Below are positions 1 through 64,000 of a DNA stretch of 64,000 nt, in pieces. The translations under genes and the position numbers were made by a program. Below the pieces are notes generated by a model, which did not search any database, was not told where the DNA came from, and saw only the letters and a list, made by a program, of their open reading frames with translations. Positions within the stretch are counted from its first letter, which is position 1. The number at the start of each line of letters is the position of its first letter. Where the stretch lies: assembly GCA_964538435.1 (NCBI GenBank), contig CAZIDX010000002.1, forward strand, positions 117,930-181,929. The letters run 5' to 3'. This DNA comes from an uncultured Gammaproteobacteria bacterium. Its GTDB lineage: Bacteria > Patescibacteriota > Patescibacteriia > UBA9934 > GWF2-40-263.

Positions 1-1851
1 GATGCTTGGCACGCAGCACTCCCAGATAACATTCGCGAGTGGCTCCTCAACGAACGTGGTGTTGCTGCTGAGGTGATTGATGAAGCCAAGCTCGGCTGGA
101 GTGGTACCCACCTCACCATCCCGATCCCAGACGCGAGCGGTAAGTATCTCTTCGTGAAGAAGCGTCGTACGCCTCTTAGCGATGAGGGGCCAAAGTACGA
201 GAACGCAACTGGATCAAAAGCAGCACTCTTTGGGGTCGAGTACCTAGAAGACGCTGTGATGATCGTGATCTGCGAGGGAGAGCTTGATGCGCTTGTACTG
301 CGCTCACAGGGTATCCCAGCCGTTACATCGACGGGTGGTGCCAAGACGTTCAATGATGAATGGGTGGAACTATTCAGCAAGATCGAGCATGTCTTCATCT
401 GCTATGACAACGACAAACCAGGTCAAGAAGGTGCTCGTCGTGTTGGAGAGCTGATCCCCCACGCCAAGATCATGACTCTTCCAAAGGAGGTTGGTGAGGC
501 GGGTGACCTGACGGATTTATTTGTCCGTCTCAAAAAGACCCCAGACGACTTTCTTGCCCTTCAGCGAGACGCAAAGACCCTTGGGGAGCTGGAGGAGGCT
601 GGGGAGCGATTCAAGGCCCTTCCCAAGCCCAGTAAGACCATCAGCTTAGATGAATGGCGAGAAGTGATTTATCAGAATTTCCCTGAGTGCCTGACGGCTG
701 CCGAGGTGGGAGTGGCTGTGATAACCCAGCTCTTGATCAAGGACGTCCGCAACCCGTTTGGTCTTGTCTATGTGGACGTTCCAAGTGCTGGTAAGACGAT
801 TGCGCTGAACTTCTTCTCAAAACTAGACGAGCTGGTCTACACAACCGACAGCTTCTCTCCAGCTTCCCTTGTCTCACACGCCTCCAACCGCAAAAAGGAA
901 GACCTGAAGAACATCGACCTGCTTCCTCGCATTCGTCACAAAGCCCTTGTGGTGCGTGACTTGGCTCCTATGTTCGCTGAGAGGCAGGAGAATCTGCTCA
1001 AGAACCTTGGGGTTCTGACCCGTGTGTTTGATGGTGAGGGTTATGAATCGGACTCTGGTGTTCACGGCAAGCGTGGTTATAGGGGTGACTACATGTTTAC
1101 GTTTTTGGCTGCGAGCACACCTATTCAGCCGCGCGTATGGCGGTTCATGGGGGCACTCGGATCTCGATTGTTCTTCTTGAACATGAACGTCGGCGACAAG
1201 TCGGAAGACGAACTTGCTGAGCTCTTAGTCGCTGATGATTTCAAGAAAAAGGAAGGTGTGTGTCGTGATGCAACTCGTGACTTGCTCCTATCGATTTGGG
1301 ATCGATTCAACGGCGGTGTGACATGGAACAAGCGTGGTGACCCAGAAAACGTTCGTGTCATCATTTCTCGCTGTGCAAATCTCTTAGCATACTTGCGAGG
1401 AACCATGGAGATATCGTCTAGTGATGAATATAGTGGCAACGCTGATTACAGCGACAAGCAAACGGAAAAGCCGATGCGTATCAATCAGCTTCTCTACAAC
1501 CTGGCTCGTGGACACGCCCTTGCGTGTGGCCGCATACAGATCACGGATGCTGACTTGAGACCTGTTGTCGAAGTCACGCTCAATTCTGCCCAGCAGAACC
1601 GTGTGAAGCTCTTCACAGCGCTCATTGAGCATCAGGGCACGATGAACGTCGCATTGGTTGAGGAGGCTCTGGGTTGCAGCTACACCACCGCATCAAACGA
1701 AATGAGTGCGTTTGAATACCTTGGGCTGGCCAATCTTGAATCCCACAAGACCACAAGTGTTGGGAGGCCTGAGAAGATCATAACCATCGCGGATGATTTC
1801 GACTGGTTCTGTTCTGAGGAATTCAGAAAACTACGCGTTCAAAAGCCTTAA
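1..1851 (+). CDS. DnaG-like Toprim primase, 5'-truncated by window edge, with C-terminal P-loop-like region (phage/plasmid replication protein type)
   Basis: Reading frame is open from nt 1 (DAWHAALPDNIREWLLNERGVAAE precedes the GTG at 73). Toprim motifs ICEGELDALVL (Glu) and ICYDNDKPGQEG (DxD). Later a Walker-A-like PSAGKTIAL motif. Confidence 0.7.
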   Translation, partial: DAWHAALPDNIREWLLNERGVAAEVIDEAKLGWSGTHLTIPIPDASGKYLFVKKRRTPLSDEGPKYENATGSKAALFGVEYLEDAVMIVICEGELDALVLRSQGIPAVTSTGGAKTFNDEWVELFSKIEHVFICYDNDKPGQEGARRVGELIPHAKIMTLPKEVGEAGDLTDLFVRLKKTPDDFLALQRDAKTLGELEEAGERFKALPKPSKTISLDEWREVIYQNFPECLTAAEVGVAVITQLLIKDVRNPFGLVYVDVPSAGKTIALNFFSKLDELVYTTDSFSPASLVSHASNRKKEDLKNIDLLPRIRHKALVVRDLAPMFAERQENLLKNLGVLTRVFDGEGYESDSGVHGKRGYRGDYMFTFLAASTPIQPRVWRFMGALGSRLFFLNMNVGDKSEDELAELLVADDFKKKEGVCRDATRDLLLSIWDRFNGGVTWNKRGDPENVRVIISRCANLLAYLRGTMEISSSDEYSGNADYSDKQTEKPMRINQLLYNLARGHALACGRIQITDADLRPVVEVTLNSAQQNRVKLFTALIEHQGTMNVALVEEALGCSYTTASNEMSAFEYLGLANLESHKTTSVGRPEKIITIADDFDWFCSEEFRKLRVQKP

Positions 1852-2098
1852 TAATTTTCTCGCCAAATCTGGCCCTGTATATATGAAGTCCATTACCTGC
1901 CTAGAGTGTGAACAAACCATTCCCCCTCGTCGGCTGCGATTTCTTCGTTCACTTTGGAACCTGATCGATGACTACTATTGCGAACGATCAGACCAAGACA
2001 TCGAGGAAATTGAGGCCGCCATCAGAATCAATGGCTGTCACATCGAAACGGTTCATACCAAGAACATCTGGGAACAAGAAGCGACAAACTCCTATTGA
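1793..2098 (+). CDS. hypothetical small protein; possible TraR/DksA-like zinc finger (CLECEQTIPPRRL); likely true start at internal Met near 1883
   Basis: ORF track; CxxC-x3-IPxxRR pattern resembles TraR/DksA C4 fingers but the second Cys pair is incomplete. Confidence 0.3.
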   Translation: MISTGSVLRNSENYAFKSLNNFLAKSGPVYMKSITCLECEQTIPPRRLRFLRSLWNLIDDYYCERSDQDIEEIEAAIRINGCHIETVHTKNIWEQEATNSY

Positions 2099-2116
2099 TT
2101 TCGACAGGATTTCTCT

Positions 2117-2725
2117 ATGCCCAAACAGACCTGCGAGACACAGTATTGCCTTGATATCAGAGCCTTGAAGCAGCAGGGATTGTTGAGAAATGGGGGCAGT
2201 AGTGGTCTGTACCAATGGGGGTCTGATGGAGAGATCACGTCGAGTATCGGACTTTGGATCGATACGCAGCGTTTAAGGGTACGTCTGCGATATCGATTCA
2301 TAGATCCTTGTGGCAAAGAGTGCGAGTTGGACTATGTGGTCAGCCTCACCACCACCCCATGCTTCTTTGGTGGACGTCGCTACTGGTTCAAGTGTCCAAT
2401 AAACAAAGATGTAACAAAGTGCGATCGCCGTGTGGCCGTGCTCTACATGGGAGACAAGTACTTCGGATGTAGGAGCTGCTACGACCTGACTTATCAGAGC
2501 CAGCAGAAGACGCACACAGGCCGCTGGTCGCTCTTTGGGAGGATCATGGACCTTCAAGACGAGATAGCCAAAGGACACGATCACATCCGCATCAAGCATT
2601 GGCTCGGCCGCCCCACAAAGCGATTCCGAAAGTGGTTGGCCATGAAAAATCGTTACAACCAGCTTTCTCCCCAGCTTAGACCGATGGTGAAAGAAATGGA
2701 GCGTTGCTTGCGTGGGGAGGAGTAG
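2117..2725 (+). CDS. hypothetical Cys-rich protein (CPINKDVTKC ... CRSC) within putative integrated element
   Basis: ORF track, 202 aa, varied composition, no recognisable catalytic motif. Confidence 0.4.
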   Translation: MPKQTCETQYCLDIRALKQQGLLRNGGSSGLYQWGSDGEITSSIGLWIDTQRLRVRLRYRFIDPCGKECELDYVVSLTTTPCFFGGRRYWFKCPINKDVTKCDRRVAVLYMGDKYFGCRSCYDLTYQSQQKTHTGRWSLFGRIMDLQDEIAKGHDHIRIKHWLGRPTKRFRKWLAMKNRYNQLSPQLRPMVKEMERCLRGEE

Positions 2726-2961
2726 GTAAAATGATTGTGCTACCCAACCGTTCAACATTCAGAAGATTTTTTTACTCGTTTACTGCCCGAGATGGGCGGT
2801 CATGCCAGCAAGCGGGTATTCTTCTGAATATAGCGCGGTTGGGTAGCCATGGCCGCCCTTTTGGTTACCTAAACAGAAGACCGCACCTCGAGAGTGTTGA
2901 AGCGCAGGAAGTGCGGCTTCTGTCCGACTACCGTCGGATCTCGAAGTGCGGTTGCGTAGTG

Positions 2962-3926
2962 CTACCGCTGCTTGAGCTGCCAGCTCTTGCGGTTGCGACC
3001 GTCCGTGTCCTCCCAGACGATCTCGTCCCACTCACCAGCCTCGCCCACGTCGACCCATGCGTTGTAGTACGTCTGGCGACCACCTTCGGTGACGAAGATG
3101 AGGTTGAGGCGGAAGCGGTACTGCCAGTCGTTGGGGCGCGGCTCGACACCGACCACCACGATCACGGCATCACCACCTCGACCGCTCTGGACGTGCTCGA
3201 CCGAGTGGAGCGTGATGCTCTCCTCGACCTTGAACAGTCCCCAGAGACGATCGGGCAGCAGCGGGATCTTCTCGCCAACACGAGCCTTCTCCTGACGGTC
3301 GATCTGGTCCGCGTAGGTCTCGAAGGTCCGACGCAGGGCAGCCGTGTTGCTCAGCATCAGGTAGAGCTCTTCGAAGCTGTGCGTCATCGGGGCGATCCAC
3401 CCACGCGATCCCTTGCCGGGGCGCGGGGAGTAGACACCGAAGACGAGCTGGGAGCCCGCCGGATGCGGTGCGAGCACCTCTCCCGGCTTGGGGCCGTCGA
3501 CGCTGCGGTCCGAATCGAGGTCGCTCCGACGCCTGTTGATCCGCAGGAAGCCCCAGAAGAGGTAGGTGCGCTGTTCGAGATCGGGTTGAACGTTCCGATC
3601 AGGAGCAGGGTCGTTCCGTCCCTTGTGGAGCAGCGCTCACAGGACGACCCACGCGGGCACGAGCACAGGCTGTTGTGTCCACGCACGGTCATCCTGACCG
3701 TGTAGTTGTCCACCGTACGACCCAGATCCCATTCCTTGGCACCCGGACCACCCACGATCTCACGAGGCTTGTACAAGCCGTCGGTGATGGCAAAAGGCAT
3801 GAAGCCCTCCTTAGTTGTTGTCACCTGATCTGACGCAGGTGTCACGCCCTTATCCGCACATGAAGTAACGGACGTCTCACCGGTTGGTAAGAGAACAATA
3901 ATCTCACAAAATCGGCCTTTTGTCAA
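2962..3926 (-). pseudogene. high-GC gene of unknown function split by a frameshift near 3640 (two overlapping minus-strand ORFs 3384..3926 and 2962..3477 in adjacent frames)
   Basis: Minus-strand translation in the frame of ORF 2962..3477 stays open and protein-like upstream to a TGA at 3637-3639 (…LLHKGRNDPAPDRNVQPDLEQRTYLFWGF…). The upstream ORF 3384..3926 degenerates into S/T/R/P low complexity past about 3650. GC3 is very high. The plus ORF 2704..3705 has antisense-like L/V/R/A composition. Confidence 0.45.
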
Positions 3927-3968
3927 CCAAGCTAGGCCGGGAATTCACTAAAATTAGCTACAAATTCT

Positions 3969-5582
3969 ATGAAGAACTACGTTATCTATGCTCGTAAATC
4001 TACGGAATCAGAAGATCGGCAGGTGTTGTCGATTGATTCGCAGGTGAACGAGATGAAAGAGACCGCTAAGAAGCTGGATCTCAAGGTTGTGAAGGTTTAC
4101 AAGGAGGCAAAATCAGCCAGTAAGCTTGGAAGAGAGAAATTTGCTGAGATGATGCAGGAGGTCATGGACGGCAAGATCGATGGGATTCTTTGTTGGAAGC
4201 TCGACCGACTGGCTCGCAACCCTATCGACGGTGGCCAGGTCATCTGGGCACTCAAGGATCAGAATTTGATGATCCAAACCCCAGCACAGCTCTACAGTTC
4301 TGAGAAGGAAAACCAGATCATGCTCTACCTCGAATTCGGGATGGCGCAGAAGTACACCGATGATCTTTCCAAAAACGTGAAGCGTGGGAACATGGAGAAA
4401 GCCAATCGTGGTGGTTGGGGTGGTGTGGCTCCCATTGGGTATCTCAATAAGCTTGATGACCACACCATCATGCTGGATCCCGACCGTGCGACTCTGGTTC
4501 GTAAGGCTTGGGAAAAAGTGCTGGACGGCGCTTCACCCGAACAAGCACGTCGATATCTAAACAACGACCTCGGATTTAGAACCGTGAAACGAAAGAAGAC
4601 GGGAGGTAAGCCCCTCTCCTATAGCGGGATGTATCGCATGCTGCGTAATCCGTTTTACTATGGTTTGATCCGTCGCAGACACGACGGGGAGCTCATGGAA
4701 TATATGGGAACGCATGAACCGCTCATTACCGAGGAGGAATTCTGGCGCGTGCAAAAGATTCTTGGCGAGCCAGTTCCTCGTCCTCAGATAAAAGAATTTG
4801 CGTACACAGGCCTCATTCGTTGTCAGGAGTGCGGGTGTCACTTCACGGCGTATGAGATTAGAAAGAAATCTGGGAAGAGCTACACCTACTATCGTTGCAC
4901 TAAACGCAAAGACGGTGTTGAGTGCAGCCAGAGGCAAATCAGCAAGAAGGATCTTGAAAAGCAGATAATGCGGCTTCTGACTGAGATGACCATCCCCACA
5001 CAATTCGCTGACTGGGCAGTGCGTTGGCTTCGGTTCGTTCATGAGAATGAAACGGATAGTCAGTCGTCGCTGCGTGAATCACTTCAAACGGCTTACAACG
5101 ATACCCAGAAACAGATCGATAGGCTCACAGACATCCTGATTCGAGAGCTCATCTCTGAGAAGGAATACAAGAAGCGAAAGAGTGAGCTCATGCAGGAGCG
5201 CTCACGTGTGAGTGCAAAGCTTGCTGACCAAGAACAAGCGGCAGACAACTGGGTGGATCGAATGGAAAAGGCGTTTATGTTCGCCAAGAGTGCACGGGCC
5301 ATGTTCGCAAATGACGAGCGCGTTGAATCACGTCGACGCATTGTTCGCGCTCTAGGATCTAACTTCTCGATTTTGGACAAAAAGCTCAGCTTAGAACTTG
5401 AACCGGTGTGGTCACTCTTCGCCAAACACTCCGAACAGCTCTACAAGGATCTAACTCATGTAAACGTCGACAAAACAGGCATGATCAAAGAAAAAACCAC
5501 AGCTTCTGCTGCTGTGATTTCCTCTTGGCAGGGGCGCTGGGACTCGAACCCAGACGACAGGTTTTGGAGACCTGCATGCTAG
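3969..5582 (+). CDS. large serine recombinase (serine integrase) with resolvase-type catalytic domain, recombinase domain and Cys-rich zinc-ribbon region
   Basis: N-terminal VIYARKSTESEDRQ...SIDSQ catalytic serine motif, central recombinase domain, CQECGCHF...YYRCTKRKDGVECS zinc ribbon, C-terminal coiled-coil-like region. 3' end overlaps tRNA-Trp. Confidence 0.9.
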   Translation: MKNYVIYARKSTESEDRQVLSIDSQVNEMKETAKKLDLKVVKVYKEAKSASKLGREKFAEMMQEVMDGKIDGILCWKLDRLARNPIDGGQVIWALKDQNLMIQTPAQLYSSEKENQIMLYLEFGMAQKYTDDLSKNVKRGNMEKANRGGWGGVAPIGYLNKLDDHTIMLDPDRATLVRKAWEKVLDGASPEQARRYLNNDLGFRTVKRKKTGGKPLSYSGMYRMLRNPFYYGLIRRRHDGELMEYMGTHEPLITEEEFWRVQKILGEPVPRPQIKEFAYTGLIRCQECGCHFTAYEIRKKSGKSYTYYRCTKRKDGVECSQRQISKKDLEKQIMRLLTEMTIPTQFADWAVRWLRFVHENETDSQSSLRESLQTAYNDTQKQIDRLTDILIRELISEKEYKKRKSELMQERSRVSAKLADQEQAADNWVDRMEKAFMFAKSARAMFANDERVESRRRIVRALGSNFSILDKKLSLELEPVWSLFAKHSEQLYKDLTHVNVDKTGMIKEKTTASAAVISSWQGRWDSNPDDRFWRPAC

Positions 5583-5601
5583 CCATTGACATCACGCCCC
5601 T
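5526..5601 (-). tRNA. tRNA-Trp (anticodon CCA)
   Basis: Reverse complement reads AGGGGCG-TGA-...CAGGT-CTCCAAA-ACCTG...CTGGG-TTCGAGT-CCCAG-CGCCCCT-G-CCA. Acceptor stem 7/7 paired, anticodon loop CUCCAAA, T-loop TTCGAGT. Closely resembles canonical bacterial tRNA-Trp. Confidence 0.85.
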
Positions 5602-5681
5602 ATATTCAATTGACGCCGAGAATTATACAGGAATCCACGGATTTGAAAAGGTTAAACACAAAATGCTACCCTTCTATCACT

Positions 5682-6299
5682 ATGACAAACGAACAAAAGA
5701 AAACGAAGAAACGCAACTTCCGAGCGAAAATAATCAAAATCGATCGCGTAGCAGCCTGGGTAATGTTCATCACCATCATCCTCTTTGCCATCACCGGCTA
5801 CGGCATGACCAAGGGACTCATCGATGAATCCCTTGCCTCTAACCTTCACCTCAACTGGCTCCTCCTCATCGGAATCATCTCCTTTGTCATTCACACAAGC
5901 TGGGGCATCCACATGTCACTCAAACGCTGGCGTGTCTGGAACATCTTCACAAAGATAATCCTCCTGCTCGTTTACCTCACCCTCATCTTTGGAGGCATCT
6001 ACCTTGAATTCTTTTACACACCAAGCTACGAGACAGCGCAAACCTACGAAACAACACAAACGGAAGAACTCACGGAAACCGAAATCTTCACAAAAGAAAC
6101 ACTTGCACAGTACAACGGAGAAAACGGAGAACGCTCCTATGCTGCCATCGATGGGATCGTATACGATGTCTCAGATGTATTTAAAAACGGATGGCACAAG
6201 GGGCACCAAGCCGGCCAAGAGATGTCTGATGCCTATTACTCCGAGCACTCAAAGTCCATGCTAAAAAAATATCCGGTTGTTGGATCCTACCAAGAGTAA
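5682..6299 (+). CDS. membrane protein with C-terminal cytochrome b5-like heme/steroid-binding domain
   Basis: N-terminal TM helices, then LAQYNGENGERSYAAIDGIVYDVSDVFKNGWHKGHQAGQEMS matching the cyt-b5-like (PGRMC/Dap1-type) pattern. Start moved to internal ATG 5682 because upstream codons overlap the tRNA. Confidence 0.65.
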   Translation: MTNEQKKTKKRNFRAKIIKIDRVAAWVMFITIILFAITGYGMTKGLIDESLASNLHLNWLLLIGIISFVIHTSWGIHMSLKRWRVWNIFTKIILLLVYLTLIFGGIYLEFFYTPSYETAQTYETTQTEELTETEIFTKETLAQYNGENGERSYAAIDGIVYDVSDVFKNGWHKGHQAGQEMSDAYYSEHSKSMLKKYPVVGSYQE

Positions 6300-6302
6300 A
6301 CT

Positions 6303-6671
6303 ATGCCAAAAAAACAAATCTACATCGGACACTCGTCTGATATCGACTTTCAAACAGAGCTCTACGAACCCATCCGAAACGCAGACTTCTACAAAAACCA
6401 CTCTTTCATTTTCCCACACGATCAAGGAACAATCATTAACAACCCAAAGGAACTCTACGCCGCAGTCGATGTGTTTGTTGCAGAAGTCTCAGAGCCCTCA
6501 ACAGGTCTTGGAATCGAACTTGGTTGGTGTCAGGCGGCAGGAACAAAGATTGTTTGCATTCACAAAAGAGACAAACAACCCTCAAGCGCGCTCACGGCCG
6601 TGTGCAGCGACTTTAGATCATATTCAACACAGGAAGAGATGATCTGCGCGATCGAGGAAATCCTTCGATGA
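6303..6671 (+). CDS. nucleoside 2-deoxyribosyltransferase-like small protein
   Basis: KQIYIGHS N-terminal strand and C-terminal STGLGIELGWCQAAGTKIVCI resemble the Nuc_deoxyrib_tr fold signature (DSGTAFEIGYA..GKPVI). Confidence 0.55.
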   Translation: MPKKQIYIGHSSDIDFQTELYEPIRNADFYKNHSFIFPHDQGTIINNPKELYAAVDVFVAEVSEPSTGLGIELGWCQAAGTKIVCIHKRDKQPSSALTAVCSDFRSYSTQEEMICAIEEILR

Positions 6672-6675
6672 TCCC

Positions 6676-6704
6676 TTGACAACATTTCGTGCTCATGCTA
6701 TTAT
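6676..6704 (+). promoter_or_regulatory. sigma70-like promoter TTGACA-N17-TATTAT
   Basis: TTGACA 6676-6681, 17-nt spacer, TATTAT 6699-6704. Confidence 0.5.
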
Positions 6705-6834
6705 CTTTCTCGGACAACTGAAGAACCTTCAAAACCAATCCTCCATACTTTGCATGGGGGGTTATTTAAACCCAAAAATCAATAACCCTTCATGCATGGC
6801 ATGGGGGGTTATTTTGCAGAAAAGCAAACATTCC

Positions 6835-6861
6835 CCCGTGCCAAAATGGTACGGGTTTTTT
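6835..6861 (+). terminator. intrinsic terminator/attenuator inside a ~190-nt leader preceding CDS 6888
   Basis: cccgtgcc-aaaat-ggtacggg stem (one G.U) followed by TTTTTT; then RBS GGGAGGA and ATG. Confidence 0.5.
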
Positions 6862-6887
6862 GCACCTTACAACCTGGGAGGATCGAC

Positions 6888-7325
6888 ATGCTCAAAATGC
6901 TGAAGGTCGTCGTTCACAGACAAAACGGAAGCCCAGAGTTCTTCCAACCAGAAGGAGTGCTTCACAAAGAGCTCGAAAGAGCCGCAGGCGCACCCATCGT
7001 GTACAAGCTCTATACCGAGCTTATCAGCGAGGACGAACTCGATGGACTGCTCGCAGAGTGCAAGCAGGCCGATGTGGTCATCCTTGACTACAAGACGCAC
7101 CCCACGTACTACGACTGGAACGACAGCTGGGGCAAGTACCCAACCAGCGAGGCTTGCAAGGCTGCCAAGGCAATCAAGAAGAACCCTCACGTCAGACTCT
7201 TCGCACCGACAAGCCGCCGCAACGAGGGATACGTCTTCCCGATTCACGAGATCGCAATGCCGATCAGTTGCTACAACAGCAAAATCGTGATCGCTACGAT
7301 CAAAGAGCTGGCCCAGCAGCTTTAG
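6888..7325 (+). CDS. hypothetical protein
   Basis: ORF with RBS gggagga 6-12 nt upstream of ATG 6888; the track start at 6792 lies inside the leader/terminator. Confidence 0.5.
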   Translation: MLKMLKVVVHRQNGSPEFFQPEGVLHKELERAAGAPIVYKLYTELISEDELDGLLAECKQADVVILDYKTHPTYYDWNDSWGKYPTSEACKAAKAIKKNPHVRLFAPTSRRNEGYVFPIHEIAMPISCYNSKIVIATIKELAQQL

Positions 7326-7394
7326 ATCACAAAAGAGCCAGGCACACGACCTGGCTCTTTCAAATTTGTTTTCTACGCAACTGCAAAAGTGTGT

Positions 7395-7547
7395 AGAGAT
7401 CGGGCGCCGTTCCGCAGCAAAGACGTAAAGACCTACTTCACCGAGGTGAGCAACAAAAGGGTTGTGCTGTCTTTAAGCGAGGATGGTCCTAGCACCGAGA
7501 TCAAGCGCGTAGCGCGCAGAGATCGGGCGCCGTTCCGCAGCAAAGAC
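7395..7547. repeat. two identical 30-bp direct repeats (AGAGATCGGGCGCCGTTCCGCAGCAAAGAC) at 7395-7424 and 7518-7547, each followed by mutually reverse-complementary ~20-nt segments
   Basis: Exact 30/30 identity read directly. Segment GCAACAAAAGGGTTGTGC after repeat 1 is the reverse complement of CACAACCCCTTTGTTGC after repeat 2. Confidence 0.6.
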
Positions 7548-7584
7548 ATCACAACCCCTTTGTTGCGAACTAACCCCCACCCCA

Positions 7585-7612
7585 TTGACTTTTCCCCAAA
7601 AAACCGTACAAT
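7585..7612 (+). promoter_or_regulatory. promoter TTGACT-N16-TACAAT giving an essentially leaderless U32 transcript
   Basis: TTGACT 7585-7590, TACAAT 7607-7612, ATG at 7622. Confidence 0.5.
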
Positions 7613-7621
7613 GCCGGCGAT

Positions 7622-8881
7622 ATGCCAAACAACTACGACCACATCGAACTCCTCGCTCCAGCAGGCTCTTACGAGTCTTTGCACGCAGCCATAAATAGCG
7701 GCGCTGATGCCGTGTATTTTGGTCTCAAGGGATTCAACATGCGCGCAAACACCGCAAAGCCATTTGAAATCTCTGACCTGAAAAAGATCGTCGAGGAGTG
7801 CGAGCAAGCTCGAGTAAAATCCTATCTCGCACTCAACACACTTGTATACGACGAAGGAATCGATGAGATGAAAAAGAAGATCGATGCAGCAAAAGAATTC
7901 GGCGTAACAGCCATCATCGCCTTTGACCTCACAGCCATCAGCTACGCCCGCGAGATCGGAGTCGAGGTTCACATCTCAACACAACACTCCATTTCAAATA
8001 TCGAGGCAGTTAAGTTCTTCTCACAATACACAGACCGAGTAGTGCTCGCACGCGAACTCACACTCGAGCAGATCAAACACATCGTCAGCGAGATCAAGAC
8101 CCAAGACATTCGCGGACCAAAGGGGCGTCTCGTTGAAGTTGAAATCTTCATCCACGGCGCCATGTGTGTATCTGTCTCAGGCCGTTGCGGAATGAGTCTC
8201 TACTTCTACGGAACCTCAGCCAACTGCGGAGAGTGCTCTCAACCTTGCCGCCGCGCGTACACAGTGAAAGACAAATGCACAGGAAAAGAACTCGAGGTCG
8301 ACAATGAATACATCATGTCTCCAGAAGACCTCTGCACCATTGGAATGCTCGATGAAATTCTTGACTCTGGAGCAGTCTCTCTCAAAATCGAAGGACGCGG
8401 TCGCGCTCCTGAGTACGTTGATGTTGTTGTGCGCACATACCGAGAAGCCATCGAGGCGATCAAGAATAATGAATTCGATAAAGAAAAAATTGCCGCATGG
8501 CGAGAGCGGCTTGGAGCCGTATTCAATCGAGGCATGAGCGAAGGGTTCTACAGAGGAAAAGCCTACAAATACTGGAGTGGAATCGCAAACTCAAAAGCAA
8601 CACAGCGCCGCGAGCTCGTTGGAACTGTCACAAAGTACTACAAAGAGCCTGGTGTGGCCGAAATTAACGTACAAGCAAGCGAACTTGATCCAGACACGCC
8701 ATGCATCTTCACAGGACCAACAACTGGCGTGCTTCGTGTCACAGCAGAAAACATCCATGTTGATGGAAAACCAGCTGAAAAAGCCGTTCAAGGCGATCTT
8801 CTCACACTCAAAGTCCCAGAGCGCGTGCGCAAAAACGACAAGCTCTACAAACTATGCCTGACCGACAGCGCTGGCAAATAG
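7622..8881 (+). CDS. U32 family protein (collagenase-like peptidase / RlhA-TrhP-UbiU-type hydroxylase family)
   Basis: N-terminus ELLAPAGSYESLHAAINSGADAVYFGLKGFNMRA is characteristic of U32; Cys cluster CGECSQPC. Confidence 0.8.
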   Translation: MPNNYDHIELLAPAGSYESLHAAINSGADAVYFGLKGFNMRANTAKPFEISDLKKIVEECEQARVKSYLALNTLVYDEGIDEMKKKIDAAKEFGVTAIIAFDLTAISYAREIGVEVHISTQHSISNIEAVKFFSQYTDRVVLARELTLEQIKHIVSEIKTQDIRGPKGRLVEVEIFIHGAMCVSVSGRCGMSLYFYGTSANCGECSQPCRRAYTVKDKCTGKELEVDNEYIMSPEDLCTIGMLDEILDSGAVSLKIEGRGRAPEYVDVVVRTYREAIEAIKNNEFDKEKIAAWRERLGAVFNRGMSEGFYRGKAYKYWSGIANSKATQRRELVGTVTKYYKEPGVAEINVQASELDPDTPCIFTGPTTGVLRVTAENIHVDGKPAEKAVQGDLLTLKVPERVRKNDKLYKLCLTDSAGK

Positions 8882-9930
8882 AACTTGCAGATTCCATCAG
8901 AACGGTCGAACAGCTAGAGGAACTGCTCCAGATTCCAAACCGCGATCAAATCCTCGAGGTGGTTTCAAATATGCGTCTCTCCATCACCCCTCACCAGCGC
9001 TCGCTCATTGACTTTACAAACCCACATGACCCCCTCCTGCGCATGGTTATTCCTCATGAGCAGGAGCTTTTTGTTACCGAATCCGAACTTGTTGACCCAA
9101 TTGGTGATGAGAACGACATGCCTGTCCCCTTTCTCACACACCGATACCGTGACCGCGCGCTCATCTATACAACCTTCAACTGCGCCGCGTACTGCCGATT
9201 TTGCTTCCGCAAGTTCAAAACAGGCCAAGCAACACCTGGGCCAACCCAAGAAGAACGTGAACGCATCTTCAACTATCTTCAAACACACCCTGAAGTAGAA
9301 GAAGCTATTCTCTCAGGTGGAGACCCCCTCACCCTTACAGATGACCTGATCAAAATGTGGCTAAACGAATTGTCCAAAATCAAGAGCATTAAACGCATCC
9401 GAATCCACACACGCACCCTCGTAAATCTCCCGTCTCGAATCACAGCCTCTCTTGCAGAAATCCTTTCAAACAGTGATAAACCGATTGTCATTGTCAGCCA
9501 TTTCAACCACCCACGCGAACTTGCCCAACAAAACATTGATGCTATCAATCTCCTGACATCAGCAGAGATTCAAATAAAGAATCAAAACGTACTTCTACGC
9601 GAGGTCAACGACAATACAGGCACACTCAAAACCTTGTTCACAAAACTTGTTCAAGCTGGTGTTGGTCTCTACTATATTCACCAACTCGATCTAGCACGAG
9701 GAACAAATCATTTCCGTGTACCAATCAAGAAAGGCATGCAGCTCATGCGAGAACTTCACAACGAACTCACAGGCATTGCACTGCCCCGCTACATGCTCGA
9801 CCTGCCTGGTGGCAAAGGCAAGATCCAAATCAATAAAGAAAACCTGTGTTGGCAAGGTGATCATTGGATCGTAAAAAGCCCGCTTGGAGAAACGGTGAGG
9901 TATAATGAACCAGACGTGACAGAAACGTAA
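8854..9930 (+). CDS. KamA-family radical SAM protein (lysine 2,3-aminomutase-like)
   Basis: CAAYCRFC radical SAM CxxxCxxC in KamA context (TTFNCAAYCRFCFRKF), overall KamA-like length and motifs. Confidence 0.8.
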   Translation: MPDRQRWQIELADSIRTVEQLEELLQIPNRDQILEVVSNMRLSITPHQRSLIDFTNPHDPLLRMVIPHEQELFVTESELVDPIGDENDMPVPFLTHRYRDRALIYTTFNCAAYCRFCFRKFKTGQATPGPTQEERERIFNYLQTHPEVEEAILSGGDPLTLTDDLIKMWLNELSKIKSIKRIRIHTRTLVNLPSRITASLAEILSNSDKPIVIVSHFNHPRELAQQNIDAINLLTSAEIQIKNQNVLLREVNDNTGTLKTLFTKLVQAGVGLYYIHQLDLARGTNHFRVPIKKGMQLMRELHNELTGIALPRYMLDLPGGKGKIQINKENLCWQGDHWIVKSPLGETVRYNEPDVTET

Positions 9931-9956
9931 ATTGATGCTAACCTGTCCATTCGATT

Positions 9957-12557
9957 ATGAACGACTCACCATTCATTTTTAAACGTTATTATTTTGACCC
10001 AGCATCAGGCGAGATTCTGCTTGATTACATGCTGGGTGATATTGAATTTAAAGAAACAATCACTCTTCCAATGGATGGTGTGGACATGGACCAAATCGAT
10101 AAAGACGAACTCGACCGCGCGCTATTCGCACTCCACCTCATGACAGGAGTGAGTTACTACAAAACAACCTGCGCAAAAAAAATCAAAATCGAATCCGGCA
10201 CACTCTCAAAAACCCAAGCTGCTTTTTGGAACAAAACTTACACGCACGGACTCGGTGAATTTTTCTACACAAACCAAATCGATTTCAGGAATCTCATCGA
10301 CTTCCCTTTTTCAGATAAAACAGACAAGCTTGAACTCGCACACACAACTCGAGAACCAAACCCTCTCGTGCCAATCGGTGGTGGAAAAGATTCTGTCCTC
10401 ACAGCCGAGCTGCTCAAGAGAGCTAAAGTCCCCTTCACCACCCTTACAGTAAAAGACGCTCCCCCAATCAAAAACACAAGCGAAATCATAGGAAACGGGC
10501 GAATTGTTGTTCACCGCGCACTCTCTCCAAACCTGATTGATTTCAATACGCAAGAAGGTGTCTACAATGGCCACGTACCAATCACGGGTGTGCTTAGCTT
10601 CCTCAGCGTCGTTATTGCCATCCTACACAACAAGACAGATGCCATCTTCTCTCTCGAACAAACCGCAAGCGAAGGCAACCTCAAATACCTCGGCGAAGAA
10701 ATCAATCACCAATACAGCAAGTCGCTCGAATTCGAGCAGAGCCTGCAGTCTTATCTTTCAAGCTACGTTACAAAAAACGTATCCGTCTTCAGCTTGATCC
10801 GCCCGCTCTCAGAGTTCGACATCGTGAAGCGCTTTTCAAAACTCGAGCATTACTTCCCTGCCTTCTCAAGCTGCAACAGGAACTTTACTTTTAAAAACAC
10901 AAACAAAGATACAAAAGCATTCTGGTGTTGCGAGTGTCCAAAATGCGCATTCATGTTTGCCATGCTCTCAGCCTGGCTCACTCACGATCAGGTCGTAGAA
11001 ATCTTTAGTCAGGATCTCTTTGCAAAACCCAAACTCAAAGACCTCTTCAAAGAACTCCTCGGTATCCAGGGAAACAAACCCTTCGAGTGTGTAGGGACAG
11101 CAGAAGAAACCGCAGCTGCATTCGAGCTCGCATTCCGCCGCGGCGACGCAAACGAAACACAGATCATGAAAATGTATGAGAGTGATGTTCGAGATTCACT
11201 CACAGACCCTGATGAAATCATCTCCAAGCTACTCACCCCATCGACCGAACATGCAATTCCGCTTGAATACCAAAAGTACTCACCTGCACTGAACCCTCTC
11301 CAGCGCGTTGCTCACAGCAAGACCCTCCTGCTCGGCTTTGCTGCGACCAACCAATCACTGCTCAAAGCCATCCTCAAGGTCAATCCAGACGCAGACATTA
11401 CTATCGCAGACCAAAACCCCGACCTTGATCTACCAAACGGAGTAAATTCTCAACTCGGAGACAGCCACTTAGATAATCTCCCTAACTTTGATCTCATCAT
11501 CCGCTCACACGGTGTTCCCTACGGACCAAAACTTGAAGCCGTGCGATCTCGAGTCAAAGGTGCAGCCCAACTTTTCTTCGAGTACGTTCACAGCACATCA
11601 AACGCACGCATCATCGGAATCACAGGAACCAAGGGTAAATCCACAACCGCAACACTCATCCATATGATGTTGCAAGCTGCTGGAAAACGTACACTGTTCG
11701 TTGGAAACATCAACGCACAAGAATGGGACTGGCTCGATCAAATCACAGATGACACTTACATCGTCTACGAACTCTCCAGCTACATGCTAGAAGATTTCAC
11801 AGAAACCCCAGACGTATCCGTGTGGCTAAACGTGTACGACGATCACCTCACCTGGCACAACAACTCACCAGACGAATACACACAAGCCAAAGCAAACATC
11901 TGTGCAAACCAAAACACAACAAACACCTGCATCTTCAACGCCCATGACGCGCGCGTAGCAAACGGCACATCATCAAGCAAAGCCAAACTTATCGATTTCA
12001 CACAAAAAGAAATCGACCTGGGTGACATACAGCTTCGAGGAAATCACAACCGCGAAAACATGCTCGCAGCACTCTGCGCAATAAATGCACTGGGAATACC
12101 CGAAATAGACGTTCTACCCGCTCTAAGAGCCTTTTCAGGCCTCCCACATCGTCTTGAAACCATCGCCACAGTAAACAACGTCGACTACGTAGATGACACC
12201 CTTGCAACCAATCCAGAAGCAACCATTGCCGCAATCAAAAGCTTCGACAATATCTCCTGCCTTATCCTGGGTGGTGAAGACCGCGGTTACGACTACTCCG
12301 AGCTTGCAAAACACGTCAATGAAATCAAAAACCTCATCCTACTCCCAGGCTGCAGAGACAAACTTAAGACCACACTCACAAACTTCCCAGGAACAATCCA
12401 CGAAGTCGAGTCTGTCGAGGAAGCCGTAACCACCTCTCACAAACAAGCTGAGCCAAACACAGTCGTCCTCCTCTCCCCTGCAGCGCCAAGCTACGACCAG
12501 TTCAAGAACTACGAGAAGAAAGCAAAGGTGTTCAAACAAGCAATTACAAACCTCTAA
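9957..12557 (+). CDS. two-module protein: N-terminal PP-loop ATP pyrophosphatase-like domain with Cys cluster (QueC-like) fused to C-terminal Mur ligase family domain
   Basis: PIGGGKDS (SGGxDS-type PP-loop), FWCCECPKC Cys cluster about 190 aa later, then IIGITGTKGKSTTATLI Mur ligase P-loop, DDHLTWHNN central motif and MurD-like C-terminus. Confidence 0.6.
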   Translation: MNDSPFIFKRYYFDPASGEILLDYMLGDIEFKETITLPMDGVDMDQIDKDELDRALFALHLMTGVSYYKTTCAKKIKIESGTLSKTQAAFWNKTYTHGLGEFFYTNQIDFRNLIDFPFSDKTDKLELAHTTREPNPLVPIGGGKDSVLTAELLKRAKVPFTTLTVKDAPPIKNTSEIIGNGRIVVHRALSPNLIDFNTQEGVYNGHVPITGVLSFLSVVIAILHNKTDAIFSLEQTASEGNLKYLGEEINHQYSKSLEFEQSLQSYLSSYVTKNVSVFSLIRPLSEFDIVKRFSKLEHYFPAFSSCNRNFTFKNTNKDTKAFWCCECPKCAFMFAMLSAWLTHDQVVEIFSQDLFAKPKLKDLFKELLGIQGNKPFECVGTAEETAAAFELAFRRGDANETQIMKMYESDVRDSLTDPDEIISKLLTPSTEHAIPLEYQKYSPALNPLQRVAHSKTLLLGFAATNQSLLKAILKVNPDADITIADQNPDLDLPNGVNSQLGDSHLDNLPNFDLIIRSHGVPYGPKLEAVRSRVKGAAQLFFEYVHSTSNARIIGITGTKGKSTTATLIHMMLQAAGKRTLFVGNINAQEWDWLDQITDDTYIVYELSSYMLEDFTETPDVSVWLNVYDDHLTWHNNSPDEYTQAKANICANQNTTNTCIFNAHDARVANGTSSSKAKLIDFTQKEIDLGDIQLRGNHNRENMLAALCAINALGIPEIDVLPALRAFSGLPHRLETIATVNNVDYVDDTLATNPEATIAAIKSFDNISCLILGGEDRGYDYSELAKHVNEIKNLILLPGCRDKLKTTLTNFPGTIHEVESVEEAVTTSHKQAEPNTVVLLSPAAPSYDQFKNYEKKAKVFKQAITNL

Positions 12558-12560
12558 TAC

Positions 12561-12585
12561 AAAAACTCACCATGGTGAGTTTTTG
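12561..12585. terminator. bidirectional intrinsic terminator built on the CTCACCATGGTGAG palindrome
   Basis: AAAAA-CTCACCATGGTGAG-TTTTT immediately after the stop of CDS 9957..12557. Confidence 0.6.
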
Positions 12586-12633
12586 TATAAATCCAGTTTC
12601 ACTAAATTTAGTTAAAAATCTTACTTATCCACA

Positions 12634-12667
12634 CTGACATTTCCTCACCATGGTGAGAAAATGTCAG
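12634..12667. repeat. 34-bp palindromic element CTGACATTTCCTCACCATGGTGAGAAAATGTCAG (family member 1 of 3-4)
   Basis: Near-perfect inverted repeat centred on CCATGG; related copies at 52472-52505 and 53045-53067 and core copy at 12566-12579. Confidence 0.6.
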
Positions 12668-12770
12668 CTTTTTGTATTTGAAACCTCAAAAAAGAAAGCT
12701 TGATAACACCGATGTTTTTGAATTAGAAAAGCCCTACTCCGCAGAGCAAGGCCACGTTATCGTGTTGGGC

Positions 12771-13718
12771 CTACTTCAGCTTACGCCAGTCGACCCAGGT
12801 CTCGAGCAGGTTATCGAACGGTTGACCCTCCCCAATCCACCCGATATGAGGGACACCTTGCATCCACTCAAGCTTCAGGAACATGGTCATCTCTCCCCCA
12901 CACGCATCCCTAACACCCTTTTCAACAGGGATGATGACCACACCCTCAGGCGGATCAAAATGCGGGTGCCGCTCCATCATCACAGCGTAAAGCACGAGAT
13001 CGTGCAGTTTGCCATGCGACCACATGTGTCGACCATCTGTATGATGCCGGTGAACTCTCCGACGATTCACACCGTCCGTGACATACAGATTCTTCCCCAG
13101 ATCCATCACCTTCCACACCCCCGGTTTCTGATACCCAGGACGTGAAGGAAACTTGGACCAGTCGATCTTGAAATCACAATGGACAAAATCCAGAGCAAGA
13201 AGCTTCTGCACCTGCCGAGCTGTAATCTCAACAACCGGCATCACGACACCAGTCTCCCCCATATGCTCACGTTGCTCACGATCATCAGTGTAGTTCCTGC
13301 GATAGATGCCTCGCTCCCGATCGTTGAAACGGATCACCTGACACGTCAGCCAAGACAGCATCTTGGGTGTGATTACACGAACGATCCCAAGATCGAACGC
13401 ACGCACCTTGTCGATCGGGCACTGCTCGTCGTGAGCTTTGATGAACATTCGCGTCAACGACTCGCGATCAAGAACCCGCTCCCCCATCACCTCAGCCAGA
13501 TGCAGAAGAAGCGGGTTGTGAGCCAACGCTGTCAGAGCAACTTCGTTGAGATCTCCTCGAGCCATTCGCGCACTGAACTCATGCACGAACCTGTACGCAT
13601 CTTCGCGTGCAGCCATGTCTTCCTCCGACTCATCTTCTTCGCTCTCAAAACAACCACCAGGCCGAGGATCAAGCCCTAAAGATGAGACAAAGTGTTGTGG
13701 TCGCCAACAGCGATCCAT
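12771..13718 (-). CDS. hypothetical protein in GC-rich island; weak resemblance to RelA/SpoT-type (RSH) nucleotidyltransferase synthetase motifs
   Basis: ORF track 315 aa. Motif-level resemblance only: DKVRAFDLGIVRVI (D-x-x-G-x-R-x-I), GIYRRNY, PVVEITARQ (compare EIQIRT). Confidence 0.45.
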   Translation of the reverse strand: MDRCWRPQHFVSSLGLDPRPGGCFESEEDESEEDMAAREDAYRFVHEFSARMARGDLNEVALTALAHNPLLLHLAEVMGERVLDRESLTRMFIKAHDEQCPIDKVRAFDLGIVRVITPKMLSWLTCQVIRFNDRERGIYRRNYTDDREQREHMGETGVVMPVVEITARQVQKLLALDFVHCDFKIDWSKFPSRPGYQKPGVWKVMDLGKNLYVTDGVNRRRVHRHHTDGRHMWSHGKLHDLVLYAVMMERHPHFDPPEGVVIIPVEKGVRDACGGEMTMFLKLEWMQGVPHIGWIGEGQPFDNLLETWVDWRKLK

Positions 13719-13826
13719 TCACTGCGGCAAAGGCATGTCACCAGAAAACCTTCCCAATGTCAACACAAACCCTTGACACAAACAACTTTTTCCACTACAA
13801 TCCCTCTCTCACTCCGGAGGTGAATC

Positions 13827-14429
13827 ATGAACCGTCAGACGTTCTTTTACTCCCTTCCTCTGGAGCAATACAGCCCAGAGGACCTACGCCGCATCCAGCT
13901 TGCCTACTGGCTTGCAAAGGAAGGCCACCGCACACAGCACCGCGACGATGGTGAGCGCTACTTCGAGCATCCTCGAGCTGTTGCCCTGATCCTCGTCGAG
14001 ATGGGCTACACGGACGTGAGCACCATCTGCGCCGCGCTCCTGCACGACGGCGTCGAGGACACGTACATCCTTCCCGATGCCTACCTGGCGCTGGTTGGAC
14101 CCACGGTCTGGAACTGGGTCTTCACCCTTTCCAAGAAGATCCCCGCCTTTGACCCTGTCACTGGCGTGGTGATCGACTACGTCAAGCGCGACCAGGACAA
14201 GTACTTCGAGGGTATTGCCGCTCTCCCACCCCAGGCGCGTGTGATCAAGCTTGCTGATCGCCTTCACAACCTTCGCACCTGCGGAGTCATGAAGGAAGAC
14301 AGGAAGCAGCGCTACATCCACGAGACCCGGAGTCTCATCCTCCCGATCGCCCAGAGCACAGACCCGAACTTCGTCCAGGTGATCGAACACGAGATCAAGC
14401 TTGTCCTCGCCACCTGCAAGGACGACTAG
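13827..14429 (+). CDS. HD-domain hydrolase of RelA/SpoT type (small alarmone hydrolase-like)
   Basis: HRDDGERYFEHPRAVALIL...AALLHDGVEDT...IKLADRLHNLRT matches the (p)ppGpp hydrolase HD domain signature. Confidence 0.75.
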   Translation: MNRQTFFYSLPLEQYSPEDLRRIQLAYWLAKEGHRTQHRDDGERYFEHPRAVALILVEMGYTDVSTICAALLHDGVEDTYILPDAYLALVGPTVWNWVFTLSKKIPAFDPVTGVVIDYVKRDQDKYFEGIAALPPQARVIKLADRLHNLRTCGVMKEDRKQRYIHETRSLILPIAQSTDPNFVQVIEHEIKLVLATCKDD

Positions 14430-14473
14430 CCACCCACCTGGGTGGTTTTCAAATTGCACCCCCTGGAGAGGAC

Positions 14474-14505
14474 AAAAAGAAGACACTCGATGTGTCTTCT
14501 TTTTA
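14474..14505. terminator. bidirectional intrinsic terminator
   Basis: AAAAA-gaagacac-tcgat-gtgtcttc-TTTTT. Confidence 0.6.
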
Positions 14506-14635
14506 AAATCTCCACCACCCCTCCACGGTTCAGGTTAGATACCGGCCGTTGCGACGTTTCTCTTTCAAAACCTGTGTGTTTTGAAGAGAAATGTCGCCGG
14601 CCGTCACAAACCCATGCAGAAAGACAAGAATTTTT

Positions 14636-16237
14636 TTAAAACTCCTGAAACCTCTCAATCATATCCTCTGGCATCTCCACCCCAGCCTGCTCTGCCAAAG
14701 CTTGAATATGACCCTCAAGCTCCCCAACAAATTTATCATCATTGAAGAAATCTCCATACGTTTCTTTTTCAACAAACCGGCCCATCTCTTCAACCTTATG
14801 CTTAACCTTTCGCCCCTCGATCAATCCTTTCTTCCGCCAAACCGTATGCCTGTTTGCAATATCCATATGCGGCTGCAGAAAATCATAGAGCCATTGCACA
14901 AATTCTCGCTGCGCTCCTTCGATCTTATTATATGCAAAGTATGCCTCCCGCTTATCAACTTGAAATAAATCTGCAGATTTAATGTATTCCCCAGCGGCAA
15001 GTTCTGAAGCAATCTCGTGTGGTTTTTTTGATGTGTTAAACCGGACAAGACCAAGTGTTCGAGTTGTGGTTATCATTGCCGCCCAGTAATCACGAAGGCG
15101 CAAATCATCATCATGCCGCATCAGAGACTCAGGAAGCATATAAGAAGGCGATCCTGCAATTGGTTCATCAAAACTCGTGCGCACCACTCCACCCCCTTTT
15201 GCAATCCCATGATCAATAAGATGTGCGAGCCCTGCCTCATCCACATCCTCTGGCAACATAACATTTCCAGGCTTCACATCTCTGTGTGTCCACCCAAGCG
15301 AGTGCATCTTACGAAGCGTTGAAACAACAGAACGAAGCGCAACCGCCATCTGATACCCCCATTCAGGACTTGAGACCATCTCTTCCTCACTGCGCATGCG
15401 CTTTTCACGCGCGTCAAACATATCTTCACCTTTATACTGATCCATCACAATCGCAATCATAGTATCTCCATCTGGCTCCTGAATCATTTCTGTGCAAAGC
15501 AAATCCCCAGCAGCCATCATACCCCCAACCTCATTCCACATCATATAGAGGCTGTAATCTCCAACCTCGCCATTATCCATTTCAATACGTCTATTTCCAC
15601 CCTTTGCAGCAACAAATTTTACTAAACGTTTCTTCTGAGATTCTGAACCCCCATACGACACCTCATACACAGACCCAAACGCACCCTTTCCAACCCGATT
15701 ACCAACCTCCCATTTCACTCCGGCAGCATACACATGATCAGGGATATTTATTGGATCAAACGACTTGGTGTGATCAAAAACCGGTGGAGGCGGCCTGTCT
15801 TCCATGCGTGAAACCTGCTTCCATTCCTCAGGCACAGCCTCAAGCTCTTGATATAACTCTGATTGAAAAATATAACCCTCAGGAATACTAGGTTCCGTAT
15901 CAAGCGCATTCGTAATCCGCTCCACCCAATCCTGATGAGGCATTAGCTTTCGCTCTTGACGCATCAAAGCAACCTCATCAATTACGGATGGGACTTCAAT
16001 CTCGATTTTTGTAACATCAGGTCCTTCATCCAGAGAAGCTCGAGTTTCAACACCAGGCCGCTTCGTGCTCACCTGAGTAATTTCACCTCCCGGACTTCTA
16101 CTAACAACCGTCTCTTCTCCGCCTGACAATCCACCTCGAATAACCTCTGTCATCTCATCGTTTACCTCAGTAGGCTGATCACTCCCTTTCGGAGCCTTCC
16201 AATTGGCATATTGTTCCATGTCTGATTGAGTTTCCAT
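14636..16237 (-). CDS. Hanks-type serine/threonine protein kinase with long N- and C-terminal extensions
   Basis: GNRVGKGAFGSVYEV glycine loop, VAAK, HRDVKPGNVML catalytic loop, DHG (DFG variant), GSPSYMLPE. Confidence 0.8.
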   Translation of the reverse strand: METQSDMEQYANWKAPKGSDQPTEVNDEMTEVIRGGLSGGEETVVSRSPGGEITQVSTKRPGVETRASLDEGPDVTKIEIEVPSVIDEVALMRQERKLMPHQDWVERITNALDTEPSIPEGYIFQSELYQELEAVPEEWKQVSRMEDRPPPPVFDHTKSFDPINIPDHVYAAGVKWEVGNRVGKGAFGSVYEVSYGGSESQKKRLVKFVAAKGGNRRIEMDNGEVGDYSLYMMWNEVGGMMAAGDLLCTEMIQEPDGDTMIAIVMDQYKGEDMFDAREKRMRSEEEMVSSPEWGYQMAVALRSVVSTLRKMHSLGWTHRDVKPGNVMLPEDVDEAGLAHLIDHGIAKGGGVVRTSFDEPIAGSPSYMLPESLMRHDDDLRLRDYWAAMITTTRTLGLVRFNTSKKPHEIASELAAGEYIKSADLFQVDKREAYFAYNKIEGAQREFVQWLYDFLQPHMDIANRHTVWRKKGLIEGRKVKHKVEEMGRFVEKETYGDFFNDDKFVGELEGHIQALAEQAGVEMPEDMIERFQEF

Positions 16238-16282
16238 ACAACCACTATTATACGCATTTTTTGATACAATACCATCGATCCC

Positions 16283-17119
16283 TTGCCAAAACTGAGTATT
16301 TCAGCTATATTCTGTTGTTCAAAACACACTATGACATTTCAAACACGAATCCTGTTCGAACATCTTCTCAAATACATCCTGATCTTCATTGTGATGGGGA
16401 TCGTTTGGATTCCAGTGCAAACAGGACTCACCAACGCTGTAGAATCAGGTAAACTTGAAGCGATCGCTGTCATCATGGGTATTGTGGCCCTATGTAGCCT
16501 TACGGGATACTACACCTTTTCCTACACAGTCGTAGCCAAGACTTGGCGACAGCGCTACTTCGGATATCTCTGCACACTCCTGATGGGAATCTCACTTTCA
16601 ATCTCACTGCTCATCATCTACGTTATTGCTTCACTCTGGGTACCTGAAATGAAAGTTGTGTGGATGGGAACACTCGGATCGCTCTACATCGGAACGATCA
16701 TCTACGACAACTTTGACCTGCTCCGCATGGAGAAGGATGTCGCAGCCATCAACTTCTACGAAACCAACGTAAACATCGATGACGACCACATCCTAGACAC
16801 AACCGTCGACTACCTCCGAGAAGGACAACACCTACGTTTCTCAAACTCCCTGATCGGAAAAGCCATCATGGACCTGGGGCGAGAAAGAAAACTCATGGAA
16901 CTTGTTGAGGGAGGAAAATGGATCTACGAAAACGCAGACGAAGAGCAACACACCATCGACCACAAAATCATCGACCTCTTCAAACCATTCAAACAACACA
17001 GAACATCAATCGCAAACATCCTCACACAACTAGAAGAACACCAATCACAACACGTAGCCGACCAACTCATCGCCCAGCTCCTAACAGAAATAGACGACCA
17101 CTTCGACAACAACAAGTAA
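16283..17119 (+). CDS. membrane protein (about 4 TM) with soluble C-terminal domain; true start possibly ATG 16331
   Basis: ORF track; hydrophobic helices in N-terminal half. Confidence 0.5.
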   Translation: MPKLSISAIFCCSKHTMTFQTRILFEHLLKYILIFIVMGIVWIPVQTGLTNAVESGKLEAIAVIMGIVALCSLTGYYTFSYTVVAKTWRQRYFGYLCTLLMGISLSISLLIIYVIASLWVPEMKVVWMGTLGSLYIGTIIYDNFDLLRMEKDVAAINFYETNVNIDDDHILDTTVDYLREGQHLRFSNSLIGKAIMDLGRERKLMELVEGGKWIYENADEEQHTIDHKIIDLFKPFKQHRTSIANILTQLEEHQSQHVADQLIAQLLTEIDDHFDNNK

Positions 17120-17147
17120 AAAAACTAGCCGCAAGGCTAGTTTTTTA
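17119..17147. terminator. bidirectional intrinsic terminator
   Basis: AAAAAA-ctagcc-gcaa-ggctag-TTTTTT right after stop codon. Confidence 0.6.
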
Positions 17148-17431
17148 GTTCACCCCTCCTGGAGAGGCCGACGTGAGGCACTCGACGTGCCGACACGTCG
17201 CAGCCCCCACCACCCCACCCATAGGTCCAGGACGCCAAACGGCCGTTCGGGGTAGTGGTTTAAAAACATTTACAACGAGTTTTTAAACCACTACCCCGTG
17301 GCCGCCCAAAACTCCCGCAGCAAGATTCGAGCAAGGTTCGAGCAAAGGCGCAACCAATTAAAGGAGAGGAAGGGAAGGAAAAAAGGTATTAGAAAAGCCC
17401 TCGACCGAAGTCAAAGGCTCGTTAGCATGAC

Positions 17432-19516
17432 CTAGAAACCCGGCCACACCTTGCGAAGCGCCTCCCTCGTTGCATGACCCATCTTCAGGCCCCGCGCAGT
17501 CTCCTTGTCGTACCAGCTTGCCGAAGCAATCTCCACCAGATCCACATCCGCCTCGTACTCGATCAGCACGCGAACCAGGATGTTGGTCACCACGTACGCA
17601 CGCTCCTCACCACCGGGCTTGACCCAGCCAGTGTAGTGCACGCTCACGTTCTCCGGAGCAGGCTCGGGCAGACCCGTCAGGTCCACACCAATCTCCTCAC
17701 CAGCCTCGCGGATCCCCGCACAGAGAGCATCGTGATCTTCAGGATCGATGATGCCACCCACATGCGCGAAGTAGCCCGGATAGGACGTGTCTTCCCCACG
17801 CTCGACCAGCAGCACCCGATCCGTGATCGGATTGTGCAACGTCAGCGTGGCAGCCCTGCGCAGATTCTTGTGGATCGACGGCGGCTCCAGAATCCAGACC
17901 CCTTCGTTCTCGATCCGCTGGACCGTACGGAAGCCTCGAGCCTGGTAGAACTCAGCCACTTCGCAGTTGTCATGTGCAGCCACGAGCACGCCTCGCTGGT
18001 TGATCTGATCCACCAGCTGCTGACCCAGACCCATGCCACGAGCCTCACCGTTGAGGTAGAACGAGTGCCACCCCTCCTCGGTCCTGGCCACCACACCAGC
18101 AATCACATCGCCGGCAAAGATGAGGCTCAGACTCACGCGCCGAGCAAAGTCCGGCCGACCGATCTGCTTCAGGTGGAACAGGTACTCGGACGCAGCTACA
18201 TCCCATTCCTTGCGGATCTGGTTCACAGCATTGAGGTCTCGAAGGTACAGCACATGTCCGTGATTGGTCATCTCGAGCATGAGTGTGTCGCTATCGAGCC
18301 ATGCATCCGAGACATTCGAATTGCATGCCAGTGCCTCGAGAACACTCATGGCCTGCTCGAGCGTACCACACGGGTACGAGAGCCGGGTCTTGGCCATGTT
18401 CTCACCAACCACCCATCCATCATGGAAGTGCAGGCTGGCCGCATGTGCGAACGCTCTGTGGACATGCAGATGCACAGACGAATCGATGCTGGGCTTCTGA
18501 CCCTTCGAGCCCGAGAAGAGCACTTCACGCTTGTCAGGATTCCCGAGCCGCACCGAGATCAGATCGTCCAACTCAAGCTTGCTCTTGTCTGTGGCCCGAG
18601 GGTTCACCAGAAGACTTCCGTCCCCTGGAGCCACTGCCACATTTCCAGACGTATCGCAGAGCAACCCCGCATCCTGAGCAAACTCGATGAGGTCACGCAC
18701 AAGCTGCGCACGTATAGGGCTCGCTTCTGCAAAAACGATCTCAGGAGAACCATCCACTACCTGCACACTCCTGTGCCAGTGGGTCGCGCGGTAGCGAGCC
18801 ATGATCTCCACGATCTGACGCGCCACATCATCGCTGTGTCCCTCGATGCGCACCACGCCACCATCCGGTGTCACCCACCAGATGGGATGCTGTCCGCCAC
18901 CGATCTCCTCGGCCAGGTTCGCAATCGTGCCATTGAGCCGCGCTCGCTTGTTCTGCTTGCGCGCAGCAGCGATCACATCCTGCAGGCTCGAGTTCTTCTG
19001 ACTCAGCAGCTTGAACCCCACGATCAGGCACTCGATCCCGAACTTCTCCCGCCAGGTGTCGAGCACCTTGGGAAGCTTGGGAATGCGCAGCACGAGCTCA
19101 TCACTGCTCGAGGAGATCTTCCCCTCGATCGGATTGAGAAACCCGAAGTCACTGACCGCAGCCGCGCTCATGGCGTATCCCGGCTGACCGTAGGTCTGGA
19201 CTGCCTCGTCAATGGCCTCCAGATACTCCTTGAACGTGCTGAACACGATCACCTTGGCACCCTTGGGAAGATTCGACCGATGCTTGTAAAAAGCGAACTC
19301 GCTGAGAACGAGCACCACCGGAATCCCGCGGCGGGCGAAGTGATGTGCGAACGTCACTGCAAAGCCACCCTTTGCCTTGTTGGCCATGGAACGCATGGCA
19401 TCGACTTGCGCCATGGTTCCACCACCCGTGATCAGGGCGTATGGAGCTTGAAAGGACATGTCTTGACCTCCAGTTGCCAGTGAATCTGGCAAGGCCAGAT
19501 CATAGCAGAATTCCAA
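17432..19516 (-). CDS. 694-aa four-domain fusion: CoaB-like (phosphopantothenate-cysteine ligase family) / class II aldolase-adducin-like / GNAT acetyltransferase / Nudix hydrolase
   Basis: ITGGGTMAQVDAMRSMANKAKGGFA (CoaB signature); SGNVAV...HLHVHRAFAHAASLHFHDG...LEMTNHGHVL (class II aldolase); GMGLGQQLV...AEFYQARGF (GNAT); GGIIDPEDHDALCAGIREAGEEIGV (Nudix box). GC3 very high; the plus-strand ORF 17474..19483 is antisense-like. Confidence 0.75.
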   Translation of the reverse strand: MEFCYDLALPDSLATGGQDMSFQAPYALITGGGTMAQVDAMRSMANKAKGGFAVTFAHHFARRGIPVVLVLSEFAFYKHRSNLPKGAKVIVFSTFKEYLEAIDEAVQTYGQPGYAMSAAAVSDFGFLNPIEGKISSSSDELVLRIPKLPKVLDTWREKFGIECLIVGFKLLSQKNSSLQDVIAAARKQNKRARLNGTIANLAEEIGGGQHPIWWVTPDGGVVRIEGHSDDVARQIVEIMARYRATHWHRSVQVVDGSPEIVFAEASPIRAQLVRDLIEFAQDAGLLCDTSGNVAVAPGDGSLLVNPRATDKSKLELDDLISVRLGNPDKREVLFSGSKGQKPSIDSSVHLHVHRAFAHAASLHFHDGWVVGENMAKTRLSYPCGTLEQAMSVLEALACNSNVSDAWLDSDTLMLEMTNHGHVLYLRDLNAVNQIRKEWDVAASEYLFHLKQIGRPDFARRVSLSLIFAGDVIAGVVARTEEGWHSFYLNGEARGMGLGQQLVDQINQRGVLVAAHDNCEVAEFYQARGFRTVQRIENEGVWILEPPSIHKNLRRAATLTLHNPITDRVLLVERGEDTSYPGYFAHVGGIIDPEDHDALCAGIREAGEEIGVDLTGLPEPAPENVSVHYTGWVKPGGEERAYVVTNILVRVLIEYEADVDLVEIASASWYDKETARGLKMGHATREALRKVWPGF

Positions 19517-19660
19517 GAAAAGTCAATGTTTCCAAGGGTTTTCTTCCAAACCCAGGGTGTCCACATTGACAAATACCCCACAAAAGCGTAGAATCCGCAT
19601 CGTGTCTAAAGGAAAGAGGGGCCTGACACCACTACATTTTCCCTTGGAGAAACCTAGCGG

Positions 19661-20308
19661 ATGAACGAAGGAAACCTGCTCACCATGTGCCACGGAGACA
19701 TCGGTGTGGGACAAGTAACCACCTCGACAGCACAGACCGAAGACCAGACCGAAACCGAGCTGAGCCAATGGCCACATAGCGCCACGCTCACCCCATGGAT
19801 CATCCCCATGGGCACAGAGCGCCCGATCCCCTGGAAGGAACCGGCCACGCACATCTCCAGACTGATCCGCCCCACGGACACCGTGGCCCTGATCAGCTTC
19901 CGTGATCCCACGGATTGGGAAGGCATCGCGCTTCGCATGCTCGAAGCCGAGAACCAGAGCGTGAGCATCATGATCATCGCTCCGGACGGAACCGATCCTC
20001 GCGTGCTCGGCACCCTGATCTCGAACGCCGGCGACCACGCTTCCATGCACGGTCGTATCCAGCACGAGCGCGAAAAGGTCGTGTTCGAAGCCTCGGATCA
20101 CCTCATGCGCATCCTGGGTATCGATCTGCGCAAGGCTGTGCGCAACTCCATCACCCTGATCCACCAAGGCCGTGTCAAGGCTTCCTGGATCTCCATGAGC
20201 CGCGAAGGCTCAGGACCGCACGACTGGTCCGGAACCCAGCGCACCCTCGAGCTCTTTGCCGAAGAAGAGCCCACGGACGTCTACGAAGAGCTCGAACTCG
20301 AAGAGTAA
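19661..20308 (+). CDS. hypothetical protein (GC-rich island), acidic C-terminus
   Basis: High GC3 in plus frame, varied composition; overlapping minus ORFs are G/A/R/V-rich antisense artefacts. Confidence 0.5.
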   Translation: MNEGNLLTMCHGDIGVGQVTTSTAQTEDQTETELSQWPHSATLTPWIIPMGTERPIPWKEPATHISRLIRPTDTVALISFRDPTDWEGIALRMLEAENQSVSIMIIAPDGTDPRVLGTLISNAGDHASMHGRIQHEREKVVFEASDHLMRILGIDLRKAVRNSITLIHQGRVKASWISMSREGSGPHDWSGTQRTLELFAEEEPTDVYEELELEE

Positions 20309-20431
20309 CCCTCCTCGACCAAGCTCACTGCAACCGATCTTGCCCCGCAAGGTCGGTTTTCTCATTCCGACGAATCTCTAACACCTCACTACCTCCACCC
20401 AGAGGCCGGTTGCACACCAATTAAGGCGAGT

Positions 20432-20517
20432 GGTGCTGTGTGGGTATTTCACGAGGTGGTGGTCGTCTATACTGTGAGACGGCCCGGCTCCGCCGAGTGA
20501 AATACCCACACAGCACC
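20432..20517. repeat. 21-bp perfect inverted repeat (GGTGCTGTGTGGGTATTTCAC ... GTGAAATACCCACACAGCACC) with 44-nt spacer at right border of GC-rich island
   Basis: Read directly; both arms exact reverse complements. Confidence 0.6.
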
Positions 20518-20540
20518 ACGAGCCGATTCATAACAAATCA

Positions 20541-20570
20541 AAAAACCGGCCGCAGCCGATTTTTTTCAAT
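20541..20570 (-). terminator. intrinsic terminator of rpmG
   Basis: cggc-tgcg-gccg stem flanked by A-run and T-run immediately downstream of the rpmG stop. Confidence 0.5.
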
Positions 20571-20726
20571 CTACTTGGTTTCTTTGTGCAACGTATGCGT
20601 CTTGCACCATTTGCAAAACTTCTTGAGCTCCAACCGGTCCTTAAGCTTCTTTTTATTCTTAAAGCTCTGGTATCCGATCCGTTTGCACTCAGTGCACTCA
20701 AATTTGATGAGATTATCTTGAGACAT
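20571..20726 (-). CDS. rpmG: 50S ribosomal protein L33
   Basis: Manual minus-strand translation: [51 protein letters not shown] (51 aa), with the L33 zinc-ribbon Cys pairs and KNKK/LHKETK signature. Below the 60-aa cut-off of the ORF track. Confidence 0.85.
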
Positions 20727-20855
20727 ATTTCATTCATTTACGGGCAGATTGTACTCATCTTACCTATTTTTGTCAATAGATCTCCCCATGCCCCACTCTG
20801 GATATCCAGACTTCACAAAAAACCCATCTTTTGATATTATTTCGCCGTTACCTGC

Positions 20856-20885
20856 GCCGTTGTAGCTCAGTCGGTAGAGCGCATC
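20856..20885 (+). other. 30-nt duplicate of the 5' end of tRNA-Thr(GGU)
   Basis: GCCGTTGTAGCTCAGTCGGTAGAGCGCATC identical to 21182-21211; followed by GC-rich hairpins, not by the rest of a tRNA. Confidence 0.7.
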
Positions 20886-20939
20886 TCCCGCCGTTGGCGG
20901 GACCCCGCCTCGTAATATGGCGGGGCATGGTAATGTAAT

Positions 20940-21182
20940 ATGCATTTCGTATACATTCTCTACAGTGAATCTCATAATCGTTATTACATCGGCTCTACAT
21001 CAGATATAGACAAACGTCTTGTTGCTCACAATTCTGGAAAAACCCGATCAACAAAACCTTTTAGGCCTTGGAGGATAGTTTATTCCAAAACACTAGAAAC
21101 GAACACTGAGGCAAGAAAAAGAGAAAACCAAATCAAAAGATACAAAGGAGGAGAAGCTTTCAAAAAACTCATAAACAACTAG
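20940..21182 (+). CDS. small GIY-YIG nuclease family protein (YhbQ/UPF0213-like)
   Basis: YILYSESHNRYYIGSTSDIDKRLVAHNSG (GIY...YIG...R...H/N), ...RENQIKRYK; stop codon overlaps first nucleotide of the tRNA. Confidence 0.8.
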   Translation: MHFVYILYSESHNRYYIGSTSDIDKRLVAHNSGKTRSTKPFRPWRIVYSKTLETNTEARKRENQIKRYKGGEAFKKLINN

Positions 21183-21257
21183 CCGTTGTAGCTCAGTCGG
21201 TAGAGCGCATCCATGGTAAGGATGAGGTCACCGGTTCAATCCCGGTCAACGGCTCCA
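21182..21257 (+). tRNA. tRNA-Thr (anticodon GGT)
   Basis: GCCGTTG acceptor, GCTC-AGTCGGTA-GAGC D arm, CATCC-ATGGTAA-GGATG anticodon arm, ACCGG-TTCAATC-CCGGT T arm, CAACGGC-T-CCA. Confidence 0.85.
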
Positions 21258-21294
21258 CGCAAAACACTCCAGCTTGCCTGGGGTGTTTTGCGTT
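21258..21294 (+). terminator. intrinsic terminator after tRNA-Thr
   Basis: gcaaaacactcc-agcttgcct-ggggtgttttgc. Confidence 0.5.
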
Positions 21295-22519
21295 GTCTGA
21301 TATAATAAAGACCTCAAACAATACTATGAAACTCTTTCACCACCACACCGCGCGCCACCACCACAGAACACTCGACTCAGACTTCTGGCTCTTTGAACTC
21401 TCTGTGTGGATGCACACCTTTGCCCGAGCCCTCATTGCCATTTTCATCCCAATCCTGCTTCTCCAACTCGACTATTCTGTCAGCGACGTCATGCTCTACT
21501 ACTTCCTCTACTGCCTCTTTGACGTCCCTCTCAACTTTCTTGCTGACTCTGTTGTAAGGCGGATTGGTGCGCGAGCAGCCATCACAGCCGGAACACTTGC
21601 TGCCATCGCCTTTTTCATCATCCTCTTTGCCCTCACTCCAAACAACTGGCCACTCATTGTCGCCCTCGCTCTAGCAGCTGCCATCTACGACACGCTCTAC
21701 TGGGTCGCCCATCTCTACTTTTTCATGGAGAGCAGCAAGAACCGCAAGAGCGCATCAAAAGACACTGGCCTTATGAGCATTGCCAGGCGCCTCGCAGGCC
21801 TACTCGCACCAGCATTCGGAGCACTTGTACTAATTTTCTTCAGCGACAAAGTCCTCATCCCAATCAGCATCTTAATCCTGCTACTCTCAATCGTACCACT
21901 ACTCAAAGCAAAACACGTCAAAGACAAACCAACAAAACCAAAACCAACCTTTAAAGAATTTTTTCCAGAGTGGCGAAACCTTCGCGACTACGTCATTACA
22001 AGCCTGTACGGAGTTCATGCAGCAGCCGAAGGCATCATCTGGCCAATGTTCATCTTCCTCACATTTGAATCCATCGAATCTGTAGCCATTATTCCAATCA
22101 TTGTCTCAATCACAGCAATGATCTTTACCTTCTTTGTTGGAAAACTCAAACGCTCACACTTTAAAGAATCGATTGCCATCGCAAGCACTCTTATCGCTGT
22201 AGCCTGGGTGCTCAGATTCTTCTTTGCTGTTCCAACATTTTATTTCGTCAGTGTATTCCTCGTCGGACTCTTCATGGTCTTCATCAGCATCCCAGTGGAC
22301 AGCAGCATTTACGAACGAGGAGAAAATGTTGATTCTCTCACCAGCTCCACCTACCACAACTTCTTTGCCATGATCTCAAAACTTATCTTCTTCGGAGTCT
22401 TAGCGCTTGTCTCACACATCTTCCCTTCAACGTTTTGGATCGCAGCCTCATGCATGATTCTTGTGGCGCTCATTGCTGGCTTTGCCCACCCAGTTCTGCC
22501 CCAAACCATCAAAAAATAA
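21293..22519 (+). CDS. polytopic membrane protein, MFS-transporter-like (about 12 TM)
   Basis: ORF track 408 aa, repeated hydrophobic helices, His-rich N-terminus. Confidence 0.5.
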   Translation: MSDIIKTSNNTMKLFHHHTARHHHRTLDSDFWLFELSVWMHTFARALIAIFIPILLLQLDYSVSDVMLYYFLYCLFDVPLNFLADSVVRRIGARAAITAGTLAAIAFFIILFALTPNNWPLIVALALAAAIYDTLYWVAHLYFFMESSKNRKSASKDTGLMSIARRLAGLLAPAFGALVLIFFSDKVLIPISILILLLSIVPLLKAKHVKDKPTKPKPTFKEFFPEWRNLRDYVITSLYGVHAAAEGIIWPMFIFLTFESIESVAIIPIIVSITAMIFTFFVGKLKRSHFKESIAIASTLIAVAWVLRFFFAVPTFYFVSVFLVGLFMVFISIPVDSSIYERGENVDSLTSSTYHNFFAMISKLIFFGVLALVSHIFPSTFWIAASCMILVALIAGFAHPVLPQTIKK

Positions 22520-22593
22520 TCCCCAAAATTGATCATTGACTTTTTGACATAGTTTCTATAGAATAGCCCTCGTACTCGCTATTTTCGGCATTT

Positions 22594-22678
22594 GGGTCGG
22601 TACTCAAGCGGTCAACGAGGTCAGACTGTAAATCTGATGGCATCGCCTTCGCAGGTTCGAATCCTGCCCGGCCCACCA
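22594..22678 (+). tRNA. tRNA-Tyr (anticodon GTA), class II with long variable arm
   Basis: GGGTCGG acceptor, TCAGA-CTGTAAA-TCTGA anticodon arm, long variable arm, GCAGG-TTCGAAT-CCTGC, CCGGCCC-A-CCA. Confidence 0.85.
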
Positions 22679-22679
22679 T

Positions 22680-22755
22680 GCCACCTTAGCTCAGTTGGTA
22701 GAGCACCGGTTTTGTAAACCGTAGGTCGTCGGTTCGAGTCCGACAGGTGGCTCCA
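22680..22755 (+). tRNA. tRNA-Thr (anticodon TGT)
   Basis: GCCACCT acceptor, GCTC-AGTTGGTA-GAGC, anticodon loop TTTGTAA, GTCGG-TTCGAGT-CCGAC, AGGTGGC-T-CCA. Confidence 0.8.
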
Positions 22756-22855
22756 GAAAAACATTCAGAGAAATCTGAGTGTTTTTCTTTTCTAACAAGT
22801 TAATATTTTTTGCCTAAGCCTAAGCAAATTTTGCTTAAATTAGCGTCAGGATCAC

Positions 22856-22884
22856 TTGACAAAAGTGCAAAAATATGCTATGAT
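22856..22884 (+). promoter_or_regulatory. strong sigma70-like promoter TTGACA-N17-TATGAT
   Basis: TTGACA 22856-22861, TATGAT 22879-22884. Confidence 0.55.
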
Positions 22885-22890
22885 GGTACC

Positions 22891-22976
22891 ACAATTGAAC
22901 TGGGGAGAGAGACCAAGTGCCATTCTTGGACCCAAACAATGGCAAAACAAGCAAAATCACCGAAAACCGGTTTTTG
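22891..22976 (+). ncRNA. candidate ~85-nt small RNA beginning CUGGGGAGAGAGACC and ending in an intrinsic terminator
   Basis: Promoter upstream, no ORF, terminator gaaaaccggttttt; 5' motif shared with 32043 element. Confidence 0.4.
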
Positions 22977-23021
22977 TCTAAATTTCTCCTCCAGAAAATA
23001 GATAAAAATCGGTTTTTGTTT

Positions 23022-23155
23022 TTTCAGCGCCCCGTCCAAGACTAAGGAAATTCCTTATTCTCGGACGGATCACCCTGATCCATCGACTCAACTCGCTCCC
23101 TGTCCCCTCGTAGAGGTGGATAAAGCGCTGGCTCCTGAATAAGGGGTCGGAAGGC
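23022..23155 (+). promoter_or_regulatory. structured leader RNA element, copy 1 of 4 (nested hairpins ccgtcc...ggacgg)
   Basis: Shares outer stem CCGTCC/GGACGG, conserved CGACU...CUGYCCCU...AGARGUG...GCGCUGG core and a pre-RBS hairpin with copies 2-4. Inner hairpin sequence differs but pairing is preserved. Confidence 0.5.
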
Positions 23156-23419
23156 ATGTTCGTTATGATGACCCTCGCGCTCACCGCTCGCTTCGCCGTC
23201 AACTTCGCCAAGGGCTTCGGCCTGGTTTCCCTCTTGGTCTTCATGACCTTGATGGTGGTGGGGCTCGAGATGAGCTTCCACGCGGGGACGACCTTGTCCC
23301 TGAAGACCATGGTGGAAGTCTGCACGATCACGGCGCTTCTCGGAGTCCCAGCAGGCTGGTTCGTCGCCTGCTACCCGATCGAAGTACCTCAGGCGAAGAT
23401 CCTGAACACGCCCAACTAG
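23156..23419 (+). CDS. small hydrophobic protein (87 aa, 2-3 TM)
   Basis: ORF track; ATG 7 nt after GGAAGG. Confidence 0.5.
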   Translation: MFVMMTLALTARFAVNFAKGFGLVSLLVFMTLMVVGLEMSFHAGTTLSLKTMVEVCTITALLGVPAGWFVACYPIEVPQAKILNTPN

Positions 23420-23538
23420 GGCCGGTATCTCCTTGCCTTTCGGGAGATGACGAACTACTTAGATAGGCAAAGGGCACGCAACCACCCTAAATCAGGAAGC
23501 ATCCAGCGACGACCTCACCAACGCAATGAGTGAGGTAT

Positions 23539-23662
23539 CCGTCCAAGACGCATAAGCACCCGCTTGTGCCCCTCGGACGGAATATCTCCGTTCGACTTCC
23601 CCGCCCTCTGCCCTGTGAGAAGGTGCAAGGCGCTGGCCCCTACGGGTCGAAAGGCAGCTGCT
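23539..23662 (+). promoter_or_regulatory. structured leader RNA element, copy 2 of 4
   Basis: See copy 1; pre-RBS hairpin ggccc-ctac-gggtc. Confidence 0.5.
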
Positions 23663-23992
23663 ATGAAGCGCGCCCTGATCACCGCCACCAACATCTGGAA
23701 CACCCTGCCATGGTGGATCCAGACACCAGTCATGATCTTCACTATTTACTTCTTGGTCTGCCTGTTCTTGGGACAGATCGGAGTATTCGTGAATGCAAGC
23801 GTCCGAAGCTCCTTCGGGGGAGATTTCTCCCTCATGGACTTTCTGAACTCAGAAGCCACCGCCGTGTTCTACGCAGGCGTGTTGTCCATGGGATGCACCA
23901 TCCTCATGGGCGCTCACGAAATCTTGATGAACTTCGCACGCTACCGCGCGTTCATGAAAGTTTTCGTGGGTCTCGAAGACGAGAACGAATAG
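23663..23992 (+). CDS. small hydrophobic protein (about 110 aa); track ORF 23564 starts inside the leader
   Basis: ATG 23663 after GAAAGG; hydrophobic helices. Confidence 0.5.
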   Translation: MKRALITATNIWNTLPWWIQTPVMIFTIYFLVCLFLGQIGVFVNASVRSSFGGDFSLMDFLNSEATAVFYAGVLSMGCTILMGAHEILMNFARYRAFMKVFVGLEDENE

Positions 23993-24024
23993 ACCCACTG
24001 CCCCGCTACTACGTAACCGGGGCT

Positions 24025-24150
24025 CCGTCCAAAGCGCACAAGCAAATGCTTGTGCCCCTCGGACGGAATATCTCCGTTCGACTTCCCCGCCCTCTGCCCT
24101 GTGAGAAGGTGCAAGGCGCTCGTCCCGTGTGGACGAAAGGCTGACGTGTC
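24025..24150 (+). promoter_or_regulatory. structured leader RNA element, copy 3 of 4
   Basis: Nearly identical to copy 2 over the core; pre-RBS hairpin cgtcc-cgtgt-ggacg (compensatory change). Confidence 0.5.
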
Positions 24151-24426
24151 ATGACCTGGTTCCAGAAATTCAAAATCTTCGCGTGGAAAACATTTTGGAT
24201 TGGCTTCCTGTCTATGAACATGCTATTCGCAAGTTTGGGAGCATTCTTCTGCGTGGACATCTTGGAGTTTGAGCTCATGCTCATCTCCTCCGTCGTCATT
24301 GGCGCCATGATCTTCGGATCACTTGCAGCCACCTTCCCAAAGATCGGGGAGGAGATCTTCTACCTCAAGGAAGAAGACGGAAAGATGGTGGATGCCTACC
24401 CACCCGCAGAAAGCAAGGAACAGTAG
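24151..24426 (+). CDS. small hydrophobic protein (91 aa)
   Basis: ORF track. Confidence 0.5.
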   Translation: MTWFQKFKIFAWKTFWIGFLSMNMLFASLGAFFCVDILEFELMLISSVVIGAMIFGSLAATFPKIGEEIFYLKEEDGKMVDAYPPAESKEQ

Positions 24427-24492
24427 CAAGGATCAGTTGCTTCTCCTCAAGAAAGCAACACCACGACTAGCCTCACCAACGCATGTGAGGCT

Positions 24493-24534
24493 CCGTCCAA
24501 AGCGCATAAGCACCCGCTTGTGCCCCTCGGACGG
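24493..24534 (+). promoter_or_regulatory. structured leader RNA element, copy 4 (5' module only), followed directly by a terminator and no ORF
   Basis: Identical to 5' module of copy 2. Confidence 0.45.
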
Positions 24535-24540
24535 ATCATC

Positions 24541-24574
24541 CAAAAACGAGAAGGCTCAATGCCTTCTCGTTTTT
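24541..24574 (+). terminator. intrinsic terminator
   Basis: acgagaaggc-tcaat-gccttctcgt followed by TTTT. Confidence 0.65.
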
Positions 24575-24622
24575 ATTTCTCACCACCCCTCCAAATAAGT
24601 TTAATTGCCAACTAAAGGTGAG

Positions 24623-24745
24623 TGATTTGTTGTGTTTAGACCATCGCGCAGACAAGCCAGCTTGGTGCCCCGAAGGGGATGGCTTGTCGAGCGTGAGCAG
24701 CGACCGCCGCTGGAGCGGTCGACTGCGAGTCTAAATACAACAATC
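24623..24745. ncRNA. GC-rich structured element closed by a ~17-bp stem (GATTTGTTGTGTTTAGAC ... GTCTAAATACAACAATC) in convergent intergenic region
   Basis: Long terminal inverted repeat enclosing internal hairpins (cccc-gaa-gggg, cgaccgc..gcggtcg); no ORF. Confidence 0.35.
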
Positions 24746-25565
24746 ACGAACCTTCTTCCCTCTCTGTCTTCTGTATATACTTCTCCTTCATCTCCTGAAA
24801 CTTCTTTTCAAACCCTTCAATCTTCGTATTCTCAGGATTCACTTCTTTCAAAGCCGTGATCCCTTTTCGAACATCCTTGAGCGATCCAGCCTTGAGCGCA
24901 GCCTCGATGTAAAAATCTAGATACTTTGGATTCTTTGCTCGCTTCTCTATTGCCTTGCGCAAATACTCAAGCGCCCCGCGATAATTCTCAAGCCCGATCT
25001 CAAGCTCAGCTAAAGACACATTCACACTCGCATCATCCGGCGAAAGCCGCAACGCAAACCTAAGTGTCTCACGCGCCTGTTCATACTGCTCGTCTTCGAT
25101 ATACATATTCCCCAACCCTTCGTATGCATCAACATTCTTTGGGTTGTGACTGATGATATCAATAAAGATCTTTTCAGCAGGGATAAACTCCTCTTCTTTG
25201 ATGTAATCATCAGCCTTGTTAATAAGCTCTTTCACGATCTCAGAGCTGTAAGAATGCTGCCCCTCAGTCGATGATCGCTTAAGCTTTTGATAGTACTGCT
25301 CCATGCGATACAAACGCTGCACAGCACGCCGCCCCATCTTTGAAACAGCCACCACAGCCTTCCCTGTTTGTTTTGAAACCGTCCTGAGTTTTGCCCCTCC
25401 CTTACGATTAAACTTTTGCAAAATAAGCTTTTCCTTTACCAACCGCTCTCGCTCCTTTGGAATCGTATCAACATCAATCATTCGAATCTGCGGCAATTTC
25501 TTGTAAACCACAAAACCGATCACGATCAGAGCTATCACGATAATTGCTATAGGAATCAGCCACAT
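24744..25565 (-). CDS. membrane-anchored TPR-repeat protein
   Basis: N-terminal TM helix then TPR-like repeats (AYEGLGNMYIEDEQYEQA...). Confidence 0.6.
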   Translation of the reverse strand: MWLIPIAIIVIALIVIGFVVYKKLPQIRMIDVDTIPKERERLVKEKLILQKFNRKGGAKLRTVSKQTGKAVVAVSKMGRRAVQRLYRMEQYYQKLKRSSTEGQHSYSSEIVKELINKADDYIKEEEFIPAEKIFIDIISHNPKNVDAYEGLGNMYIEDEQYEQARETLRFALRLSPDDASVNVSLAELEIGLENYRGALEYLRKAIEKRAKNPKYLDFYIEAALKAGSLKDVRKGITALKEVNPENTKIEGFEKKFQEMKEKYIQKTEREEGS

Positions 25566-25570
25566 ACACT

Positions 25571-26344
25571 TTATTGCTGCGCTTCAAGCACATCAACAGC
25601 AGCATCAACGATTTTACTGAATTGATTAAGACGCACGCTTGCGCCGCCGACAAGTACACCATCAATCTGCTTTTCACGCAAGATCTCATAGGCATTCTCT
25701 CCATTCACACTCCCCCCATAAATCACACGCAAACTCTCTGCCGCTGCCATCGGAAACACCTCACTTAAGATTGTTCGAATGTACTCATGCATCTCAATGA
25801 TATCCCCCACCTCAGCCGTGTTTCCGGTCCCTATCGCCCAGATTGGCTCATAAGCAACATAAAGCACATCTTTGTCATGCAGACGAATTCCAGAGAGCGC
25901 CTTTGCAAGGTGATGCTTTACCACCTCCCGAGCCTCTCCGGCCTCTCGCTCCTCTGCGGTTTCCCCCACGCACAAAATCGGAACAAACTTTTCACTAAGC
26001 GCATGCTCAATCTTTTTCTGCACCATCTCATCTGTCTCGCCAAGTTTAAGTCTTCGCTCAGAGTGCCCAATGATCACATGTGTCACCTTCATCTCTTCTA
26101 GCATTCGAGAAGAAGTCTCTCCAGTAAACGTTCCGCTGCGCTCCCATGCAATGTTCTGTGCACCAAGCCTAGCTGTGCTGCGAGCAACAACCTTTCGCAC
26201 TTCCCCAAGCGCCACAAATGGAGGACAAATCACAAGCTCAGGAACAACCTTTCGCCCACGCACCGTAAGCAACGTGCCGCGCGCAAGCGCCACACTCTCT
26301 CTTACCCCCACATTCATTTTCCAATTCGCAATAATGGTTTTCAT
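25571..26344 (-). CDS. tpiA: triosephosphate isomerase
   Basis: IIANWKMN, VAYEPIWAIGTG, catalytic EPIWAIG; start placed at MKTIIANWKMN. Confidence 0.85.
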   Translation of the reverse strand: MKTIIANWKMNVGVRESVALARGTLLTVRGRKVVPELVICPPFVALGEVRKVVARSTARLGAQNIAWERSGTFTGETSSRMLEEMKVTHVIIGHSERRLKLGETDEMVQKKIEHALSEKFVPILCVGETAEEREAGEAREVVKHHLAKALSGIRLHDKDVLYVAYEPIWAIGTGNTAEVGDIIEMHEYIRTILSEVFPMAAAESLRVIYGGSVNGENAYEILREKQIDGVLVGGASVRLNQFSKIVDAAVDVLEAQQ

Positions 26345-26413
26345 ATTGATAGCGGTTAGCGAGCAGCGGTTAGCGAGTAGCCTAATCGCTATACGCTCCA
26401 CGCTAATCGCTTT

Positions 26414-27694
26414 TTATTTCACAAACCCCGATTGTTTTAACAAGTCACGTTCGCCCTTAAATGGACCAACTGCAGCAAGGCTCATCTTTGAAAAATCAAG
26501 GAGCTCCTTAGCAACATCGTGCACCTCTTTTCGTGTCACTGCCTCCATTCGTTTTATCACCGCCTGAGGTGATCGCACACGTTTTTGGAAGAGCTGCTCG
26601 CGTGCGTACCAATGAGCGCGTTCAAAACTGTCTTCCATCTTGATGGCCATCTGCCCCCTAACAAATGTTTTCGCATCCCTAAGCTCTCGAGTGGTTACCC
26701 CATCTCTCTTGATCTTCCGAAGCTCTTTCATAATCGTCTTCATGGCCAGCTCAAGACGTTTTTTATCAAGCCCAGCACGAATCATGAAACTCCCAACATC
26801 ATCATAAGCCCCATTATAAGTTCGAACAAAATACGCCAACCCCTTACGCTCTCGAACCTCACTAAAAAGCCTTGAACTCATGTTGCCACCCAAAATGGTT
26901 GAAAGCAAGCCAAGTGCGACATTTTTCTCATTTTGCACACCAAACGAAGGAAATCCAAGCGCAATCTGCACCTGCTCAGTCTGCTTTATCTGCAACCCCA
27001 CACGAGGGAGCTTTTGCTTTGCAGGAAGCCCTGCTGGCTCATACACCTCTCGATCCAGCACCTTATCTTTTCGTTTTCCAAACTTAGTCGCAATCAAACT
27101 ACGGACGTTTTTATCAATATTCCCTGCCACTACAAGCGTCATGTTCGACGGCTGATAGTACTTCTCGTAAAACGCATACATCTCATCACGATCCATTTCC
27201 TTAATAATCTTCGGTGTTCCCGCAATCTCCCAACCAAGCGTTCCGCCATCAAACATTACTCGTTCGATAAGATCGTTAATAAAATACATCGGATTATCTT
27301 CATACATGTTGATCTCCTCAACAATCGCACCGCGCTCCCGATCCATTTCACCAGCATCAACCTTTGAAGCGAAAAGCATATCATCTAAAAGATCGATCCC
27401 AAGCCCCAAATGACTTTTATCAACCTTTACGTAATACCCAGTCACATGCTTATCAGTAAACGCATTGTAGCTCGCACCTATTGCGTCAAGTGTACGAGTG
27501 ATGTGCTGCGAAGTCGGTCTACGACGCGTTCCCTTAAACATCATGTGCTCAATAAAATGTGACGCACCATTTATACGTTTGTACTCATACCTTGAACCCA
27601 CGCGCACAAGCACAATGGCTGAAACCGTGTCAGTTCCCTTTGTAGGAACAAGCAAAACGCGCATCCCATTATCGAGCGAATATTTCTCAATCAT
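26414..27694 (-). CDS. M16 family zinc peptidase (insulinase-like)
   Basis: HFIEHMMFKGT inverted zinc-binding motif HxxEH. Confidence 0.8.
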   Translation of the reverse strand: MIEKYSLDNGMRVLLVPTKGTDTVSAIVLVRVGSRYEYKRINGASHFIEHMMFKGTRRRPTSQHITRTLDAIGASYNAFTDKHVTGYYVKVDKSHLGLGIDLLDDMLFASKVDAGEMDRERGAIVEEINMYEDNPMYFINDLIERVMFDGGTLGWEIAGTPKIIKEMDRDEMYAFYEKYYQPSNMTLVVAGNIDKNVRSLIATKFGKRKDKVLDREVYEPAGLPAKQKLPRVGLQIKQTEQVQIALGFPSFGVQNEKNVALGLLSTILGGNMSSRLFSEVRERKGLAYFVRTYNGAYDDVGSFMIRAGLDKKRLELAMKTIMKELRKIKRDGVTTRELRDAKTFVRGQMAIKMEDSFERAHWYAREQLFQKRVRSPQAVIKRMEAVTRKEVHDVAKELLDFSKMSLAAVGPFKGERDLLKQSGFVK

Positions 27695-27834
27695 AGTAAA
27701 ATCTCATCCTTTTAATGGTGAGAGGTCTTAGCAACAACAATATGTTCGAGTAAATTTGAAAACTTTTCCTCGAGCTGGGGCGTTCGACGCCAGGTTCCGG
27801 CGAGAGTGAAAAGTTTCAAATTTAAGAGAACAAC

Positions 27835-29199
27835 CTATCCCAAACGGGCCTTGAACCAAGTCTCGAGCTCGTCAATCGCAACTCGCTCCTGCTCCATGCT
27901 GTCACGGTCACGAATGGTCACAGCTTTGTCCTCAAGTGAGTCAAAGTCAACGGTCACACAATATGGTGTACCGATTTCGTCCTGTCGTCGGTAACGCTTA
28001 CCGATCGATTGTGTTTCGTCATAATCTGCACGCCACTTCCCTGCCAACTTCTCAAACACAGGACGCGCGAACTCCTGAAGCTCTGGCTTTTTTGAAAGCG
28101 GGAGCACAGCGATCTGATACGGAGCCATATGCGGCTTAAAGCGCATCACTTTGCGCACATCACCATTCACTTCCTCTTCATCGTACGCACTCACCAAAAT
28201 CGCCAAAATAGTTCGATCTACTCCAAGTGACGGCTCAACCACATGCGGCACAATCTTTCGCTGAGGGTCATTTGGATCTGTGTACGTAAGATTTTCTCCA
28301 GAATGTTTTTGGTGATTTGAAAGATCAAAATCTGTGCGATACGCCAAGCCCCAAAGCTCCTTTGTTCCAAATGGGAACGTAAATTCAAAGTCGAGCGTTC
28401 GCTTTGAATAATGAGCCAAACTCTCCTGCGGAACTTCTAGCCGATGGAGTCGCTCTGGATCAATACCAATTGAAGTCGCCCACTCTTCCATCCAAGTCGC
28501 CCATGCATCAAAATGCATCTCCCAACCTTCTTCTTCAATAAAGTACTCAATCTCCATCTGCTCAAACTCAAGCGTGCGGAAGATAAAATTCCCAGGCGTA
28601 ATCTCATTACGAAACGCCTTACCAATCTGAGCAATTCCAAACGGCAAACGCTTTCGAGTGGTTGTTTGGACATTCTTAAAATTCACAAAGATGGCCTGAG
28701 CTGTTTCTGGACGCAGATACACCTTCTTGTCCTCAGACCCCATATTCATCTCAAACATCCCGCTAAACTGCCGCGGCTCAGTAAGCTCATTTCCATCAGG
28801 ACTCTTGATTCCTTTTTCCTTGATAATCGCACCCAGCTCTTCCAAGCTCCTTCCGTCCACATTCTCTCCTGTCACTTCTTCAATCAGATGATCTGCTCGA
28901 AAACGCTTATGTGTCACCTTGTCCTCAACCAAAGGGTCGTTGAACGTATCAACATGGCCTGAAGCCTCCCACACACGTGGATTCATCAAAATCGCACCAT
29001 CAAGCCCAACCATATCACTGCGGGACTCAACAACCTGCTTCCACCAATCAGCTTTTAAATTTCTGCGCATCTGCGCCCCCAAAGGACCAAAGTCCCATGC
29101 GTTTGAGAGCCCTCCATAAATAGAAGAACCTGGATACACGAACCCTCGCTGCTTGGCGAGGGTAACGATTTGTTCCATTGATACCTGTTTTTCCGACAT
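27835..29199 (-). CDS. glyQS: glycine--tRNA ligase, alpha2 (class II) type
   Basis: GFVYPGSSIYGGLSNAWDFGPLG and class II aaRS motifs. Confidence 0.85.
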   Translation of the reverse strand: MSEKQVSMEQIVTLAKQRGFVYPGSSIYGGLSNAWDFGPLGAQMRRNLKADWWKQVVESRSDMVGLDGAILMNPRVWEASGHVDTFNDPLVEDKVTHKRFRADHLIEEVTGENVDGRSLEELGAIIKEKGIKSPDGNELTEPRQFSGMFEMNMGSEDKKVYLRPETAQAIFVNFKNVQTTTRKRLPFGIAQIGKAFRNEITPGNFIFRTLEFEQMEIEYFIEEEGWEMHFDAWATWMEEWATSIGIDPERLHRLEVPQESLAHYSKRTLDFEFTFPFGTKELWGLAYRTDFDLSNHQKHSGENLTYTDPNDPQRKIVPHVVEPSLGVDRTILAILVSAYDEEEVNGDVRKVMRFKPHMAPYQIAVLPLSKKPELQEFARPVFEKLAGKWRADYDETQSIGKRYRRQDEIGTPYCVTVDFDSLEDKAVTIRDRDSMEQERVAIDELETWFKARLG

Positions 29200-29200
29200 A

Positions 29201-29755
29201 CTACACCGTCATGATTTCTTCTTCTTTTGCTTTACCAATTTCCCCTGCCTCATTATCAAACTCCTTTGTGAGCTTATCGATCTCATCAAGAAGCTTGAAC
29301 TTTTCGTCTTCGCTAATCTCTTTTGCTTTCTCAAGCCCATTCACCTCATCGCGCAAACCTTCTCGCACACCGCGCACACGAATACGCGCATCCTCAACCT
29401 TATCCTTCACAATCTTCACGATCTGAACACGATTCTCTTCTGTCATCTGAGGAATCATGATACGGATCACTTGTCCATCAACAACAGGACTAAGCCCAAT
29501 CCCTGAATCACGAATGGCCTTTTCAATTGCTTGAAGCGTTCCCTTATCCCAAGGCTCAATCACAAGCGTCTTTGAATCTGGCACCTGAACAGAAGCAAGT
29601 CCTTTGATCTCCATTTTTGAGTCATACACCTCAACGGGAATATCCTCAACCAACGCAGGATTTGCACGCCCAGTACGAAGAGCAGAAAGTTCTTTATGTA
29701 GCCGATCAATTGCGGCTGTATACTCAGGTTTCTTTTGTGTCAAAATTGCATGCAT
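29201..29755 (-). CDS. frr: ribosome recycling factor
   Basis: 184 aa, typical RRF sequence (ALRTGRANPALVEDI...). Confidence 0.9.
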   Translation of the reverse strand: MHAILTQKKPEYTAAIDRLHKELSALRTGRANPALVEDIPVEVYDSKMEIKGLASVQVPDSKTLVIEPWDKGTLQAIEKAIRDSGIGLSPVVDGQVIRIMIPQMTEENRVQIVKIVKDKVEDARIRVRGVREGLRDEVNGLEKAKEISEDEKFKLLDEIDKLTKEFDNEAGEIGKAKEEEIMTV

Positions 29756-29770
29756 AAATAATCATTATTC

Positions 29771-30820
29771 TTAATCAAGAGCCGAAGCTACACCGACATA
29801 TAACACGCTTGAGTCATCTGGGTCAACCAGCATTGCGCGTGGCACTCGAGAGCTATTAAAACGTTCAGTCTCCCAAGTCACTCCTCCATCAAGAGATCGA
29901 TAGAATGTAGAGCTGGCTGCATAGAAAAGCGTATTTGGATTTTCAGGATCCATGGCAACCGCACGAATCTTTATCTGACCAGACGACGTTACAAGCCTGA
30001 GCGTCTCCCAAGTTTCACCAAAATCCGTTGACTTATGAAGTCCGTATGTTGACGCTGCAATCACCGTCCCTGCATCTGCAGTCTGCACCAAAGCAGAAAC
30101 CTCATTTGCATCCTTCAGGCTCTCGATCTCACTTTCAACTTGATTCCAGCTGTCTCCGCGATCATCTGTGCGCCAAATCCCGTCTTGATAGGTTGAAACA
30201 AGAATGTTTCGACTATCTGCGTTGCTGACCAAAATTTCTGAAATCTCCTTGCCTGTTTTCAAAGACGTTCGCCATGTAGTTCCTTTATCCTCACTCTTTA
30301 GCACATCTCCGTTAGAAAGCCCTATCCAGAGCGTGTTTGAGTCGTACCAATCAGCTGCAACAACACCGATGTAGACACCTGTACGCGTCTCAACATAGGT
30401 TTCGCTATCAAACGAACGCATGCAATCTGTAGATTGATAAAGCCGCGAACCTCGCGCCGCATACACAGTGCAAACACTACTCGCATCAACAGCTACGTCA
30501 TACACAGTATCTGATTGCAATGCACTGTTCCTTGGTTGTCGCCATGAAACACCAGCGTCTTCGCTGTAAAGCATTCCATTGCTTCGTGTTCCAATGTAAA
30601 GAAAGTCTTTATCCTGAGGGTCCATTTTCATGGACAAGACATTTGAAGAGCTAAGCGTACCAATACCTTGCGCGGTAGGAACCAGGACAGTTTGTGCCCA
30701 ATCCTCACCCGCATTGAAGGTTTTGAAAATTCCGCCGTCAGATCCCCCTGAAGAGCTTGATCCAAAGCAACCAGCTCCAAGCAAGACGATCACACACGAC
30801 AGTGCGATAAGTTTTTTCAT
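29771..30820 (-). CDS. lipoprotein with BNR/Asp-box repeats (beta-propeller)
   Basis: Lipobox LLGAGC; repeated SxDxGxTW motifs (SEDAGVSW, SEDKGTTW, TDDRGDSW, STDFGETW, SLDGGVTW). Confidence 0.65.
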   Translation of the reverse strand: MKKLIALSCVIVLLGAGCFGSSSSGGSDGGIFKTFNAGEDWAQTVLVPTAQGIGTLSSSNVLSMKMDPQDKDFLYIGTRSNGMLYSEDAGVSWRQPRNSALQSDTVYDVAVDASSVCTVYAARGSRLYQSTDCMRSFDSETYVETRTGVYIGVVAADWYDSNTLWIGLSNGDVLKSEDKGTTWRTSLKTGKEISEILVSNADSRNILVSTYQDGIWRTDDRGDSWNQVESEIESLKDANEVSALVQTADAGTVIAASTYGLHKSTDFGETWETLRLVTSSGQIKIRAVAMDPENPNTLFYAASSTFYRSLDGGVTWETERFNSSRVPRAMLVDPDDSSVLYVGVASALD

Positions 30821-30825
30821 AGTGT

Positions 30826-31776
30826 TTAAAAAGACAAGAACAAATGTTCTAAGGCTAAATGTGGATTGACATTATGGTGAGCAGCGCGGCGCACAGCATT
30901 CAAACGACCAAGAGCATCAATAATCTGATCATCCGTCTTTGCTACACCTGCTTCGTGCATGCAAAGCTCCTCGCAACCGATAAAACGCAGCAGCCCGTCT
31001 CGCAAAACCTCTTCTGCAGAATCCAGATGAGTGCTTAAGAGCCCGCGTTTATTCACCTCGCTCTTTGGGACAAGATCCGTGGCTGCGCGAAGACGCTCAG
31101 GCACACTTGATCCAAACGCAAGCTTCATTGCTTCAACACCTGTGGTCCGTTTTGCGTAAAACTCACTGTCTTTAAGTAGTCGAAGAGCGATCCCAGGCCG
31201 TCCAAGCGATTGAGCACTAGCAGGCTTTGCATCAGCTCGAGAAAAACCTTTCTTCACAACTCCTTCAACAATATCTTCCTGAGAGACAGGATAAAACCGA
31301 ATCACCTGACAGCGCGAAGCAATCGTCTCAAGCACAGACTGAGTAGACGGTGCGCGCAAGAACAGAAGTGTTTGCCCCTTTGGCTCTTCCAGTGTTTTCA
31401 AAAGTGCATTAGCCGCAGCATTGCTCATCTTATCTGCCTCCTCAATAACCGCTGCCTTCCACCCCCCTGCCATGGCACTCATCGAAAGCGAACGCGTGAG
31501 CTCACGAATCTGCTCAACCGAGACCTGAGTTTTGAGCTTCTCGGTTTTTTTGTCTTCAAGTCTGCGCACCCACGACATATCCGGAATTGCATCAAACGAA
31601 CCACTACCTTCAAAGAGCGCTTGAAGAAGCGCTTTAATAATCGTTGTTCGTCCAACCCCCTCTGCACCTACAAATAAAAACGCATGCGGAAGCGTATTAT
31701 TCGCCATCATCCGCTCCAAAATCGTCAAAATCCTCCCATGACCAATAACTCCCGCAAAGGGTTTTTGCATACGCAC
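30826..31776 (-). CDS. holB: DNA polymerase III delta-prime subunit
   Basis: AAA+ clamp loader fold, GAEGVGRTT Walker A, LEEPK sensor region. Confidence 0.8.
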   Translation of the reverse strand: MRMQKPFAGVIGHGRILTILERMMANNTLPHAFLFVGAEGVGRTTIIKALLQALFEGSGSFDAIPDMSWVRRLEDKKTEKLKTQVSVEQIRELTRSLSMSAMAGGWKAAVIEEADKMSNAAANALLKTLEEPKGQTLLFLRAPSTQSVLETIASRCQVIRFYPVSQEDIVEGVVKKGFSRADAKPASAQSLGRPGIALRLLKDSEFYAKRTTGVEAMKLAFGSSVPERLRAATDLVPKSEVNKRGLLSTHLDSAEEVLRDGLLRFIGCEELCMHEAGVAKTDDQIIDALGRLNAVRRAAHHNVNPHLALEHLFLSF

Positions 31777-31962
31777 CCATTATAGCATGAAAAACAAAGC
31801 AAACCTGTGGAACCACTTAAGTGACGATCGGCACCTAAGTGACCCCTTGTTCAAATGAGAAAAAAATAACTTTGGGACAAAAGTCAAAGTGAGTAAACAG
31901 AATTGCGGACATTCTTTTTTGCTAATTTTAGCCAAATCTTCTCCAATTCCCACTCTTCAGTC

Positions 31963-31991
31963 TTGACAAAATTGACAAAATGTGGTAGACT
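31963..31991 (+). promoter_or_regulatory. promoter TTGACA-N17-TAGACT with extended -10 TG
   Basis: TTGACA 31963-31968, tgTAGACT 31983-31991. Confidence 0.45.
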
Positions 31992-32042
31992 GTGCCTACA
32001 ACATGAGAAGAAAGAAATTGCTTCTCGTACACTACAACTTAG

Positions 32043-32172
32043 ATCTCTGGGGAGAGAGCCGATAAGACCACGGTAAATGGTCTTCAACAGGAATCTAGCA
32101 AAAGCTAGAAAGCCGGTTGTTGTATGTATCTGACTCACTCCACAGAAAGATGCATTCAACAACCGGCTTTTT
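32043..32172 (+). ncRNA. sRNA/attenuator unit beginning CUGGGGAGAGAG and ending in a terminator hairpin (agccggttgttg ... caacaaccggct + TTTTT)
   Basis: Homologous 5' motif and AAUGG element to sRNA at 22891; 12-bp terminator stem. Confidence 0.4.
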
Positions 32173-32318
32173 CTTATAGAAACATAGGGCGTTCATGATT
32201 GAGACCAATTTTGGTGAACGGGATGTCAGCGCCAGAGGCGTACTGAAACGTACGTCGACAAGCTGACAGGGACCCGTGAGCCAAAAGTGGGCCGATCAGG
32301 AATGCGCTTATATCCAGT

Positions 32319-32745
32319 CTCATGGAGGAGAGAGAAAACCGTCCGAGGAACTTCTTTATGAAGAACCTTGGCGGCGATCACTGAATGGTTCCACTCGGTT
32401 TAACCCGCTTGCGGGTCCTAGCTGACTGAATCCATACGCCAAGTGATCACGAATGATACTCGAGCTTGCTCAAGTCACTCATTCACCCCTACCCCTCCAG
32501 GAGACTGCATATAACTTCCAACCGGGAAATTCGGAGGAGAGAGAAAACCCGTTCGATTGATCTCAACAGAGTGACATCGACGGTGAACATCAAATGGTTC
32601 GACTCGGCACGTCTGACTCGATCCATACTACCGATGTTCAAGATGTACACCAGCCCTCGGGCAGGTCACTACAATTTTCTTCTCCGGTTTCCCCGGCCGG
32701 ACCTGATCAGTCCATTCCAAGCCGAGGGGTGCACCCAAACCGTTC
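32319..32745 (+). repeat. tandem duplication of a ~214-nt structured unit (starts 32319 and 32533), each beginning GGAGGAGAGAGAAAACC and containing AAUGGUUCSACUCGG and GAWYCCAUAC blocks
   Basis: Blocks align at constant spacing between the two units. Confidence 0.5.
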
Positions 32746-32760
32746 GAGGAGGACTCCACA

Positions 32761-33029
32761 TGAACACCCGCACCGCCACCACGACCGCCATCTCCGCCAC
32801 CTCCGTGACCATGAGCGACTGGCTCGCCGGTGACGTCGAAGATTTCAGCCTCATCGAGGCCGACATCGACGACATCGACACCGACGACTTCCACGCCACG
32901 ACCCTGGAGGAGAGCGTCGAGATCATCGCGGCCCTGGGCACCATCGCCCTGACCGCGGTGCTGATCGCCAGCACCTTCCCCAACATCACCGAGGCCGTCA
33001 CCGGCGGCCTGAGCTTCATCCTCTTCTAG
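32761..33029 (+). CDS. small protein (89 aa), acidic N-terminal half and hydrophobic C-terminal half
   Basis: ATG 32761 after GGAGGA; high GC3. Confidence 0.4.
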
Positions 33030-33474
33030 AGGGAAGCTCGCCTGCTACTAGGTGCAGGCAACGGGGGCGACGCTAACGCAATTGCGTCGCCTATCCCAAT
33101 GAGAACTGGATCCATGCTTCCAGTGCTCATCAGGATACCGATCCTTACAAAGAATGATCTCCGCGACGCACGATTGAATCTCGATCCTGCATCGCGGAAA
33201 TCATCAAAGCAAATATCCAATCAGATCAAAAAGACTGCACACCTAAACACTGTTAACAAGAAACCTAATAGCGAAAGCGAACTGGAATCAAGTTAATAAG
33301 AATAGGCAGAGAAGTGAAGGGGGTGAAAAGGAGCTTCGGCTCCCAACCACAACCAGATCATCTCGCGTGCACCTTTCTGAACTGGATGGAGGAAGCTGAA
33401 GCTGATGGGCGTGGTGCCCACCCCGCAACAGTAGAGTAGGGCACCAGCCCAAAACAAACAGGCTGCCCAAAACA

Positions 33475-35148
33475 GTGGGTAGCACAGCGCACTGGAGTAC
33501 ACCCATGACCACCTCCCCCGCCAACCTGACCTCCCCCGTCTGCACCGACGCCCAGGGCCGCGACTGGACCTCCGACGAGGCCAAGGCCCGCCGCGCCATG
33601 AAGGCCTGGGCGCGTCTCAACGGTCGCCGCCAGGAAGAGCCGAAGATTCGCGAGCTCCAGGCGTCCGAGGGCGGTCTGGGCTGGCACACCATCGGCGACG
33701 AGAACTGCTTCGACCTCGAGATCGACATGAACGACCGCGGCTGGTTCGAGATCGACCAGTTCGCCACCGACGAGGTCGTGTCCAACCTGATGGGCGTCGA
33801 GACCAGCACCAACATCGACCTGGCCACCGCCCTGACCGACGAGATCGTCCGCGACGAGGCCTGCCTCGACGCGATCCGCGTGCTCATCGACACCGTGGGC
33901 TACGCCCAGGCCATGTCCAAGCTCGAGGAGATCATCACGATCACCAAGGGCGAGGACGAGGACGGCCCCTACGTCGACATCGACATGGGTGACTTCCCGG
34001 CCATGGTCGAGGCATACCGCACGGTCGCGACCGACCCCCTGGTCACCCAGTGCGACATCCCGATCTGCTGGCTCGTCGGCTTCAACGGCGCTCCTCTGGG
34101 CGTCAACGGCCTGGCCACCATCGAGCAGGCCATCGACAACGCCGAAGAGCTCGACATCGACTGGCGCCTCTGGATCGAGGGCGACGAGGACGAGCAGTGC
34201 ACCGCCATGCACGTCGTCACCGAGCTCGCGTCCCGGCTGCAGGGCAAGGTCAAGCGCGTCCGCGCCCAGGCCGAGCGCGCCGAGCGTCAGGCCAAGGCCC
34301 AGCGCAAGGCCGCCGAGCGCGCCGAGCGTCAGGCCAAGGCCCAGCGCAAGGCCGCCGAGCGCGAGACCACCCAGAAGGTCGAGACCCCCAAGGTCGAGAC
34401 CGACTGGATGGGTCGCGTCCAGGGCCCCAGCGGCGAAGCCATGTTCCAGTGCACCGGCCGCCGGTACGTCCCGCCCGCCACCAACGACCAGAGCCCGTTC
34501 GGCGCCCAGGGCCCGACCGAGGGCACGCACGAGCTGTGCCAGGTCAAGGGCTCGGCCGACTACATGTACGTCGGCTCCCTGGACTCCATGTGGCGGCGTC
34601 AGAACCGCAACGTGGTCGAGGTCTGGCACCTGGCCAACCATGCGCTCTGCCCGAGCTGCATGGAGCGGATCTCCCGGTCCGTGGCCCGGAAGAACGGTGG
34701 CAACCGCCCGTTCTTCCAGACCGTCAGCGAGGCGATCGACCTCATCGAGGCCGAGGAGCGCAAGCTCGAGAACAACAACACGTTCTTGCGCACGCCCGGC
34801 ATGGACTCGTCCATGCGCGCCTCCCGGTTCGCCGTCAAGGTGGACTGGGCCGCAGACGACGCGTGGAAGACCCTGGCCAATCGCGCACCGAACCTGTCCG
34901 GCGCCCAGTGGGCGGCCCTGCGCCACTCGCTCCAGCTGGGCACCCTGGACCTGACGGTGCTCACGCGCCAGATCGTCCCAGGCTGGGAAGTCGACGGCGA
35001 CGCAGGCTACATCGGCTACTGGCTGATCTGCAAGCTCGAGCGCGACCAGGTCGCGTGGCAGAACCGCCAGCGCGAGCGCAGCGCCCGCAAGAACGCGCGC
35101 AACCGCCACGGCCGCGGCCAGTCGCACGAAGCGCCCTGGATGCGCTAG
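33475..35148 (+). CDS. hypothetical protein, very G+C-rich, with internal coiled-coil tandem repeat and Cys pairs
   Basis: Plus frame has high GC3 and protein-like composition; the longer minus ORF 33358..35397 is L/A/G/R/V-rich antisense. Confidence 0.6.
   Translation: MGSTAHWSTPMTTSPANLTSPVCTDAQGRDWTSDEAKARRAMKAWARLNGRRQEEPKIRELQASEGGLGWHTIGDENCFDLEIDMNDRGWFEIDQFATDEVVSNLMGVETSTNIDLATALTDEIVRDEACLDAIRVLIDTVGYAQAMSKLEEIITITKGEDEDGPYVDIDMGDFPAMVEAYRTVATDPLVTQCDIPICWLVGFNGAPLGVNGLATIEQAIDNAEELDIDWRLWIEGDEDEQCTAMHVVTELASRLQGKVKRVRAQAERAERQAKAQRKAAERAERQAKAQRKAAERETTQKVETPKVETDWMGRVQGPSGEAMFQCTGRRYVPPATNDQSPFGAQGPTEGTHELCQVKGSADYMYVGSLDSMWRRQNRNVVEVWHLANHALCPSCMERISRSVARKNGGNRPFFQTVSEAIDLIEAEERKLENNNTFLRTPGMDSSMRASRFAVKVDWAADDAWKTLANRAPNLSGAQWAALRHSLQLGTLDLTVLTRQIVPGWEVDGDAGYIGYWLICKLERDQVAWQNRQRERSARKNARNRHGRGQSHEAPWMR
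34279..34362 (+). repeat. perfect 42-bp tandem repeat x2 inside CDS (encodes AERQAKAQRKAAER twice)
   Basis: gccgagcgtcaggccaaggcccagcgcaaggccgccgagcgc repeated exactly. Confidence 0.7.
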
Positions 35149-35519
35149 TGCGACCGCAGGCATGAGGCTCCCTGCATGAAAAGAAGCCCAAAGGGTACTC
35201 CTAAACCCTCCACCTGCTTGAAGGTGGTTAATCCGAGAGGATGGAGTTGAGCAGCCGCAAGCTTCTCGTAAAACCGAAACCGCCCCTGTACGCAACAGGG
35301 AGGACGGGCCGATCGCGTAAAAAACGATCGGCCATCCCTCAGAGAGGTTTAGACTCATGAAACAGTCTAGAAACCTCTGACCGGATAACCAGAACAACCA
35401 AGTCCGATTTTGTCACGGACTTTAGACCTACCAAACAAAAACCCATCCACCGACAAGGTGGAGATCAGTCTGGCCTTTAGCAAGCCAGAACGACAAACTG
35501 ATCAGATCCTTGAAGGAGG

Positions 35520-36254
35520 ATGCTCATGTCCCATCGCAACACCAGCCCCTTCGGCGCCCAGTCCAACCCCAACCGCCGTCGCAACCGCCGCCCCCGCCGC
35601 CCGACCTTCGAGATCTGCCTCAAGGCCCTCGCGGTGTACACGCGGTTCATCTTCATGAGCCGTCTCCCCCACCCGGCCGACGCCAGCGACGAGGCCAAGA
35701 ACACCCTGTTCACCCAGGCCACGGACTCCTACGTCCCCTGGGCCAAGGGCTCCTACGCCTCCGCCAACGGCACCCGCCTGTGGGCCCGCGGCATCGCGCG
35801 CGTGGACGGCACCGAGGACAAGCTCCAGGCCATGCTCGACGAGATCGAGAAGCCCGAGCTCGTGCGCGTCAAGCGCGGCAACGCCCTGACCACCAAGGTC
35901 AACGGCAAGCCCGTACCCTTGGCCGACCGCCAGGTGTACGTCCTCAAGGTCGCCGGCATGGCCCTGCTGCTGGGTTGCCACCCCAACAGCATCACCCCCA
36001 CCAACACCAAGTCCGCCTTCGCCAAGGACGACTTGGTGGGCCCCCAGCGGATCGGCACCCGCGCCAGCCAGGAACTCATCCAGCGCATCTTCCCGAGCGC
36101 CATGCTGGCCGAGTTCAACGCCGAGTTCGAGGCAGCGGCCCCCAAGGCCAAGGCCCAGAACAAGGTCGAGGACGGCGCCGAGGTCACCGAGCTCCCCACC
36201 CCGGCCCCGGCCGACACCTCCGTCAAGCCCGCTCCCGCGGCCGAGGCCTGCTAG
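35520..36254 (+). CDS. hypothetical protein, very G+C-rich; shares SPFGAQ motif with upstream neighbour
   Basis: Protein-like frame; ORF 35510..36280 in the other frame is R/P/G-rich artefact. Confidence 0.55.
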   Translation: MLMSHRNTSPFGAQSNPNRRRNRRPRRPTFEICLKALAVYTRFIFMSRLPHPADASDEAKNTLFTQATDSYVPWAKGSYASANGTRLWARGIARVDGTEDKLQAMLDEIEKPELVRVKRGNALTTKVNGKPVPLADRQVYVLKVAGMALLLGCHPNSITPTNTKSAFAKDDLVGPQRIGTRASQELIQRIFPSAMLAEFNAEFEAAAPKAKAQNKVEDGAEVTELPTPAPADTSVKPAPAAEAC

Positions 36255-36490
36255 CATGGCTGGCTAGCAAAGCGAGGTGAAACGCGCTTAAAGGGGACGG
36301 CGCAGTGAAAGGAGAAATCCTGGATCTGCGCCGGCCCCTGAGGCAAACGAAAACGCAAGACCTGGCCAAACGCAAACAGCCAGGTCCGATCGTCAAAGCT
36401 GAGAAGTGTCTCACTTCTCGCCTCTGATGATCGCCAAGCGCGATTAAACGTTTGACCAATAAACCCTCTCCCCTTATTGGTCAGACATGC

Positions 36491-36519
36491 AAAAAACACG
36501 TGTATCCCACGTGTTTTTT
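36491..36519. terminator. bidirectional intrinsic terminator
   Basis: AAAAAA-cacgtg-tatccc-acgtg-TTTTTT. Confidence 0.6.
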
Positions 36520-36803
36520 GTTTGTATTTACTGATGACTTTTTTTCGCACCTACGAAAATTTGTCATCTTTTTCTATTCGTGTTTCTTAAATGAAACAAA
36601 AAACTTTGCAAGTTTCCAAATTTGTCAGTTCATTGACAAACCTTTGTCACTTGATATTGACAGTATGCTTAGTGTATGATATCCTCTATAGTCGTCTCGT
36701 GGTGGGATGACGTGGTTCCCGGCCTACCGGGAAAAAGAGAGTGACGCAGCAAAATAAAGAACTGTCAGGAGACTGCGCGTTGACTCTCGAAGGAGTTGGT
36801 GTG

Positions 36804-36950
36804 ATGAAGGAACTGATGCAAGGCCTTATGGCCATGCATGCCGCAGAGGCCACTCAAGCCTCACGCTACAATGGCATGAACACTGAAGACGACGTTGCAC
36901 GAGACCCGTTCAGCGTCACACCTTCGATGCACTGCTTTGGTGGCGATTAG
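36804..36950 (+). CDS. candidate small protein (48 aa) MKELMQGLMAMHAAEATQASRYNGMNTEDDVARDPFSVTPSMHCFGGD
   Basis: RBS GAAGGAG 9 nt upstream; preceded by hairpin-containing leader. Confidence 0.3.
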   Translation: MKELMQGLMAMHAAEATQASRYNGMNTEDDVARDPFSVTPSMHCFGGD

Positions 36951-37071
36951 CTACCTTCATTCCTTATCCCCACAACACCACCACAAGACCAACAACACAA
37001 AAAGCACCTCAACAACGCCGAGATGCTTCTCCAACACGCGGGCCCATCCAAGGGCTCTTTCTGTTTGTAAA

Positions 37072-37869
37072 CTAATTATTCTCAGTCGCCTTCCAAGCAA
37101 GATTAAAAAGCGCCATCATCGCATCTGCAATTTCCTGATTAATAAGCACTGCAGCCATAATCGATGACTTGTGAGAAGCAAAGAACACATGACTTCCCCG
37201 AACAGTAATTTCACCATGAATTGGAAACTCACTTGCAGATATCTTTCGCGAATCTGCTGACACATCAATTGGCAACTCAGCATTCACATCATCAACAACA
37301 ACCAACGCACGGGCATTTACTCCTTCTGTTGCTCTCTGATGACGCAACTTTTTTAAGTGATCATCTCTTCCATGAACATACTCCTCAGATTTGAAAACAT
37401 CAGTAATCGGATAAATGTGAACGTAATCTCCTTTTAGCCTTTCAAAAATCTGCCTTGCAGTCTCAACTCCTTCAAAACCTTCGAGATACCTCACTTGCGG
37501 CTTTACCCCTTCAGCATTAAACATACCAACGAGCATTGGGAGCACCTTCTCAAGCTCACCCTGCTTTGCCTTTAGCGCATTCTGCTCGTGCTCAATAATC
37601 GAAAGCAGTCTCTCAGGACTCTCAGGTGAGTAAAACTTTTTCTTTCCTTTTGTGAATGTACTCATGAGCCCACGCGCGCTCAATGACTCAATCATGACAT
37701 ACGTAGTCGCACGATTCACTTTTGATTTATGCGAAATATCTTGCACTGAAGCCGGGCCAAGCTCAAGCGATGCCAAGTACACAGCTGTCTCCTTGTCTGT
37801 GAGCCCAAGCTGCTTTAATTCTGTTTTGATTTCTTCCATAAAATTATGTTTGTTGATAACAACTGACAT
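37072..37869 (-). CDS. TrmB-family transcriptional regulator
   Basis: N-terminal wHTH (TDKETAVYLASLELGPASVQDISHKSKVNRATTYVMIESLSARGL) plus C-terminal TrmB-like domain. Confidence 0.7.
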   Translation of the reverse strand: MSVVINKHNFMEEIKTELKQLGLTDKETAVYLASLELGPASVQDISHKSKVNRATTYVMIESLSARGLMSTFTKGKKKFYSPESPERLLSIIEHEQNALKAKQGELEKVLPMLVGMFNAEGVKPQVRYLEGFEGVETARQIFERLKGDYVHIYPITDVFKSEEYVHGRDDHLKKLRHQRATEGVNARALVVVDDVNAELPIDVSADSRKISASEFPIHGEITVRGSHVFFASHKSSIMAAVLINQEIADAMMALFNLAWKATENN

Positions 37870-39068
37870 TATACCAGGCTTCTGAGAATTTCCCAGGTCT
37901 GCTCAGCGGTTTTCTCCCAAGAGAACTGTTTGACCCTTTCAGACCCTTTACGCGCAAGCTCATCTCGAAGCGTTCCTTCATGCGCAAGCTTCTTCATTGC
38001 TTGCCCCCAAGCCTCAGGTTCCTTTGGTGAAGCAAACAAGGCTGCATCCCCACACACTTCTCTGTGCGGAGGAATATCTGAAGTAATAAGCGGCGTGCCA
38101 CAGGCCATGGCTTCTAGATTGGGCAAACCAAATCCCTCATACCAAGACGGGAACAAAAACGCCATTGCATGACTCATGAGAGCCGCCACCTCTTTGTCTG
38201 AGCGGTACCCAAGCAAACGAATCTGATCACGCACAGAAGAATGCTCAAGATGCTGCTTAAGCTCCTCTGCTCCGTACCCTGGCGTCCCAACCAAAACGAG
38301 CTCAAACGGATCACCGTGTCCACGATCAGCTTTAAAAAGCTCAAACGCACGAATAAGACTTGAAACATTTTTTTTCTTTTCCAGACGACCTACAAACAAA
38401 AAGTAGTTCGCTCCAATGCGATGTCTTTGAAGCAGTGGTCGAGCCTCCTCCGCGCTCACAGGCCGATACACTGTTGTGTCAGCCGCAAGCGGAGTCACAA
38501 AAATCTCTTCCGCTGGAACCTTGTATACATCAATCAGCTCCTGCTTTGTAAACTCAGACGGAACAATATACCGCTGAGCTTTTTTAATTGCTCGCTTTGT
38601 ATACGCAAGAAGTCTTCGCTTTGTCTTTGCATCAAACAAATCAGGTCGCCGATCCGCTGCAATGTCATGAATCGTTGTGACCGTCATCTTTGGGCCAAAC
38701 ATAGGGAGCCCTTGCGCAGGCACAAACAAAACATTTGGCTTATTGCGAAGCATCTCCAAGCTCATCCGCCCCTTCATCCAAGCCCGTTCAAGCGGCCATG
38801 AGAGCACGGTTGGTTGCCAGGTTAAAACCGGGGCATCGAGCTCGTCTGCAAGTATGGATGGTGAATACAAAAGCACGCGCTCATTCGGCTGAAGATTGTT
38901 TGCAATCTCAGACGAATCTCCCCCGAACGCGCGTGGTTTCATTGCTCTGAGCAAATGGCGTGAGTAATTCTCAACACCGGTTCGCTCTCCCTTATTTGCA
39001 GACGATGCATCAATACCGTAAACAACCTCGCCTGTCTGACGTTTTAAAAGATTCAAATTGTCGTCCAT
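37869..39068 (-). CDS. GT4 family glycosyltransferase
   Basis: FVGRLEKKKN...EGFGLPNLEAMACGTPLITSD (E-x7-E motif region). Start trimmed to avoid overlap with mreB. Confidence 0.75.
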   Translation of the reverse strand: MDDNLNLLKRQTGEVVYGIDASSANKGERTGVENYSRHLLRAMKPRAFGGDSSEIANNLQPNERVLLYSPSILADELDAPVLTWQPTVLSWPLERAWMKGRMSLEMLRNKPNVLFVPAQGLPMFGPKMTVTTIHDIAADRRPDLFDAKTKRRLLAYTKRAIKKAQRYIVPSEFTKQELIDVYKVPAEEIFVTPLAADTTVYRPVSAEEARPLLQRHRIGANYFLFVGRLEKKKNVSSLIRAFELFKADRGHGDPFELVLVGTPGYGAEELKQHLEHSSVRDQIRLLGYRSDKEVAALMSHAMAFLFPSWYEGFGLPNLEAMACGTPLITSDIPPHREVCGDAALFASPKEPEAWGQAMKKLAHEGTLRDELARKGSERVKQFSWEKTAEQTWEILRSLV

Positions 39069-39070
39069 AT

Positions 39071-40075
39071 CTAGCTGGTGAAAATCGAGCGTTTGTAAGC
39101 TTCGAGGTTCTCCAATGCGATTCCTGTCCCCTTGGCCACACATTGCTGCGGGTCCTCTGCCAAAAATGTTGGCACACCCGTTGCCTCTGCAATGAGTGTA
39201 TCAAGATTTCGAAGTTGAGACGACCCACCTGAGAGCACAATTCCCTTGTCCATCACATCTGCAGACAATTCTGGCGGTGTTTTGTGCAGAACTTCCTTAA
39301 CAGTGTTAATAATCCCCTCAAGCTCATCTTGGATGGCCTCTGTCACATCATCACTCGACACCTCAATCACTTTAGGAAGTCCATTCACCATGTCACGACC
39401 TTTCACTTCCATTGAAAGTTTATCTGGTAAGTACATCGCAGCTCCAATCTGAATCTTAATATCCTCAGAAGTACGCTCACCAATCGCAAGCCCGTACTTT
39501 CTGCGAATGTGCTCACTAATAGCACTATCGAACTTCACACCGCCAATACGCACAGACTCAGATGCCACAATTCCCCCAAGCGAGATCACAGCCATCTCAG
39601 CCGTTCCCCCACCAATATCAATGATCATGTGACCCGATGGCGAACCAATCGGAATATTCGCCCCAATCGCCGCCACAATAGGCTCTTTAATGATATATGC
39701 CGCCTTAGCTCCCGCAGCAAGCGTCGCATCAATCACCGCACGTCGTTCTGTTGAAGTGATACCTCCAGGAACAGCCACCATAACCTCAGGCCTAAAAATA
39801 CGAATTCCTCCAAGAGCCTTGTTGATGAAGTATCGAAGCATGGCTTCTGTTGTCCTGTAGTCAGCAATCACACCATCCTTAAGCGGCCGGCGAGCCACAA
39901 TCGTATCAGGCGTACGCCCAAGCATGTCCTTTGCCTCCTTTCCAACAGCAAGCACTTTTTTATCTGTATACGAAACAGCAACAACAGAAGGTTCATGAAT
40001 AATAATACCTCGTTTAGGAAGGTAAACGAGGACAGTGGTGGTTCCAAGATCAATTCCAATTTTCTTTTGAAACAT
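39071..40075 (-). CDS. mreB: rod shape-determining protein MreB
   Basis: IGIDLGTTTVLVY, actin-fold phosphate motifs. Confidence 0.9.
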   Translation of the reverse strand: MFQKKIGIDLGTTTVLVYLPKRGIIIHEPSVVAVSYTDKKVLAVGKEAKDMLGRTPDTIVARRPLKDGVIADYRTTEAMLRYFINKALGGIRIFRPEVMVAVPGGITSTERRAVIDATLAAGAKAAYIIKEPIVAAIGANIPIGSPSGHMIIDIGGGTAEMAVISLGGIVASESVRIGGVKFDSAISEHIRRKYGLAIGERTSEDIKIQIGAAMYLPDKLSMEVKGRDMVNGLPKVIEVSSDDVTEAIQDELEGIINTVKEVLHKTPPELSADVMDKGIVLSGGSSQLRNLDTLIAEATGVPTFLAEDPQQCVAKGTGIALENLEAYKRSIFTS

Positions 40076-40132
40076 AGGAGGGCCTCACAGGCTTCATCTA
40101 ACGAACATATAAAAGTTTGGCTCCCCCTAGCC

Positions 40133-42157
40133 TTACAGGTCAATCTCGAAAACGAGATCCTGATCCAAAATTGTGTTCAGCTCGTACGTGTCATCTCCCC
40201 ACTGACCATCATCCTCTGCTGGGGTTGCGTGCGTGACATTTTTATCAAAATCAAGCTCAAGCGTCAACGAGTGATCACGGCTTCCAATCTGTTTAAACAC
40301 GCTCAAATTATAGCTATTTTCCACAATTGACTCAACAACCTCATCAGAAAGCTTGTAGTCAAACACAAGCTCACCTGTGGACAACGGCTCAATTGAGATA
40401 AACGCACCAAACACACTCATACCAAGCTCATCATACTCATCAACAGGCCCTGCACTCCCGCTTGGATTCTTAATAATGTCGTCAAGCATAGCCCCTTGAA
40501 CACTAATAAGCTCCGACCCAAACGGAACATAGAGTCGTGTGTATGTGCGGTACCGAGTCGTCTTCCAATCAAACCCCTTCATGTGATCATAACGCACGGT
40601 TGTTCGCCCAACCCACTCTCCAGTCTGACTACGCCCAAGCTGGTACGTGATCGTTCGGTCAACAGCAGGATCCGATTTTAAACTCGCCAAGTTCGCATCC
40701 ACCACCATCTGTACATCAGCAGTCTGCGGCAACACGCGCCCTCCCCAACCAACATCAGTAAAAAGCTGCTCAAGCTCCTGATCAGTGCTATAAAACACAA
40801 GTTGTTTATTCAAGAGCGCTTCTTCTGAAACCCGAAGCACCTCACCCCAATCTTCTACAGGCAATGCAAAAAGTTTTTTCTTTGCCTCATTCACAAGATC
40901 AGCAAGGATCTCTTTGCGCTGCTGCTCTGGAATCCCTTCTGACTTATACCCAAACTGAACCTGATACTCAATCATGTCTGGGATGTTTTCATGAGTAAAC
41001 GTCTGACCACCAGCCACAATCGGCCCCGTGATCTCAAGCAGCTTTGATGCATATGTAGGTGTCATCGCAATCACTCCATCAACCCTGCTCGCAACCGGAA
41101 CAGCTTCTCGCTCTTGCTCATCAAGTAAACTCACCTCATCCAAGAACCTTTCAATTGCCTTCACGCTACTCGAAGCAAAATCCGGAGACCAGTTGCTGTC
41201 GCGAAAGAACCATTTTGTTGTTGCGTTGTAACGCTGAAACGGAACCGGAGCAACCTGATCAAGATCATCAGCCACAGCATTATCAAGCGCATACACATCA
41301 ACCGTCTCAAGATGAGAAATATCACCATTTAACGTCTCAAGGACTCCATAAGACCCAATAAACCCCCCACCTGGACGAATTTCACTATTGTTCAAAAACA
41401 GAAGAAGGTTTGTCTTTGTCTCACCAATTCCAGCAACCTGAGGGATGATATTAGTAGCAACCGACACCATAGAGAGATACTCCTCAATCTTTTCAAGATC
41501 AACAAGCATGTCTGATGCCACATCATAAACAGGAAGCAAAAAGTCATTCGCAGCAAAAAGCAAAAGCTCGTCCTGAATAACACGAATGCGCTCAAGCACA
41601 AACTCCAAATCATCCGATGAAGCTGCCAGCCGCTCAAGAATCAAACGCTTCGTATCAGACGGCAACTCATCAAACGTCACACTCGGCTCAAGCCCAAGCT
41701 GCACATCCTTTAAATACTGCTCCGAAAGCCCTGCAAGCTGAATGACATCCTTGCTGATCTCAAGAAGCTCGCCAAAGGAATCTGTGATCTCTGCTGTTGC
41801 AAGAAAAAGTGTTGTTGCACTTGAAAGCGATTCTCCAATAAACGGAGCAAATGAAAGCGGACGAAGATACACAAGCCGGCGCTCAGCGCGATCAAACGAC
41901 GCTGACGCAAGCTCAATCTCTTCCTGTGCCTGCTCAAACGAAAGATCAACAGCAGCATCTCGTGCATTAAGCAGATGATCACGCCCATCCACAATCTCGG
42001 CCGCAGCCTGCACGCCAAGCACTACTGCAAAAGCCCCGTACACCACTGCCACAATAAACAACAAAAGAAAGAACCGTTTGATGTTCTTCCAGCGCGCTTG
42101 TTTATGTTGCTGCTCAGCTGGCTCCATCCGGTGAATGAATGCTTCGCTGTGTGACAT
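40133..42157 (-). CDS. large membrane-anchored protein, DUF4012-like
   Basis: Single N-terminal TM then ~600-aa extracytoplasmic domain; located within a glycosyltransferase cluster. Confidence 0.5.
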   Translation of the reverse strand: MSHSEAFIHRMEPAEQQHKQARWKNIKRFFLLLFIVAVVYGAFAVVLGVQAAAEIVDGRDHLLNARDAAVDLSFEQAQEEIELASASFDRAERRLVYLRPLSFAPFIGESLSSATTLFLATAEITDSFGELLEISKDVIQLAGLSEQYLKDVQLGLEPSVTFDELPSDTKRLILERLAASSDDLEFVLERIRVIQDELLLFAANDFLLPVYDVASDMLVDLEKIEEYLSMVSVATNIIPQVAGIGETKTNLLLFLNNSEIRPGGGFIGSYGVLETLNGDISHLETVDVYALDNAVADDLDQVAPVPFQRYNATTKWFFRDSNWSPDFASSSVKAIERFLDEVSLLDEQEREAVPVASRVDGVIAMTPTYASKLLEITGPIVAGGQTFTHENIPDMIEYQVQFGYKSEGIPEQQRKEILADLVNEAKKKLFALPVEDWGEVLRVSEEALLNKQLVFYSTDQELEQLFTDVGWGGRVLPQTADVQMVVDANLASLKSDPAVDRTITYQLGRSQTGEWVGRTTVRYDHMKGFDWKTTRYRTYTRLYVPFGSELISVQGAMLDDIIKNPSGSAGPVDEYDELGMSVFGAFISIEPLSTGELVFDYKLSDEVVESIVENSYNLSVFKQIGSRDHSLTLELDFDKNVTHATPAEDDGQWGDDTYELNTILDQDLVFEIDL

Positions 42158-42168
42158 AACCCCCGTTG

Positions 42169-42990
42169 TTATGACGAGCGTGGATGAGACTCGTCTTTAT
42201 ACTTCTTATAGTAGTATACCGCACTTTGAATCTGAATTCGGGTAAGCGGATTGAAAAGCTGTTTCACAAATCCCCCCTCAGCTGTTTCACGCCTGTGGTA
42301 ATGAATAAGTTCAGTCTCAGGATGATAAACAACTCTCCACCCCTTTTTCCAAAAACGACGACACAAATCCTGATCTTCAAAATACACAAAAAACTCAGGA
42401 TCAAATCCACCAACCTGCTCAAGAGCCTTCCGTCTAATAAACATAGCGGCCCCAAGCAAGTAATCAACATCCTGAGTCTGGGTGTGATCCATATCCACCA
42501 TCATGTATTCACGCACTTGCGCTTTGGCAAACCCAAACCACCTAAGCACAGGAACTCGACGATAAAGAATCACGCTTGGTTTCATGAATCGATAGCAACT
42601 ATGCTGAAGCGAACCATCTGGATGACTCAGACGTGGCCCAACCATCCCAACATCCTCATGCGTGTCCATATACTCTGTTAGCCTCTCAAGAACACCGGGC
42701 TGCATGACAATATCTGGATTAAACACGAAAAGATATCGGCCTGTAGCTTTTTCAATTGCCTTATTCATTCCACGCCCAAACCCTTCGTTGCACTGGTTCA
42801 CAATAAGTTTCACATGTGGAAACTCTTGCTCTACCATCTCAGCCACTCGCTGCTTTGGATTGTTATCCACCACAATAACCTCATGACTGACATGAGGTGC
42901 AACACGCTCTATCCCCTTAAGTGTCTGACGCAAAAGACGAGGAGTGTTGTAGTGAACAATCAAAATGGAAACATCTTTCATACAAACCAT
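42169..42990 (-). CDS. GT2 family glycosyltransferase
   Basis: VSILIVHYNTPRLL...VVDNNPKQ, DxD region. Confidence 0.75.
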   Translation of the reverse strand: MVCMKDVSILIVHYNTPRLLRQTLKGIERVAPHVSHEVIVVDNNPKQRVAEMVEQEFPHVKLIVNQCNEGFGRGMNKAIEKATGRYLFVFNPDIVMQPGVLERLTEYMDTHEDVGMVGPRLSHPDGSLQHSCYRFMKPSVILYRRVPVLRWFGFAKAQVREYMMVDMDHTQTQDVDYLLGAAMFIRRKALEQVGGFDPEFFVYFEDQDLCRRFWKKGWRVVYHPETELIHYHRRETAEGGFVKQLFNPLTRIQIQSAVYYYKKYKDESHPRSS

Positions 42991-44045
42991 TTACGCACTT
43001 CACGTGCGCGCACCTTTGCCTCACCAAGATTCAGTCTTCGCTTACGAATCATGGCTGGTGCAAGCAAAATCGTATCAATTAAACATTTAAGCGAGCTTGG
43101 TTCAAGAAGCGCAATGTAGACCATTCGCGCAATCTCGTAAAGAACAATGCGAGGGAAAGCAAGAACCGCACTCGAGACACGTAAATTCTTGATCATCATG
43201 AGCCAATGATTGCGTGTAGAGTAATAATTCCTTTTCGATGACTTGCGTCGCCTATTCCTGATTCGAGAAAACATCCCCCCCGCTTCTTTGCCATACATGC
43301 CTCGATAGTGATGCGCAATCGCATGCGGAATAAATCGAGACTCCCAGCCAGCATGCTGAAGACGCCATGCCATATCCACATCTTCCTTGTAGGCAAAAAA
43401 GTCATGATCATAAAACTCATCGTTGTAGCGCACAGACTCAAGCGCGCTCAGCCGGTAGAGCACGCAAGCTCCTGAAATCCCAAATACTTCTGTCTGCCCA
43501 TCATACTGCCCATCATCCCTCTCTCCTGCCCCGCGATCTGTCACTGTTCTATTCTTGTGAGGATTAAGACCTGTTGAGTCGATAAGATCCGAATGCACCG
43601 TCTCCATCAAAACTTCGTCTGCCAAATTCTCACCGAATGCCCTCAAAAGCTTTCCACCAAACGAACCAATATTCTTTGGCCCAACATGCACGCCACGCAT
43701 AAGCTCCTCCAAAAATGTTTCACTCATCAAGATATCTGGATTGCACACAAGTACAAACCGATCATCAAGATCTTCTTTTGCGCAATGATCCACCACAAGC
43801 CTGATCCCCTGATTGTGAGCATCGCAAAAACCCAAATTGCGCTGATTACGCAAAAACGCAACCTGCGGATAAGCTTCACGCAAAAACGCCTCAATGCCAT
43901 CTGTAGAAGCATTGTCGATTACACGCACAACAAAATCCTGATAAGTTTGCTTGAAAATCGTCTCAAGTAAATCCGGCAGGAACTTCATGGAGTTCCATGT
44001 CACAATATTGATAGAAACGACAGGTTGCTGTGTTTGATGTTGCAT
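42978..44045 (-). CDS. GT2 family glycosyltransferase
   Basis: VSINIVTWNSMKFL...VIDNASTDG. Confidence 0.75.
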   Translation of the reverse strand: MQHQTQQPVVSINIVTWNSMKFLPDLLETIFKQTYQDFVVRVIDNASTDGIEAFLREAYPQVAFLRNQRNLGFCDAHNQGIRLVVDHCAKEDLDDRFVLVCNPDILMSETFLEELMRGVHVGPKNIGSFGGKLLRAFGENLADEVLMETVHSDLIDSTGLNPHKNRTVTDRGAGERDDGQYDGQTEVFGISGACVLYRLSALESVRYNDEFYDHDFFAYKEDVDMAWRLQHAGWESRFIPHAIAHHYRGMYGKEAGGMFSRIRNRRRKSSKRNYYSTRNHWLMMIKNLRVSSAVLAFPRIVLYEIARMVYIALLEPSSLKCLIDTILLAPAMIRKRRLNLGEAKVRAREVRKWFV

Positions 44046-44108
44046 AAGTTTTCAATCCCCCCTATGGTAAGCAATAGAAGGAAGGAATACAACTATTGAT
44101 CGATATTT

Positions 44109-44822
44109 ATGGAGTTACAACGCCCAAAAATTGGAATTGGTGTTCTCGTCTTAAAAGACAATAAAATTCTTGTTGGAAAACGCATTGGCGCGCACGGCAC
44201 TGACACCTGGGCGCTTCCAGGAGGTCACCTTGAGCTCAATGAAACATGGGAGGCCTGCGCACAACGAGAAGTTTACGAAGAAACCGGCATTGAGATTAAA
44301 AACATTCGCTTTGCTTGCGCAACAAACGACATTCACAAAGACGAATCCAAGCATTACATCACCCTCTTCATGATCTCAGACCATTCAGCTGGAACAGTTA
44401 CAAACAAGGAGCCAAAAAAGTGCAGTGGTTGGGAATGGCTCAAATGGGAATCTCTCCCTGAACCAAGATTCAAACCCTTGGACACCATCATTCGCCAAGG
44501 CTACCATCCGCTTCGAAAAAAACACGACAAACTTGTCCGCGATAAGATCGTTGAAATCATTGAATCAAACGGTGAAAAAGCAACTTGGTACAAAGCCAGC
44601 AAAGAAGAATATCGAGAGCGGCTTCAAACAAAACTTGTAGAAGAAGTGCTCGAATACCTTGAAAGCAAAGACATTGAAGAGCTTGCGGACATCAAAGAGG
44701 TTATTCATTCACTTCACGCTCTTGATGGTGTACCGCGCGAACAACTTGAACTCATTCAAAAAGAAAAGCGCGACAAGCGCGGTGGTTTTCAAGATCGCAT
44801 CATCCTCAAAGAAACAATGTAG
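44109..44822 (+). CDS. Nudix hydrolase fused to C-terminal all-alpha MazG-like pyrophosphohydrolase-type domain
   Basis: GGHLELNETWEACAQREVYEETGIEI Nudix box; C-terminal helical EEVLEYLESKDIEELADIKEVIHSLHAL region. Confidence 0.65.
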   Translation: MELQRPKIGIGVLVLKDNKILVGKRIGAHGTDTWALPGGHLELNETWEACAQREVYEETGIEIKNIRFACATNDIHKDESKHYITLFMISDHSAGTVTNKEPKKCSGWEWLKWESLPEPRFKPLDTIIRQGYHPLRKKHDKLVRDKIVEIIESNGEKATWYKASKEEYRERLQTKLVEEVLEYLESKDIEELADIKEVIHSLHALDGVPREQLELIQKEKRDKRGGFQDRIILKETM

Positions 44823-46310
44823 CTACTTGCGAACTTTCTTTGTAACATGAAACCCAAGGTACTTTCCTGTCATTAAACGTGTTTGCGCATCAACCGCTGG
44901 AAATGAACCGAACACAATAAACGTAATCGGAAGAAGAGCCCACTGCAGCAGCATGACTGCCCAAGTGTGCTTTTTTATTTGCTTTGGTCTTCGAGGCAAA
45001 AGCGTAAGCGACATCACGGCTGAGATAAAAATACCGATCATAGCAAGCTGCATGAGTAGCTCAAGCGTAAACGGCGCAGCTTGCACAAGCGCCTCAGCCT
45101 GACCCTTTGCCACAATCAAAGGAAACCAACCAAGAAGAAACATGATCACTGGAGCTGTTGCCCAAGTAAACATACCTTCAACATGATTAAAGAAATACTG
45201 AAACTTCTTGCGCCTCGGTATCTTTTTGTCACGCGAAAATCCATCAACCAAAAACGGAAGGTGCTCCACTCCCCAGGCCCAGCGCCTCATCTGCACATAA
45301 AGCGCCTTAAGCGAATTCCAATACCCTTCTCCTGTAACAGCATCCATTGAAACCGGTAGGTAGAGCGGCTCCACTCGGTAATCCCCGTGATAATGTAAAA
45401 ACGCTTGCATGAAAATTCGAGAGTCCTCACTCACAATATCCTTCTGCCAAAAACCAACATCCTTAAGCATGGTCCACGGCATGGAGTGAGATGAGAACGT
45501 CCAAAGCCGATCAGGACGAGCTAGCTCCCCAAAAAGCCAAAAGGTTGTTCCAAACGCACCAACACGCACAGGAGCTTTTGCTGACCAAATGTTATTTGAA
45601 AAAAGAGCAATCGGTTGATACGAAGCTCGCAGCGGATTCTCTACCGTGCAAAACTGATGGGTTAGGTAAGAAAAATACTGAGGATGCGCAATTGTATCCA
45701 CATCAAACGCTGAAACCACATATTGCTCATCTTTTATGTCTGGGTACCTCTCTTCAAGAACCTTTGCCACATGATTCCCCATCCAGTTCAAATTGGACCC
45801 CTTGCCTTGAAGCTCTCCCTCAAGACCCTTTGGATGAAGTGTCCAAATAAACTCACAAAACACGTGACCGAACTCCTTTTCAGCACGATGAGCATTTTTT
45901 AAAAAATGCTCCTTATCCCCCTCCTCACCACCGAGCGCTACAACAACTCTCTTGTTTGGAAACGGATTATCTTTGATTGATCGTATGGTTGAGCGAATCA
46001 CCTCATACTCCTCTTTATAGGTAGGCAGAAAAACAATGTGATAGATCTGGTCTGCCCCTGTCACCTCAGAAAGCTTTGCCTGCCAATCAATTGAGCGTAC
46101 TCGACGGAGACGACTCCATGATTGAACAACAAATATATTGAAGTAGACCACGCGAAAAAGCCAAAGCAGATCAAACACAATAATAAACGCAATCGCCCAG
46201 ATTGGTTTTACAAACGTGAGAGTAATCGCCAGGAAAAATGTCCCCCAAACTAGAAGTCCGGGGAACATTTCCCAAAATCGCAATTGTCCGTAATGGTACG
46301 GCTTTTCCAT
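44823..46310 (-). CDS. processive membrane GT2 (cellulose-synthase-like beta-glycan synthase)
   Basis: Multiple TM helices, QMRRWAWG (QxxRW) motif, D,D,D35 region. Start set to MEKPYHYG so as not to overlap downstream gene. Confidence 0.7.
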   Translation of the reverse strand: MEKPYHYGQLRFWEMFPGLLVWGTFFLAITLTFVKPIWAIAFIIVFDLLWLFRVVYFNIFVVQSWSRLRRVRSIDWQAKLSEVTGADQIYHIVFLPTYKEEYEVIRSTIRSIKDNPFPNKRVVVALGGEEGDKEHFLKNAHRAEKEFGHVFCEFIWTLHPKGLEGELQGKGSNLNWMGNHVAKVLEERYPDIKDEQYVVSAFDVDTIAHPQYFSYLTHQFCTVENPLRASYQPIALFSNNIWSAKAPVRVGAFGTTFWLFGELARPDRLWTFSSHSMPWTMLKDVGFWQKDIVSEDSRIFMQAFLHYHGDYRVEPLYLPVSMDAVTGEGYWNSLKALYVQMRRWAWGVEHLPFLVDGFSRDKKIPRRKKFQYFFNHVEGMFTWATAPVIMFLLGWFPLIVAKGQAEALVQAAPFTLELLMQLAMIGIFISAVMSLTLLPRRPKQIKKHTWAVMLLQWALLPITFIVFGSFPAVDAQTRLMTGKYLGFHVTKKVRK

Positions 46311-46311
46311 G

Positions 46312-46992
46312 TTATCGCTCAGATGAAATATCTTTTTTGAGTCGATCAATGAGTCTTGATGCATGCTCCTTTCCACCAAGACCAAACGCAAGCCCTCCTC
46401 CAAGAGCAAGCATGGCAACAAGCCCCGTGAACAAAACATTAATAAGCTCCGGAGCAATCTGAAGTTGCACAAGTGCTGCCATGAATGAGAAAACGAGAAT
46501 AGCCCACTTTGCAATTCCTGAAAGGAATTTTGCTGATGCAAGCTTCGCAGCTTCTACAGCTGACTTCACAACACTTTGAACAAAATTTGCAAGCAGAATT
46601 CCAGCTAGCAAGATGATCACAGCAATAATCACATTTGGAATGAAGAGTACTACTTGCTCAAGGTACTCTGTCACCTGCCGCCAACCGAGAATGTCTGTAG
46701 CAGCAATAAGAGCAATAATAATGAAGAACCACTTCACAATCCACCCAAGCAAATGACCAATGTGAAGATGCACACCTGCGCGCTCAAATTGATTCTTAAT
46801 CTCAAGCTTCTTTGCAAGCTCATCAAGTCGCAGCACAGCCACAAGTTTTACAACAACAGATCTGAGAACAAGAGCAATGATGATCCCAAGAATGAACACG
46901 ATGATAGCACCAAGAACATTTGGAATATAAGCCACGATTGTGTCCCATAATTCCACCAAGGGACCCTGTAACACTTCTTGTGTAAAATTCAT
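46312..46992 (-). CDS. polytopic membrane protein
   Basis: ORF track 226 aa, 5-6 hydrophobic helices. Confidence 0.5.
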   Translation of the reverse strand: MNFTQEVLQGPLVELWDTIVAYIPNVLGAIIVFILGIIIALVLRSVVVKLVAVLRLDELAKKLEIKNQFERAGVHLHIGHLLGWIVKWFFIIIALIAATDILGWRQVTEYLEQVVLFIPNVIIAVIILLAGILLANFVQSVVKSAVEAAKLASAKFLSGIAKWAILVFSFMAALVQLQIAPELINVLFTGLVAMLALGGGLAFGLGGKEHASRLIDRLKKDISSER

Positions 46993-47084
46993 ATAAACGA
47001 TGGGTTAATTGTTATTCAATTCCCCCTATTAATAATTTGAGAGTACCACTTTCACCAAAGCGCTTCCATATCCACTATCCCCAC

Positions 47085-47483
47085 TTAAGAAGACTTTGCT
47101 TTTGTGATCTGCGGCGGACGATCATAAAAAGGCTGAGCCCAATGCTGCTCTTTCAAATCTAAATCCGATAGCTTTTCACAAAGCTCTGCAATCGTCTTCT
47201 TATCTGGATTCTCAATAGCATACACTGAAACCTCTTGTGTAAACGCAATTGCATTTGCAATCGTTATGCTCACCCGACTTGCCGTAAACGAGCCAGGGCC
47301 CGTAACCACATACACACCATCAATGTCGTTCAAAGATGCGTTGCTCTCGCAAAGCACCTGATCAACAGATTTCAAATGTTCTTCTGGACCTACATCAATC
47401 GTAGAGCAAAAAATAAGCTCTTCGTTCTCGAAGAGCCCAATTTCTAATTCTCGAATATCTTGTGAGCGAAGAAAGAGTCGCAT
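47085..47483 (-). CDS. TsaB/YeaZ-like protein, N-terminal domain only (132 aa)
   Basis: GPGSFTASRVSITIANAIA matches TsaB GPGSFTG(L/V)RIG motif. Confidence 0.55.
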   Translation of the reverse strand: MRLFLRSQDIRELEIGLFENEELIFCSTIDVGPEEHLKSVDQVLCESNASLNDIDGVYVVTGPGSFTASRVSITIANAIAFTQEVSVYAIENPDKKTIAELCEKLSDLDLKEQHWAQPFYDRPPQITKAKSS

Positions 47484-47487
47484 AGCT

Positions 47488-48111
47488 CTAACTCATGTTA
47501 TCGATCATCACAACCTTTTCATTTCCTAAAATCGAAAGCAAAAACTTGTCAGCAACCTGCCTTCGATCAAGAAACTCTTCTCTTGGCATGAGCGTGTAGT
47601 TAATCTCGTACGGAAGCTCTGACTCAAACCTTGAAATAAGCTTGGCCAGATCCTTTGGTCCAATACTACCCACAATCAAAATGTCAGTAGGAATATCCTC
47701 TGCATCCACAAAACGTCCGGTAAATGCAAAATAGTCGATTTGTCCATTTGCACTAATTTCTTCCACAAATGTCTGTTTCAACAAAATTTGCACCTTTTGA
47801 AAGAGTGAACGAAGATCGTCATAAAGAATAAAATCCGTGTTCACTACAAAGTATTTCTTTTTATCTGAAAGAGCTTTGCTCTGACGCGGTTCGCCCTTTT
47901 TTTCTGAAATAAGCCCCATTTCCATGAGGTTTTTCAGCTCCCTCCTGACTGAATTGAGCTGCGCATCAATGCGCCTAGTAAGCTCTCGAACAAAGAAAGC
48001 CTCATTTGGGTGCTGCAAAAACAGTGCCATTAATCGCGCACGTGTCTTTGAACCAAACATCTGCTCAAGTTTGAAGGTTTTTTTCATATTTGGAAATTGG
48101 TTGCGTACCAT
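47488..48111 (-). CDS. HTH transcriptional regulator fused to nucleotidyltransferase-like domain
   Basis: N-terminal wHTH (ARLMALFLQHPNEAFFVRELTRRIDAQLNSVRRELKNLMEMGLI); C-terminal domain resembles minimal NTase. Confidence 0.5.
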   Translation of the reverse strand: MVRNQFPNMKKTFKLEQMFGSKTRARLMALFLQHPNEAFFVRELTRRIDAQLNSVRRELKNLMEMGLISEKKGEPRQSKALSDKKKYFVVNTDFILYDDLRSLFQKVQILLKQTFVEEISANGQIDYFAFTGRFVDAEDIPTDILIVGSIGPKDLAKLISRFESELPYEINYTLMPREEFLDRRQVADKFLLSILGNEKVVMIDNMS

Positions 48112-48160
48112 CTGTATCCAGGTATAATGTACACAAATAGCATTTATTCGGCAAATTTCT

Positions 48161-50371
48161 ATGGTTTTCCAGATTAAGGCGGCTGCGTACCGCCCAGAGT
48201 CACCAGCCGAGAAAATAAGGGGGGTTTCTCAGCTCATTCCTCTCAGAGAACGAGGGGGGTATGTTTTTTTACTTGCCTACACCAAGAAAGAAACATCTCA
48301 CTCCGAACTCCTCTTGCAACTCCTCTCAGATCACATACATAGACTTGCAAGTTCATTCGGAAAAGATGCAAACGCACAACACCGTTTTGAACAATTTCTT
48401 GGTGCACTCAACGAAACTCTTGCCGAACAGGTGCGCGAAGGAAGATGGCGTGTGCCGATTGAAGATTTCCACGCTGTCGTAGGAATCGCATCTGACGAAC
48501 AAATGTACATCTCGGGCTGCGGCGAGCTTACATCACTCTTCCTGCATCGCAAACCTTCACAGCGCTACCAAATCTTCAATCTCTTCAGAAGTATTCAAAC
48601 CGAGCGCTCACTCCCAACCTGGGAAAAAGCATTTGCCGTTGTGCTTGACGGGGATCTGCATGAAGGAGATGTGTTTTGTGTCGCAGACAAAGACCTTCAA
48701 CACACAATCCCACCTGAAGAGCTAAACAACATCCTCTCCACCCTACCCCCAGTAAGCTCAGTGGAAAAAATCAGACAATACTTCTCTCTAAAAGACGCCC
48801 TCCTTCTCATCGTGCTCAAAGCACATCAATCTGGATCAGGGACCACAAAATCAAAAGAGGACACACACCGATCCACGCTCTCTGTAGCACAGCTCACAGA
48901 AACAGAAGATGTAACTGAACAATATCTCGATGACCAACGACCAAACCTAACCGCTTTTGCAGGCAAGCTACTTTCAAGAATCACAAATTTCTTTTCAGGA
49001 AGAAAACCGAGTGTTGAAAGCCTAAAACCGTCAACGAAAAAGGATCATGTTCTGCGTATTGCAAGACTCGCTGGAAAACTTCTTTTCAAATACACCAAAC
49101 GATCTGTAAAAGCTTCAGCAAAACACACAAAGGCCCTGGCAACAAAGAGCGGACGTGAACAAGCTGTGTCCTGGATAAAAAACATCAAAAAGAATAGTAA
49201 AAAAGCTGTTTCTAAAGTCGGAGGCAGAGCTAGAGGCATTCCTCGATCTACCAAATTCCTCATCATAGGACTCATTATTGCAGTGATTATTTTCGGCATT
49301 GGAATCCGAGTCCTCTCACAATCACAAGCACAGTCAGCTCAAGAGCAGGCCTATCAAGATTCAATTATCCAAATTGAAGACCTCATTGAACGAGCGTCTG
49401 GTGCAGTGATCTACAAAGATGAAGATCAGGCTCGTAGCCTTTTTGGAAACGCACTCACGCTTGTCGAAGAACTCCCAATCGATACACCAGAACGAGAAGC
49501 TAAATCCACAGAACTCTTCTCAAGCATTCAATCTTCTCTGGATGAAATCCGTCACCTCATCACCATTCCAAACCCTCCCCTCCTTGCCGATCTTGGAAGC
49601 ACAACAGACGGTGTGTTTGGAACAAGTCTTGTAAAAACAAGTGAAGGTGTATTTGTATTCGGTACAAATGGAACTGTGTACAAACTTGACCAGACCAACC
49701 GTCGATTCGATCTTGCAGCACAAGGCGAAAACACACCAACCTCTCTTGTGGCAGCTGAAGACGATGGAGATATCTACTTCCTTGCTGAAACCGGAGCAGA
49801 AAACGAAGGTGCCTACAGTGTAGACACAGAGAATGGAACCATCACACCTGTTCTAAATCAAGAACACTCTTGGGTAGATATCGTCACCTACGCCAACCGA
49901 CTCTACTTCCTTCAACCATCAAGTGACACAACCGAAGGACAAATCATGCGTGCAGGACAAACAGGCTCAACCTTTGGTGCACCAAGCGAATGGATTTCTC
50001 AACGAACTGCAGACTTCTCAAACGTTGTCTCAATGGCCATTGACGGAACAATTTTTGTGCTCAGCAAGAACGGAACCATCACTCGCTTTGAAAGCGGAAG
50101 TGAAGTTGGGTGGGATGCCGGTGTTGTTGACCCGCCGCTTTCAGTAGCCACACGAATCGAAACCGATGAGCTCAGCGACTATATCTATGTACTGGAACCA
50201 GAAACAAAACGTCTCGTCGTATTTAACAAAGAAAACGGCGAGTTCATTGCACAGTACAAATCAAACGCATTTACGGATCTAAGCGACATTGCTATTGACG
50301 AAGAGAACTACACCGTTTATCTTTTAGCTGGCTCAAAACTCTACTCAATTGCCGCAAGTCACATTGAATAA
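48161..50371 (+). CDS. large hypothetical protein, central TM segment and C-terminal beta-propeller-like repeats
   Basis: ORF track 736 aa. Confidence 0.5.
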   Translation: MVFQIKAAAYRPESPAEKIRGVSQLIPLRERGGYVFLLAYTKKETSHSELLLQLLSDHIHRLASSFGKDANAQHRFEQFLGALNETLAEQVREGRWRVPIEDFHAVVGIASDEQMYISGCGELTSLFLHRKPSQRYQIFNLFRSIQTERSLPTWEKAFAVVLDGDLHEGDVFCVADKDLQHTIPPEELNNILSTLPPVSSVEKIRQYFSLKDALLLIVLKAHQSGSGTTKSKEDTHRSTLSVAQLTETEDVTEQYLDDQRPNLTAFAGKLLSRITNFFSGRKPSVESLKPSTKKDHVLRIARLAGKLLFKYTKRSVKASAKHTKALATKSGREQAVSWIKNIKKNSKKAVSKVGGRARGIPRSTKFLIIGLIIAVIIFGIGIRVLSQSQAQSAQEQAYQDSIIQIEDLIERASGAVIYKDEDQARSLFGNALTLVEELPIDTPEREAKSTELFSSIQSSLDEIRHLITIPNPPLLADLGSTTDGVFGTSLVKTSEGVFVFGTNGTVYKLDQTNRRFDLAAQGENTPTSLVAAEDDGDIYFLAETGAENEGAYSVDTENGTITPVLNQEHSWVDIVTYANRLYFLQPSSDTTEGQIMRAGQTGSTFGAPSEWISQRTADFSNVVSMAIDGTIFVLSKNGTITRFESGSEVGWDAGVVDPPLSVATRIETDELSDYIYVLEPETKRLVVFNKENGEFIAQYKSNAFTDLSDIAIDEENYTVYLLAGSKLYSIAASHIE

Positions 50372-50373
50372 CT

Positions 50374-50787
50374 ATGAAAACCCAACATATCATCATGCTC
50401 AGCCTGGCTGTTGTAATCGCCGTCATCGGAACACTCGTGTGGGCAAACCCAAGCCAAGCCCCAGACAGCGTCAATATTGAACCCGTGTATGAAGAGCAGA
50501 CCCAAGCACTTCTTGGAACTTGGCGCGGAGAAGGTCACTATGACGACAACAGTCTTTGGTACATGATCTACAATTTCAACGAAGACAGCACCTTTACACT
50601 TGAAACTGACTCAACCTACGCAGAATCTGGAACATACAAAGTGGTAAAAACATACGAAGATGGCTCCATTGATGTTTCAAAAACCTACAAAGAAGGTGAG
50701 CGCACAAACGAAATGCACATTGCCCTAACAGACGAAAACACCATCGTCATCGAAGGCGCGCAACTCTCCCGAATCATCGTTGATTAA
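50374..50787 (+). CDS. small secreted protein
   Basis: Signal peptide-like N-terminus. Confidence 0.5.
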   Translation: MKTQHIIMLSLAVVIAVIGTLVWANPSQAPDSVNIEPVYEEQTQALLGTWRGEGHYDDNSLWYMIYNFNEDSTFTLETDSTYAESGTYKVVKTYEDGSIDVSKTYKEGERTNEMHIALTDENTIVIEGAQLSRIIVD

Positions 50788-50797
50788 CACACCAAAC

Positions 50798-50832
50798 CAA
50801 AAACCACTCCGCCATTGGCGATGTGGTTTTTT
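50798..50832. terminator. bidirectional terminator between convergent genes
   Basis: AAAAA-ccact-ccgccattggcg-atgtgg-TTTTTT. Confidence 0.5.
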
Positions 50833-50845
50833 GATTGAAACAAAT

Positions 50846-51256
50846 TTACTTGAGCTCTGCTGATCCACCAGCTTCCTCAATCTGCTTCTTCATCTCCTCA
50901 GCCTGCTCCTTAGGTACTCCTTCCTTTACCATTCCAGGGGCAGCATCAACGATAGACTTTGCTTCCTTAAGCCCAAGACCAGTGATTGCTCGAACAGCCT
51001 TGATGACACCAATCTTGTTGTCACCAGCTCCAGTGAGCTCTACATCAAATTCAGTCTTCTCCTCAGCAGCTTCTCCAGCAGCAGCGCCACCACCAGCCAT
51101 CATCATTGCAGGTGCAGCGGCACTAACACCGAACTTATCTTCGAGGATCTTAACGAGCTCTGCAAGGTCGAGTACTGACATTTCCTCAATCTTACTTACG
51201 AGGTCCTGGAACTTTGCTGGAACCTCAACAGGTGTATTTGTTGCTTCTTCAGACAT
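50846..51256 (-). CDS. rplL: 50S ribosomal protein L7/L12
   Basis: Characteristic N-terminal dimerisation, Ala-rich hinge, C-terminal GLKEAK...VKEGV. Confidence 0.9.
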
Positions 51257-51283
51257 AACATTGTTTTTTCAAATGAATAGGGA

Positions 51284-51805
51284 TTACGCCTTAGCCTCTT
51301 TAACGGCATTAAGGACGTATACAAGATTGCGCAAGTTTCCAGAAAGCGCATTGACGAAACCTGATACCGGAGCATTGATAGATCCAACCAACTTTGCAAG
51401 AAGCTCTTCCCTGCCAGGCAAGGTTGCGAGCTGCTTAATGGCTTCTGATCCAACAAACTCTCCTTCTAGGACTCCGCCAACAATTTGAATTCCATCTCGC
51501 TCTTTACCAAACTCAGCAATGAGCTTGGCTGCTGAGACCTCGTCATCGTATCCGATCGTTGTGAGGATACTGCCCTGGAGATCTTCTTTCTTTGCTCCAA
51601 AACCTTTTTCCTCTAGCGCTCGAACGAGCAGGGTCTTCTTTGCGATCAAGACTTCTACACCGGCTTTCTTTCCTTTCTCACGAAGCGTGTCGGCATCGTC
51701 CATTGTGTATCCAGAAATACTGGTAAACACAGCAGACTTCATTGTGCCAAGCTTGTCTGTGAGCTCTGCGACAATCTGTTCTTTTTCTTGTCGTGTTTTT
51801 GGCAT
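51284..51805 (-). CDS. rplJ: 50S ribosomal protein L10
   Basis: Typical L10 sequence, followed by rplL. Confidence 0.9.
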   Translation of the reverse strand: MPKTRQEKEQIVAELTDKLGTMKSAVFTSISGYTMDDADTLREKGKKAGVEVLIAKKTLLVRALEEKGFGAKKEDLQGSILTTIGYDDEVSAAKLIAEFGKERDGIQIVGGVLEGEFVGSEAIKQLATLPGREELLAKLVGSINAPVSGFVNALSGNLRNLVYVLNAVKEAKA

Positions 51806-52039
51806 AGTTTGTGTTGTTTGAGTTGATTAACAACTCTAAGTTCGACCTTTATTAAAAAACTGCGGACTCACAGCCGCAGGATAGGTCGACAACACGAGAA
51901 GTGCTATCTCCACATACCTCGACGGGACTTATGCACTAGGCAACCCGTTTTCTACGGCGAATCTTCAGTTCGCGAATATGATAGTAAAAACGAGAAAAAA
52001 TGTCAAGATGGGCTTATTTTTCCCTATTTTTCAAGGGAC

Positions 52040-52407
52040 TTGACAGGGCATGTACGGGGGGGGTAAGCTGCCTGGGCTGTTGGGATCTGCGCAGAGCAGA
52101 GGAACAAAACCCGAGATGGGTTGTTCTGTCGAGTTTGCGTGTCCGCGTGTCAGTAAGTAGCCGACAGGTGGTGTTCGGAAGCCTCCCGTACAACCTTTTC
52201 GAAGGTGAGGTGAAAGGCGCCACGTACAACCTGAAAGCCAAAGAGACTGAATAGGCCTGCGTCCCGGAAGAATATCGCAAACAGGACGGATGGGACTTAC
52301 CGATGCTTCTCAGCAGCACCTCTCGTGGGGGCCCGGATGACGCCACGCGTCAGACGGGTCCCCACATCACCCTTTTTCCAAACCGACACCTCTGGTGTTG
52401 TTTTTTG
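52040..52407 (+). ncRNA. candidate ~350-nt GC-rich noncoding transcript (promoter-like TTGACA at 52040, weak terminator at 52384-52407, long hairpins); identity unknown
   Basis: No convincing ORF on either strand; 40-nt hairpin GUGGGGGCCCGG...CGGGUCCCCAC; repeated CGUACAACC. Confidence 0.3.
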
Positions 52408-52430
52408 TTTCAGCCTTCTTGCACTATTCC

Positions 52431-52454
52431 ACAAACCTACAAACCTACAAACCT
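52431..52454. repeat. 8-bp tandem repeat ACAAACCT x3
   Basis: Read directly. Confidence 0.7.
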
Positions 52455-52471
52455 ACAAGCACACAAACATC

Positions 52472-52505
52472 CTGACATTTCCTCACCATGGTGAAGAAAT
52501 GTCAG
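52472..52505. repeat. palindromic element CTGACATTTCCTCACCATGGTGAAGAAATGTCAG (family copy)
   Basis: Matches 12634-12667 copy at 32/34 positions. Confidence 0.6.
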
Positions 52506-53059
52506 CACTTTTTTGAAATATACACCTCAACCCAATCTGAAACTTTTGCGCTTTTTACGAATCGCTGTATATCCAAAACAATATCCCTGTCTGATTTCCA
52601 AACACTCTTCTGAACTTGCACACAACCGGCTTGCTTCAAAAAATTACGAAAAGAATCTCGTCCCTTTCTAGCGCCAGTTGGAAAATCATAAATAATCAAA
52701 CAAACCTGATCCAAACCCAACCTCGGACGATCTCTCATCGTGCGAACAACAAGCTCGCCCTTCCCTTTTTCAGTAATTTTTGCAATTAACTGCCCTTCCT
52801 TCTTCTCAATCACGAGCAGCTCTTTTTTCTTCAAATACTCCAATCTACACTTCTCTCTCCTACGACGTTTACGCTCTCCAACTACTCTTTCAACCTTCGG
52901 ATCCAACGGAAGCCGACCTCGATACCTCCAAAGATCAAACAACTCATCAATTGTCGCGACTTCCTCAGAAAGATAAACCAAAGTGTCGGTAATCAATTCT
53001 TTCCCTAACTGAATTTTTGTTTTCTTTTCTTCCTCCCTCATACAACATTTCCTCACCAT
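52502..53059 (-). CDS. hypothetical protein, N-terminal wHTH-like region and C-terminal region with Cas2/VapD-like sequence pattern
   Basis: LIIYDFPTGARKGRDSFRNFLKQAGCVQVQKSVWKSD resembles Cas2 beta1-alpha1-beta2 (LVxYDV..RRR..KxL..G.RVQ.SVF.C). Gene is bracketed by two palindromic elements; start codon lies in the CCATGG core. Confidence 0.4.
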   Translation of the reverse strand: MVRKCCMREEEKKTKIQLGKELITDTLVYLSEEVATIDELFDLWRYRGRLPLDPKVERVVGERKRRRREKCRLEYLKKKELLVIEKKEGQLIAKITEKGKGELVVRTMRDRPRLGLDQVCLIIYDFPTGARKGRDSFRNFLKQAGCVQVQKSVWKSDRDIVLDIQRFVKSAKVSDWVEVYISKKC

Positions 53060-53067
53060 GGTGAGAA
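53045..53067. repeat. partial palindromic element ACATTTCCTCACCATGGTGAGAA (family copy)
   Basis: Core CTCACCATGGTGAG exact. Confidence 0.55.
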
Positions 53068-53251
53068 TTCGTGTTACTTATTAGTGTGTCTTTTTTGGGT
53101 AACACAAAACCCTCGACGAATTGCGTGTCTATTTCGACACAAATCGTCCAGGGGAGGATCGCGAGTTAACTCACTCGCCTCTTTACTGAAACATCGAGAA
53201 ACAAAATTGTCAAGGATTCGAAAACCCTGACCAAAGCCAGGGTCGTTGACC

Positions 53252-53866
53252 TCACTTCTTGAGGACCGGATGAACATGATCAAACTCATCCACGTGAGGG
53301 AGAGACTGAATCGCAGCAAGGAGCGTCTCAAGCTGCTCGGGCTCAGAGTAGACATGAGGAACAGCAACACTCACACTGCGCGGCTGCCCTTCCCCCACAC
53401 GAATGCACCACCGCGCATCCGCATGATCCCTATGAGTCGATGGGCCGCAGATGAAGTAATCTCCTCCTGACCCATCCCAGGAAGATTTCACGGGGGTATC
53501 CTGCTTTTCTGACCAATCAGTCCAAATCCGCGAGATGTATCCCGTACCTGGTCTACGTACCTGCATCCCAAGCATCTTCTCGCTCCAGCCCCTTGCACGC
53601 AGAGCTCGGCAGATGGGATCAAGATCAAAATCCTCTTTCCCGATGTGCTCAGCTATGAGCTCTTGCGCATGCGAACCTCCTCCACGATGTGGATGATCCA
53701 AAACCATGATGCCCTGCACTTCTTGAACAGAGCTGACCTGCATGGAACTGGCATGCAGCGCATACCGAATTCCATCACATTCAGCCACAAGAAGCACAAT
53801 GCGATCGCCTTGAGGAGCTTGGGCAAGAATCACATTCACTGAAGGAACACTCTCTTGAGATGACAT
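53252..53866 (-). CDS. hypothetical protein (GC-rich)
   Basis: ORF track 204 aa; WDGSGGDYFICGPS motif. Confidence 0.5.
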   Translation of the reverse strand: MSSQESVPSVNVILAQAPQGDRIVLLVAECDGIRYALHASSMQVSSVQEVQGIMVLDHPHRGGGSHAQELIAEHIGKEDFDLDPICRALRARGWSEKMLGMQVRRPGTGYISRIWTDWSEKQDTPVKSSWDGSGGDYFICGPSTHRDHADARWCIRVGEGQPRSVSVAVPHVYSEPEQLETLLAAIQSLPHVDEFDHVHPVLKK

Positions 53867-54001
53867 GATTTACCTCCAAAGAATCATTTCAAGCTTATCG
53901 ACACAAACCCAACTCGTCAATATACAACCTCGAGTGAAAACCTGAGAATCTTCAGTGGAGATTAGAAAAGCGGATCCGAAGACCCGCTTTGAAACGTGTG
54001 C

Positions 54002-54481
54002 CTAGACGGTCGCCGAGGCGATGTCAGACTCGTCGTAGGGATCGAACAGTCTCTCCAGGAGCGACGAGACTTGAGAATGACCCTCATCCTCAGAAAGCTC
54101 GTCGACCTCGATGGCCGGCCCCAACGCGGCGCCGAGCACGGCACCAGGATCGAAGAACTGCGCATCGGGAACGTAGGCGAGAATCGTCTGCCTGAGCAGC
54201 TCGAGGCTCTTGCCTTTGAACTCGTTGTCGTTGAACTCGATTCGGTAGCGACGCCATGTCATGGCAATCGACTCACTCACCTCGAACTCACCCTCATCAT
54301 CCTCATCGTCATCCGGATCGACCAACGTAATGTCAGTCACCTCCATGAGACGCTTGCTGTCCCCGATCACCCACAGCCCCTCGTCGAACTTGTAGGCATG
54401 AGTGCTGGATGTGAAGATCATGGCGAGTTGAACCGCGAAATCCTCGTTGTCGAACCCCTGTACGCGAACGTGCAGCTGCAT
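54002..54481 (-). CDS. highly acidic hypothetical protein (159 aa)
   Basis: Runs of D/E (DPDDDEDDEGEFEVSE, DELSEDEGH); GC-rich. Confidence 0.5.
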   Translation of the reverse strand: MQLHVRVQGFDNEDFAVQLAMIFTSSTHAYKFDEGLWVIGDSKRLMEVTDITLVDPDDDEDDEGEFEVSESIAMTWRRYRIEFNDNEFKGKSLELLRQTILAYVPDAQFFDPGAVLGAALGPAIEVDELSEDEGHSQVSSLLERLFDPYDESDIASATV

Positions 54482-54612
54482 GAGCTTTTCCCCTCTCTAT
54501 GGCTGCGGTTACGGCATCTCTCTCTTCGCAATAATAAGTCTAGCACACCCCGCAAACAGTGCCAATATAGGAAAACTTCAACCAAAAAAGCAGGCTGGAG
54601 CCTGCCTTTTCT

Positions 54613-55323
54613 TTACACACCAACAACCGTCCCAACAAAATTCCCCCCCTTCAAAAGCCCATCTAAATTCTCGATATTCTTCCCGTTCATAATCACCACA
54701 TTGATCTTTGACCGCTGAGCCAGTCGAGACGCAACAGGATCAAACGGTACATTCATACCAGGATCCCACTCATCCCCAACCATCTCCCGAAAATCCTTCC
54801 ATGAAATATTGCAGATCGGTTTTGCACTCTTGTACTTCTTCGGATCCTGATCATACACATAATCAATGTTCGAGAGATTGAGTACCACCGCACTCCCAAG
54901 CCGCTTTGCAAGACGTGTTGCAACATAATCCGTTGACCACCCAGGCTTCCATCCAGCCGCGATCAAAACCGGCTCCTTCCACTTTTTCAGATCCCGAGTT
55001 GGATCTTTCACCATGGCCGGAAACGCTACGTCTCGAAACATCGTCCTAAGAAGATGACCATTGAGCCGCGTTGAATGAATCCCAAGCCAATCCAAATCAT
55101 CTCGCGTGAGCTTCCCGACCTTACGCGCGGCCCCTTGATAAGAACGCGCGGTATCTCCCCCACCAACAACAATCACAAACCGCCAACCTTTCTTAATGTG
55201 CCTAAGCACAAGTTTTTTTAAATCTTTTAAAAACTCATGATCAATTCCCTCTGGCGGCGCTACAAGCGACCCACCAACAGAGACAACGAGTGTGGCTGGT
55301 TTCATGTCTGATGTTTGTTTCAT
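54613..55323 (-). CDS. pyrH: amino acid kinase family protein, UMP kinase-like (archaeal-type)
   Basis: LVVSVGGSLV...FVIVVGGGDTAR...; start placed at MKQTSDMKPATL to avoid overlap. Confidence 0.6.
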   Translation of the reverse strand: MKQTSDMKPATLVVSVGGSLVAPPEGIDHEFLKDLKKLVLRHIKKGWRFVIVVGGGDTARSYQGAARKVGKLTRDDLDWLGIHSTRLNGHLLRTMFRDVAFPAMVKDPTRDLKKWKEPVLIAAGWKPGWSTDYVATRLAKRLGSAVVLNLSNIDYVYDQDPKKYKSAKPICNISWKDFREMVGDEWDPGMNVPFDPVASRLAQRSKINVVIMNGKNIENLDGLLKGGNFVGTVVGV

Positions 55324-55354
55324 AAAAAACCCCGCCTTGGCGGGATGATTAGTT

Positions 55355-55708
55355 CTAAGTTTCTTTAGCATGTTTAATGAGCCAGTTTGTACCAAGAGAA
55401 ATCACCCACAAAAGGAGTGCTGCCAAAAGCGCTGGAACAAACCCAGTCACCACAAACCCCTCAACAATCGTTGAGACAAGCCAAATCATCAGTGCATTGA
55501 TCACAAACGTGAAAAGACCGAGCGTAATCACAGTGACGGGCAGTGTGAGAATGAAAAAGAGAGGTCGCACAAGCGCATTCACAAGCCCAAGCACAAGCGC
55601 AGCAATCAAAGCATTGTAAAACGTCTCCACCCCAAACCCAGGTACAAGACCAGCAACAGCAATAAGCGCGATCGCATTGATCACCCACCTGAAAAGTAAA
55701 TATGACAT
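55355..55708 (-). CDS. 4-TM membrane protein of phage holin family 4 / DUF360 (YvlD-like)
   Basis: Sequence pattern LVINAIALIAVAGLVPGF...LGLVNALVRPLFFILTLPVTVITLGLFTFVINALMIWL typical of this family. Confidence 0.6.
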   Translation of the reverse strand: MSYLLFRWVINAIALIAVAGLVPGFGVETFYNALIAALVLGLVNALVRPLFFILTLPVTVITLGLFTFVINALMIWLVSTIVEGFVVTGFVPALLAALLLWVISLGTNWLIKHAKET

Positions 55709-55761
55709 AAGCGTTTAGCACTTAGCGTTTAGCGAGGAGTCTATTCGCTCCATGCTATTCG

Positions 55762-55974
55762 CTATTCGCTCTGAAATTTTTGTTTAATCTCCTCAACCTT
55801 GTTCTCCACCTCACCAAGTTTCTTTTTAAGCTCAGATGCAAGCTCAAGACCACGCTCAAACTGCTTAAGCCCCTTATCAAGATCGAGATTCTCTTCAGAG
55901 TCAAACCACTCTGTAATCTTCTCAAGCTCGTCAAACGCATCAGAGAAATTCATTGTTTTTTTCTTTGCTGGCAT
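55762..55974 (-). CDS. xseB: exodeoxyribonuclease VII small subunit
   Basis: 70 aa, FEELEKIxxxLE...LEESL-type helical pattern (FDELEKITEWFDSEENLDLDKGLKQFERGLELAS). Confidence 0.8.
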   Translation of the reverse strand: MPAKKKTMNFSDAFDELEKITEWFDSEENLDLDKGLKQFERGLELASELKKKLGEVENKVEEIKQKFQSE

Positions 55975-55977
55975 ACA

Positions 55978-57282
55978 TTACACAAGTTTCTGTTGGCCTT
56001 TACCACCAACACTTCTAACCTCAGCCCTCGCTGATCCTTTAGCAAATTGTACCTCGATCTCCTGCCCCACTTCAAGCTCAGACACATTTGAAACAACAGA
56101 TCCCTCCATAGTCACAAGTGAGTACCCGCGCGCAAGAACACGTTTTGGATCCACTTGACGCAAAATCTTTCCAAGCCCCTCAAGATCACTGCGAATAAGC
56201 ACAAGCCAATCGTTTGTCCCAACCTGAAACTGCTCATAGACCGAGCGGAATCTCTCTTTCTGCCGTTCAAGCACAAACGAGACAAGATTTGTTGCATGCT
56301 CAATCAAACGACTCTTCTCTGCAATCTCATCCTCAAGCCTGTCCTGCATGTGACGACTCATGGTTTCAAGCTCATAAAGCACATCCTTTCGCGATGGCAC
56401 AATGCGCTCTGCAGCATTCGACGGAGTTGACGCACGCACATCTGCCACAAAATCAGCCAAAGACTCATCGCGCTCATGACCAACCGCCACTACAACAGGA
56501 ATCTTTGAGGCATAAATGGCCCGCGCAACCTGCTCATCATTAAACGCATGCAAATCCTCAAGCCCTCCACCTCCACGCGTAAGCACAAGCACATCTGGCC
56601 GCTGCTCCTCATCAAGCCCATTAAAATACGCAAACGCTCCCACAATCTCATCAACAGCCTGCCTACCTTGCACATGCACATGAGCATGATCAAGAGCCAC
56701 GCCTCCCCATCGATTATTCAAAATGCGAACGAAATCCCCATACGCAGCTGCATCGCGAGATGTGATAAGACCGATCCGCTCAGGAAATCGCTTGAGTCCG
56801 CGCTTGCGAGACACATCAAAAAGCCCCTCAGCCTCAAGTTTCTTTTTCAAAAGTTCGTACGCACGACGAAGAGCCCCCTCTCCCACCGGCGCCACCTCCT
56901 GTACATTCATCTTAAACGTTCCAAACCTCTCATAAATCTTTGGCTGCCCCTTCACTTGCACCCGCATTCCATCTTCAAGTTCAACCTTAAGCTGCCACAC
57001 CGTCATAAAACACTTAAGCACTGCCTGCGCCTTTTCATCCTTTAAATCAAAACTGACCCATTTTTGCTGGGCCACTCTAAAATCCGACACCTCTCCTTCA
57101 ACTACTGTCTCTTTTGACGGTATCTGAGCGAGCGTATCATTTACGTATTGGAGATATTGTCCAACAGAAAGAACAGTTGGTTCTATCACAAGCCGACCAT
57201 GAAATAATAAGGTTGATAATACTGCACCAAGAGCCAGAGACCGAGTCCAAGCAAAATATGAGAGATAAGTGTCTCCACCCAA
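55978..57282 (-). CDS. xseA: exodeoxyribonuclease VII large subunit (start uncertain; overlaps upstream gene)
   Basis: OB-fold N-terminus, catalytic core ...LTRGGGGLEDLHAFNDE...VGHERDESLAD. Confidence 0.8.
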   Translation of the reverse strand: MGGDTYLSYFAWTRSLALGAVLSTLLFHGRLVIEPTVLSVGQYLQYVNDTLAQIPSKETVVEGEVSDFRVAQQKWVSFDLKDEKAQAVLKCFMTVWQLKVELEDGMRVQVKGQPKIYERFGTFKMNVQEVAPVGEGALRRAYELLKKKLEAEGLFDVSRKRGLKRFPERIGLITSRDAAAYGDFVRILNNRWGGVALDHAHVHVQGRQAVDEIVGAFAYFNGLDEEQRPDVLVLTRGGGGLEDLHAFNDEQVARAIYASKIPVVVAVGHERDESLADFVADVRASTPSNAAERIVPSRKDVLYELETMSRHMQDRLEDEIAEKSRLIEHATNLVSFVLERQKERFRSVYEQFQVGTNDWLVLIRSDLEGLGKILRQVDPKRVLARGYSLVTMEGSVVSNVSELEVGQEIEVQFAKGSARAEVRSVGGKGQQKLV

Positions 57283-57662
57283 ACGTTCTTACCTTCTTTG
57301 AGCGCAAACATCCCCATACCAAGAAGTGGATACACCACAATTCCTACCACAATCCAACTCAATAGTGCATAGACAAAAAGCGAAGCAAACGAAAACGCCG
57401 ATCCAGTCACAAAAAGCCAACCCTGCTCAACAAACAAAATATACACGACCCCAAACAAGAATCCGATCACAAGATAAAGCAAGAGCCCGATTAAAAATAC
57501 TTCATGATGATGCCTGATCTTCACACCAAAAATCGTCTTAACATCAATCACCAAAGGATTGCGCTTAACCCGACCTCGCTCCACAATTTCCAAAATAATC
57601 GCAGGAAATGCAAAAACAAACGCCACAAGTCCACCAAGCGATCCTGCAAGTAAGTAGTCCAT
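57186..57662 (-). CDS. membrane protein (5 TM)
   Basis: ORF track. Confidence 0.45.
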   Translation of the reverse strand: MDYLLAGSLGGLVAFVFAFPAIILEIVERGRVKRNPLVIDVKTIFGVKIRHHHEVFLIGLLLYLVIGFLFGVVYILFVEQGWLFVTGSAFSFASLFVYALLSWIVVGIVVYPLLGMGMFALKEGKNVWVETLISHILLGLGLWLLVQYYQPYYFMVGL

Positions 57663-57663
57663 A

Positions 57664-58554
57664 TTACGGGTAAATTACTATGATTACTTTTCTCCCATCA
57701 GCAACCTGTGTCTCACTGTTGTAATCATGCATTGCTGACATAATCGTGTCAAAGTCATACAAGTACTGCTCTCCATGCTTTGTACCTGGATCATTGGTAA
57801 TAAAATGATCATCCTGCGTATACCCACGAATAACAAGCATGTGATACTCAGGTCCTGGAGGAGTAAAAAAGGGATTTCCCAAAAGCCGGCCAGCCGACGG
57901 TACAATCACAGGCCTCCCGTCTGCAACATGCTGCTTAATCTCATCAACGGTTGGATCTTCTATAAGCTCAACCGCAGAAAACCCATACATCATCTCAGCA
58001 AACACCCCCACCTGCTCAGCAGTCGTGCTCTCATAAAAACCAAAAAGCCCCGTCTCAAACTCCATAATCTCAAGCAAATCTGCATCAGCTGTCTCTGGCA
58101 AAATCGGCTCCCCAGACACCCCTGCATAATACTCAGCTACCATGTACACACTCGCCTCTTCACACAAATCCTGATACGGCTGATCCCAGTTAGCATTCGG
58201 TGCTTGAGACGTGAATGGAACTGCAAGATTGATCTCGTCAGGAAGATCAAGCTTAACCTCCACCTCGTCAACAATCTCCTCCTCAACAACTTCCCCCACC
58301 ACTTCTTCCTCTTCTTCTTCAACCTGAACATCAAACACTTCATCAAGAACCACCTCCTCAACATACTCGGGCAAAGCATCTTCAAAAGGATCGGTCTGCT
58401 CCTCTAAAACATACTCAAAACTCACAGCTTCAGGAAGCTCAGGTGCGGACACCTCACGCACCCAATCCAAAATAGCTACTCGGTTTACATACAGAGTAGC
58501 CCCAATCGCAATCATGATAATAACGAAGACAAATAGCCTTCGAAAAAACTTCAT
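57664..58554 (-). CDS. secreted papain-like cysteine peptidase, C39-like (Peptidase_C39_2-type)
   Basis: Signal/TM anchor, acidic linker, C-terminal domain with Cys (DLCEEASVYMV) and His (HMLVIRGY). Confidence 0.55.
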   Translation of the reverse strand: MKFFRRLFVFVIIMIAIGATLYVNRVAILDWVREVSAPELPEAVSFEYVLEEQTDPFEDALPEYVEEVVLDEVFDVQVEEEEEEVVGEVVEEEIVDEVEVKLDLPDEINLAVPFTSQAPNANWDQPYQDLCEEASVYMVAEYYAGVSGEPILPETADADLLEIMEFETGLFGFYESTTAEQVGVFAEMMYGFSAVELIEDPTVDEIKQHVADGRPVIVPSAGRLLGNPFFTPPGPEYHMLVIRGYTQDDHFITNDPGTKHGEQYLYDFDTIMSAMHDYNSETQVADGRKVIIVIYP

Positions 58555-58556
58555 AG

Positions 58557-58901
58557 CTAAAATGGTTTACAAATCCCAACCTCCTCAACAAAATCCTGGC
58601 ATGAATGACTGGCAGGACACTGATCGTCTCCATGACACTCACAATGTTCCACACACATCTCAATACATACGGTCCCCTCATCAGCACCCCGACACACTGA
58701 CCCACACTCTTCCCATTCTCCCCCAGCATCAGAGCAACTCTCTTCCATAAGCGCTGACGCATCAACATTTGTAACTTCAGGTGGGCTGGTATCAATTGCC
58801 GGAACAAGCGGATCACTTACCGTTTGCTGACCAGATGAATAAATCGCCACGCCAATCAAAACAACCACAATGGCGAGTAAAAAGATTTTTGTGTTCCTGC
58901 T
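58557..58901 (-). CDS. small secreted Cys-rich protein
   Basis: TM/signal then 13 Cys in about 70 aa. Confidence 0.4.
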   Translation of the reverse strand, partial: SRNTKIFLLAIVVVLIGVAIYSSGQQTVSDPLVPAIDTSPPEVTNVDASALMEESCSDAGGEWEECGSVCRGADEGTVCIEMCVEHCECHGDDQCPASHSCQDFVEEVGICKPF

Positions 58902-60301
58902 CATAAAACAGCATTCTCTCTTATCCACCTTTGCAAACGATAGGTAGCAATACAATCATCTTCATTGTACTCAATGATTTTTTGCAACAACTTTGGAGAC
59001 TTCTTTGCGAGCCACTCTTCAAACCAAAGCACCGAATTTGCACCAGATGCATCCGCGCTGCGCCACTCAAATCCAATATAGTTCCCAATGTCTTTTAGTG
59101 AATAAAACGAGAGTGGAAAGATAACCGCCGGACGCATAACAGACAAAATATCAATCATATTGCGCTCAAACGCATCTCGAGCCATTTCAGACGCCCCATA
59201 CTTGGCTGCAAAACGTCGCACCACCTCTTCCTCAAACCAGCCATAGTGATAAATCGGCGCATCAATATGCTGCTCAATAAAATCAACAAAATCATCCCAC
59301 ATCTGCCCCTCTTGATCTGGTGAATCTGCAAAAAAGTGATGATACTCCTCTCCATCGCTTGAAACCTTATAAACTCCAAACAGATAATCAAAATCGCGAA
59401 GCGGATCGCTTTCAATATCAAAGAAAAGCTCAATATCAGCCTCAGGCAAATCAACACTTGAGCGGATCATGTGACGATGCTCACGAATAGCCAAGGCCTG
59501 ATCTCGCATCATCTCAAGCCTGCCAGGATTTGCCTCTGGAGCAAGCGTCTCAAGCTCAGGAATACTCTTTAGCGCAAGCTCACTGATCGTATCCACCCCC
59601 GCTGCCTCCAGACGACTCACCTCCTCGCGCCACACACGATTTAAAAGCGAAAGATCATCACATTCCCTTGACTCTGTCTGACACTCAGAAAACCACGGAG
59701 ACTGCTTACACCCACTTGTAACAAAATGCGAAGGCCGTTTTCCTGCAATAATCTTTTCAATCTCAGTAAGCGTAAGCTCGTACTCTGCCTCAAACTCCTC
59801 AATAAGATAATCAAGTACTTGATTATCTGGTGTGATGACATATCCCTGAAGCGGCTTCACTCCCTGAACCTTTTCAAGAAGTTCTGCATAAAAACACCCT
59901 TGAAACTTATGCTCGTCACGCGCACTCCGATCACGCTTAATATCAGCTGCAACATAATAATAGTCACCAAGCAAAGACCTGCCCTCCACCTTTTCCAAGA
60001 TATCCGGCATACCAACCCAATGCTTATCAACAAGTGCGCCTCGATAAATCGTTGTACGCCCCTCTCGCATGAACTCAAGCGTTTGCTTAAACGCTTCGTC
60101 CGGATCCTCAGCCGTCACCTCAGCCAAATCCTGCTTATCAGAAATAAGCTCCCGCTGAATCTCCTCAATAAGACCTTGGTCTTGAAGCTCTTCCATGAGT
60201 GGCTCATGTGGACGATGCTCCTCTGCATGCGCATCAAAATACACCCAATTTGGACACTTGAGGTACCTGAAGAATGTTTTTTCTGTGATTGTTTGTTGCA
60301 T
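58901..60301 (-). CDS. TM0106-family RecB-like nuclease: N-terminal PD-(D/E)xK Cas4-like domain plus C-terminal RNase-H-like (DEDD) exonuclease domain
   Basis: YLKCPNWVYFD, GMPDILEK, YVAADIKRD; later ELFFDIESD, YHYGWFEE, YNEDDCIATYRL. Confidence 0.6.
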   Translation of the reverse strand: MQQTITEKTFFRYLKCPNWVYFDAHAEEHRPHEPLMEELQDQGLIEEIQRELISDKQDLAEVTAEDPDEAFKQTLEFMREGRTTIYRGALVDKHWVGMPDILEKVEGRSLLGDYYYVAADIKRDRSARDEHKFQGCFYAELLEKVQGVKPLQGYVITPDNQVLDYLIEEFEAEYELTLTEIEKIIAGKRPSHFVTSGCKQSPWFSECQTESRECDDLSLLNRVWREEVSRLEAAGVDTISELALKSIPELETLAPEANPGRLEMMRDQALAIREHRHMIRSSVDLPEADIELFFDIESDPLRDFDYLFGVYKVSSDGEEYHHFFADSPDQEGQMWDDFVDFIEQHIDAPIYHYGWFEEEVVRRFAAKYGASEMARDAFERNMIDILSVMRPAVIFPLSFYSLKDIGNYIGFEWRSADASGANSVLWFEEWLAKKSPKLLQKIIEYNEDDCIATYRLQRWIRENAVL

Positions 60302-60458
60302 GGTACTATTATATCAGAAGCGAATAGCAAAAGCTCACCCCCTCAACCACAATCCAAGGAGTTCCCTTTGGAAAGTGATGTAGGCCCTGCATCAGCCACG
60401 TTCTCTCTCACCATCGAACCTGACACGGACATCTTTGCGTTCACACACCTCAAAGGAC

Positions 60459-60952
60459 CAATGGACAACGTCGTGACGATCCAGGAGTGTCCAAAACCGA
60501 TCCGAGACATGATCGGCCCCGTGATCGCAAAGCTCATTCAGCTTCAGATTCGATCCCTCAATTACGACCCTGGGCGAGGCGAGAACTTCGCTGTCATCTT
60601 CAAACCCAAAACAGAACCAAGGCCCGACCCCATCACCGGCAAGATACCTCCGACACCTGAGCCTGTGCTTGTGGAAATCCCGTTCCCAAAACGAAAAAAA
60701 GCGCTCGAAGCGCTTCGGATCACAGCCTGGTGGGTCGAGCACGAACGCAGACGACTGATCGCAAAGCTCCGAGCACACGAAGCAAGTGATCCAAGCCAGA
60801 TACACTGGGTCTGCCCAAACTGCAACGAGCGCGTCTCACACGAGCGTTCGCACTGCCGCAACCACGAGTGCCCATCCTGGGACATGCTCCACATCGCCAC
60901 TGACGAACCAACACTTCACTTGGTCAACATCTCTGGCAACGCTCCTGCCTGA
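60459..60952 (+). CDS. hypothetical zinc-ribbon protein (GC-rich); start uncertain (possibly upstream GTG)
   Basis: High GC3 in plus frame; CPNCNERVSHERSHCRNHECPSW; overlapping minus ORFs are artefacts. Confidence 0.45.
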
Positions 60953-61015
60953 CTTCCACGAAACCAGGCCCAACCCGTCCACAATCCCGCCACAGCGAGA
61001 CAAGGACGGGTTTTC

Positions 61016-62248
61016 TTATTCTTCTAATAAATAATCCGCACTCTCGTACACGTTCCTTGCATTCCATAGAATCCAACCGCTTGCCCCAGCATCGCGCGAA
61101 GCTTGTATCTGCGCTTCAATCAAATCCGATGTATACACCGCACCAATATCAAAATCCTGAAGCCAAGGTCGCCACTTAGCCTGAAGCGACTCCTCGGTCC
61201 CAGACCACACACCTCGAATCAATCCCGTACCTTCATCAAGCGATAGCTTCACAATCTCATACGGGTACACTGCTGGGTTACCATAACCTTCAAACCCATC
61301 TGGATAATGTGACGGATACACCATAGGAGAAATAAAATCTGCAAACGGGAGCGCGTCCACGAGACGCTGACCAATGTTATAACCACTATGAGAGAAAAAC
61401 GTCATCCCAAACAAATCAAACGACACAGGGATACCTTGATCTCGCATACTGCCACCAACAGACTTGAAAAACCGTTGCATCACGTCAATCTTTTCCTCAA
61501 CCCCATCGTAAACAGGATACACAATACTGCTCACAGCACCATCTGAGGCAAATCGAACGTAATCATACTGAATCTCATCAAACCCACGCGCATAAAGCTC
61601 TTCCCCAAGCCGAATTGCATAATCTGCAACCTCCACCGAGGCTGGATCCACCCACACAGAACCGATGCTGTCGTACCAAAACCCACCAGAACCTGAACGC
61701 ATAGCAAACTCCGGGTGTTCATACGCAAAAGCAGCATCTCGCATCACAGCCACGCGTGCAATGCGGTAAATCCCTTTCTCCCCAAGCCACTCGAGCATGC
61801 CATCCAAATCCTCGATAGCAGGATTAAGCATGACATACGACTCCAAACTCTCATCATTTGGCACAAACGCCAACTCTCCATTATCCATCTTTGCATCAAT
61901 CACAACACTATTGAGCCCCGTCGAAAGCATGTACTCAAGCAAATTCTCCCCGCGCAAGCCCCCGGCCGTCACAGCGGTCCAGTAGATCCCACGGACCTCG
62001 TCTGGAAGTGGAACTCGAAGAGGGGTAGGAGGATTAGAAGGAGTAGAAAGAGTAATAGGGCTCTCAGATTCTGCTCCTTCTACTCCTTCTATCTCGTGCG
62101 TTACTCCTATTACCCCTTCTACCCCTTTCTCTACAAAAACCAAAAACCCCACCACAAAAGGAAGGGTTATCATCAAAACCAAAAACACAGGGATTGCCAA
62201 CCAGCCCCTGTGTTTTGAATGTTCTTGTTTTCGCTCTTCAGCGCTCAT
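61016..62248 (-). CDS. membrane-anchored putative glycoside-hydrolase-like protein (DUF4015/GHL-type TIM barrel)
   Basis: N-terminal TM, then (beta/alpha)8-like pattern; assignment by resemblance only. Confidence 0.45.
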   Translation of the reverse strand: MSAEERKQEHSKHRGWLAIPVFLVLMITLPFVVGFLVFVEKGVEGVIGVTHEIEGVEGAESESPITLSTPSNPPTPLRVPLPDEVRGIYWTAVTAGGLRGENLLEYMLSTGLNSVVIDAKMDNGELAFVPNDESLESYVMLNPAIEDLDGMLEWLGEKGIYRIARVAVMRDAAFAYEHPEFAMRSGSGGFWYDSIGSVWVDPASVEVADYAIRLGEELYARGFDEIQYDYVRFASDGAVSSIVYPVYDGVEEKIDVMQRFFKSVGGSMRDQGIPVSFDLFGMTFFSHSGYNIGQRLVDALPFADFISPMVYPSHYPDGFEGYGNPAVYPYEIVKLSLDEGTGLIRGVWSGTEESLQAKWRPWLQDFDIGAVYTSDLIEAQIQASRDAGASGWILWNARNVYESADYLLEE

Positions 62249-62251
62249 GTC

Positions 62252-62863
62252 TTATTCCTTATCTTCAACACTTACAGCTGTCATGGTGTCTCCAATCATC
62301 ATCTCGTCAACAATATCCATCCCCTCAGTCACCCGCCCAAAAACTGAATAAGCTTTTGCAAGCGGAGTATCTTCTAGCATGATAAAGAATTGAGAACCGT
62401 TTGTGTTTGGGCCTGAGTTTGCCATTGCCACAGTCCCTCGTTCATATCCATAATCATCCTCAAGCTCATCTTCAAACTTATATCCTGGCCCACCTGTTCC
62501 ATTTCCACTTGGATCCCCACCTTGGAGCACCCAGCTCTCTCGCCTGTGGAATGTTAGTCCGTTGTAATACCCACCCGTGGTCAAGTAAACAAAGTTAGAA
62601 ACGGTATTTGGAGCTGTGTCTGCAAAAAGTTCAAACACGATATCTCCCTTTTCTGTCTGAATACGAATCTGTTTGTTTTGGATCTCCTCATCAGAGAGTG
62701 TTCCTGGGAATTCCCATTGAAGCTCGGTCATATCTTCTTGAGCGGATGCGTTATCTGGATAATGAAAGGTAATCTCGTCTGTTGCTGTATCAGCAACGTC
62801 TCCTCCCACACAGCCAGCGCCAACGAGCAGTAGCGCAGCTGCAAACACTGTTAGTTTTTTCAT
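62252..62863 (-). CDS. ppiB: cyclophilin-type peptidyl-prolyl cis-trans isomerase lipoprotein
   Basis: Lipobox LLVGAGC; GGYYNGLTFHR...GTVAMANSGPNTNGSQFFIM. Confidence 0.85.
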   Translation of the reverse strand: MKKLTVFAAALLLVGAGCVGGDVADTATDEITFHYPDNASAQEDMTELQWEFPGTLSDEEIQNKQIRIQTEKGDIVFELFADTAPNTVSNFVYLTTGGYYNGLTFHRRESWVLQGGDPSGNGTGGPGYKFEDELEDDYGYERGTVAMANSGPNTNGSQFFIMLEDTPLAKAYSVFGRVTEGMDIVDEMMIGDTMTAVSVEDKE

Positions 62864-62866
62864 AGT

Positions 62867-63526
62867 TTAGAGCAAGCCAATGGATCGAGCGACATTTGCG
62901 ATCCCATCTAGCACAACAGACCCTCCACCTGTACCACCCATAGCCGTTGTTGAAATAAGCATTCCAGCAAGCACAGCCACAATCACCACAACCACACCTA
63001 GAAGTTCATTCACACGCATTGGAAGATGATCGCAGTTAGAACAAGTTCCAACAAACACAATCCTCTTCTCTACCTCAACAACCTTGTGTGGTTTCTTGAT
63101 CTGAGTTTCAGTAATCGTCACAACAGGAGCCTGGTCAATAGCCGCCTTTGCTTCCTCGCGAGCCTCAGCAACCATCTTCTTTGCAGCAGCTGGCTTTACA
63201 ACCTTCTTCTTTGCAACAGGTTTCTTTGCTGGAGCCTTCTTCGCGACCTTCTTCTTAGCTGGAGCCTTCTTTTTTGCTGGAGCCTTCTTAGCAACTGGCT
63301 TTTTCTTGGCAACTTTTTTTGGAGCAGCCTTCTTTGCTACTTTCTTTTTTGCTGGAGCCTTCTTTTTGGCTACAGGCTTCTTTGCTGCGGTCTTCTTTTT
63401 GGCCGCAGTCGTTGTGCGTTTTTTTGTTGGCATAAAAAAATCACTCTCTCCTTCCTGGGGTCTCCCCCTAATGAACAATGTTTTAAAACTTATACCTATT
63501 ATAGCACATCGAATATTGAGATCCAA
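62867..63526 (-). CDS. histone H1-like Lys/Ala-rich protein with C-terminal Cys pair and TM segment
   Basis: KKKTAAKKPVAKKKAPAKKKVAKK repeats. Confidence 0.55.
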   Translation of the reverse strand: MDLNIRCAIIGISFKTLFIRGRPQEGESDFFMPTKKRTTTAAKKKTAAKKPVAKKKAPAKKKVAKKAAPKKVAKKKPVAKKAPAKKKAPAKKKVAKKAPAKKPVAKKKVVKPAAAKKMVAEAREEAKAAIDQAPVVTITETQIKKPHKVVEVEKRIVFVGTCSNCDHLPMRVNELLGVVVVIVAVLAGMLISTTAMGGTGGGSVVLDGIANVARSIGLL

Positions 63527-63528
63527 AG

Positions 63529-63975
63529 CTACTCAACTTGATCATTTATCCCCAACACAACAAAAACACTCCCCTGAAACTCAATCGGCGCGCTCACAGA
63601 TTTTTCTGACAGATCAAAAACGGTCGAAAGCACCTCTGAGCCTGCACCATAACGATCAATGACAATAATCTGAGCCTCTGTCAGATCCAAACCATCCCTC
63701 CACTCTGACTGAACAACCATTTCAAGCTCTCCATTGAGAATCAAAGCGCTCTCATCCGTTCGAATCTCATAAATCGGACTCGCAAGCCCATCAATCTCAG
63801 CATCAAAACTCTCAACCAGAATAATCTCAACCAAGCTCGCCGAATCTGTCACAGCCCTCAGTGTCACAGCCCCATCTTCTGACCGAGCAAACACCTGATC
63901 CGGCACACTCGAAAAAGCAGCAAACAAACTACCAACAAAAACCACCGCGACAACAATCGCGATGAGCCAATACAT
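63529..63975 (-). CDS. secreted/membrane-anchored hypothetical protein
   Basis: N-terminal TM MYWLIAIVVAVVFVGSLFAAF. Confidence 0.45.
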   Translation of the reverse strand: MYWLIAIVVAVVFVGSLFAAFSSVPDQVFARSEDGAVTLRAVTDSASLVEIILVESFDAEIDGLASPIYEIRTDESALILNGELEMVVQSEWRDGLDLTEAQIIVIDRYGAGSEVLSTVFDLSEKSVSAPIEFQGSVFVVLGINDQVE

Positions 63976-64000
63976 CTCTTGTGTTTTCTTTTTCCCCCGC

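Follow-up and report, generated by a model that had tools for sequence, protein, structure and literature searches.

To our knowledge, PPCS is the sole activity of the CoaB fold. In most bacteria the CoaB ligase is joined to a second enzyme in the bifunctional protein CoaBC (Dfp), where the partner is an N-terminal flavoprotein decarboxylase. Streptococcus and Enterococcus have a monofunctional (type III) CoaB, represented by the S. pneumoniae structure 2gk4 and the family model TIGR02114. A C-terminal Nudix domain is found on another cofactor-pathway enzyme, NadM-Nudix (2qjt), an NMN adenylyltransferase/ADP-ribose pyrophosphatase. We know of no role in CoA synthesis for the GNAT or the class II aldolase fold. 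Here we describe a gene, in a 64,000-nucleotide stretch of DNA (the window), in which a CoaB-type ligase is followed by a class II aldolase-like metal domain, a minimal GNAT and a Nudix hydrolase (Table 1). On balance, we favor reading it as a chromosomal gene that is resident and vertically inherited in a probable Candidatus Uhrbacteria (CPR) bacterium. It would encode one 675-residue polypeptide whose four predicted, apparently active modules work on one substrate, for which our guess is a CoA-related compound.

The initial annotation gave this protein 694 residues, which is the length of the mechanical open reading frame (17432..19516, minus strand) when extended to a TTG at 19516. The likely start is ATG 19459, hence 675 residues. 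GGAGG lies 7 nt upstream of this ATG, homologues also begin at the equivalent position, and a -35/-10 match falls within the TTG extension. A 675-residue protein (P0001) is 100% identical to the fusion. A 669-residue ORF on the plus strand is an antisense shadow. The four enzymatic signatures first read in this single ORF hold up, as Pfam, PDB profile searches and AlphaFold/Foldseek agree. All the motifs quoted for them are present (ITGGGT, NKAKGG, SGNVAV, HFH, NHGH, RGMGLG and REAGEE), and catalytic motifs are kept in all four domains. The AlphaFold2 model of the full-length protein is a compact predicted particle with pLDDT 93.7 and pTM 0.89.

Table 1. Features of the fusion locus, in window coordinates
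Feature	Coordinates	Strand	Basis or detail
Terminator-like hairpin of fusion	17390..17419	-	GCCTTTGACTTCGGTCGAGGGC, then TTTTCT; sequence and fold; directly past fusion stop codon
Four-domain fusion CDS	17432..19459	-	675 aa from ATG 19459; stop TAG 17432-17434
Nudix hydrolase domain	17435..17863	-	Residues ~533-675; Pfam, PDB profile, Foldseek
Helical linker and minimal GNAT	17876..18235	-	Residues ~409-528; Pfam, PDB profile, predicted pattern
Class II aldolase/adducin-fold metal domain	18236..18727	-	Residues ~245-408; Pfam, profile, domain model
CoaB/DFP-type Rossmann ligase domain	18764..19447	-	Residues ~5-232; Pfam, family profile, Foldseek
Upstream signal region of fusion	19467..19526	-	Promoter-like site and ribosome-binding site
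Ribosome-binding site of fusion	19471..19467	-	GGAGG; sequence reading
Promoter-like site of fusion	19526..19499	-	TTGACT-16-TATGAT; sequence match, -35/-10
Promoter-like site of orf215	19566..19594	+	Sequence match
Divergent 215-aa gene (orf215)	19661..20308	+	ORF; GC-rich; kept beside or near fusion in L002 and L003
Terminator-like site of orf215	20332..20358	+	Sequence match
Left-border hairpin	17227..17322	+	Perfect 20-bp stem 17248-17298
Right-hand hairpin element, 100 nt	20425..20524	+	23-bp basal stem and invariant apical core

The ligase domain carries TGGGT, D20, R23, N27, AAVSDF, GK114ISS, VGFK150 and N176..AN181. Pfam DFP/CoaB, a model whose description names only the C-terminal domain of CoaBC (DNA/pantothenate metabolism flavoprotein), matches residues 27-204 of the 694-residue ORF (E 1.5e-21). 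With the family profile, 2gk4 is the best PDB match (E 5.6e-49), and the E. coli and M. smegmatis CoaB proteins match at E 1e-26 to 1e-31. Foldseek superposes the domain on 2gk4, 1u7z and 6th2 with target TM 0.75-0.82. The nearest solved relative, 2gk4, is itself a bona fide coaB_strep equivalog (397 bits). It has its fold and the motifs T-G-G-T, D-x-V-R-x-x-x-N, AAVSDY, (G/A)KISS, GFKLL and ..AND in common with the fusion domain, but identity is only about 23%. The fusion domain also falls far under the NCBIfam PPCS equivalog cut-offs (TIGR00521, 81.6 vs 219.7; TIGR02114, 50.5 vs 217.2; NF005231, 58.5 vs 265). Unlike type III CoaB, it has three further domains attached, and no CoaC partner was seen. 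As in CoaBC, the ligase is joined to a second enzyme and has equivalents of the Asn and Lys; these are N27 and K114, which we take to correspond to the catalytic N210 and K289 of E. coli CoaB. N27, K114 and D104 are each at least 90% conserved across 44 sequences. The CoaBC partner is the N-terminal decarboxylase, whereas in the fusion a class II aldolase fold follows the ligase on its C-terminal side.

This second domain is matched by Pfam Aldolase_II (residues 281-375 of the 694-residue ORF, E 1.7e-9). Its invariant residues are GN273, R288, K292, KPSID326, H344xH346, YPC364G and H400G. In the profile alignment KPSID stands opposite AraD KKPSSD, and HxH opposite AraD HTH. The putative metal ligands D326, H344, H346 and H400 are invariant in the 44 sequences; H400 is the probable third histidine, assigned from its position and the HG motif. 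AraD/FucA and the fusion domain thus have Asp/His/His/His ligands and a GN motif in common. The sugar-phosphate pocket differs. N273 and S324 are kept, but R288 stands in place of AraD Ser44 and I325 in place of Ser75, and K292 and K322 are additional invariant lysines. K292 and YPC364G are invariant in this family specifically, as compared with AraD/FucA. A model of the isolated domain (pLDDT 89.8) matches FucA, YgbL, AraD, TqaM and NovR across the whole domain. Against FucA chains of 203-206 residues the match spans about 205-210 columns (E about 1e-7, TM 0.55-0.6). Decarboxylases and non-heme-iron oxygenases of the superfamily (YgbL, TqaM, NovR, POD) match about equally well. Major-sperm-protein matches in a single-sequence PDB search of this region were spurious; the profile search gave AraD.

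Pfam Acetyltransf_7 matches residues 471-530 of the 694-residue ORF at E 3.3e-5, with a score of 24.6 that falls just short of the cut-off of 27. The isolated GNAT domain passes this cut-off at 27.9, and the match recurs in 11 of 15 family members. Motif A is R474GMGLG; G479, H429 and G455 are invariant and C499 nearly so. PDB profile matches of this region are nearly all GNATs (best PseH, E 1.9e-4), and the b-b-b-a-b-a-b-b pattern predicted in the AlphaFold2 model is consistent with a GNAT core. The last domain matches Pfam NUDIX (residues 553-676 of the 694-residue ORF, E 2.5e-7, score 31.2 vs 21.1). By Foldseek it resembles small viral MutT-like proteins (TM up to 0.77). Its Nudix box, GGIIDPEDHDALCAGIREAGEEIGV, had been called canonical. 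It is not, as it reads G-x5-E-x9-REAGEEIGV against the consensus G-x5-E-x7-R-E-U-x-E-E-x-G-U, a two-residue insertion. We regard it as a spacing variant because the catalytic helix is intact. The exact canonical box occurs in 24 of 51 relatives, and REx2EE is invariant. The NuCoA signature, judged by eye, is absent from this domain. NadM-Nudix 2qjt is among its PDB matches and resembles the fusion only in design; the synthetic domain and the pathway differ.

The fusion belongs to a family of at least 150 clusters at 50% identity. All four domains occur in 68 of 184 parsed proteins, and dozens of other lineages have the same four-domain order. The CoaB-like domain is the universal anchor of the family. 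It is joined to the aldolase-fold domain in 114 of the 184; the aldolase-like region is undetectable in 66, and the GNAT region is also undetectable in 32 of those. The four activities thus need not occur together. Besides a phage version, the family comes in four related architectures. A genome scan gave only 4 loci. The domains are 45-73% identical to those of close homologues, and the linker 0-22%. Judged from these alignments, purifying selection acts on all four domains and the linker varies freely. No extra fused domain hinting at function was present in the larger relatives checked, and a cluster look-up returned no informative names. Our literature searches found no paper on the four-domain architecture and no characterized family member.

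What might such a protein do? We infer that one small molecule, phosphorylated and bearing a carboxylate, would pass through several steps on this protein. The CoaB-type ligase would be nucleotide dependent, activating a carboxylate as an acyl-CMP and then joining it to an amine. The AraD/FucA-fold domain, with a divalent metal, would then alter the substrate or product. The minimal GNAT may bind acyl-CoA; the GNAT and Nudix modules could contribute acetylation or CoA-based sensing, together with cleavage of a diphosphate. A CoA-pathway role had been proposed for this gene and is the most economical lead. The equivalog cut-offs are missed, however, and CoA-pathway genes are absent both near the fusion homologues (10 contexts) and among about 47 window ORFs scanned. 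Our tentative suggestion, which may well prove wrong, is salvage or remodeling of 4'-phosphopantothenate or a related CoA compound, in an organism expected to scavenge cofactors. By analogy with CoaBC, the aldolase-fold domain could even be a flavin-independent replacement of CoaC. The core module would then start from 4'-phosphopantothenate plus cysteine (or a close analogue) and yield 4'-phosphopantetheine or a new thiol resembling pantetheine, with GNAT and Nudix tied to CoA sensing or breakdown. We rate this as a long shot. The pointers to it are that the domain sits where the usual partner of CoaB is expected, that its superfamily includes decarboxylases and oxidative decarboxylases, and that it has an invariant Cys with a full putative metal site.

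A nucleotide-sugar or cell-envelope sugar-acid pathway would use the same four modules differently, and we consider it rather unlikely. The GNAT would N-acetylate an amino sugar, the Nudix domain would free an amino sugar from its nucleotide, the aldolase-fold domain would make or epimerize a phospho-ketose, and the ligase would amidate a sugar-acid carboxylate. Nudix enzymes that hydrolyze NDP-sugars exist. PseH, the best GNAT match, is a nucleotide-sugar N-acetyltransferase, and the sugar-phosphate epimerase AraD is the nearest sequence match of the aldolase-like domain. A three-domain member of the family (L011) adjoins PGI, G6PD/6PGD and a TrmB sugar regulator, and these genomes have many glycosyltransferases. 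However, the matches, PseH included, lack strength and specificity, and no glycan gene is a consistent neighbor across the 10 contexts. The changed phosphate pocket also counts against this pathway, and we know of no CoaB-type ligase that acts on sugars.

The genomic setting bears on whether the gene is resident. Related genomes had been proposed as a check, and in two of them, L002 and L003, the module is present at the same chromosomal place. L002 and the window have in common U32, radical SAM, MurL-like, orf315, kinase, membrane gene, fusion and orf215. The order M16, TIM, TPR ... orf215 ... fusion is common to L003 and the window, with TPR, TIM, orf215 and fusion matched by tblastn. Other Uhrbacteria have a second conserved arrangement, rpoBC-EamA ... 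fusion ... YebC-RuvC, which is complete in L005 and L018; L017 has the YebC-RuvC side only. The divergent neighbor orf215 is 48% identical to its L002 counterpart by tblastn (E about 1e-56) and 30% identical to that of L003. It indeed lacks a recognizable motif, with no Pfam, NCBIfam, PADLOC, PHROG or PDB match, and only two word-index homologues were found. A 214-residue ORF on the minus strand was considered as the genuine upstream gene and rejected: both its GC by codon position and its lower cross-genome score identify it as an antisense shadow of orf215.

Both genes are more GC-rich than their flanks, as first noted. The fusion has 59.1% GC and orf215 60.8%, against 46.3% for the kinase, 45.8% for the membrane gene and a median of 47% for window ORFs. 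This excess of 12 to 14 points could mean a recently acquired island, in which foreign genes were delivered by a mobile element with the hairpins as its ends. Structured hairpins do stand at both borders, and an independent assembly broke at both (its contig L001 corresponds to window 17352-20473). GC3 strand skew is also weaker, +0.13 for the fusion and -0.30 for orf215 vs about +/-0.5 in native genes. Against this, L002 and L003 have both genes at the same place, diverged as orthologues typically are. Fusion GC3 is 0.716 in the window, 0.703 in L002 and 0.818 in L003; the orf215 values are 0.764, 0.759 and 0.897, and neighboring genes in this comparison have 0.37-0.61. GC3 and skew are thus nearly unchanged among orthologues of only 48-62% protein identity, unlike what is expected of un-ameliorated foreign DNA. 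The shared position and conserved GC3 indicate a resident gene, not a recent island. The high GC is specific to these genes and conserved, and no mark of recent import, although the GC3 excess and weak skew could reflect an old transfer. The initial annotation had set against an accessory origin a fusion conserved across the lineage with native GC. The fusion is conserved across the lineage, but its GC is not native in low-GC genomes; the high value is conserved gene by gene. No mobility gene, integrase or transposase adjoins the fusion or orf215 (the nearest recombinase is about 12 kb off), and flanking direct repeats were looked for and not found.

The hairpins fit no better as cassette borders. 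The inverted repeat on the right is real, but it is not 21 bp long; its arms are 35 nt (20425-20459 and 20490-20524). The element folds at -74.8 kcal/mol (z = -10.45), and its L002 copy has 5 compensatory stem changes. Six further exact-core copies lie in a relative's assembly, and 11 of 37 pairs in the hairpin family covary. The element belongs to a dispersed REP-like intergenic repeat family. In the relative the copies stand after unrelated genes (EF-Ts, SOD and MetK-like genes among them) and in both orientations; GC-rich DNA adjoins just 3 of the 6. A covariance model found no more copies within the window. On the left, no repeated element of about 100 nt was found at 17146-17260; nested hairpins lie there, including the 20-bp stem of Table 1. 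The flanks of the left-border hairpin resemble the hairpin family (flank motif GACGCCAAACGGCCGTTC at 17231), but the apical core is missing. With the same four-domain order in dozens of other lineages, the island reading is improbable and largely refuted.

A phage counter-defense or signaling-nucleotide-degrading protein, also proposed earlier, is very improbable. Some counter-defense proteins do contain Nudix and GNAT domains, and a huge phage of 485 kb has a distant relative with two domains, CoaB and aldolase-like. That phage protein lacks both GNAT and Nudix, however, and the fusion stands among housekeeping genes in every context examined. A defense or plasmid origin was rejected, as PADLOC and plasmid searches gave no match and PHROG matches were generic only (one Nudix family and one uncharacterized aldolase-region family). 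The chance of an artifact, whether a chimera from mis-assembly or separate genes run through as one, is negligible: the GC jump at both borders and the short independent contig might suggest it, but the same unbroken architecture in 68 proteins from many independent assemblies already refutes it, the left junction is reproduced in L002, and the predicted structure is compact and of high confidence.

The related architectures and the phage version form a natural set for dissection experiments. The fixed gene-specific GC3 between orthologues of 50-62% identity warns against island calls that rest on composition alone, and the conserved bias is a small puzzle of genome evolution. CPR bacteria are thought to rely on partners for cofactors. 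Yet this lineage has retained an enzyme that is large, well conserved and centered on a CoA-type ligase, a point of interest for cofactor supply. If the replacement of CoaC were true, it would be a non-orthologous route in CPR cofactor metabolism. The substrate of the fusion, once found, would fill a metabolic gap in CPR bacteria and could show the CoaB fold in a new role.

The four-domain fusion proposed in the initial annotation is a real, uncharacterised multi-enzyme protein assembled from known folds. Pfam places a CoaB-type ligase, a class II aldolase-like metal domain, a GNAT acetyltransferase and a Nudix domain along one ORF, in the order originally reported. NCBIfam agrees, with all scores far under the equivalog cut-offs (for example, coaBC_dfp scores 81.6 versus 219.7 bits). 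The 694-aa ORF exists as annotated, but the protein is probably shorter. A GGAGG sequence lies 7 nt upstream of an ATG at 19459, homologue starts coincide with this codon, and a promoter match (TTGACT-16-TATGAT) falls within the TTG extension of the longer ORF. This ATG is likely the true start, giving a protein of 675 aa, the length of database protein P0001. A 669-aa plus-strand ORF was rejected as an antisense shadow of the GC-rich gene.

Domains of the fusion and other features of the window
Feature	Position	Strand	Detail
Fusion ORF	19516-17432	-	694 aa
DFP/CoaB	residues 27-204 of 694-aa ORF	-	Pfam E 1.5e-21
Aldolase_II	residues 281-375 of 694-aa ORF	-	Pfam E 1.7e-9
GNAT (Acetyltransf_7)	residues 471-530 of 694-aa ORF	-	Pfam E 3.3e-5
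NUDIX	residues 553-676 of 694-aa ORF	-	Pfam E 2.5e-7
Right-hand hairpin	20425-20524		100 nt
Left border hairpin (variant)	17227-17322		20-bp perfect stem
GC-rich ORF examples	2704-3705, 13827-14429, 32466-36280, 54002-54481, 60392-60805
GC-rich repeat region	33358-36280		63-70% GC
42-nt periodic repeat	34263-34368
Toprim protein	73-1851
Large serine recombinase	3969-5582
tRNA-Trp	5526-5601	-
Probable integrated element	73-5601
MurL-like protein	9957-12557		866 aa
34-nt palindrome	12634-12667, 52472-52505		partial at 12555-12579, 53042-53081
Membrane protein	16283-17119		278 aa
tRNA-Thr(GGT) duplicate	20856-20885		first 30 nt
GIY-YIG nuclease ORF	20940-21182		80 aa
Putative small mobile insertion	20856-21257
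Direct repeats	23535-24540		three copies
Stand-alone Nudix gene	44109-44822		237 aa, Pfam E 2.8e-21

The fusion belongs to a widespread family. A word-index search returned 44 relatives, about 30 with the same four-domain order; the few with names come from Candidatus Uhrbacteria and one Myxococcota MAG. Searching 1.84 billion representatives with a family profile gave at least 150 clusters at E < 1e-78. All 184 retrieved proteins were parsed with domain HMMs made from the homologue alignment. The complete CoaB-Ald-GNAT-Nudix order is present in 68 of these 184, alongside CoaB-Ald-GNAT (40), CoaB-GNAT-Nudix (34), CoaB-Nudix (32), CoaB-Ald (4) and other orders or fragments (6). Classes without a detectable aldolase-like or GNAT domain have a degenerate remnant in the middle, and the anchor shared across the family is the CoaB-like domain. 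Relatives checked for extra informative fused domains had none, and a literature search found no publication on the four-domain architecture. The 485-kb uncultured phage LR745208.1 encodes a 370-aa two-domain relative, CoaB-like plus aldolase-like (L015, 3980-5092), which matches the family with an hhalign probability of 99.6% (E 1.3e-24, 351 columns). Its first metal ligand is altered, with KASLN instead of KPSID. The following ORF starts within the phage gene.

The alignment of the 44 homologues was used to assess conservation and to build an AlphaFold2 model. Each domain contains invariant or near-invariant residues, and by this measure all four look functional. Identity to close homologues is 45-73% in the four domains versus 0-22% in the linker between the first two, the pattern of selection on every domain. 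The whole-chain model (pLDDT 93.7, pTM 0.89) suggests a compact particle, not beads on a string. The fusion is a single compact protein carrying four conserved catalytic modules.

The ligase domain superposes on solved CoaB structures with a target TM of ~0.8. Its family profile matches Streptococcus pneumoniae 2gk4 (E 5.6e-49) ahead of the Escherichia coli and mycobacterial CoaB proteins, and 2gk4 is itself a true coaB_strep equivalog (397 bits). The family and 2gk4 share the Gly-rich loop, DxVRxxxN, AAVSDY, (G/A)KISS and GFKLL. The second domain aligns best with AraD (L-ribulose-5-phosphate 4-epimerase), placing KPSID on KKPSSD and HxH on the two AraD histidines. Modelled separately (pLDDT 89.8), it matches the whole chains of FucA, YgbL, AraD, TqaM, NovR and pyruvic-oxime dioxygenase. 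This establishes the fold and the metal site, but the chemistry could be that of an aldolase, epimerase, decarboxylase or oxygenase. Phosphate-pocket serines are replaced at two positions (R288 and I325), and the invariant residues include K292 and the YPCGT cysteine. The GNAT assignment is weak but consistent. The isolated domain is only just above the Acetyltransf_7 cut-off, 11 of 15 family members match this model, and PDB profile matches of the region are nearly all GNATs, with motif A reading RGMGLG. The Nudix fold is confirmed, but its box is not strictly the canonical one first described: it reads G-x5-E-x9-REAGEEIGV, with a 2-residue insertion. The exact consensus occurs in about half of the relatives. 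The window also contains a stand-alone Nudix gene, which adjoins a glycosyltransferase cluster.

The fusion and its divergent 215-aa neighbour are indeed GC-rich (59.1%, GC3 ~0.71, and 60.8%, GC3 ~0.76) relative to the window median (47%, GC3 0.48). This composition had been read as a genomic island. Synteny in related genomes argues against that reading. The module is present in L002 (GCA_900089805.1), in the order peptidase U32, radical SAM, MurL-like ligase, 315-aa gene, protein kinase, membrane protein, fusion and 215-aa gene, corresponding to 7.6-20.3 kb of the window with protein identities of 48-90% (fusion, 62%). L003 (Candidatus Uhrbacteria BH28) keeps the wider order M16 peptidase, TIM, TPR ... 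215-aa gene ... fusion, and tblastn confirmed the TPR, TIM, 215-aa gene and fusion matches. GC3 is nearly identical between window and L002 orthologues (fusion, 0.716 and 0.703; 215-aa gene, 0.764 and 0.759; kinase, 0.406 and 0.366), and third-position G-C skew is likewise almost equal. Both genes are resident, not a recent island, and the fusion is inherited vertically. In other Uhrbacteria it lies between rpoBC-EamA and YebC-RuvC, an arrangement complete in L005 and L018 and seen on the YebC-RuvC side in L017.

Within this syntenic block, the 278-aa membrane protein and its L002 orthologue share ~90% identity, against ~61-62% for the genes on either side; the protein is either unusually constrained or recently exchanged. 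The 866-aa protein combines the middle and C-terminal domains of Mur ligases. Its L002 orthologue (76% identity) matches MurL_N and MurL_epimerase_C, which identifies the 866-aa protein as a MurL-like epimerase/Mur ligase fusion.

GC-rich Uhrbacteria (61-64%) carry fusion genes of 62-68%, close to native, and distant relatives have no GC elevation of the gene. Comparison of host genomes indicates that it stays at ~59-72% GC across hosts of 47 to 64%, so that the excess is host-dependent. The conserved bias may reflect a composition still decaying from that of a GC-rich ancestor, repeated exchange among Uhrbacteria, or biased gene conversion. Across the window, ~8-10 ORFs are GC-rich (54-69%, according to which ORF is taken, with GC3 reaching 0.79) amid genes of 45-48%. 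Most lack a Pfam domain; one is an HD_4 protein. These ORFs have little of the strong third-position strand skew (about +/-0.5) of native genes. Gene-specific GC3 is conserved between L002 and L003 orthologues. Both strands of the GC-rich repeat region carry long ORFs (679 aa for the minus strand), with no Pfam match.

Hairpins do lie at both borders of the pair, but an island-end role fails for the right-hand element, a hairpin with a fold energy of -74.8 kcal/mol (z = -10.45). In the L002 copy the apical core is invariant and the stem around it has five compensatory changes. A metagenome scan for this core, GAGGTGGTGGTCGTCTA-N8/9-GACGRCCCGGCTCCGCC, found at least six copies (L019-L024), all in the L002 genome's assembly FLOH01; the window holds one. 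Compensatory change affects 11 of 37 stem pairs, and the basal stems are variable yet always paired. Copies are intergenic, 3' of EF-Ts, SOD, MetK-like and other unrelated genes, in both orientations. The right-hand hairpin is a REP-like dispersed element. The left border hairpin has flanks like those of this family and lacks the apical core. Neither element matched an Rfam family.

Other repeats and mobile features were also observed. The tRNA-Thr(GGT) duplicate is followed by the GIY-YIG ORF, which abuts the intact tRNA-Thr at 21182; the arrangement resembles a small mobile insertion that left the tRNA restored. The end of tRNA-Trp is overlapped by the serine recombinase, which has Resolvase, Recombinase and Zn-ribbon domains, and upstream lie the Toprim gene and a 61% GC ORF, probably forming an integrated element. 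The palindrome CTGACATTTCCTCACCATGGTGAGAAAATGTCAG has CCATGG at its centre and may be an operator or a repeat element. A 52-118-nt unit occurs in three direct copies at spacings of 486 and 468 nt, partly within a 204-aa ORF.

The 215-aa gene is real: its L002 (48% identity) and L003 (30%) homologues outscore the antisense frame. As first noted it has no recognisable motif, and Pfam, NCBIfam, PADLOC, PHROG and PDB gave no family. It is transcribed divergently from the fusion, and the 200-bp region between them has back-to-back promoter-like sites.

We propose that the four modules may work one after another on a single small molecule bearing a carboxylate and probably also a phosphate. In this scheme the ligase would convert the carboxylate to an acyl-CMP for coupling to an amine, and the metal domain, with its extra invariant Arg and Lys, would act on that anionic compound too. 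(Acyl-)CoA would be the ligand of the GNAT, and diphosphate cleavage would fall to the Nudix domain. Chemistry related to CoA or 4'-phosphopantothenate is our best single guess, and a tentative one. It is suggested because all CoaB motifs are retained in the ligase, whose nearest relative is a true CoaB, because GNATs bind CoA, and because CoA diphosphatases are Nudix enzymes, to which weak matches were seen. Against it, the ligase scores under equivalog cut-offs, no CoA gene occurs in any neighbourhood examined, inspection by eye found no NuCoA motif in the Nudix domain, and we know of no role for an aldolase fold or a GNAT in the CoA pathway. The main rival, a sugar or nucleotide-sugar role, we consider unlikely. 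Defence, plasmid origin and artefact are not supported by PADLOC, PHROG and plasmid searches or by the family-wide architecture parse, and the suggested phage connection finds no backing in those searches. The finding would be of greater interest if the aldolase-fold domain turned out to replace CoaC, or if the family made a new cofactor-like molecule.

Follow-up and report, generated by a model that had tools for sequence, protein, structure and literature searches.

The tRNA-Thr(GGU) locus at positions 20856-21294 of the 64-kb stretch of DNA analysed here (the window) represents, in the reading we favour, a widespread family of selfish cassettes resident in tRNA genes, which would spread as hairpin-ended units carrying a spare tRNA. 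We put the probability of this full reading at roughly 45%. That the feature belongs to a selfish, recombination-active family of tRNA-locus cassettes is highly probable; the specific mechanism, with hairpin ends and a spare tRNA, is put forward tentatively. More speculative again is the broadest form of the proposal, a prokaryotic transposable element of a new class. Here a stand-alone 80-aa Slx1-like GIY-YIG nuclease might move hairpin-ended modules, in a fixed direction, into T-N^C-A sites within tRNA-gene loops; its autonomous form would bring a spare target tRNA, and solo double hairpins would represent non-autonomous, MITE-like derivatives, from Patescibacteria to soil bacteria. This family of tRNA-resident selfish DNA is apparently undescribed, as the literature searched contained no earlier description of a tRNA-resident GIY-YIG cassette family.

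Layout of the tRNA-Thr(GGU) locus

Table 1. Features of the tRNA-Thr(GGU) cassette locus, in window coordinates (ψ-tRNA, tRNA fragment; HP, double-hairpin module).
Feature	Position	Strand	Basis or remark
Promoter-like site, TTCACA-17 nt-TATTAT, TG upstream	20812-20840	+	Consensus match only; 16 nt 5' of ψ-tRNA
ψ-tRNA-Thr(GGU), left piece, tRNA positions 1-30	20856-20885	+	30/30 identity with intact gene
HP, 40-bp double hairpin	20886-20925	+	Exactly between tRNA positions 30/31, site CATC^CATGG
ψ-tRNA-Thr(GGU), right piece, CATGGTAA, tRNA positions 31-38	20926-20933	+	8/8 match; remainder of copy absent
UPF0213/YhbQ-type GIY-YIG nuclease ORF, 80 codons	20940-21182	+	Pfam, PDB, AlphaFold
Intact tRNA-Thr(GGU), CCA end encoded	21182-21257	+	ARAGORN; Rfam 68.7 bits
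Hairpin, 16-bp arms, directly 3' of tRNA	21257-21293	+	Inverted repeat, 94% complementary

A repeat search recovered two copies of the 30-mer GCCGTTGTAGCTCAGTCGGTAGAGCGCATC, the first 30 nt of tRNA-Thr(GGU), at 20856-20885 and 21182-21211; they are 100% identical and separated by 296 bp, as the earlier note had reported, and the second copy opens the intact tRNA gene that it had placed there and that both ARAGORN and Rfam call. The duplication itself is longer than the 30 nt then proposed. The tRNA sequence resumes right after the second of two GC-rich hairpins, and therefore the upstream copy is 38 nt long and is interrupted at 30/31 by the HP, a precise insertion. The 296-bp insert and its opening hairpins are present as described, with the correction that the hairpins form a separate 40-bp insertion. 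Both hairpins, already noticed at the time, have perfect 7-bp GC stems (hairpin 1, TCCCGCC-GTT-GGCGGGA, 20886-20902; hairpin 2, CCCCGCC-TCGTAATAT-GGCGGGG, 20903-20925). Resumption of the ψ-tRNA beyond the HP is also seen in homologous loci, for 7 nt in L001 (positions 31-37) and 31 nt in L009 (positions 31-61). The HP pattern occurs a single time in the window, where 0.04 matches would be expected by chance, and the window likewise contains one GIY-YIG ORF.

The earlier description of the locus as a partial target duplication needs amending: the duplication is more than a simple 30-nt one, and the HP is a separate, precisely inserted, directional palindromic module, which is also found without the ORF and away from tRNAs. 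A simple target duplication produced by a staggered cut was rejected as well, because the HP and the ORF occupy two different positions in the ψ-tRNA. Neither the HP nor the ψ-tRNA leader matched a known RNA family in Rfam at the gathering threshold or at E<=0.1. A ribozyme was considered, given GAUGAG-like strings in loop 2 of a soil HP subfamily, but on inspection no hammerhead architecture was present. An origin in a defence system or phage was also set aside, as PADLOC and PHROG returned no more than weak partial matches, with six weak phage hits.

The stop codon of the ORF (TAG, 21180-21182) overlaps the tRNA as the earlier note had observed, its G doubling as tRNA position +1. The ORF has no Shine-Dalgarno sequence, promoter or terminator of its own, and a consensus scan from the promoter-like site to the tRNA found no second comparable promoter site on the forward strand and no terminator-like site. 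ORF and tRNA-Thr appear to form one transcription unit. The promoter-like site is presumably the native tRNA-Thr promoter, which would drive ψ-tRNA, HP, ORF and tRNA in one transcript, and the hairpin 3' of the tRNA, which has no T tract and is not scored as a canonical terminator, likely marks the end of the unit. The ORF would then be read from the tRNA precursor, and RNase P, by cutting at +1, would remove the stop codon, so that a transcript could be either fully translated or matured to tRNA, not both. Such a choice may keep nuclease levels low.

The GIY-YIG protein and its recurrence beside tRNA genes

The identification of the product as an 80-aa YhbQ-like GIY-YIG protein is borne out by matches to Pfam PF01541 (E=5e-17; 62.4 bits against a cut-off of 22.6) and to the UPF0213 structures 1ZG2 (E=2.7e-6) and 1YWL (E=4.8e-5) in the PDB. 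Residues Y5, Y16, G18, R26, H30, N31, E62 and K66 are all present and are invariant or nearly so across 33 homologues, and the same alignment indicates a complete catalytic set of Tyr (GIY), Tyr (YIG), Arg, His and Glu. The AlphaFold model (pLDDT 95.4) has the GIY-YIG alpha/beta fold; Foldseek ranks UPF0213 first for it and then Slx1 (TM-score 0.66-0.73), with I-TevI and UvrC weaker. Sequence and model together place the protein in the UPF0213/YhbQ (Slx1-like) branch of the GIY-YIG superfamily as a predicted nuclease, and by its modelled fold it is nearer to the structure-selective nuclease Slx1 than to homing enzymes of the I-TevI type. The 80 residues include no DNA-binding module or further domain, the catalytic domain taking up residues 1-67 or more. 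An exact-sequence look-up returned no record of the protein, and the literature searched gives no description of the function, genomic context or mobility of UPF0213.

With a 10-sequence protein alignment as query, we collected related loci in a survey of 183 sequences in total. The search for other small GIY-YIG genes beside tRNA fragments, which the earlier note had recommended, was productive: 93 homologous ORFs were found, approximately 75% of them accompanied by fragments of the neighbouring tRNA. A tRNA lies within 300 nt of 74 of these ORFs, always on the same strand (74/74, with 0 opposite), and in the protein-selected set an intact tRNA is found within 200 nt for 48/63 ORFs and ψ fragments of that tRNA for 47/63. 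The hosts belong to at least six phyla (Patescibacteria, Bacteroidota, Ignavibacteriota, Omnitrophota, Verrucomicrobiota, Planctomycetota/Lentisphaerota and Chloroflexota), and Akkermansia is among the carriers of the gene (L049, L058). The minimal layout of ~0.3 kb recurs in more than 40 loci at no fewer than 15 tRNA species, with no integrase. The earlier view of the locus as a tiny, tRNA-linked cassette of selfish appearance, with a minimal GIY-YIG nuclease as its sole protein, is supported. The alternative raised at the time, that the feature is the remnant of a larger integrase-mediated island once integrated in a tRNA gene, draws on the partial tRNA direct repeats flanking foreign DNA, which are a hallmark of tRNA-targeting integrative elements and would fit. 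Against it, the 5' rather than the 3' portion of the tRNA is repeated here, and the identical minimal form in dozens of loci, across many tRNAs and phyla and with no integrase, effectively refutes such a remnant, to which we assign a vanishingly small probability.

ORF and tRNA are tightly joined, at a junction that varies. In 28/44 cases the stop codon falls within the tRNA or overlaps it; the spacing between the two genes runs from -79 to +84 nt, and the CCA end is encoded in some of the tRNAs, not in all. A junction set at the RNA level at +1, whether retro-transposed or defined by RNase P, was considered and judged unnecessary because of this variation in gap and CCA. Relatives of the ORF that are 68-77% identical occupy Ser-UGA, Ser-CGA, Tyr and Thr-GGU genes, the slot taken by the ORF in a Thr-Tyr-Thr cluster differs between genomes, tandem arrays of the cassette are seen, and roughly 10-15% of copies carry premature stops or truncations. 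From these variable positions, target switches, arrays and decayed copies we infer that the cassette is mobile. A search for an empty version of the window locus through homologues of the downstream MFS gene found none, returning the source genome itself, one 68%-identical relative and otherwise non-syntenic loci; a second search, which started from the XRE/ImmA gene next to the tRNA-Ala cassette of Leeuwenhoekiella, also found none, as the relatives compared do not keep the synteny with tRNA-Ala.

Could the ORF instead be a domesticated host gene? It would then encode a small Slx1-like repair nuclease expressed from tRNA operons, with the ψ-tRNAs and hairpins either left behind when strongly transcribed tRNA genes recombine or serving as structures that protect mRNA ends. 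The Leeuwenhoekiella cassette, which is inherited vertically across Leeuwenhoekiella/Flavimarina and whose ORF is under purifying selection (dN/dS about 0.12), is compatible with a useful host gene and to that extent weighs against the hairpin-ended model. UPF0213 is also widespread (7,634 clusters at 50% identity), and in every case the HP is found at whichever mRNA end tRNA processing does not set. A host gene is difficult to reconcile with a patchy, multi-copy distribution, variable positions, tandem arrays and pseudogenes at 10-15%. Moreover, a stop codon inside the tRNA, as in those 28/44 cases, implies poor expression, and the ψ-HP units that have no ORF have no mRNA in need of protection. 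We consider domestication decidedly improbable.

The main rival account makes the protein a free-standing homing endonuclease of the SegB type, which would cut the intact tRNA of a cassette-free chromosome, with repair proceeding through the ψ-tRNA as left arm and the intact tRNA as right arm. The HP would then be secondary, either destroying the cleavage site in the ψ arm or limiting the recombination between ψ-tRNA and tRNA that deletes the ORF. SegB itself offers a precedent, as a GIY-YIG enzyme of a tRNA cluster that recognises the T-ψ-C motif. Homing would also suit the ψ arms, which as a rule match the local tRNA at 100% identity and follow its lineage-specific substitutions, and the tRNA-Glu(UUC) cassette, which keeps the same HP position in Omnitrophota, Planctomycetales-labelled and Kerfeldbacteria genomes; the degeneration of copies, too, resembles the life cycle of homing endonucleases. 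The "homing-type" label of the earlier note captures a selfish-looking, tRNA-linked cassette, and its mechanistic part fares less well: the protein is a catalytic domain only, without a DNA-binding domain and closer in fold to Slx1 than to I-TevI. In addition, the intact tRNA, the presumed target, identical to the ψ-tRNA over positions 1-38, survives unaltered beside the nuclease gene, which leaves the carrier without immunity and makes classical homing logic not obviously applicable. Pure homology also does not explain close relatives at unrelated tRNAs (for example, Thr-GGU and Ser-UGA at 70% identity), and homing leaves unexplained the ORF-less ψ-HP units, the solo HPs outside tRNAs and the HP's own target motif. 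On balance, homing seems to us somewhat unlikely.

The hairpin module and the proposed mechanism

HPs with the same termini are precisely inserted at 30 distinct ψ-tRNA sites, the flanking ψ pieces being contiguous, with neither duplication nor deletion. HP insertions show a preference for T-N^C-A (T at -2 in 50/74, C at +1 in 51/74 and A at +2 in 42/74), and reversed copies follow the same motif on their own strand. Subterminal or terminal hairpins, lack of target duplication and a short motif are the traits of hairpin elements of the IS200/IS605-PATE or REP-RAYT type, and all are found here, the motif preference agreeing with the orientation of the HP. The modules are GC-rich and lineage-specific, that is, the hairpin sequences differ between unrelated lineages and their placement is the same; one locus (L015) has several HPs in one ψ-tRNA. 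Stems vary in a compensatory manner (TCCCGCT/AGCGGGA, TCCCGTC/GACGGGA, TCCCGAT/ATCGGGA), and we give these variants in place of formal pair counts because the variable loops prevent a clean alignment. Among orthologous cassettes of Flavobacteriaceae, identity is 33/34 for the HP and 22/22 for the ψ-tRNA, compared with 9/21 for the spacer and 54% for ORF third positions, a degree of HP conservation that, judged from these alignments, is far above neutral.

The modules are also closely associated with the nuclease gene. Hairpins occur in 40/62 ORF flanks versus 22/180 control windows; a GC-rich hairpin lies no more than 120 nt upstream of the ATG in 38/44 ORFs that have a tRNA just downstream, and at the stop codon in 9/13 ORFs that have a tRNA upstream. 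In loci picked solely because they carry the HP motif, the density of GIY ORFs is 31.6 per Mb, most of them adjoining the HP. No HUH Y1 transposase (TnpA/RAYT) linked to the HP was found, the GIY-YIG gene being the sole HP-linked ORF in the loci examined.

These figures bear on the possibility that ORF and hairpins are unrelated passengers. In that case, a mobile or duplicated ORF would create a dispensable tRNA fragment, and an independent REP/MITE-like palindrome, moved by another enzyme, would settle there because compact genomes offer little non-essential DNA that contains T-N^C-A sites. HP doublets without GIY ORFs or tRNAs are indeed widespread, over 32-77% GC and in both orientations, and the window has a single HP. 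More than 80% of the doublets found by motif search have no GIY ORF nearby, many of them in high-GC organisms, so a different enzyme could mobilise the HP, or the HP could be a REP-like repeat accumulating in dispensable DNA; this also counts against the hairpin-ended model. However, coincidence would have to place the lone HP of 64 kb inside a 38-nt remnant, and to do so recurrently, as the 38/44 upstream hairpins attest. It would also have to account for identical placement of different hairpin sequences in unrelated lineages, for the contrast in conservation between the HP and its adjacent spacer and for the density of GIY ORFs near HPs. We regard the passenger account as improbable.

The hairpin-ended model with a spare tRNA draws on the composite loci. 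Three at tRNA-Glu (L023, L044, L121) and one at tRNA-Ser (L090) have the form ψ5'(1-38)-HP-ORF-intact tRNA-HP-ψ3'(39-76). The outer tRNA halves differ from the inner intact tRNA in L090 and L023; in L090 the acceptor stems read GGAGAGG/CCTCTCC in the outer halves as against GGAGGCG/CGCCTCC in the intact gene. The presence of an HP-ORF-intact tRNA-HP unit at one site of a split resident tRNA in four loci suggests a hairpin-ended element with a structure-selective nuclease and a spare tRNA. Under this model, the element would end in the HP, and the HP, as hairpin or cruciform DNA, would be the structure on which the small structure-selective nuclease acts. HP-ended units would enter T-N^C-A sites directionally, and tRNA genes expose such sites in their D, anticodon and T loops. 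Where an HP-ORF-tRNA-HP unit landed in an essential resident tRNA, the cell would survive because the unit brings an intact spare. The spare tRNA could next undergo homologous recombination with either half of the disrupted resident gene and so trim the locus in two ways, to ψ5'-HP-ORF-tRNA, the form of the window, or to an ORF-less relic, tRNA-ψ-HP-ψ3'. The window copy would accordingly be a trimmed derivative of a two-HP unit. ORF-less relics of the predicted form are found at seven loci (L084, L103, L111, L126, L159, L122, L128).

Several further points count against the hairpin-ended model. The ends of the element are ones that we infer, because no filled/empty allele pair was found in the searches at the window locus and at Leeuwenhoekiella tRNA-Ala. 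The two-HP composite occurs in only two independent tRNA contexts, and the window has one HP and one ORF in its 64 kb. Locus L012, with two HPs at unlike tRNA positions (12/13 and 55/56), is unexplained by single-site insertion. Finally, we know of no GIY-YIG transposase.

If the proposal is true, the cassette would provide a first biological context for UPF0213/YhbQ, a family with two solved structures and thousands of clusters. It would also show that essential, ultra-conserved tRNA genes host dedicated minimal selfish DNA in cellular genomes, even those of streamlined Patescibacteria. If the hairpin-end model in particular holds, a GIY-YIG enzyme joins the short list of transposition catalysts, and a "bring your own spare target" strategy would be relevant to the biology of mobile elements and perhaps to small programmable tools for DNA insertion. 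At a practical level, the cassettes account for stray tRNA fragments, for over-long or doubled "GIY-YIG nuclease family protein" calls and for ORFs with stops inside tRNA genes, each of which has an effect on how metagenome-assembled genomes are annotated.

Comparison with known systems

Phage T4 SegB is a free-standing GIY-YIG homing endonuclease in a tRNA gene cluster, with a recognition site that includes the T-ψ-C stem-loop (PMC2330249). It shares with the window cassette a selfish GIY-YIG gene among co-oriented tRNA genes, which serve as flanking homology. However, SegB is a full-length phage enzyme with a DNA-binding region and is associated with neither a partial tRNA duplicate nor a hairpin module, whereas the window cassette lies in a cellular genome, encodes only an 80-aa catalytic domain, is joined to tRNA +1 and comes with a ψ-tRNA and an HP. 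In sequence family, closest folds and the catalytic Tyr/Tyr/Arg/His/Glu set, the protein resembles UPF0213/YhbQ (1ZG2, 1YWL) and eukaryotic Slx1. Slx1 cleaves branched and stem-loop DNA, and, unlike the window protein, it requires Slx4 and bears a RING domain.

REP/BIME-RAYT systems and IS200/IS605 with their PATE/MITE derivatives consist of short GC-rich palindromes, often as inverted doublets, that insert at a short motif without target duplication and with a strand or orientation bias, many non-autonomous copies existing per autonomous gene; their enzymes are HUH Y1 transposases. The HP is likewise a GC-rich palindrome doublet with a short motif, an orientation bias and no target duplication. 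It differs in being linked only to a GIY-YIG nuclease and in its usual location within sequence derived from tRNAs; a tRNA also seems to be part of the autonomous unit. Elements with tyrosine integrases that target tRNAs also place foreign DNA in a tRNA gene, regenerate the gene and leave a partial tRNA repeat, yet they duplicate the 3' part of the tRNA, span kilobases and encode an integrase, whereas the window cassette duplicates the 5' part, measures 0.3 kb and has no integrase.

Bacterial tRNA genes, in Patescibacteria among others, can carry group I introns with homing endonuclease genes (PMC13011429). Rfam gave no group I intron match in the window or the related loci, and the window tRNA is complete and uninterrupted. 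Like these introns, which occur in the same phylum, the cassette is selfish DNA that occupies tRNA genes and leaves the tRNA functional; in the window, this function is kept by duplication rather than splicing, and the sites of the cassettes extend beyond the anticodon loop.

The split tRNA remnant in the window

The duplication of the first 30 nt of tRNA-Thr(GGU) claimed in the earlier note holds at 100% identity, but the upstream copy is longer than the 30 nt given there. As the tRNA sequence resumes right after the second of two intervening hairpins, this copy is a 38-nt remnant (psi-tRNA), split at the junction of positions 30 and 31 by the precise insertion of a 40-bp hairpin module (HP). 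The two GC hairpins, likewise described earlier, have perfect 7-bp stems, TCCCGCC-GTT-GGCGGGA and CCCCGCC-TCGTAATAT-GGCGGGG, and the pattern occurs only here in the 64-kb window, against a chance expectation of 0.04 matches. The small GIY-YIG gene and the overlap of its stop codon with the first base of the intact tRNA were also borne out, with the ORF starting 6 nt beyond the end of the psi-tRNA. Between a promoter-like site and the intact tRNA we found no comparable promoter and no terminator, so that a single transcript most likely covers both ORF and tRNA.

Coordinates of features in the window
Feature	Position	Description
Inverted repeat	20425-20524	35-nt arms, 23-bp perfect stem; just downstream of rpmG, minus strand
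Promoter-like site TTCACA-17-TATTAT	16 nt upstream of psi-tRNA remnant	sequence match
psi-tRNA-Thr(GGU), left piece	20856-20885	tRNA positions 1-30; identity to intact gene
psi-tRNA, right piece	20926-20933	CATGGTAA; tRNA-Thr positions 31-38
GIY-YIG ORF	20940-21182	80 codons; Pfam GIY-YIG, E=5e-17
TAG stop of ORF	21180-21182	last base is tRNA position +1
Intact tRNA-Thr(GGU), nt 1-30	21182-21211	start of intact gene
tRNA-Tyr(GTA) and tRNA-Thr(TGT)	22594-22755	one base apart
15-bp hairpin	22755-22788	follows the tRNA pair
G+C-rich segment	32001-36000	61% G+C vs 43-55% elsewhere in window

The tRNA-Tyr/tRNA-Thr pair of the window carries no psi fragment and no hairpin module, in contrast to related genomes. 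Elsewhere in the window, the inverted repeat folds as RNA at -62.7 kcal/mol (z = -8.1 vs shuffles), far above ordinary terminator stability, and the G+C-rich segment, with several long overlapping ORFs on both strands, may be foreign or otherwise unusual DNA.

Spread, layout and protein of the family

Homologues of the window protein, 79-110 aa long, are "GIY-YIG nuclease family proteins," with those from Patescibacteria coming closest, and at E<=1e-3 the family comprises 7,634 clusters at 50% identity. A scan with one genome per species gave 59 related loci from Patescibacteria, Bacteroidota, Ignavibacteriota, Omnitrophota, Verrucomicrobiota (including Akkermansia), Planctomycetales/Lentisphaerales and Dehalococcoidales. 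Two mirror layouts are found: form A, which includes the window, runs psi-tRNA (5' part), ORF, intact tRNA, and form B runs intact tRNA, ORF, psi-tRNA (3' part). The three closest loci share the window layout: L001 has tRNA-Thr(GGU) positions 1-30, HP, positions 31-37, ORF and intact tRNA; L002 has tRNA-Ser(CGA) positions 1-23, HP, ORF and tRNA; and in L003 psi-tRNA-Ser(UGA) is present twice, with an HP behind each copy. Tandem arrays occur at L003, L010 and L030, and a few ORFs (L011, L007) have a different intact tRNA on each side, separated from it by 3 nt. Among 93 ORFs in 183 sequences, 74 have a tRNA within 300 nt, on the same strand in 74/74. The search for other small GIY-YIG genes beside partial tRNA duplications, proposed earlier, proved productive: in a set of 63 ORFs picked by protein only, 47 are accompanied by fragments that match a tRNA of the same locus at 95% identity or more, and for 48 an intact tRNA on the same strand lies no more than 200 nt away (33 downstream, 18 upstream). 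The family is associated with at least 15 tRNA species. Two MAGs of Akkermansia muciniphila, a well-sampled, cultivable species, carry a family member (L049, L058), in L058 126 nt downstream of tRNA-Ser(CGA). The Thr-Tyr-Thr tRNA cluster, together with Patescibacteria-type cassettes, is present in four MAGs labelled "uncultured Gammaproteobacteria" (L005, L007, L011, L025), whose taxonomic labels look doubtful.

The stop codon overlaps or lies within the tRNA gene in 28 of the 44 intact form-A ORFs (examples from related loci are L023:2743-2767 and L027:2731-2740), and 9 more leave a gap of 0-10 nt. Many of these 28 ORFs end on a TAG that belongs to GTAGCTC or GTCTAG of the D arm. RNase P cuts tRNA precursors at +1. 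Such a cut would remove the stop codon and leave a non-stop mRNA, making translation and tRNA maturation of one transcript mutually exclusive. The C-terminal tails RSNPA(P/S/L)GGTPPS(E/K) of several GIY-YIG proteins in the database (P0008, P0011, P0015) are translated psi-tRNA-Tyr D loop and hairpin module (L010:2730-2800), and many other homologues have N-terminal extensions of 20-50 aa or two GIY domains; these probably reflect gene calls that continue across hairpins, psi-tRNAs or tandem arrays.

The window protein has all the residues that are invariant or nearly so in the family (Y5, Y16, G18, R26, H30, N31, E62, K66), and its AlphaFold model is confident (pLDDT 95.4). Among solved folds the two UPF0213 NMR structures come nearest, followed by Slx1 (TM-score 0.66-0.73, rmsd 1.6-3 A), with lower scores for I-TevI and UvrC; NCBIfam, PADLOC and PHROG gave only weak partial matches. 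Purifying selection is seen where measurable (dN/dS 0.12, L027 vs L028), and roughly 10-15% of copies have premature stops or truncations. The main rival reading is homing in the manner of SegB, the free-standing endonuclease of the phage T4 tRNA gene cluster, with the tRNA pieces serving as homology arms. However, the window protein is the catalytic domain alone, with no DNA-binding domain, and the target tRNA persists beside the nuclease gene; we regard SegB-like homing as possible but tentative. A domesticated repair gene is quite unlikely, and less likely than homing.

There are signs of movement, one of which also weakens SegB-like homing, namely that relatives switch among tRNA targets: the nearest, at 68-77% identity, occupy Ser-UGA, Ser-CGA, Tyr and Thr-GGU. 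The ORF sits in at least three different slots of the conserved Patescibacteria Thr-Tyr-Thr cluster, differing by genome, and genomes with the labels Omnitrophota, Planctomycetales and Kerfeldbacteria share the tRNA-Glu(UUC) cassette, with its HP at an unchanged anticodon position. The psi pieces track lineage-specific substitutions of the local tRNA, which points to gene conversion or re-insertion.

The hairpin module

The psi pieces on the two sides of the HP adjoin without a break in tRNA coordinates in 30 distinct cases (e.g. 1-30|31-61, 1-12|13-24, 1-38|39-55, 45-55|56-76), and thus the HP is a precise insertion, with neither duplication nor deletion. It measures 18-93 nt, starts TCC.. 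or CC.. and ends ..GGA or ..GGG, and its sequence is lineage-specific: TCCCGCC/GGCGGGA plus CCCCGCC/GGCGGGG in Patescibacteria and Omnitrophota, CCCGCCCGAACG.../...CGGGCGGG in flavobacteria, and different again in Ignavibacteria and Saccharibacteria. Compensatory variants occur in the stems. Insertion sites are the D loop, anticodon stem or loop, and T loop, with flanks that in the HP's own orientation follow T-N^C-A (T at -2 in 50/74, C at +1 in 51/74, A at +2 in 42/74); HPs reversed relative to the tRNA keep this on their own strand (L090; Thr-UGU in L009 and L012), and one psi-tRNA, in L015, holds two HPs. Hairpins are enriched beside ORFs (40/62 vs 22/180 control windows), on the side away from the intact tRNA (38/44 form A, 9/13 form B). 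Between orthologous Flavimarina and Leeuwenhoekiella cassettes, the HP (33/34) and psi piece (22/22) are nearly or fully identical, against 9/21 for the next 21 nt, 53% upstream and 54% at ORF third positions, which indicates that the HP is either constrained or homogenised. It matched no known Rfam family.

The HP also exists independently, a further point against SegB-like homing. An unbiased metagenome scan for the Patescibacteria-type doublet gave at least 120 stretches; of 76 parsed doublets in the stretches listed, a GIY ORF lies within 400 nt of only 11, and a tRNA within 600 nt of 22. Other doublets are located in intergenic DNA of organisms with 32-77% GC. GIY ORF density in the doublet loci listed is nevertheless very high, at 31.6 per Mb, mostly adjoining the HP. 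That the HP is an unrelated REP-like passenger is unlikely, and less likely than homing. HPs situated in tRNA-derived sequence have an intact copy of the tRNA in question beside them, even when no ORF is present (L122, L128, L071, L067, L084, L103, L111, L126, L159). A double-hairpin subfamily mostly from soil metagenomes, with a conserved second loop (C/G)TCTTTGATGAGAGAGAAGTG (L070, L074, L081, L132, L140, L141, L178), is surrounded by further REP-like palindromes and has neither a tRNA nor a GIY gene in its vicinity, and at L130:3373-3560 half-modules TCCCGCC..GGCGGGACCCCGCCCTCTTTG stand in head-to-tail tandem, like a short satellite of hairpin units.

Composite loci and known systems

Four loci, L023, L044 and L121 (tRNA-Glu) and L090 (tRNA-Ser), read psi5'(1-38)|HP|...ORF-intact tRNA...|HP|psi3'(39-76). 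Here a single position in a split tRNA is occupied by an HP-bounded unit that contains the nuclease gene together with a complete tRNA, and in two of the loci (L090, L023) the sequence of this inner tRNA is not that of the outer halves. Because of these loci, we favour, at a probability of about 40%, an element that ends in hairpins, on which the structure-selective nuclease acts, and that carries a spare tRNA. Beyond the anatomy, we infer every step: the element's own nuclease would cut its HP ends, the element would bring the spare tRNA along, and recombination of this tRNA with the outer halves could yield the window's form or ORF-less relics. The earlier interpretation, a very small homing-type cassette, is supported in part, and the observation behind it is confirmed and extended; a remnant of an integrase island is very improbable, far less likely than SegB-like homing.

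Full-text literature searches turned up nothing on UPF0213/YhbQ genes beside tRNAs, on tRNA fragments split by hairpins or on the HP. In a GIY-YIG phylogenomics paper, such proteins fall into the Slx1 cluster, with no function given. The closest described system is T4 SegB (PMC2330249). We place the feature with selfish GIY-YIG genes in tRNA clusters, and the possibility that it represents a hairpin-ended element of a categorically new type carries substantial weight.

Follow-up and report, generated by a model that had tools for sequence, protein, structure and literature searches.

A putative composite intercistronic mRNA element amplified locally in a candidate operon of a Candidatus Uhrbacteria-like genome

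In the 64-kb stretch of DNA analysed here (the window), which comes from a Candidatus Uhrbacteria-like (CPR) genome, four hairpin elements with the outline CCGTCC...GGACGG were found, beginning at positions 23032, 23539, 24025 and 24493. With a probability of roughly 0.5, we read them as copies of one composite intercistronic mRNA element that acts in cis and was amplified locally within a single operon. The repeat is genuine, a locally amplified between-gene element that appears to be selected for its structure; its roles in processing, stability and translation, and RNA as the functional strand, are proposed from sequence. What the earlier note had described as a single leader proved to be a composite of a 3′ module (a variable hairpin H0 and a conserved hairpin P1), which follows ORFs, and a 5′ module (hairpins P2, P3 and P4 with the Shine-Dalgarno sequence, SD), which precedes them.

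The array and its candidate transcription unit

When the window was searched with the pattern CCGTCC-N15-45-GGACGG, the four P1 hairpins of Table 1 were recovered against 0.05 matches expected in shuffles, which bears out the four copies previously claimed. A further match at 60975 looks unrelated. Copies 1-3 were confirmed to lie ahead of small hydrophobic ORFs, and copy 4, as also noted before, carries no ORF and is followed directly by a terminator. A consensus scan of 22500-25000 for sigma-70-like sites found one strong candidate upstream of the array and none within it or on the minus strand, and the single terminator stands at the array's end; from this arrangement we infer that one transcription unit spans the promoter, the leader, the three ORFs and the terminator. 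The terminator has an A run upstream and a T run downstream and thus may act in both directions, and the stretch holding copy 4 and the terminator (24460-24580) folds with z = -10.6. Neighbouring genes comprise tRNAs, MFS, TPR, TIM, M16 peptidase, class-II tRNA synthetase, RRF and holB, and upstream ORFs carry HD, kinase, DFP/NUDIX and Mur ligase domains.

Table 1. Features of the array, in window coordinates
Feature	Position	Strand	Description
Sigma-70-type promoter	22856-22884	+	TTGACA, 17-nt spacer, TATGAT, upstream TG; 11/12 hexamer matches
Conserved 5′ leader RNA, about 140 nt	22886-23026	+	GGGAGAGAG box, small hairpin, then 20-bp A/U-rich hairpin
Copy 1 P1	23032-23068	+	Outer stem CCGUCC/GGACGG, internal loop, inner stem UAAGGA/UCCUUA
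Copy 1 5′ module	23067-23155	+	P2 GGAUCA/UGAUCC 23067-23081, UCGACU box, P3 23094-23127, P4 23128-23150
ORF1, 87 aa	23156-23419	+	Hydrophobic stretches consistent with two transmembrane segments; GC1/2/3 = 0.51/0.40/0.86
H0 before copy 2	23513-23535	+	CCUCAC/GUGAGG, loop motif CACCAACGC
Copy 2	23539-23662	+	P1 23539-23580, P2 23574-23594, P3 23602-23632, P4 23635-23648, SD GAAAGG 23649-23654
ORF2, 109 aa	23663-23992	+	Two hydrophobic segments suggested by hydropathy scan and reading by eye; GC1/2/3 = 0.45/0.37/0.75
H0′ before copy 3	24001-24022	+	CCCCG/CGGGG; sequence unlike other H0; predicted in fold of 23993-24185
Copy 3	24025-24150	+	P1 24025-24066, P2 24060-24080, P3 24088-24118, P4 24121-24135, SD GAAAGG 24135-24140
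ORF3, 91 aa	24151-24426	+	Two hydrophobic segments, acidic C-terminal tail; GC1/2/3 = 0.43/0.33/0.70
Copy 4	24471-24534	+	H0 24471-24490 and P1 24493-24534 only; operon's 3′-terminal module
Intrinsic terminator	24542-24579	+	14-bp perfect stem (24542-24574), A run upstream, T run downstream

The real 5′ regulatory leader of the operon is a different RNA, which lies upstream of the repeats. Its A/U-rich hairpin (about 22961-23018) is followed by the U run UUGUUUUUU, and the leader as a whole folds with z = -4.1. A stable hairpin and a U run placed between promoter and ORFs are the features of an intrinsic-terminator-type attenuator, and the leader hairpin, judged by its sequence, looks like a terminator or attenuator. 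The hairpin recurs in six sequences, where compensatory and wobble changes preserve it; over its basal 16 bp, 92.7% is paired and both members of four pairs differ. The promoter region can be closely aligned with that of a relative (locus L043) and with paralogous loci adjacent to holB. Leader identity to L043 is 91%, against 74% for the adjacent TPR coding sequence, which argues for selection on the regulatory frame. A model of the leader (R2) detected a paralogue within the window (32029-32180), with counterparts in L047, L046 and L060; in several Uhrbacteria this paralogous leader stands at a second locus, hypervariable and rich in GC3, beside holB.

The three ORFs are real genes, with a GC3 of 0.70-0.86 against a GC2 of 0.33-0.40; the possibility of a long non-coding RNA in their place was rejected because this period-3 signal is strong. 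At least three ATG-initiated ORFs of at least 80 codons on one strand occurred in 1.1% of shuffles. For ORF1 the true start may be the ATG at 23165, since the spacing from the SD to the ATG at 23156 is only about 2 nt. Codon usage of the ORFs is unlike that of housekeeping genes. No homologue of ORF1 or ORF2 was obtained by a word-indexed search of 5.8 billion clusters, nor was anything on record in an exact look-up of ORF2; a full HMMER search of ORF3 against 1.84 billion representatives returned only its own truncated gene call. Pfam, PHROGs, NCBIfam and PADLOC gave no usable family match for any of the three.

The block had also been described as richer in G+C than its surroundings. This excess was traced mainly to the third codon positions of the ORFs. 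A recent foreign island, as judged by GC, was rejected: other conserved genes of housekeeping type here are likewise GC-rich, namely a DFP/NUDIX fusion (17432-19516) and a gene with a homologue in L043 (19661-20308), and the island's own promoter and leader, which are conserved, are rich in AT. At the island border, att-like direct repeats of the tRNA 3′ end were looked for and not found. A phage or plasmid origin is not supported, the 2-kb block having no blastn match in INPHARED or PLSDB. An assembly artefact is unlikely: unique ORFs separate the repeats, and the right end was reproduced by an independent Logan assembly, whose contig breaks inside copy 4.

Structure and conservation of the copies

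P1 consists of a 7-bp outer stem, a 5+5-nt internal loop, an 8-bp inner stem and a small loop, and its ends read TCCGTCC...GGACGGA in all copies. The sequence of the outer stem is nearly invariant in all five examples, that of L043 included. Copy 1 places P1 ahead of the first ORF, a position that a pure role as 3′-end stabiliser would not need. In this copy the outer stem has its four inner pairs at a probability of 1.0, P2, P3 and P4 are present in MFE folds with pair probabilities of 0.56-1.0, and the SD (GGAAGG, 23148-23153) lies just ahead of the ATG. In copy 2, P1 and P2 exclude each other because both use one GGACGG, and P2 has a probability of 0.79 against 0.21 for the P1 outer stem, with P4 at 0.82-0.85. 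Over copies 2 and 3 taken together, the predicted values for this common strand are 0.12-0.21 for P1 and 0.79-0.88 for P2, and the element could therefore be bistable. Such exclusivity is confined to these two copies and is absent in copy 1.

It was further found that a hairpin H0, which the earlier description lacked, stands ahead of each of copies 2-4. The H0 before copy 2 is repeated before copy 4, and its 9-nt loop motif CACCAACGC is identical in L043, where the stem differs. Copy 4 is a mosaic, its 5′ part matching copy 3, its inner hairpin matching copy 2 and its 3′ tail resembling copy 1. Copy 4 and the L043 copy both lack P2-P4, and the 3′ and 5′ modules are thus separable. The conserved 3′ end of every full unit includes the SD, and the SD region has a mean unpaired probability of 0.25-0.37. 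The short box CCGTYCRA is found 20 times where 7.65 would be expected; the array accounts for ten of these, and another three fall within untranslated sequence at the second leader-controlled locus.

Copies 2 and 3 had been called nearly identical in their core, and this holds: over 118 nt (23538-23655 versus 24024-24141) they share 89% identity, with no difference across the central 70-80 nt or so, and the differences are confined to the P1 internal loop, the inner stem or loop, and the pre-SD hairpin. The hairpins named in the earlier note were likewise recovered with their pairing retained through base changes. It is clear from P4 that GGCCC/GGGUC in copy 2 became CGUCC/GGACG in copy 3 by five substitutions, with pairing retained and flanks otherwise identical. 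The basal helix of P3 contributes one compensatory pair (CGCU/AGCG versus CGCC/GGCG). In the P1 inner stem both sides have changed at five pairs, and pairing is preserved in 94% of cells, as compared with 23-42% in slid controls; all five double changes come from copy 1 and hence amount to about one independent comparison, and instead of stepwise compensation the hairpin may have been replaced wholesale. Copy 1, for all its strong sequence divergence, retains P1, P2, P3 and P4. Each of the three full copies has a more stable fold than shuffles (z = -3.6 to -4.0). The effectively independent sequences number two to three, at which covariation tests have no real statistical power.

The segment CUGYCCC...AGRUG, which had been taken for part of a conserved single-stranded core, folds instead into a hairpin of three parts, P3, whose pair probabilities are 0.5-1.0. 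Neither a multi-helix junction nor a supported pseudoknot was found in the unit, which is made up of four hairpins in series. A long-range switch pairing UCGACU:GGUCGA was considered and rejected, its probability being at most 0.01 with flanks included. Plus-strand specificity was not supported by folding energy either: in copies 2-4, P1 folds on the minus strand at least as well as on the plus strand, so that thermodynamics does not pick the strand.

Distribution among relatives and in databases

The sole homologue of any part of the repeat outside this genome was H0 with P1 in one related lineage (L043/L053), where H0, P1 and a terminator follow an unrelated 145-aa membrane ORF and the outer stem contains a U.G wobble. 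The L043 locus has the matching promoter and leader, a single ORF and a single P1, which sits after the ORF and just ahead of the terminator, not in the 5′ leader. Because H0 and P1 lie 3′ of the ORF there, P1, which is the best-conserved portion of the repeat, behaves as a 3′ or intercistronic element and not as an aptamer. The region preceding the L043 ORF was tried as a P3-P4 homologue and was not significant (24-101 of 500 shuffles scored as high). Presence of the island varies among close relatives, and those outside the L043/L053 lineage lack it.

In the window, model R1 and pattern searches located copies only at 23030-24609, and on 12 distinct syntenic loci from relatives the same model found only the P1 of L043/L053. 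In the GTDB representative genomes the P1 pattern gave 41 matches, all judged to be chance and none with a downstream UCGACU box; one of them (L011), inspected in full, lies inside coding DNA of a high-GC genome. A stricter P1 pattern had no match in the JGI metagenomes. Four patterns run on IMG/VR (P1, P4-SD region, H0-P1 and leader) gave none or chance matches, with P4-SD judged by eye and H0-P1 and the leader by CMs. As the GTDB, JGI and IMG/VR scans need exact matches, they could miss distant relatives. Across GTDB, JGI, IMG/VR and the 12 syntenic loci, the full four-hairpin unit, for which the earlier note proposed a wider search, is present only in this window.

Rfam 15 at gathering score returned only tRNAs in the window, and at E ≤ 10 the interval 22500-25000 gave only weak matches to microRNA and sRNA models, far below the cut-offs. 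A literature search for regulatory RNAs of this kind in CPR/Patescibacteria likewise yielded nothing. With no relevant Rfam match and pairing kept through base changes, the earlier proposal of an undescribed structured cis-acting RNA associated with small hydrophobic ORFs stands in this general form.

Proposed mechanism and alternative explanations

In the reading that we favour, the leader would be the probable operon-level control point. H0-P1 would serve as RNA punctuation in cis at each cistron boundary and before the terminator, as a processing site, an exonuclease barrier or both, or as a protein binding site, and P2-P4 would give every cistron one common structured translation-initiation region in which the SD is partly occluded by P4. 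As to origin, copies 2 and 3 are nearly identical beside unrelated ORFs, which points to duplication, gene conversion or recombination of the module. Intercistronic hairpins concerned with stability or processing are familiar from the REP/BIME elements of the E. coli malEFG operon and from the Rhodobacter puf operon. In common with them, the present element has imperfect hairpins that lack U tracts, lie between the cistrons of a single operon at several boundaries and beside ORF 3′ ends, and plausibly act in cis on RNA. It differs from both in that the repeat includes a structured translation-initiation region (P2-P4 with the SD) and flanks unrelated orphan genes, and its processing role is a proposed one; unlike dispersed repeats of the REP/BIME or MITE type, it occupies one locus in the 64-kb window.

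Each copy might instead be a riboswitch aptamer or an operator for an RNA-binding protein, with P1/P2 and P4 switching downstream translation and three cistrons placed on one signal. The GGACGG shared by P1 and P2 in copies 2 and 3, the partly paired SD region, the excess of the CCGTYCRA box and the lack of any fitting Rfam family agree with this, and the near-invariant P1 outer stem in all five examples suggests sequence-specific recognition. We nevertheless regard it as unlikely, since the unit is four serial hairpins with neither junction nor supported pseudoknot, P1/P2 exclusivity is not kept in copy 1, the downstream genes have no common function or family to hint at a ligand, and the full unit has no homologue in any collection searched. 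The recurrence of one architecture across many genomes that marks a riboswitch was not seen, and P1 also lies 3′ of ORFs (in copy 4 and, by a terminator, in its sole outside example), so the riboswitch or leader class first suggested is not borne out. Tandem riboswitches and the RAT antiterminator sites of bgl/sac operons are known repeated cis-regulatory leaders; like them, the element is structured and recurs before successive cistrons, with P1 and P2 exclusive in two copies, but it has no terminator overlapping P1 or P2 and neither family-wide conservation nor an Rfam match.

That P1 acts at the DNA level, as a hairpin recombination site flanking exchangeable cassettes behind one upstream promoter in the manner of attC sites and CALINs, appears distinctly unlikely. 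P1 lies on both sides of every ORF, the ORFs are promoterless, orphan, mutually unrelated, about 0.5 kb apart and deviant in codon usage, L043 keeps promoter, leader, H0, P1 and terminator around a wholly different single ORF, and the island is present or absent among close relatives. The geometry of P1 recalls the attC layout of R-box, unpaired spacer, L-box and variable loop. Integron arrays and CALINs resemble the locus further in their single upstream promoter, in small promoterless orphan ORFs bounded by imperfect hairpin repeats, in near-identical repeats within an array and in ORF content that varies between relatives. However, scanning of ORFs within about 10 kb revealed neither IntI nor another recombinase, tyrosine recombinases included; a few large ORFs in this range gave no Pfam match, and CALINs may lack an integrase. 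Read from the sequence, P1 has neither the attC R″/R′ consensus RYYYAAC/GTTRRRY nor AAC/GTT core sites. Moreover, the conserved repeat runs about 70 nt past the hairpin, unchanged in copies 2 and 3 and with the SD included, which is unexpected if the cassette boundary is the 3′ end of P1 and unlike the cassette-specific flanks of attC, and L043 has only one P1. A broader version of this idea, that the locus is a CPR gene-cassette platform in which promoter, leader, H0-P1 and terminator are fixed and unrelated, fast-turnover, GC3-rich small membrane-protein genes are inserted, multiplied and replaced between junctions marked by P1, we consider quite unlikely; the junctions would work through a recombinase or an RNA-level mechanism, and, given the paralogous leader at the second locus beside holB, the outcome would be a clade-wide diversification of membrane or surface proteins.

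It is decidedly doubtful that the repeats have no function of their own and simply arose as a UTR segment was duplicated in tandem and underwent gene conversion in the recent past. Recent gene conversion can explain the unchanged centre of copies 2 and 3 without function; the mosaic copy 4 and the restriction of the full unit to this genome in the searches made fit as well. Against this, the strongly diverged copy 1 keeps P1-P4, all P4 changes between copies 2 and 3 preserve pairing, and H0-P1 persists in a lineage with just 74% identity in the adjoining coding DNA.

A tandem type I toxin-antitoxin-like array, in which hydrophobic membrane toxins would be silenced by their 5′ UTRs and an RNA antitoxin, is highly improbable. 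Small hydrophobic proteins do stand in tandem behind long, stable UTR structures, as in the ldr/rdl long direct repeats, zor/orz and aapA/isoA, and a separate short RNA upstream, the leader, has its own promoter and a terminator-like hairpin. Type I toxins are typically shorter than 60 aa with one hydrophobic segment, whereas the present ORFs are 87-109 aa long and have two such segments each. In tandem type I arrays the toxin gene itself is duplicated, but here only the UTR is repeated and the proteins, which had been put forward for comparison, show no pairwise similarity (best BLASTP E-values 2.3, 22 and none). In the consensus scan, the minus strand of 22500-25000 showed no antisense or divergent sigma-70-like site and no antisense RNA signal. 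The RNA upstream runs in the same direction as the array, with no complementarity to the repeats noticed by eye, and PADLOC and the other family searches gave no match. Copy 4, once suggested as an antisense or sRNA partner, is the operon's 3′ end, conserved as such in L043 in the order H0-P1-terminator. Neither a widespread riboswitch nor a toxin-antitoxin array is thus supported.

To our knowledge, CPR/Patescibacteria are mostly uncultured and their gene regulation has been little studied. The element is so far documented in a single genome, and one part of it in another, and its general importance is unproven. The locus nonetheless brings together a compact set of RNA structures, namely an attenuator-like leader family, a 3′/intercistronic hairpin pair and a repeated translation-initiation region, on orphan small membrane-protein genes with unusual codon usage, and in a related lineage the regulatory frame is conserved around a wholly different ORF cargo. 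If the modules act as proposed, a reduced genome would co-regulate and punctuate a polycistronic mRNA with them; if cassette exchange were true, the locus would represent an undescribed route to rapid envelope-protein turnover in episymbiotic bacteria.

Array of structured repeats and its small genes

The window was scanned for the pattern CCGTCC-N15-45-GGACGG, and matches were obtained at all four copies of the repeated element (chance expectation 0.05). A fifth hairpin of this type, flanked by two ORF ends and otherwise without similarity to the array, is probably an unrelated terminator-type hairpin. Copies 2 and 3 were 89% identical across 118 nt, with zero differences in the central ~70-80 nt; copy 4 had only the first hairpin and ~40 nt upstream in common with copy 2. 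Each of copies 1-3 preceded an ORF, and copy 4 was followed by a perfect 14-bp terminator stem and a T run. The right flank in an independent Logan assembly stopped inside copy 4, as is expected if the repeat is true. Taken together, the pattern scan, the identity of copies 2 and 3, the ORFs after copies 1-3 and the terminator after copy 4 confirmed the four-copy repeat described in the earlier note.

Coordinates of features in the window and in loci from relatives' genomes (L numbers), with the predicted hairpins of the repeat
Feature	Position	Strand	Description
Promoter-like site	22856-22884	+	11/12 hexamer matches, extended -10; only strong one
Upstream leader	22886-23026	+	~140 nt, promoter to copy 1; 20-bp A/U-rich hairpin at end, then U run
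Copies 1, 2, 3, 4	23032, 23539, 24025, 24493
ORF1	23156-23419		87 aa
ORF2	23663-23992		109 aa
ORF3	24151-24426		91 aa
H0			before copies 2, 3, 4; in copies 2 and 4 CCUCAC/GUGAGG, loop CACCAACGC
P1			copies 1-4; outer stem CCGUCC/GGACGG 6-7 bp, internal region 5+5 nt, inner stem 6-8 bp
P2			copy 1 GGAUCA/UGAUCC; copies 2 and 3 GGACGG/CCGUUC
P3			copies 1-3; three-part hairpin
P4			copies 1-3; immediately 5' of GGAAGG or GAAAGG
Structured element	24620-24746		126 nt
TPR protein gene	24744-25565	-
GIY-YIG ORF	20940-21182		80 aa
Leader paralogue	32029-32180
Leader, L043	1898-2034	-
Leader, L047	2134-2266	-
Leader, L046	1028-1146	-
Leader, L060	510-659	-
Tandem units	32322-32760		L047 ~2120-1860(-)
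ORF after tandem units	32760-33029		GC3 0.96
G+C-rich region	33300-36300		up to 70% G+C
Plausible genes	33475-35148, 35520-36254	+	no Pfam match
Fifth hairpin	60975-61009

The full unit was predicted to fold as four hairpins in series (P1-P4), with an additional variable hairpin, H0, before P1 in three of the copies. In copies 2 and 3 the GGACGG strand is common to P1 and P2, and P2 was the predicted winner (0.79-0.88 vs 0.12-0.21). The core that had been proposed to be single-stranded was not borne out, as it was predicted to form P3. Pairing was kept through sequence change in the inner P1 stem, the P3 basal helix and P4. The inner P1 stem was wholly different in copy 1, with both-side changes in five pairs and 94% of cells paired against 23-42% in slid controls; the P3 basal helix read CGCU/AGCG in copy 1 vs CGCC/GGCG in copies 2 and 3; and in P4 copies 2 and 3 had different bases at five positions of the stem, all with pairing kept, the flanks being otherwise identical. 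As no more than two to three of the sequences are effectively independent, these changes are suggestive rather than statistical evidence. For P1, the minus strand folded as well as the plus strand. The promoter scan gave a single strong site, 5' of the leader, with none inside the array or on the minus strand.

The 8-mer box CCGTYCRA occurred 20 times in the window vs 7.65 expected. Half of the occurrences fell within the array (23032-24534), where the box is the strand pairing with GGACGG; three were on the plus strand at 32339, 32549 and 32740, in the untranslated part of a second leader-controlled locus, and the remaining seven, located elsewhere, were at chance level.

The earlier note had also found the block richer in G+C than its surroundings; this excess is explained by the codon-position composition of ORF1-3. 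In the annotated frames, GC3 of ORF1, ORF2 and ORF3 was 0.86, 0.75 and 0.70, above both their GC2 (0.40, 0.37 and 0.33) and the GC3 of housekeeping genes in the window (0.43-0.56), indicating that the three ORFs are coding. A hydropathy scan and reading of the sequences suggest two hydrophobic segments in each. No match to ORF1-3 was obtained in Pfam, PHROG or PADLOC and no meaningful one in NCBIfam; pairwise comparison revealed no mutual similarity, and large protein collections gave no homologue, ORF3 matching solely its own shorter gene call. Genes with very high GC3 (0.70-0.96, housekeeping ~0.43-0.56) were located at 23156-24426, 32760-33029 and 19661-20308, and at 1411-1848(-) in L043; this class includes the ORFs that both leader-controlled loci carry as cargo, in two genomes.

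Counterparts in relatives

The island, i.e., the operon of copies 1-4 and ORF1-3 with its promoter, leader and terminator, adjoins a TPR protein gene with >200 homologues, the named ones being from Uhrbacteria; the genome of the window is Candidatus Uhrbacteria-like (Patescibacteria/CPR). A covariance model built from copies 2 and 3 matched only the array within the window, and outside it a single place, directly 3' of the TPR gene (76% identical to that of the window) in L043/L044/L045/L053 (21.4 bits, E ~2e-4). The L043 locus keeps the promoter and the leader, the latter 91% identical vs 74% for the neighbouring TPR coding sequence. It carries a single unrelated ORF (145 aa, GC3 0.91, several hydrophobic segments, ~4 as read), a hairpin that has the identical CACCAACGC loop on another stem, a P1 homologue whose outer stem includes a U.G wobble, and a terminator; the presence of P2-P4 was not demonstrable at this locus. 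From this layout, H0-P1 is a 3'/pre-terminator module, the same as copy 4, and P2-P4 with the Shine-Dalgarno (SD) are, on comparison of the two loci, a separate 5' module. What had been described as a leader thus becomes a fusion of these two modules at cistron boundaries.

No island was present in L059 (TPR 75%), where tRNA-Thr(tgt) directly adjoins the TPR stop codon, in the relative's contig P0002 (TPR 82%), where the TPR-MFS gap of 295 nt is too short for it, or in L046, L047, L054-L058 and L060-L064, which have other genes in its place. Scanning GTDB genomes, JGI metagenomes and IMG/VR by pattern returned chance matches only, phages and plasmids yielded no blastn match, and a literature search turned up nothing relevant. 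As judged by these searches, the element matches no described family and is so far known in full from a single genome, one of its modules also occurring in a second lineage.

A highly structured element (fold z = -7.6) separates the operon terminator from the TPR gene. It is delimited by an inverted repeat of 19 bp (GTGATTTGTTGTGTTTAGAC / GTCTAAATACAACAATCAC), the right arm of which overlaps the TPR stop codon. The element was absent at the equivalent place in L043 and L059, occurred only once in the window and had no Rfam match; it may represent a small insertion or a structure of the 3' UTR. A stand-alone GIY-YIG nuclease-domain ORF ends directly at tRNA-Thr(ggt). The orientation of the tRNA cluster relative to the island is inverted in L043, which suggests a local rearrangement around the tRNAs.

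Upstream leader family and second locus

A covariance model of the upstream leader detected a paralogue in the window (37.9 bits) and counterparts of this paralogue adjoining holB in several Uhrbacteria (L047/L048, L046 and L060). All six leader sequences had the conserved sigma-70 promoter together with a GGGAGAGAG box and variable hairpins; a long (~20 bp) CCGG-containing hairpin, with a U run after it, was likewise common to them. Pairing in the basal 16 bp of this long hairpin was 92.7%; four of the pairs differed on both sides, and G.U pairs were numerous. The family had no Rfam match and is an undescribed RNA family of its own, one copy of which would drive the array. In the window and L047, the two loci that were read further downstream, the second-locus leaders lie ahead of structured untranslated repeats and of orphan ORFs with extreme GC3. 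The upstream leader is a better candidate for the operon sensor/attenuator than the four-copy element.

The two tandem untranslated units of the second locus (~210 nt each) begin with GGAGGAGAGAGAAAACC(C)GTYCGA and contain a hairpin, AUGGUUCSACUCGG...CUGACUSRAUCCAU, that retains a C/C mismatch and, judged by eye, covaries between the window and L047. The small ORF after them has an acidic N-terminus and a hydrophobic C-terminus. Further downstream, the G+C-rich region contains long overlapping ORFs on both strands; the acidic protein that L047 encodes at the matching position has 472 aa and likewise lacks a Pfam match.

Possible roles of the array

The best-supported reading, to which we give a probability of about 0.5, is that the four copies are a cis-acting intercistronic mRNA module, whose strand, transcript and molecular effect we infer. 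H0-P1 would punctuate the polycistronic RNA as a processing or stability element or as a protein-binding site, P2-P4 would supply each cistron with a common, partly occluded ribosome-binding region, and the module may have spread inside the operon via duplication, gene conversion or recombination. The element is best placed in a known kind, the structured intercistronic or UTR elements.

The invariant stem of P1 and its predicted bistability with P2 would also suit a sensor, either a riboswitch or a protein operator; we consider this unlikely, and the riboswitch class proposed in the earlier note is weakened, because the hairpins are arranged in series, P1 lies 3' elsewhere and no wider family was found. 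That P1 acts at the DNA level as a cassette site is improbable: P1 does flank unrelated orphan ORFs and the cargo is swapped in L043, but no recombinase was found among the ORFs scanned within ~10 kb, attC core sites are lacking, and ~70 identical nt downstream of P1 are left unexplained.

It is also improbable that the repeats have no function of their own. Recent gene conversion can explain why copies 2 and 3 are nearly identical, but neither the retention of all four helices in the diverged copy 1 nor the conservation of H0-P1 in L043. A type I toxin-antitoxin array, the other proposal of the earlier note, is very improbable, as the size of the ORFs, their non-homology and the nature of copy 4 as a 3'/pre-terminator module argue against it; so does the promoter scan, which found no promoter-like site on the minus strand.

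The element would gain sharply in importance if the pattern of conserved frame and variable cargo proved to be that of a cassette system, or should the leader family turn out to be a widespread CPR attenuator.
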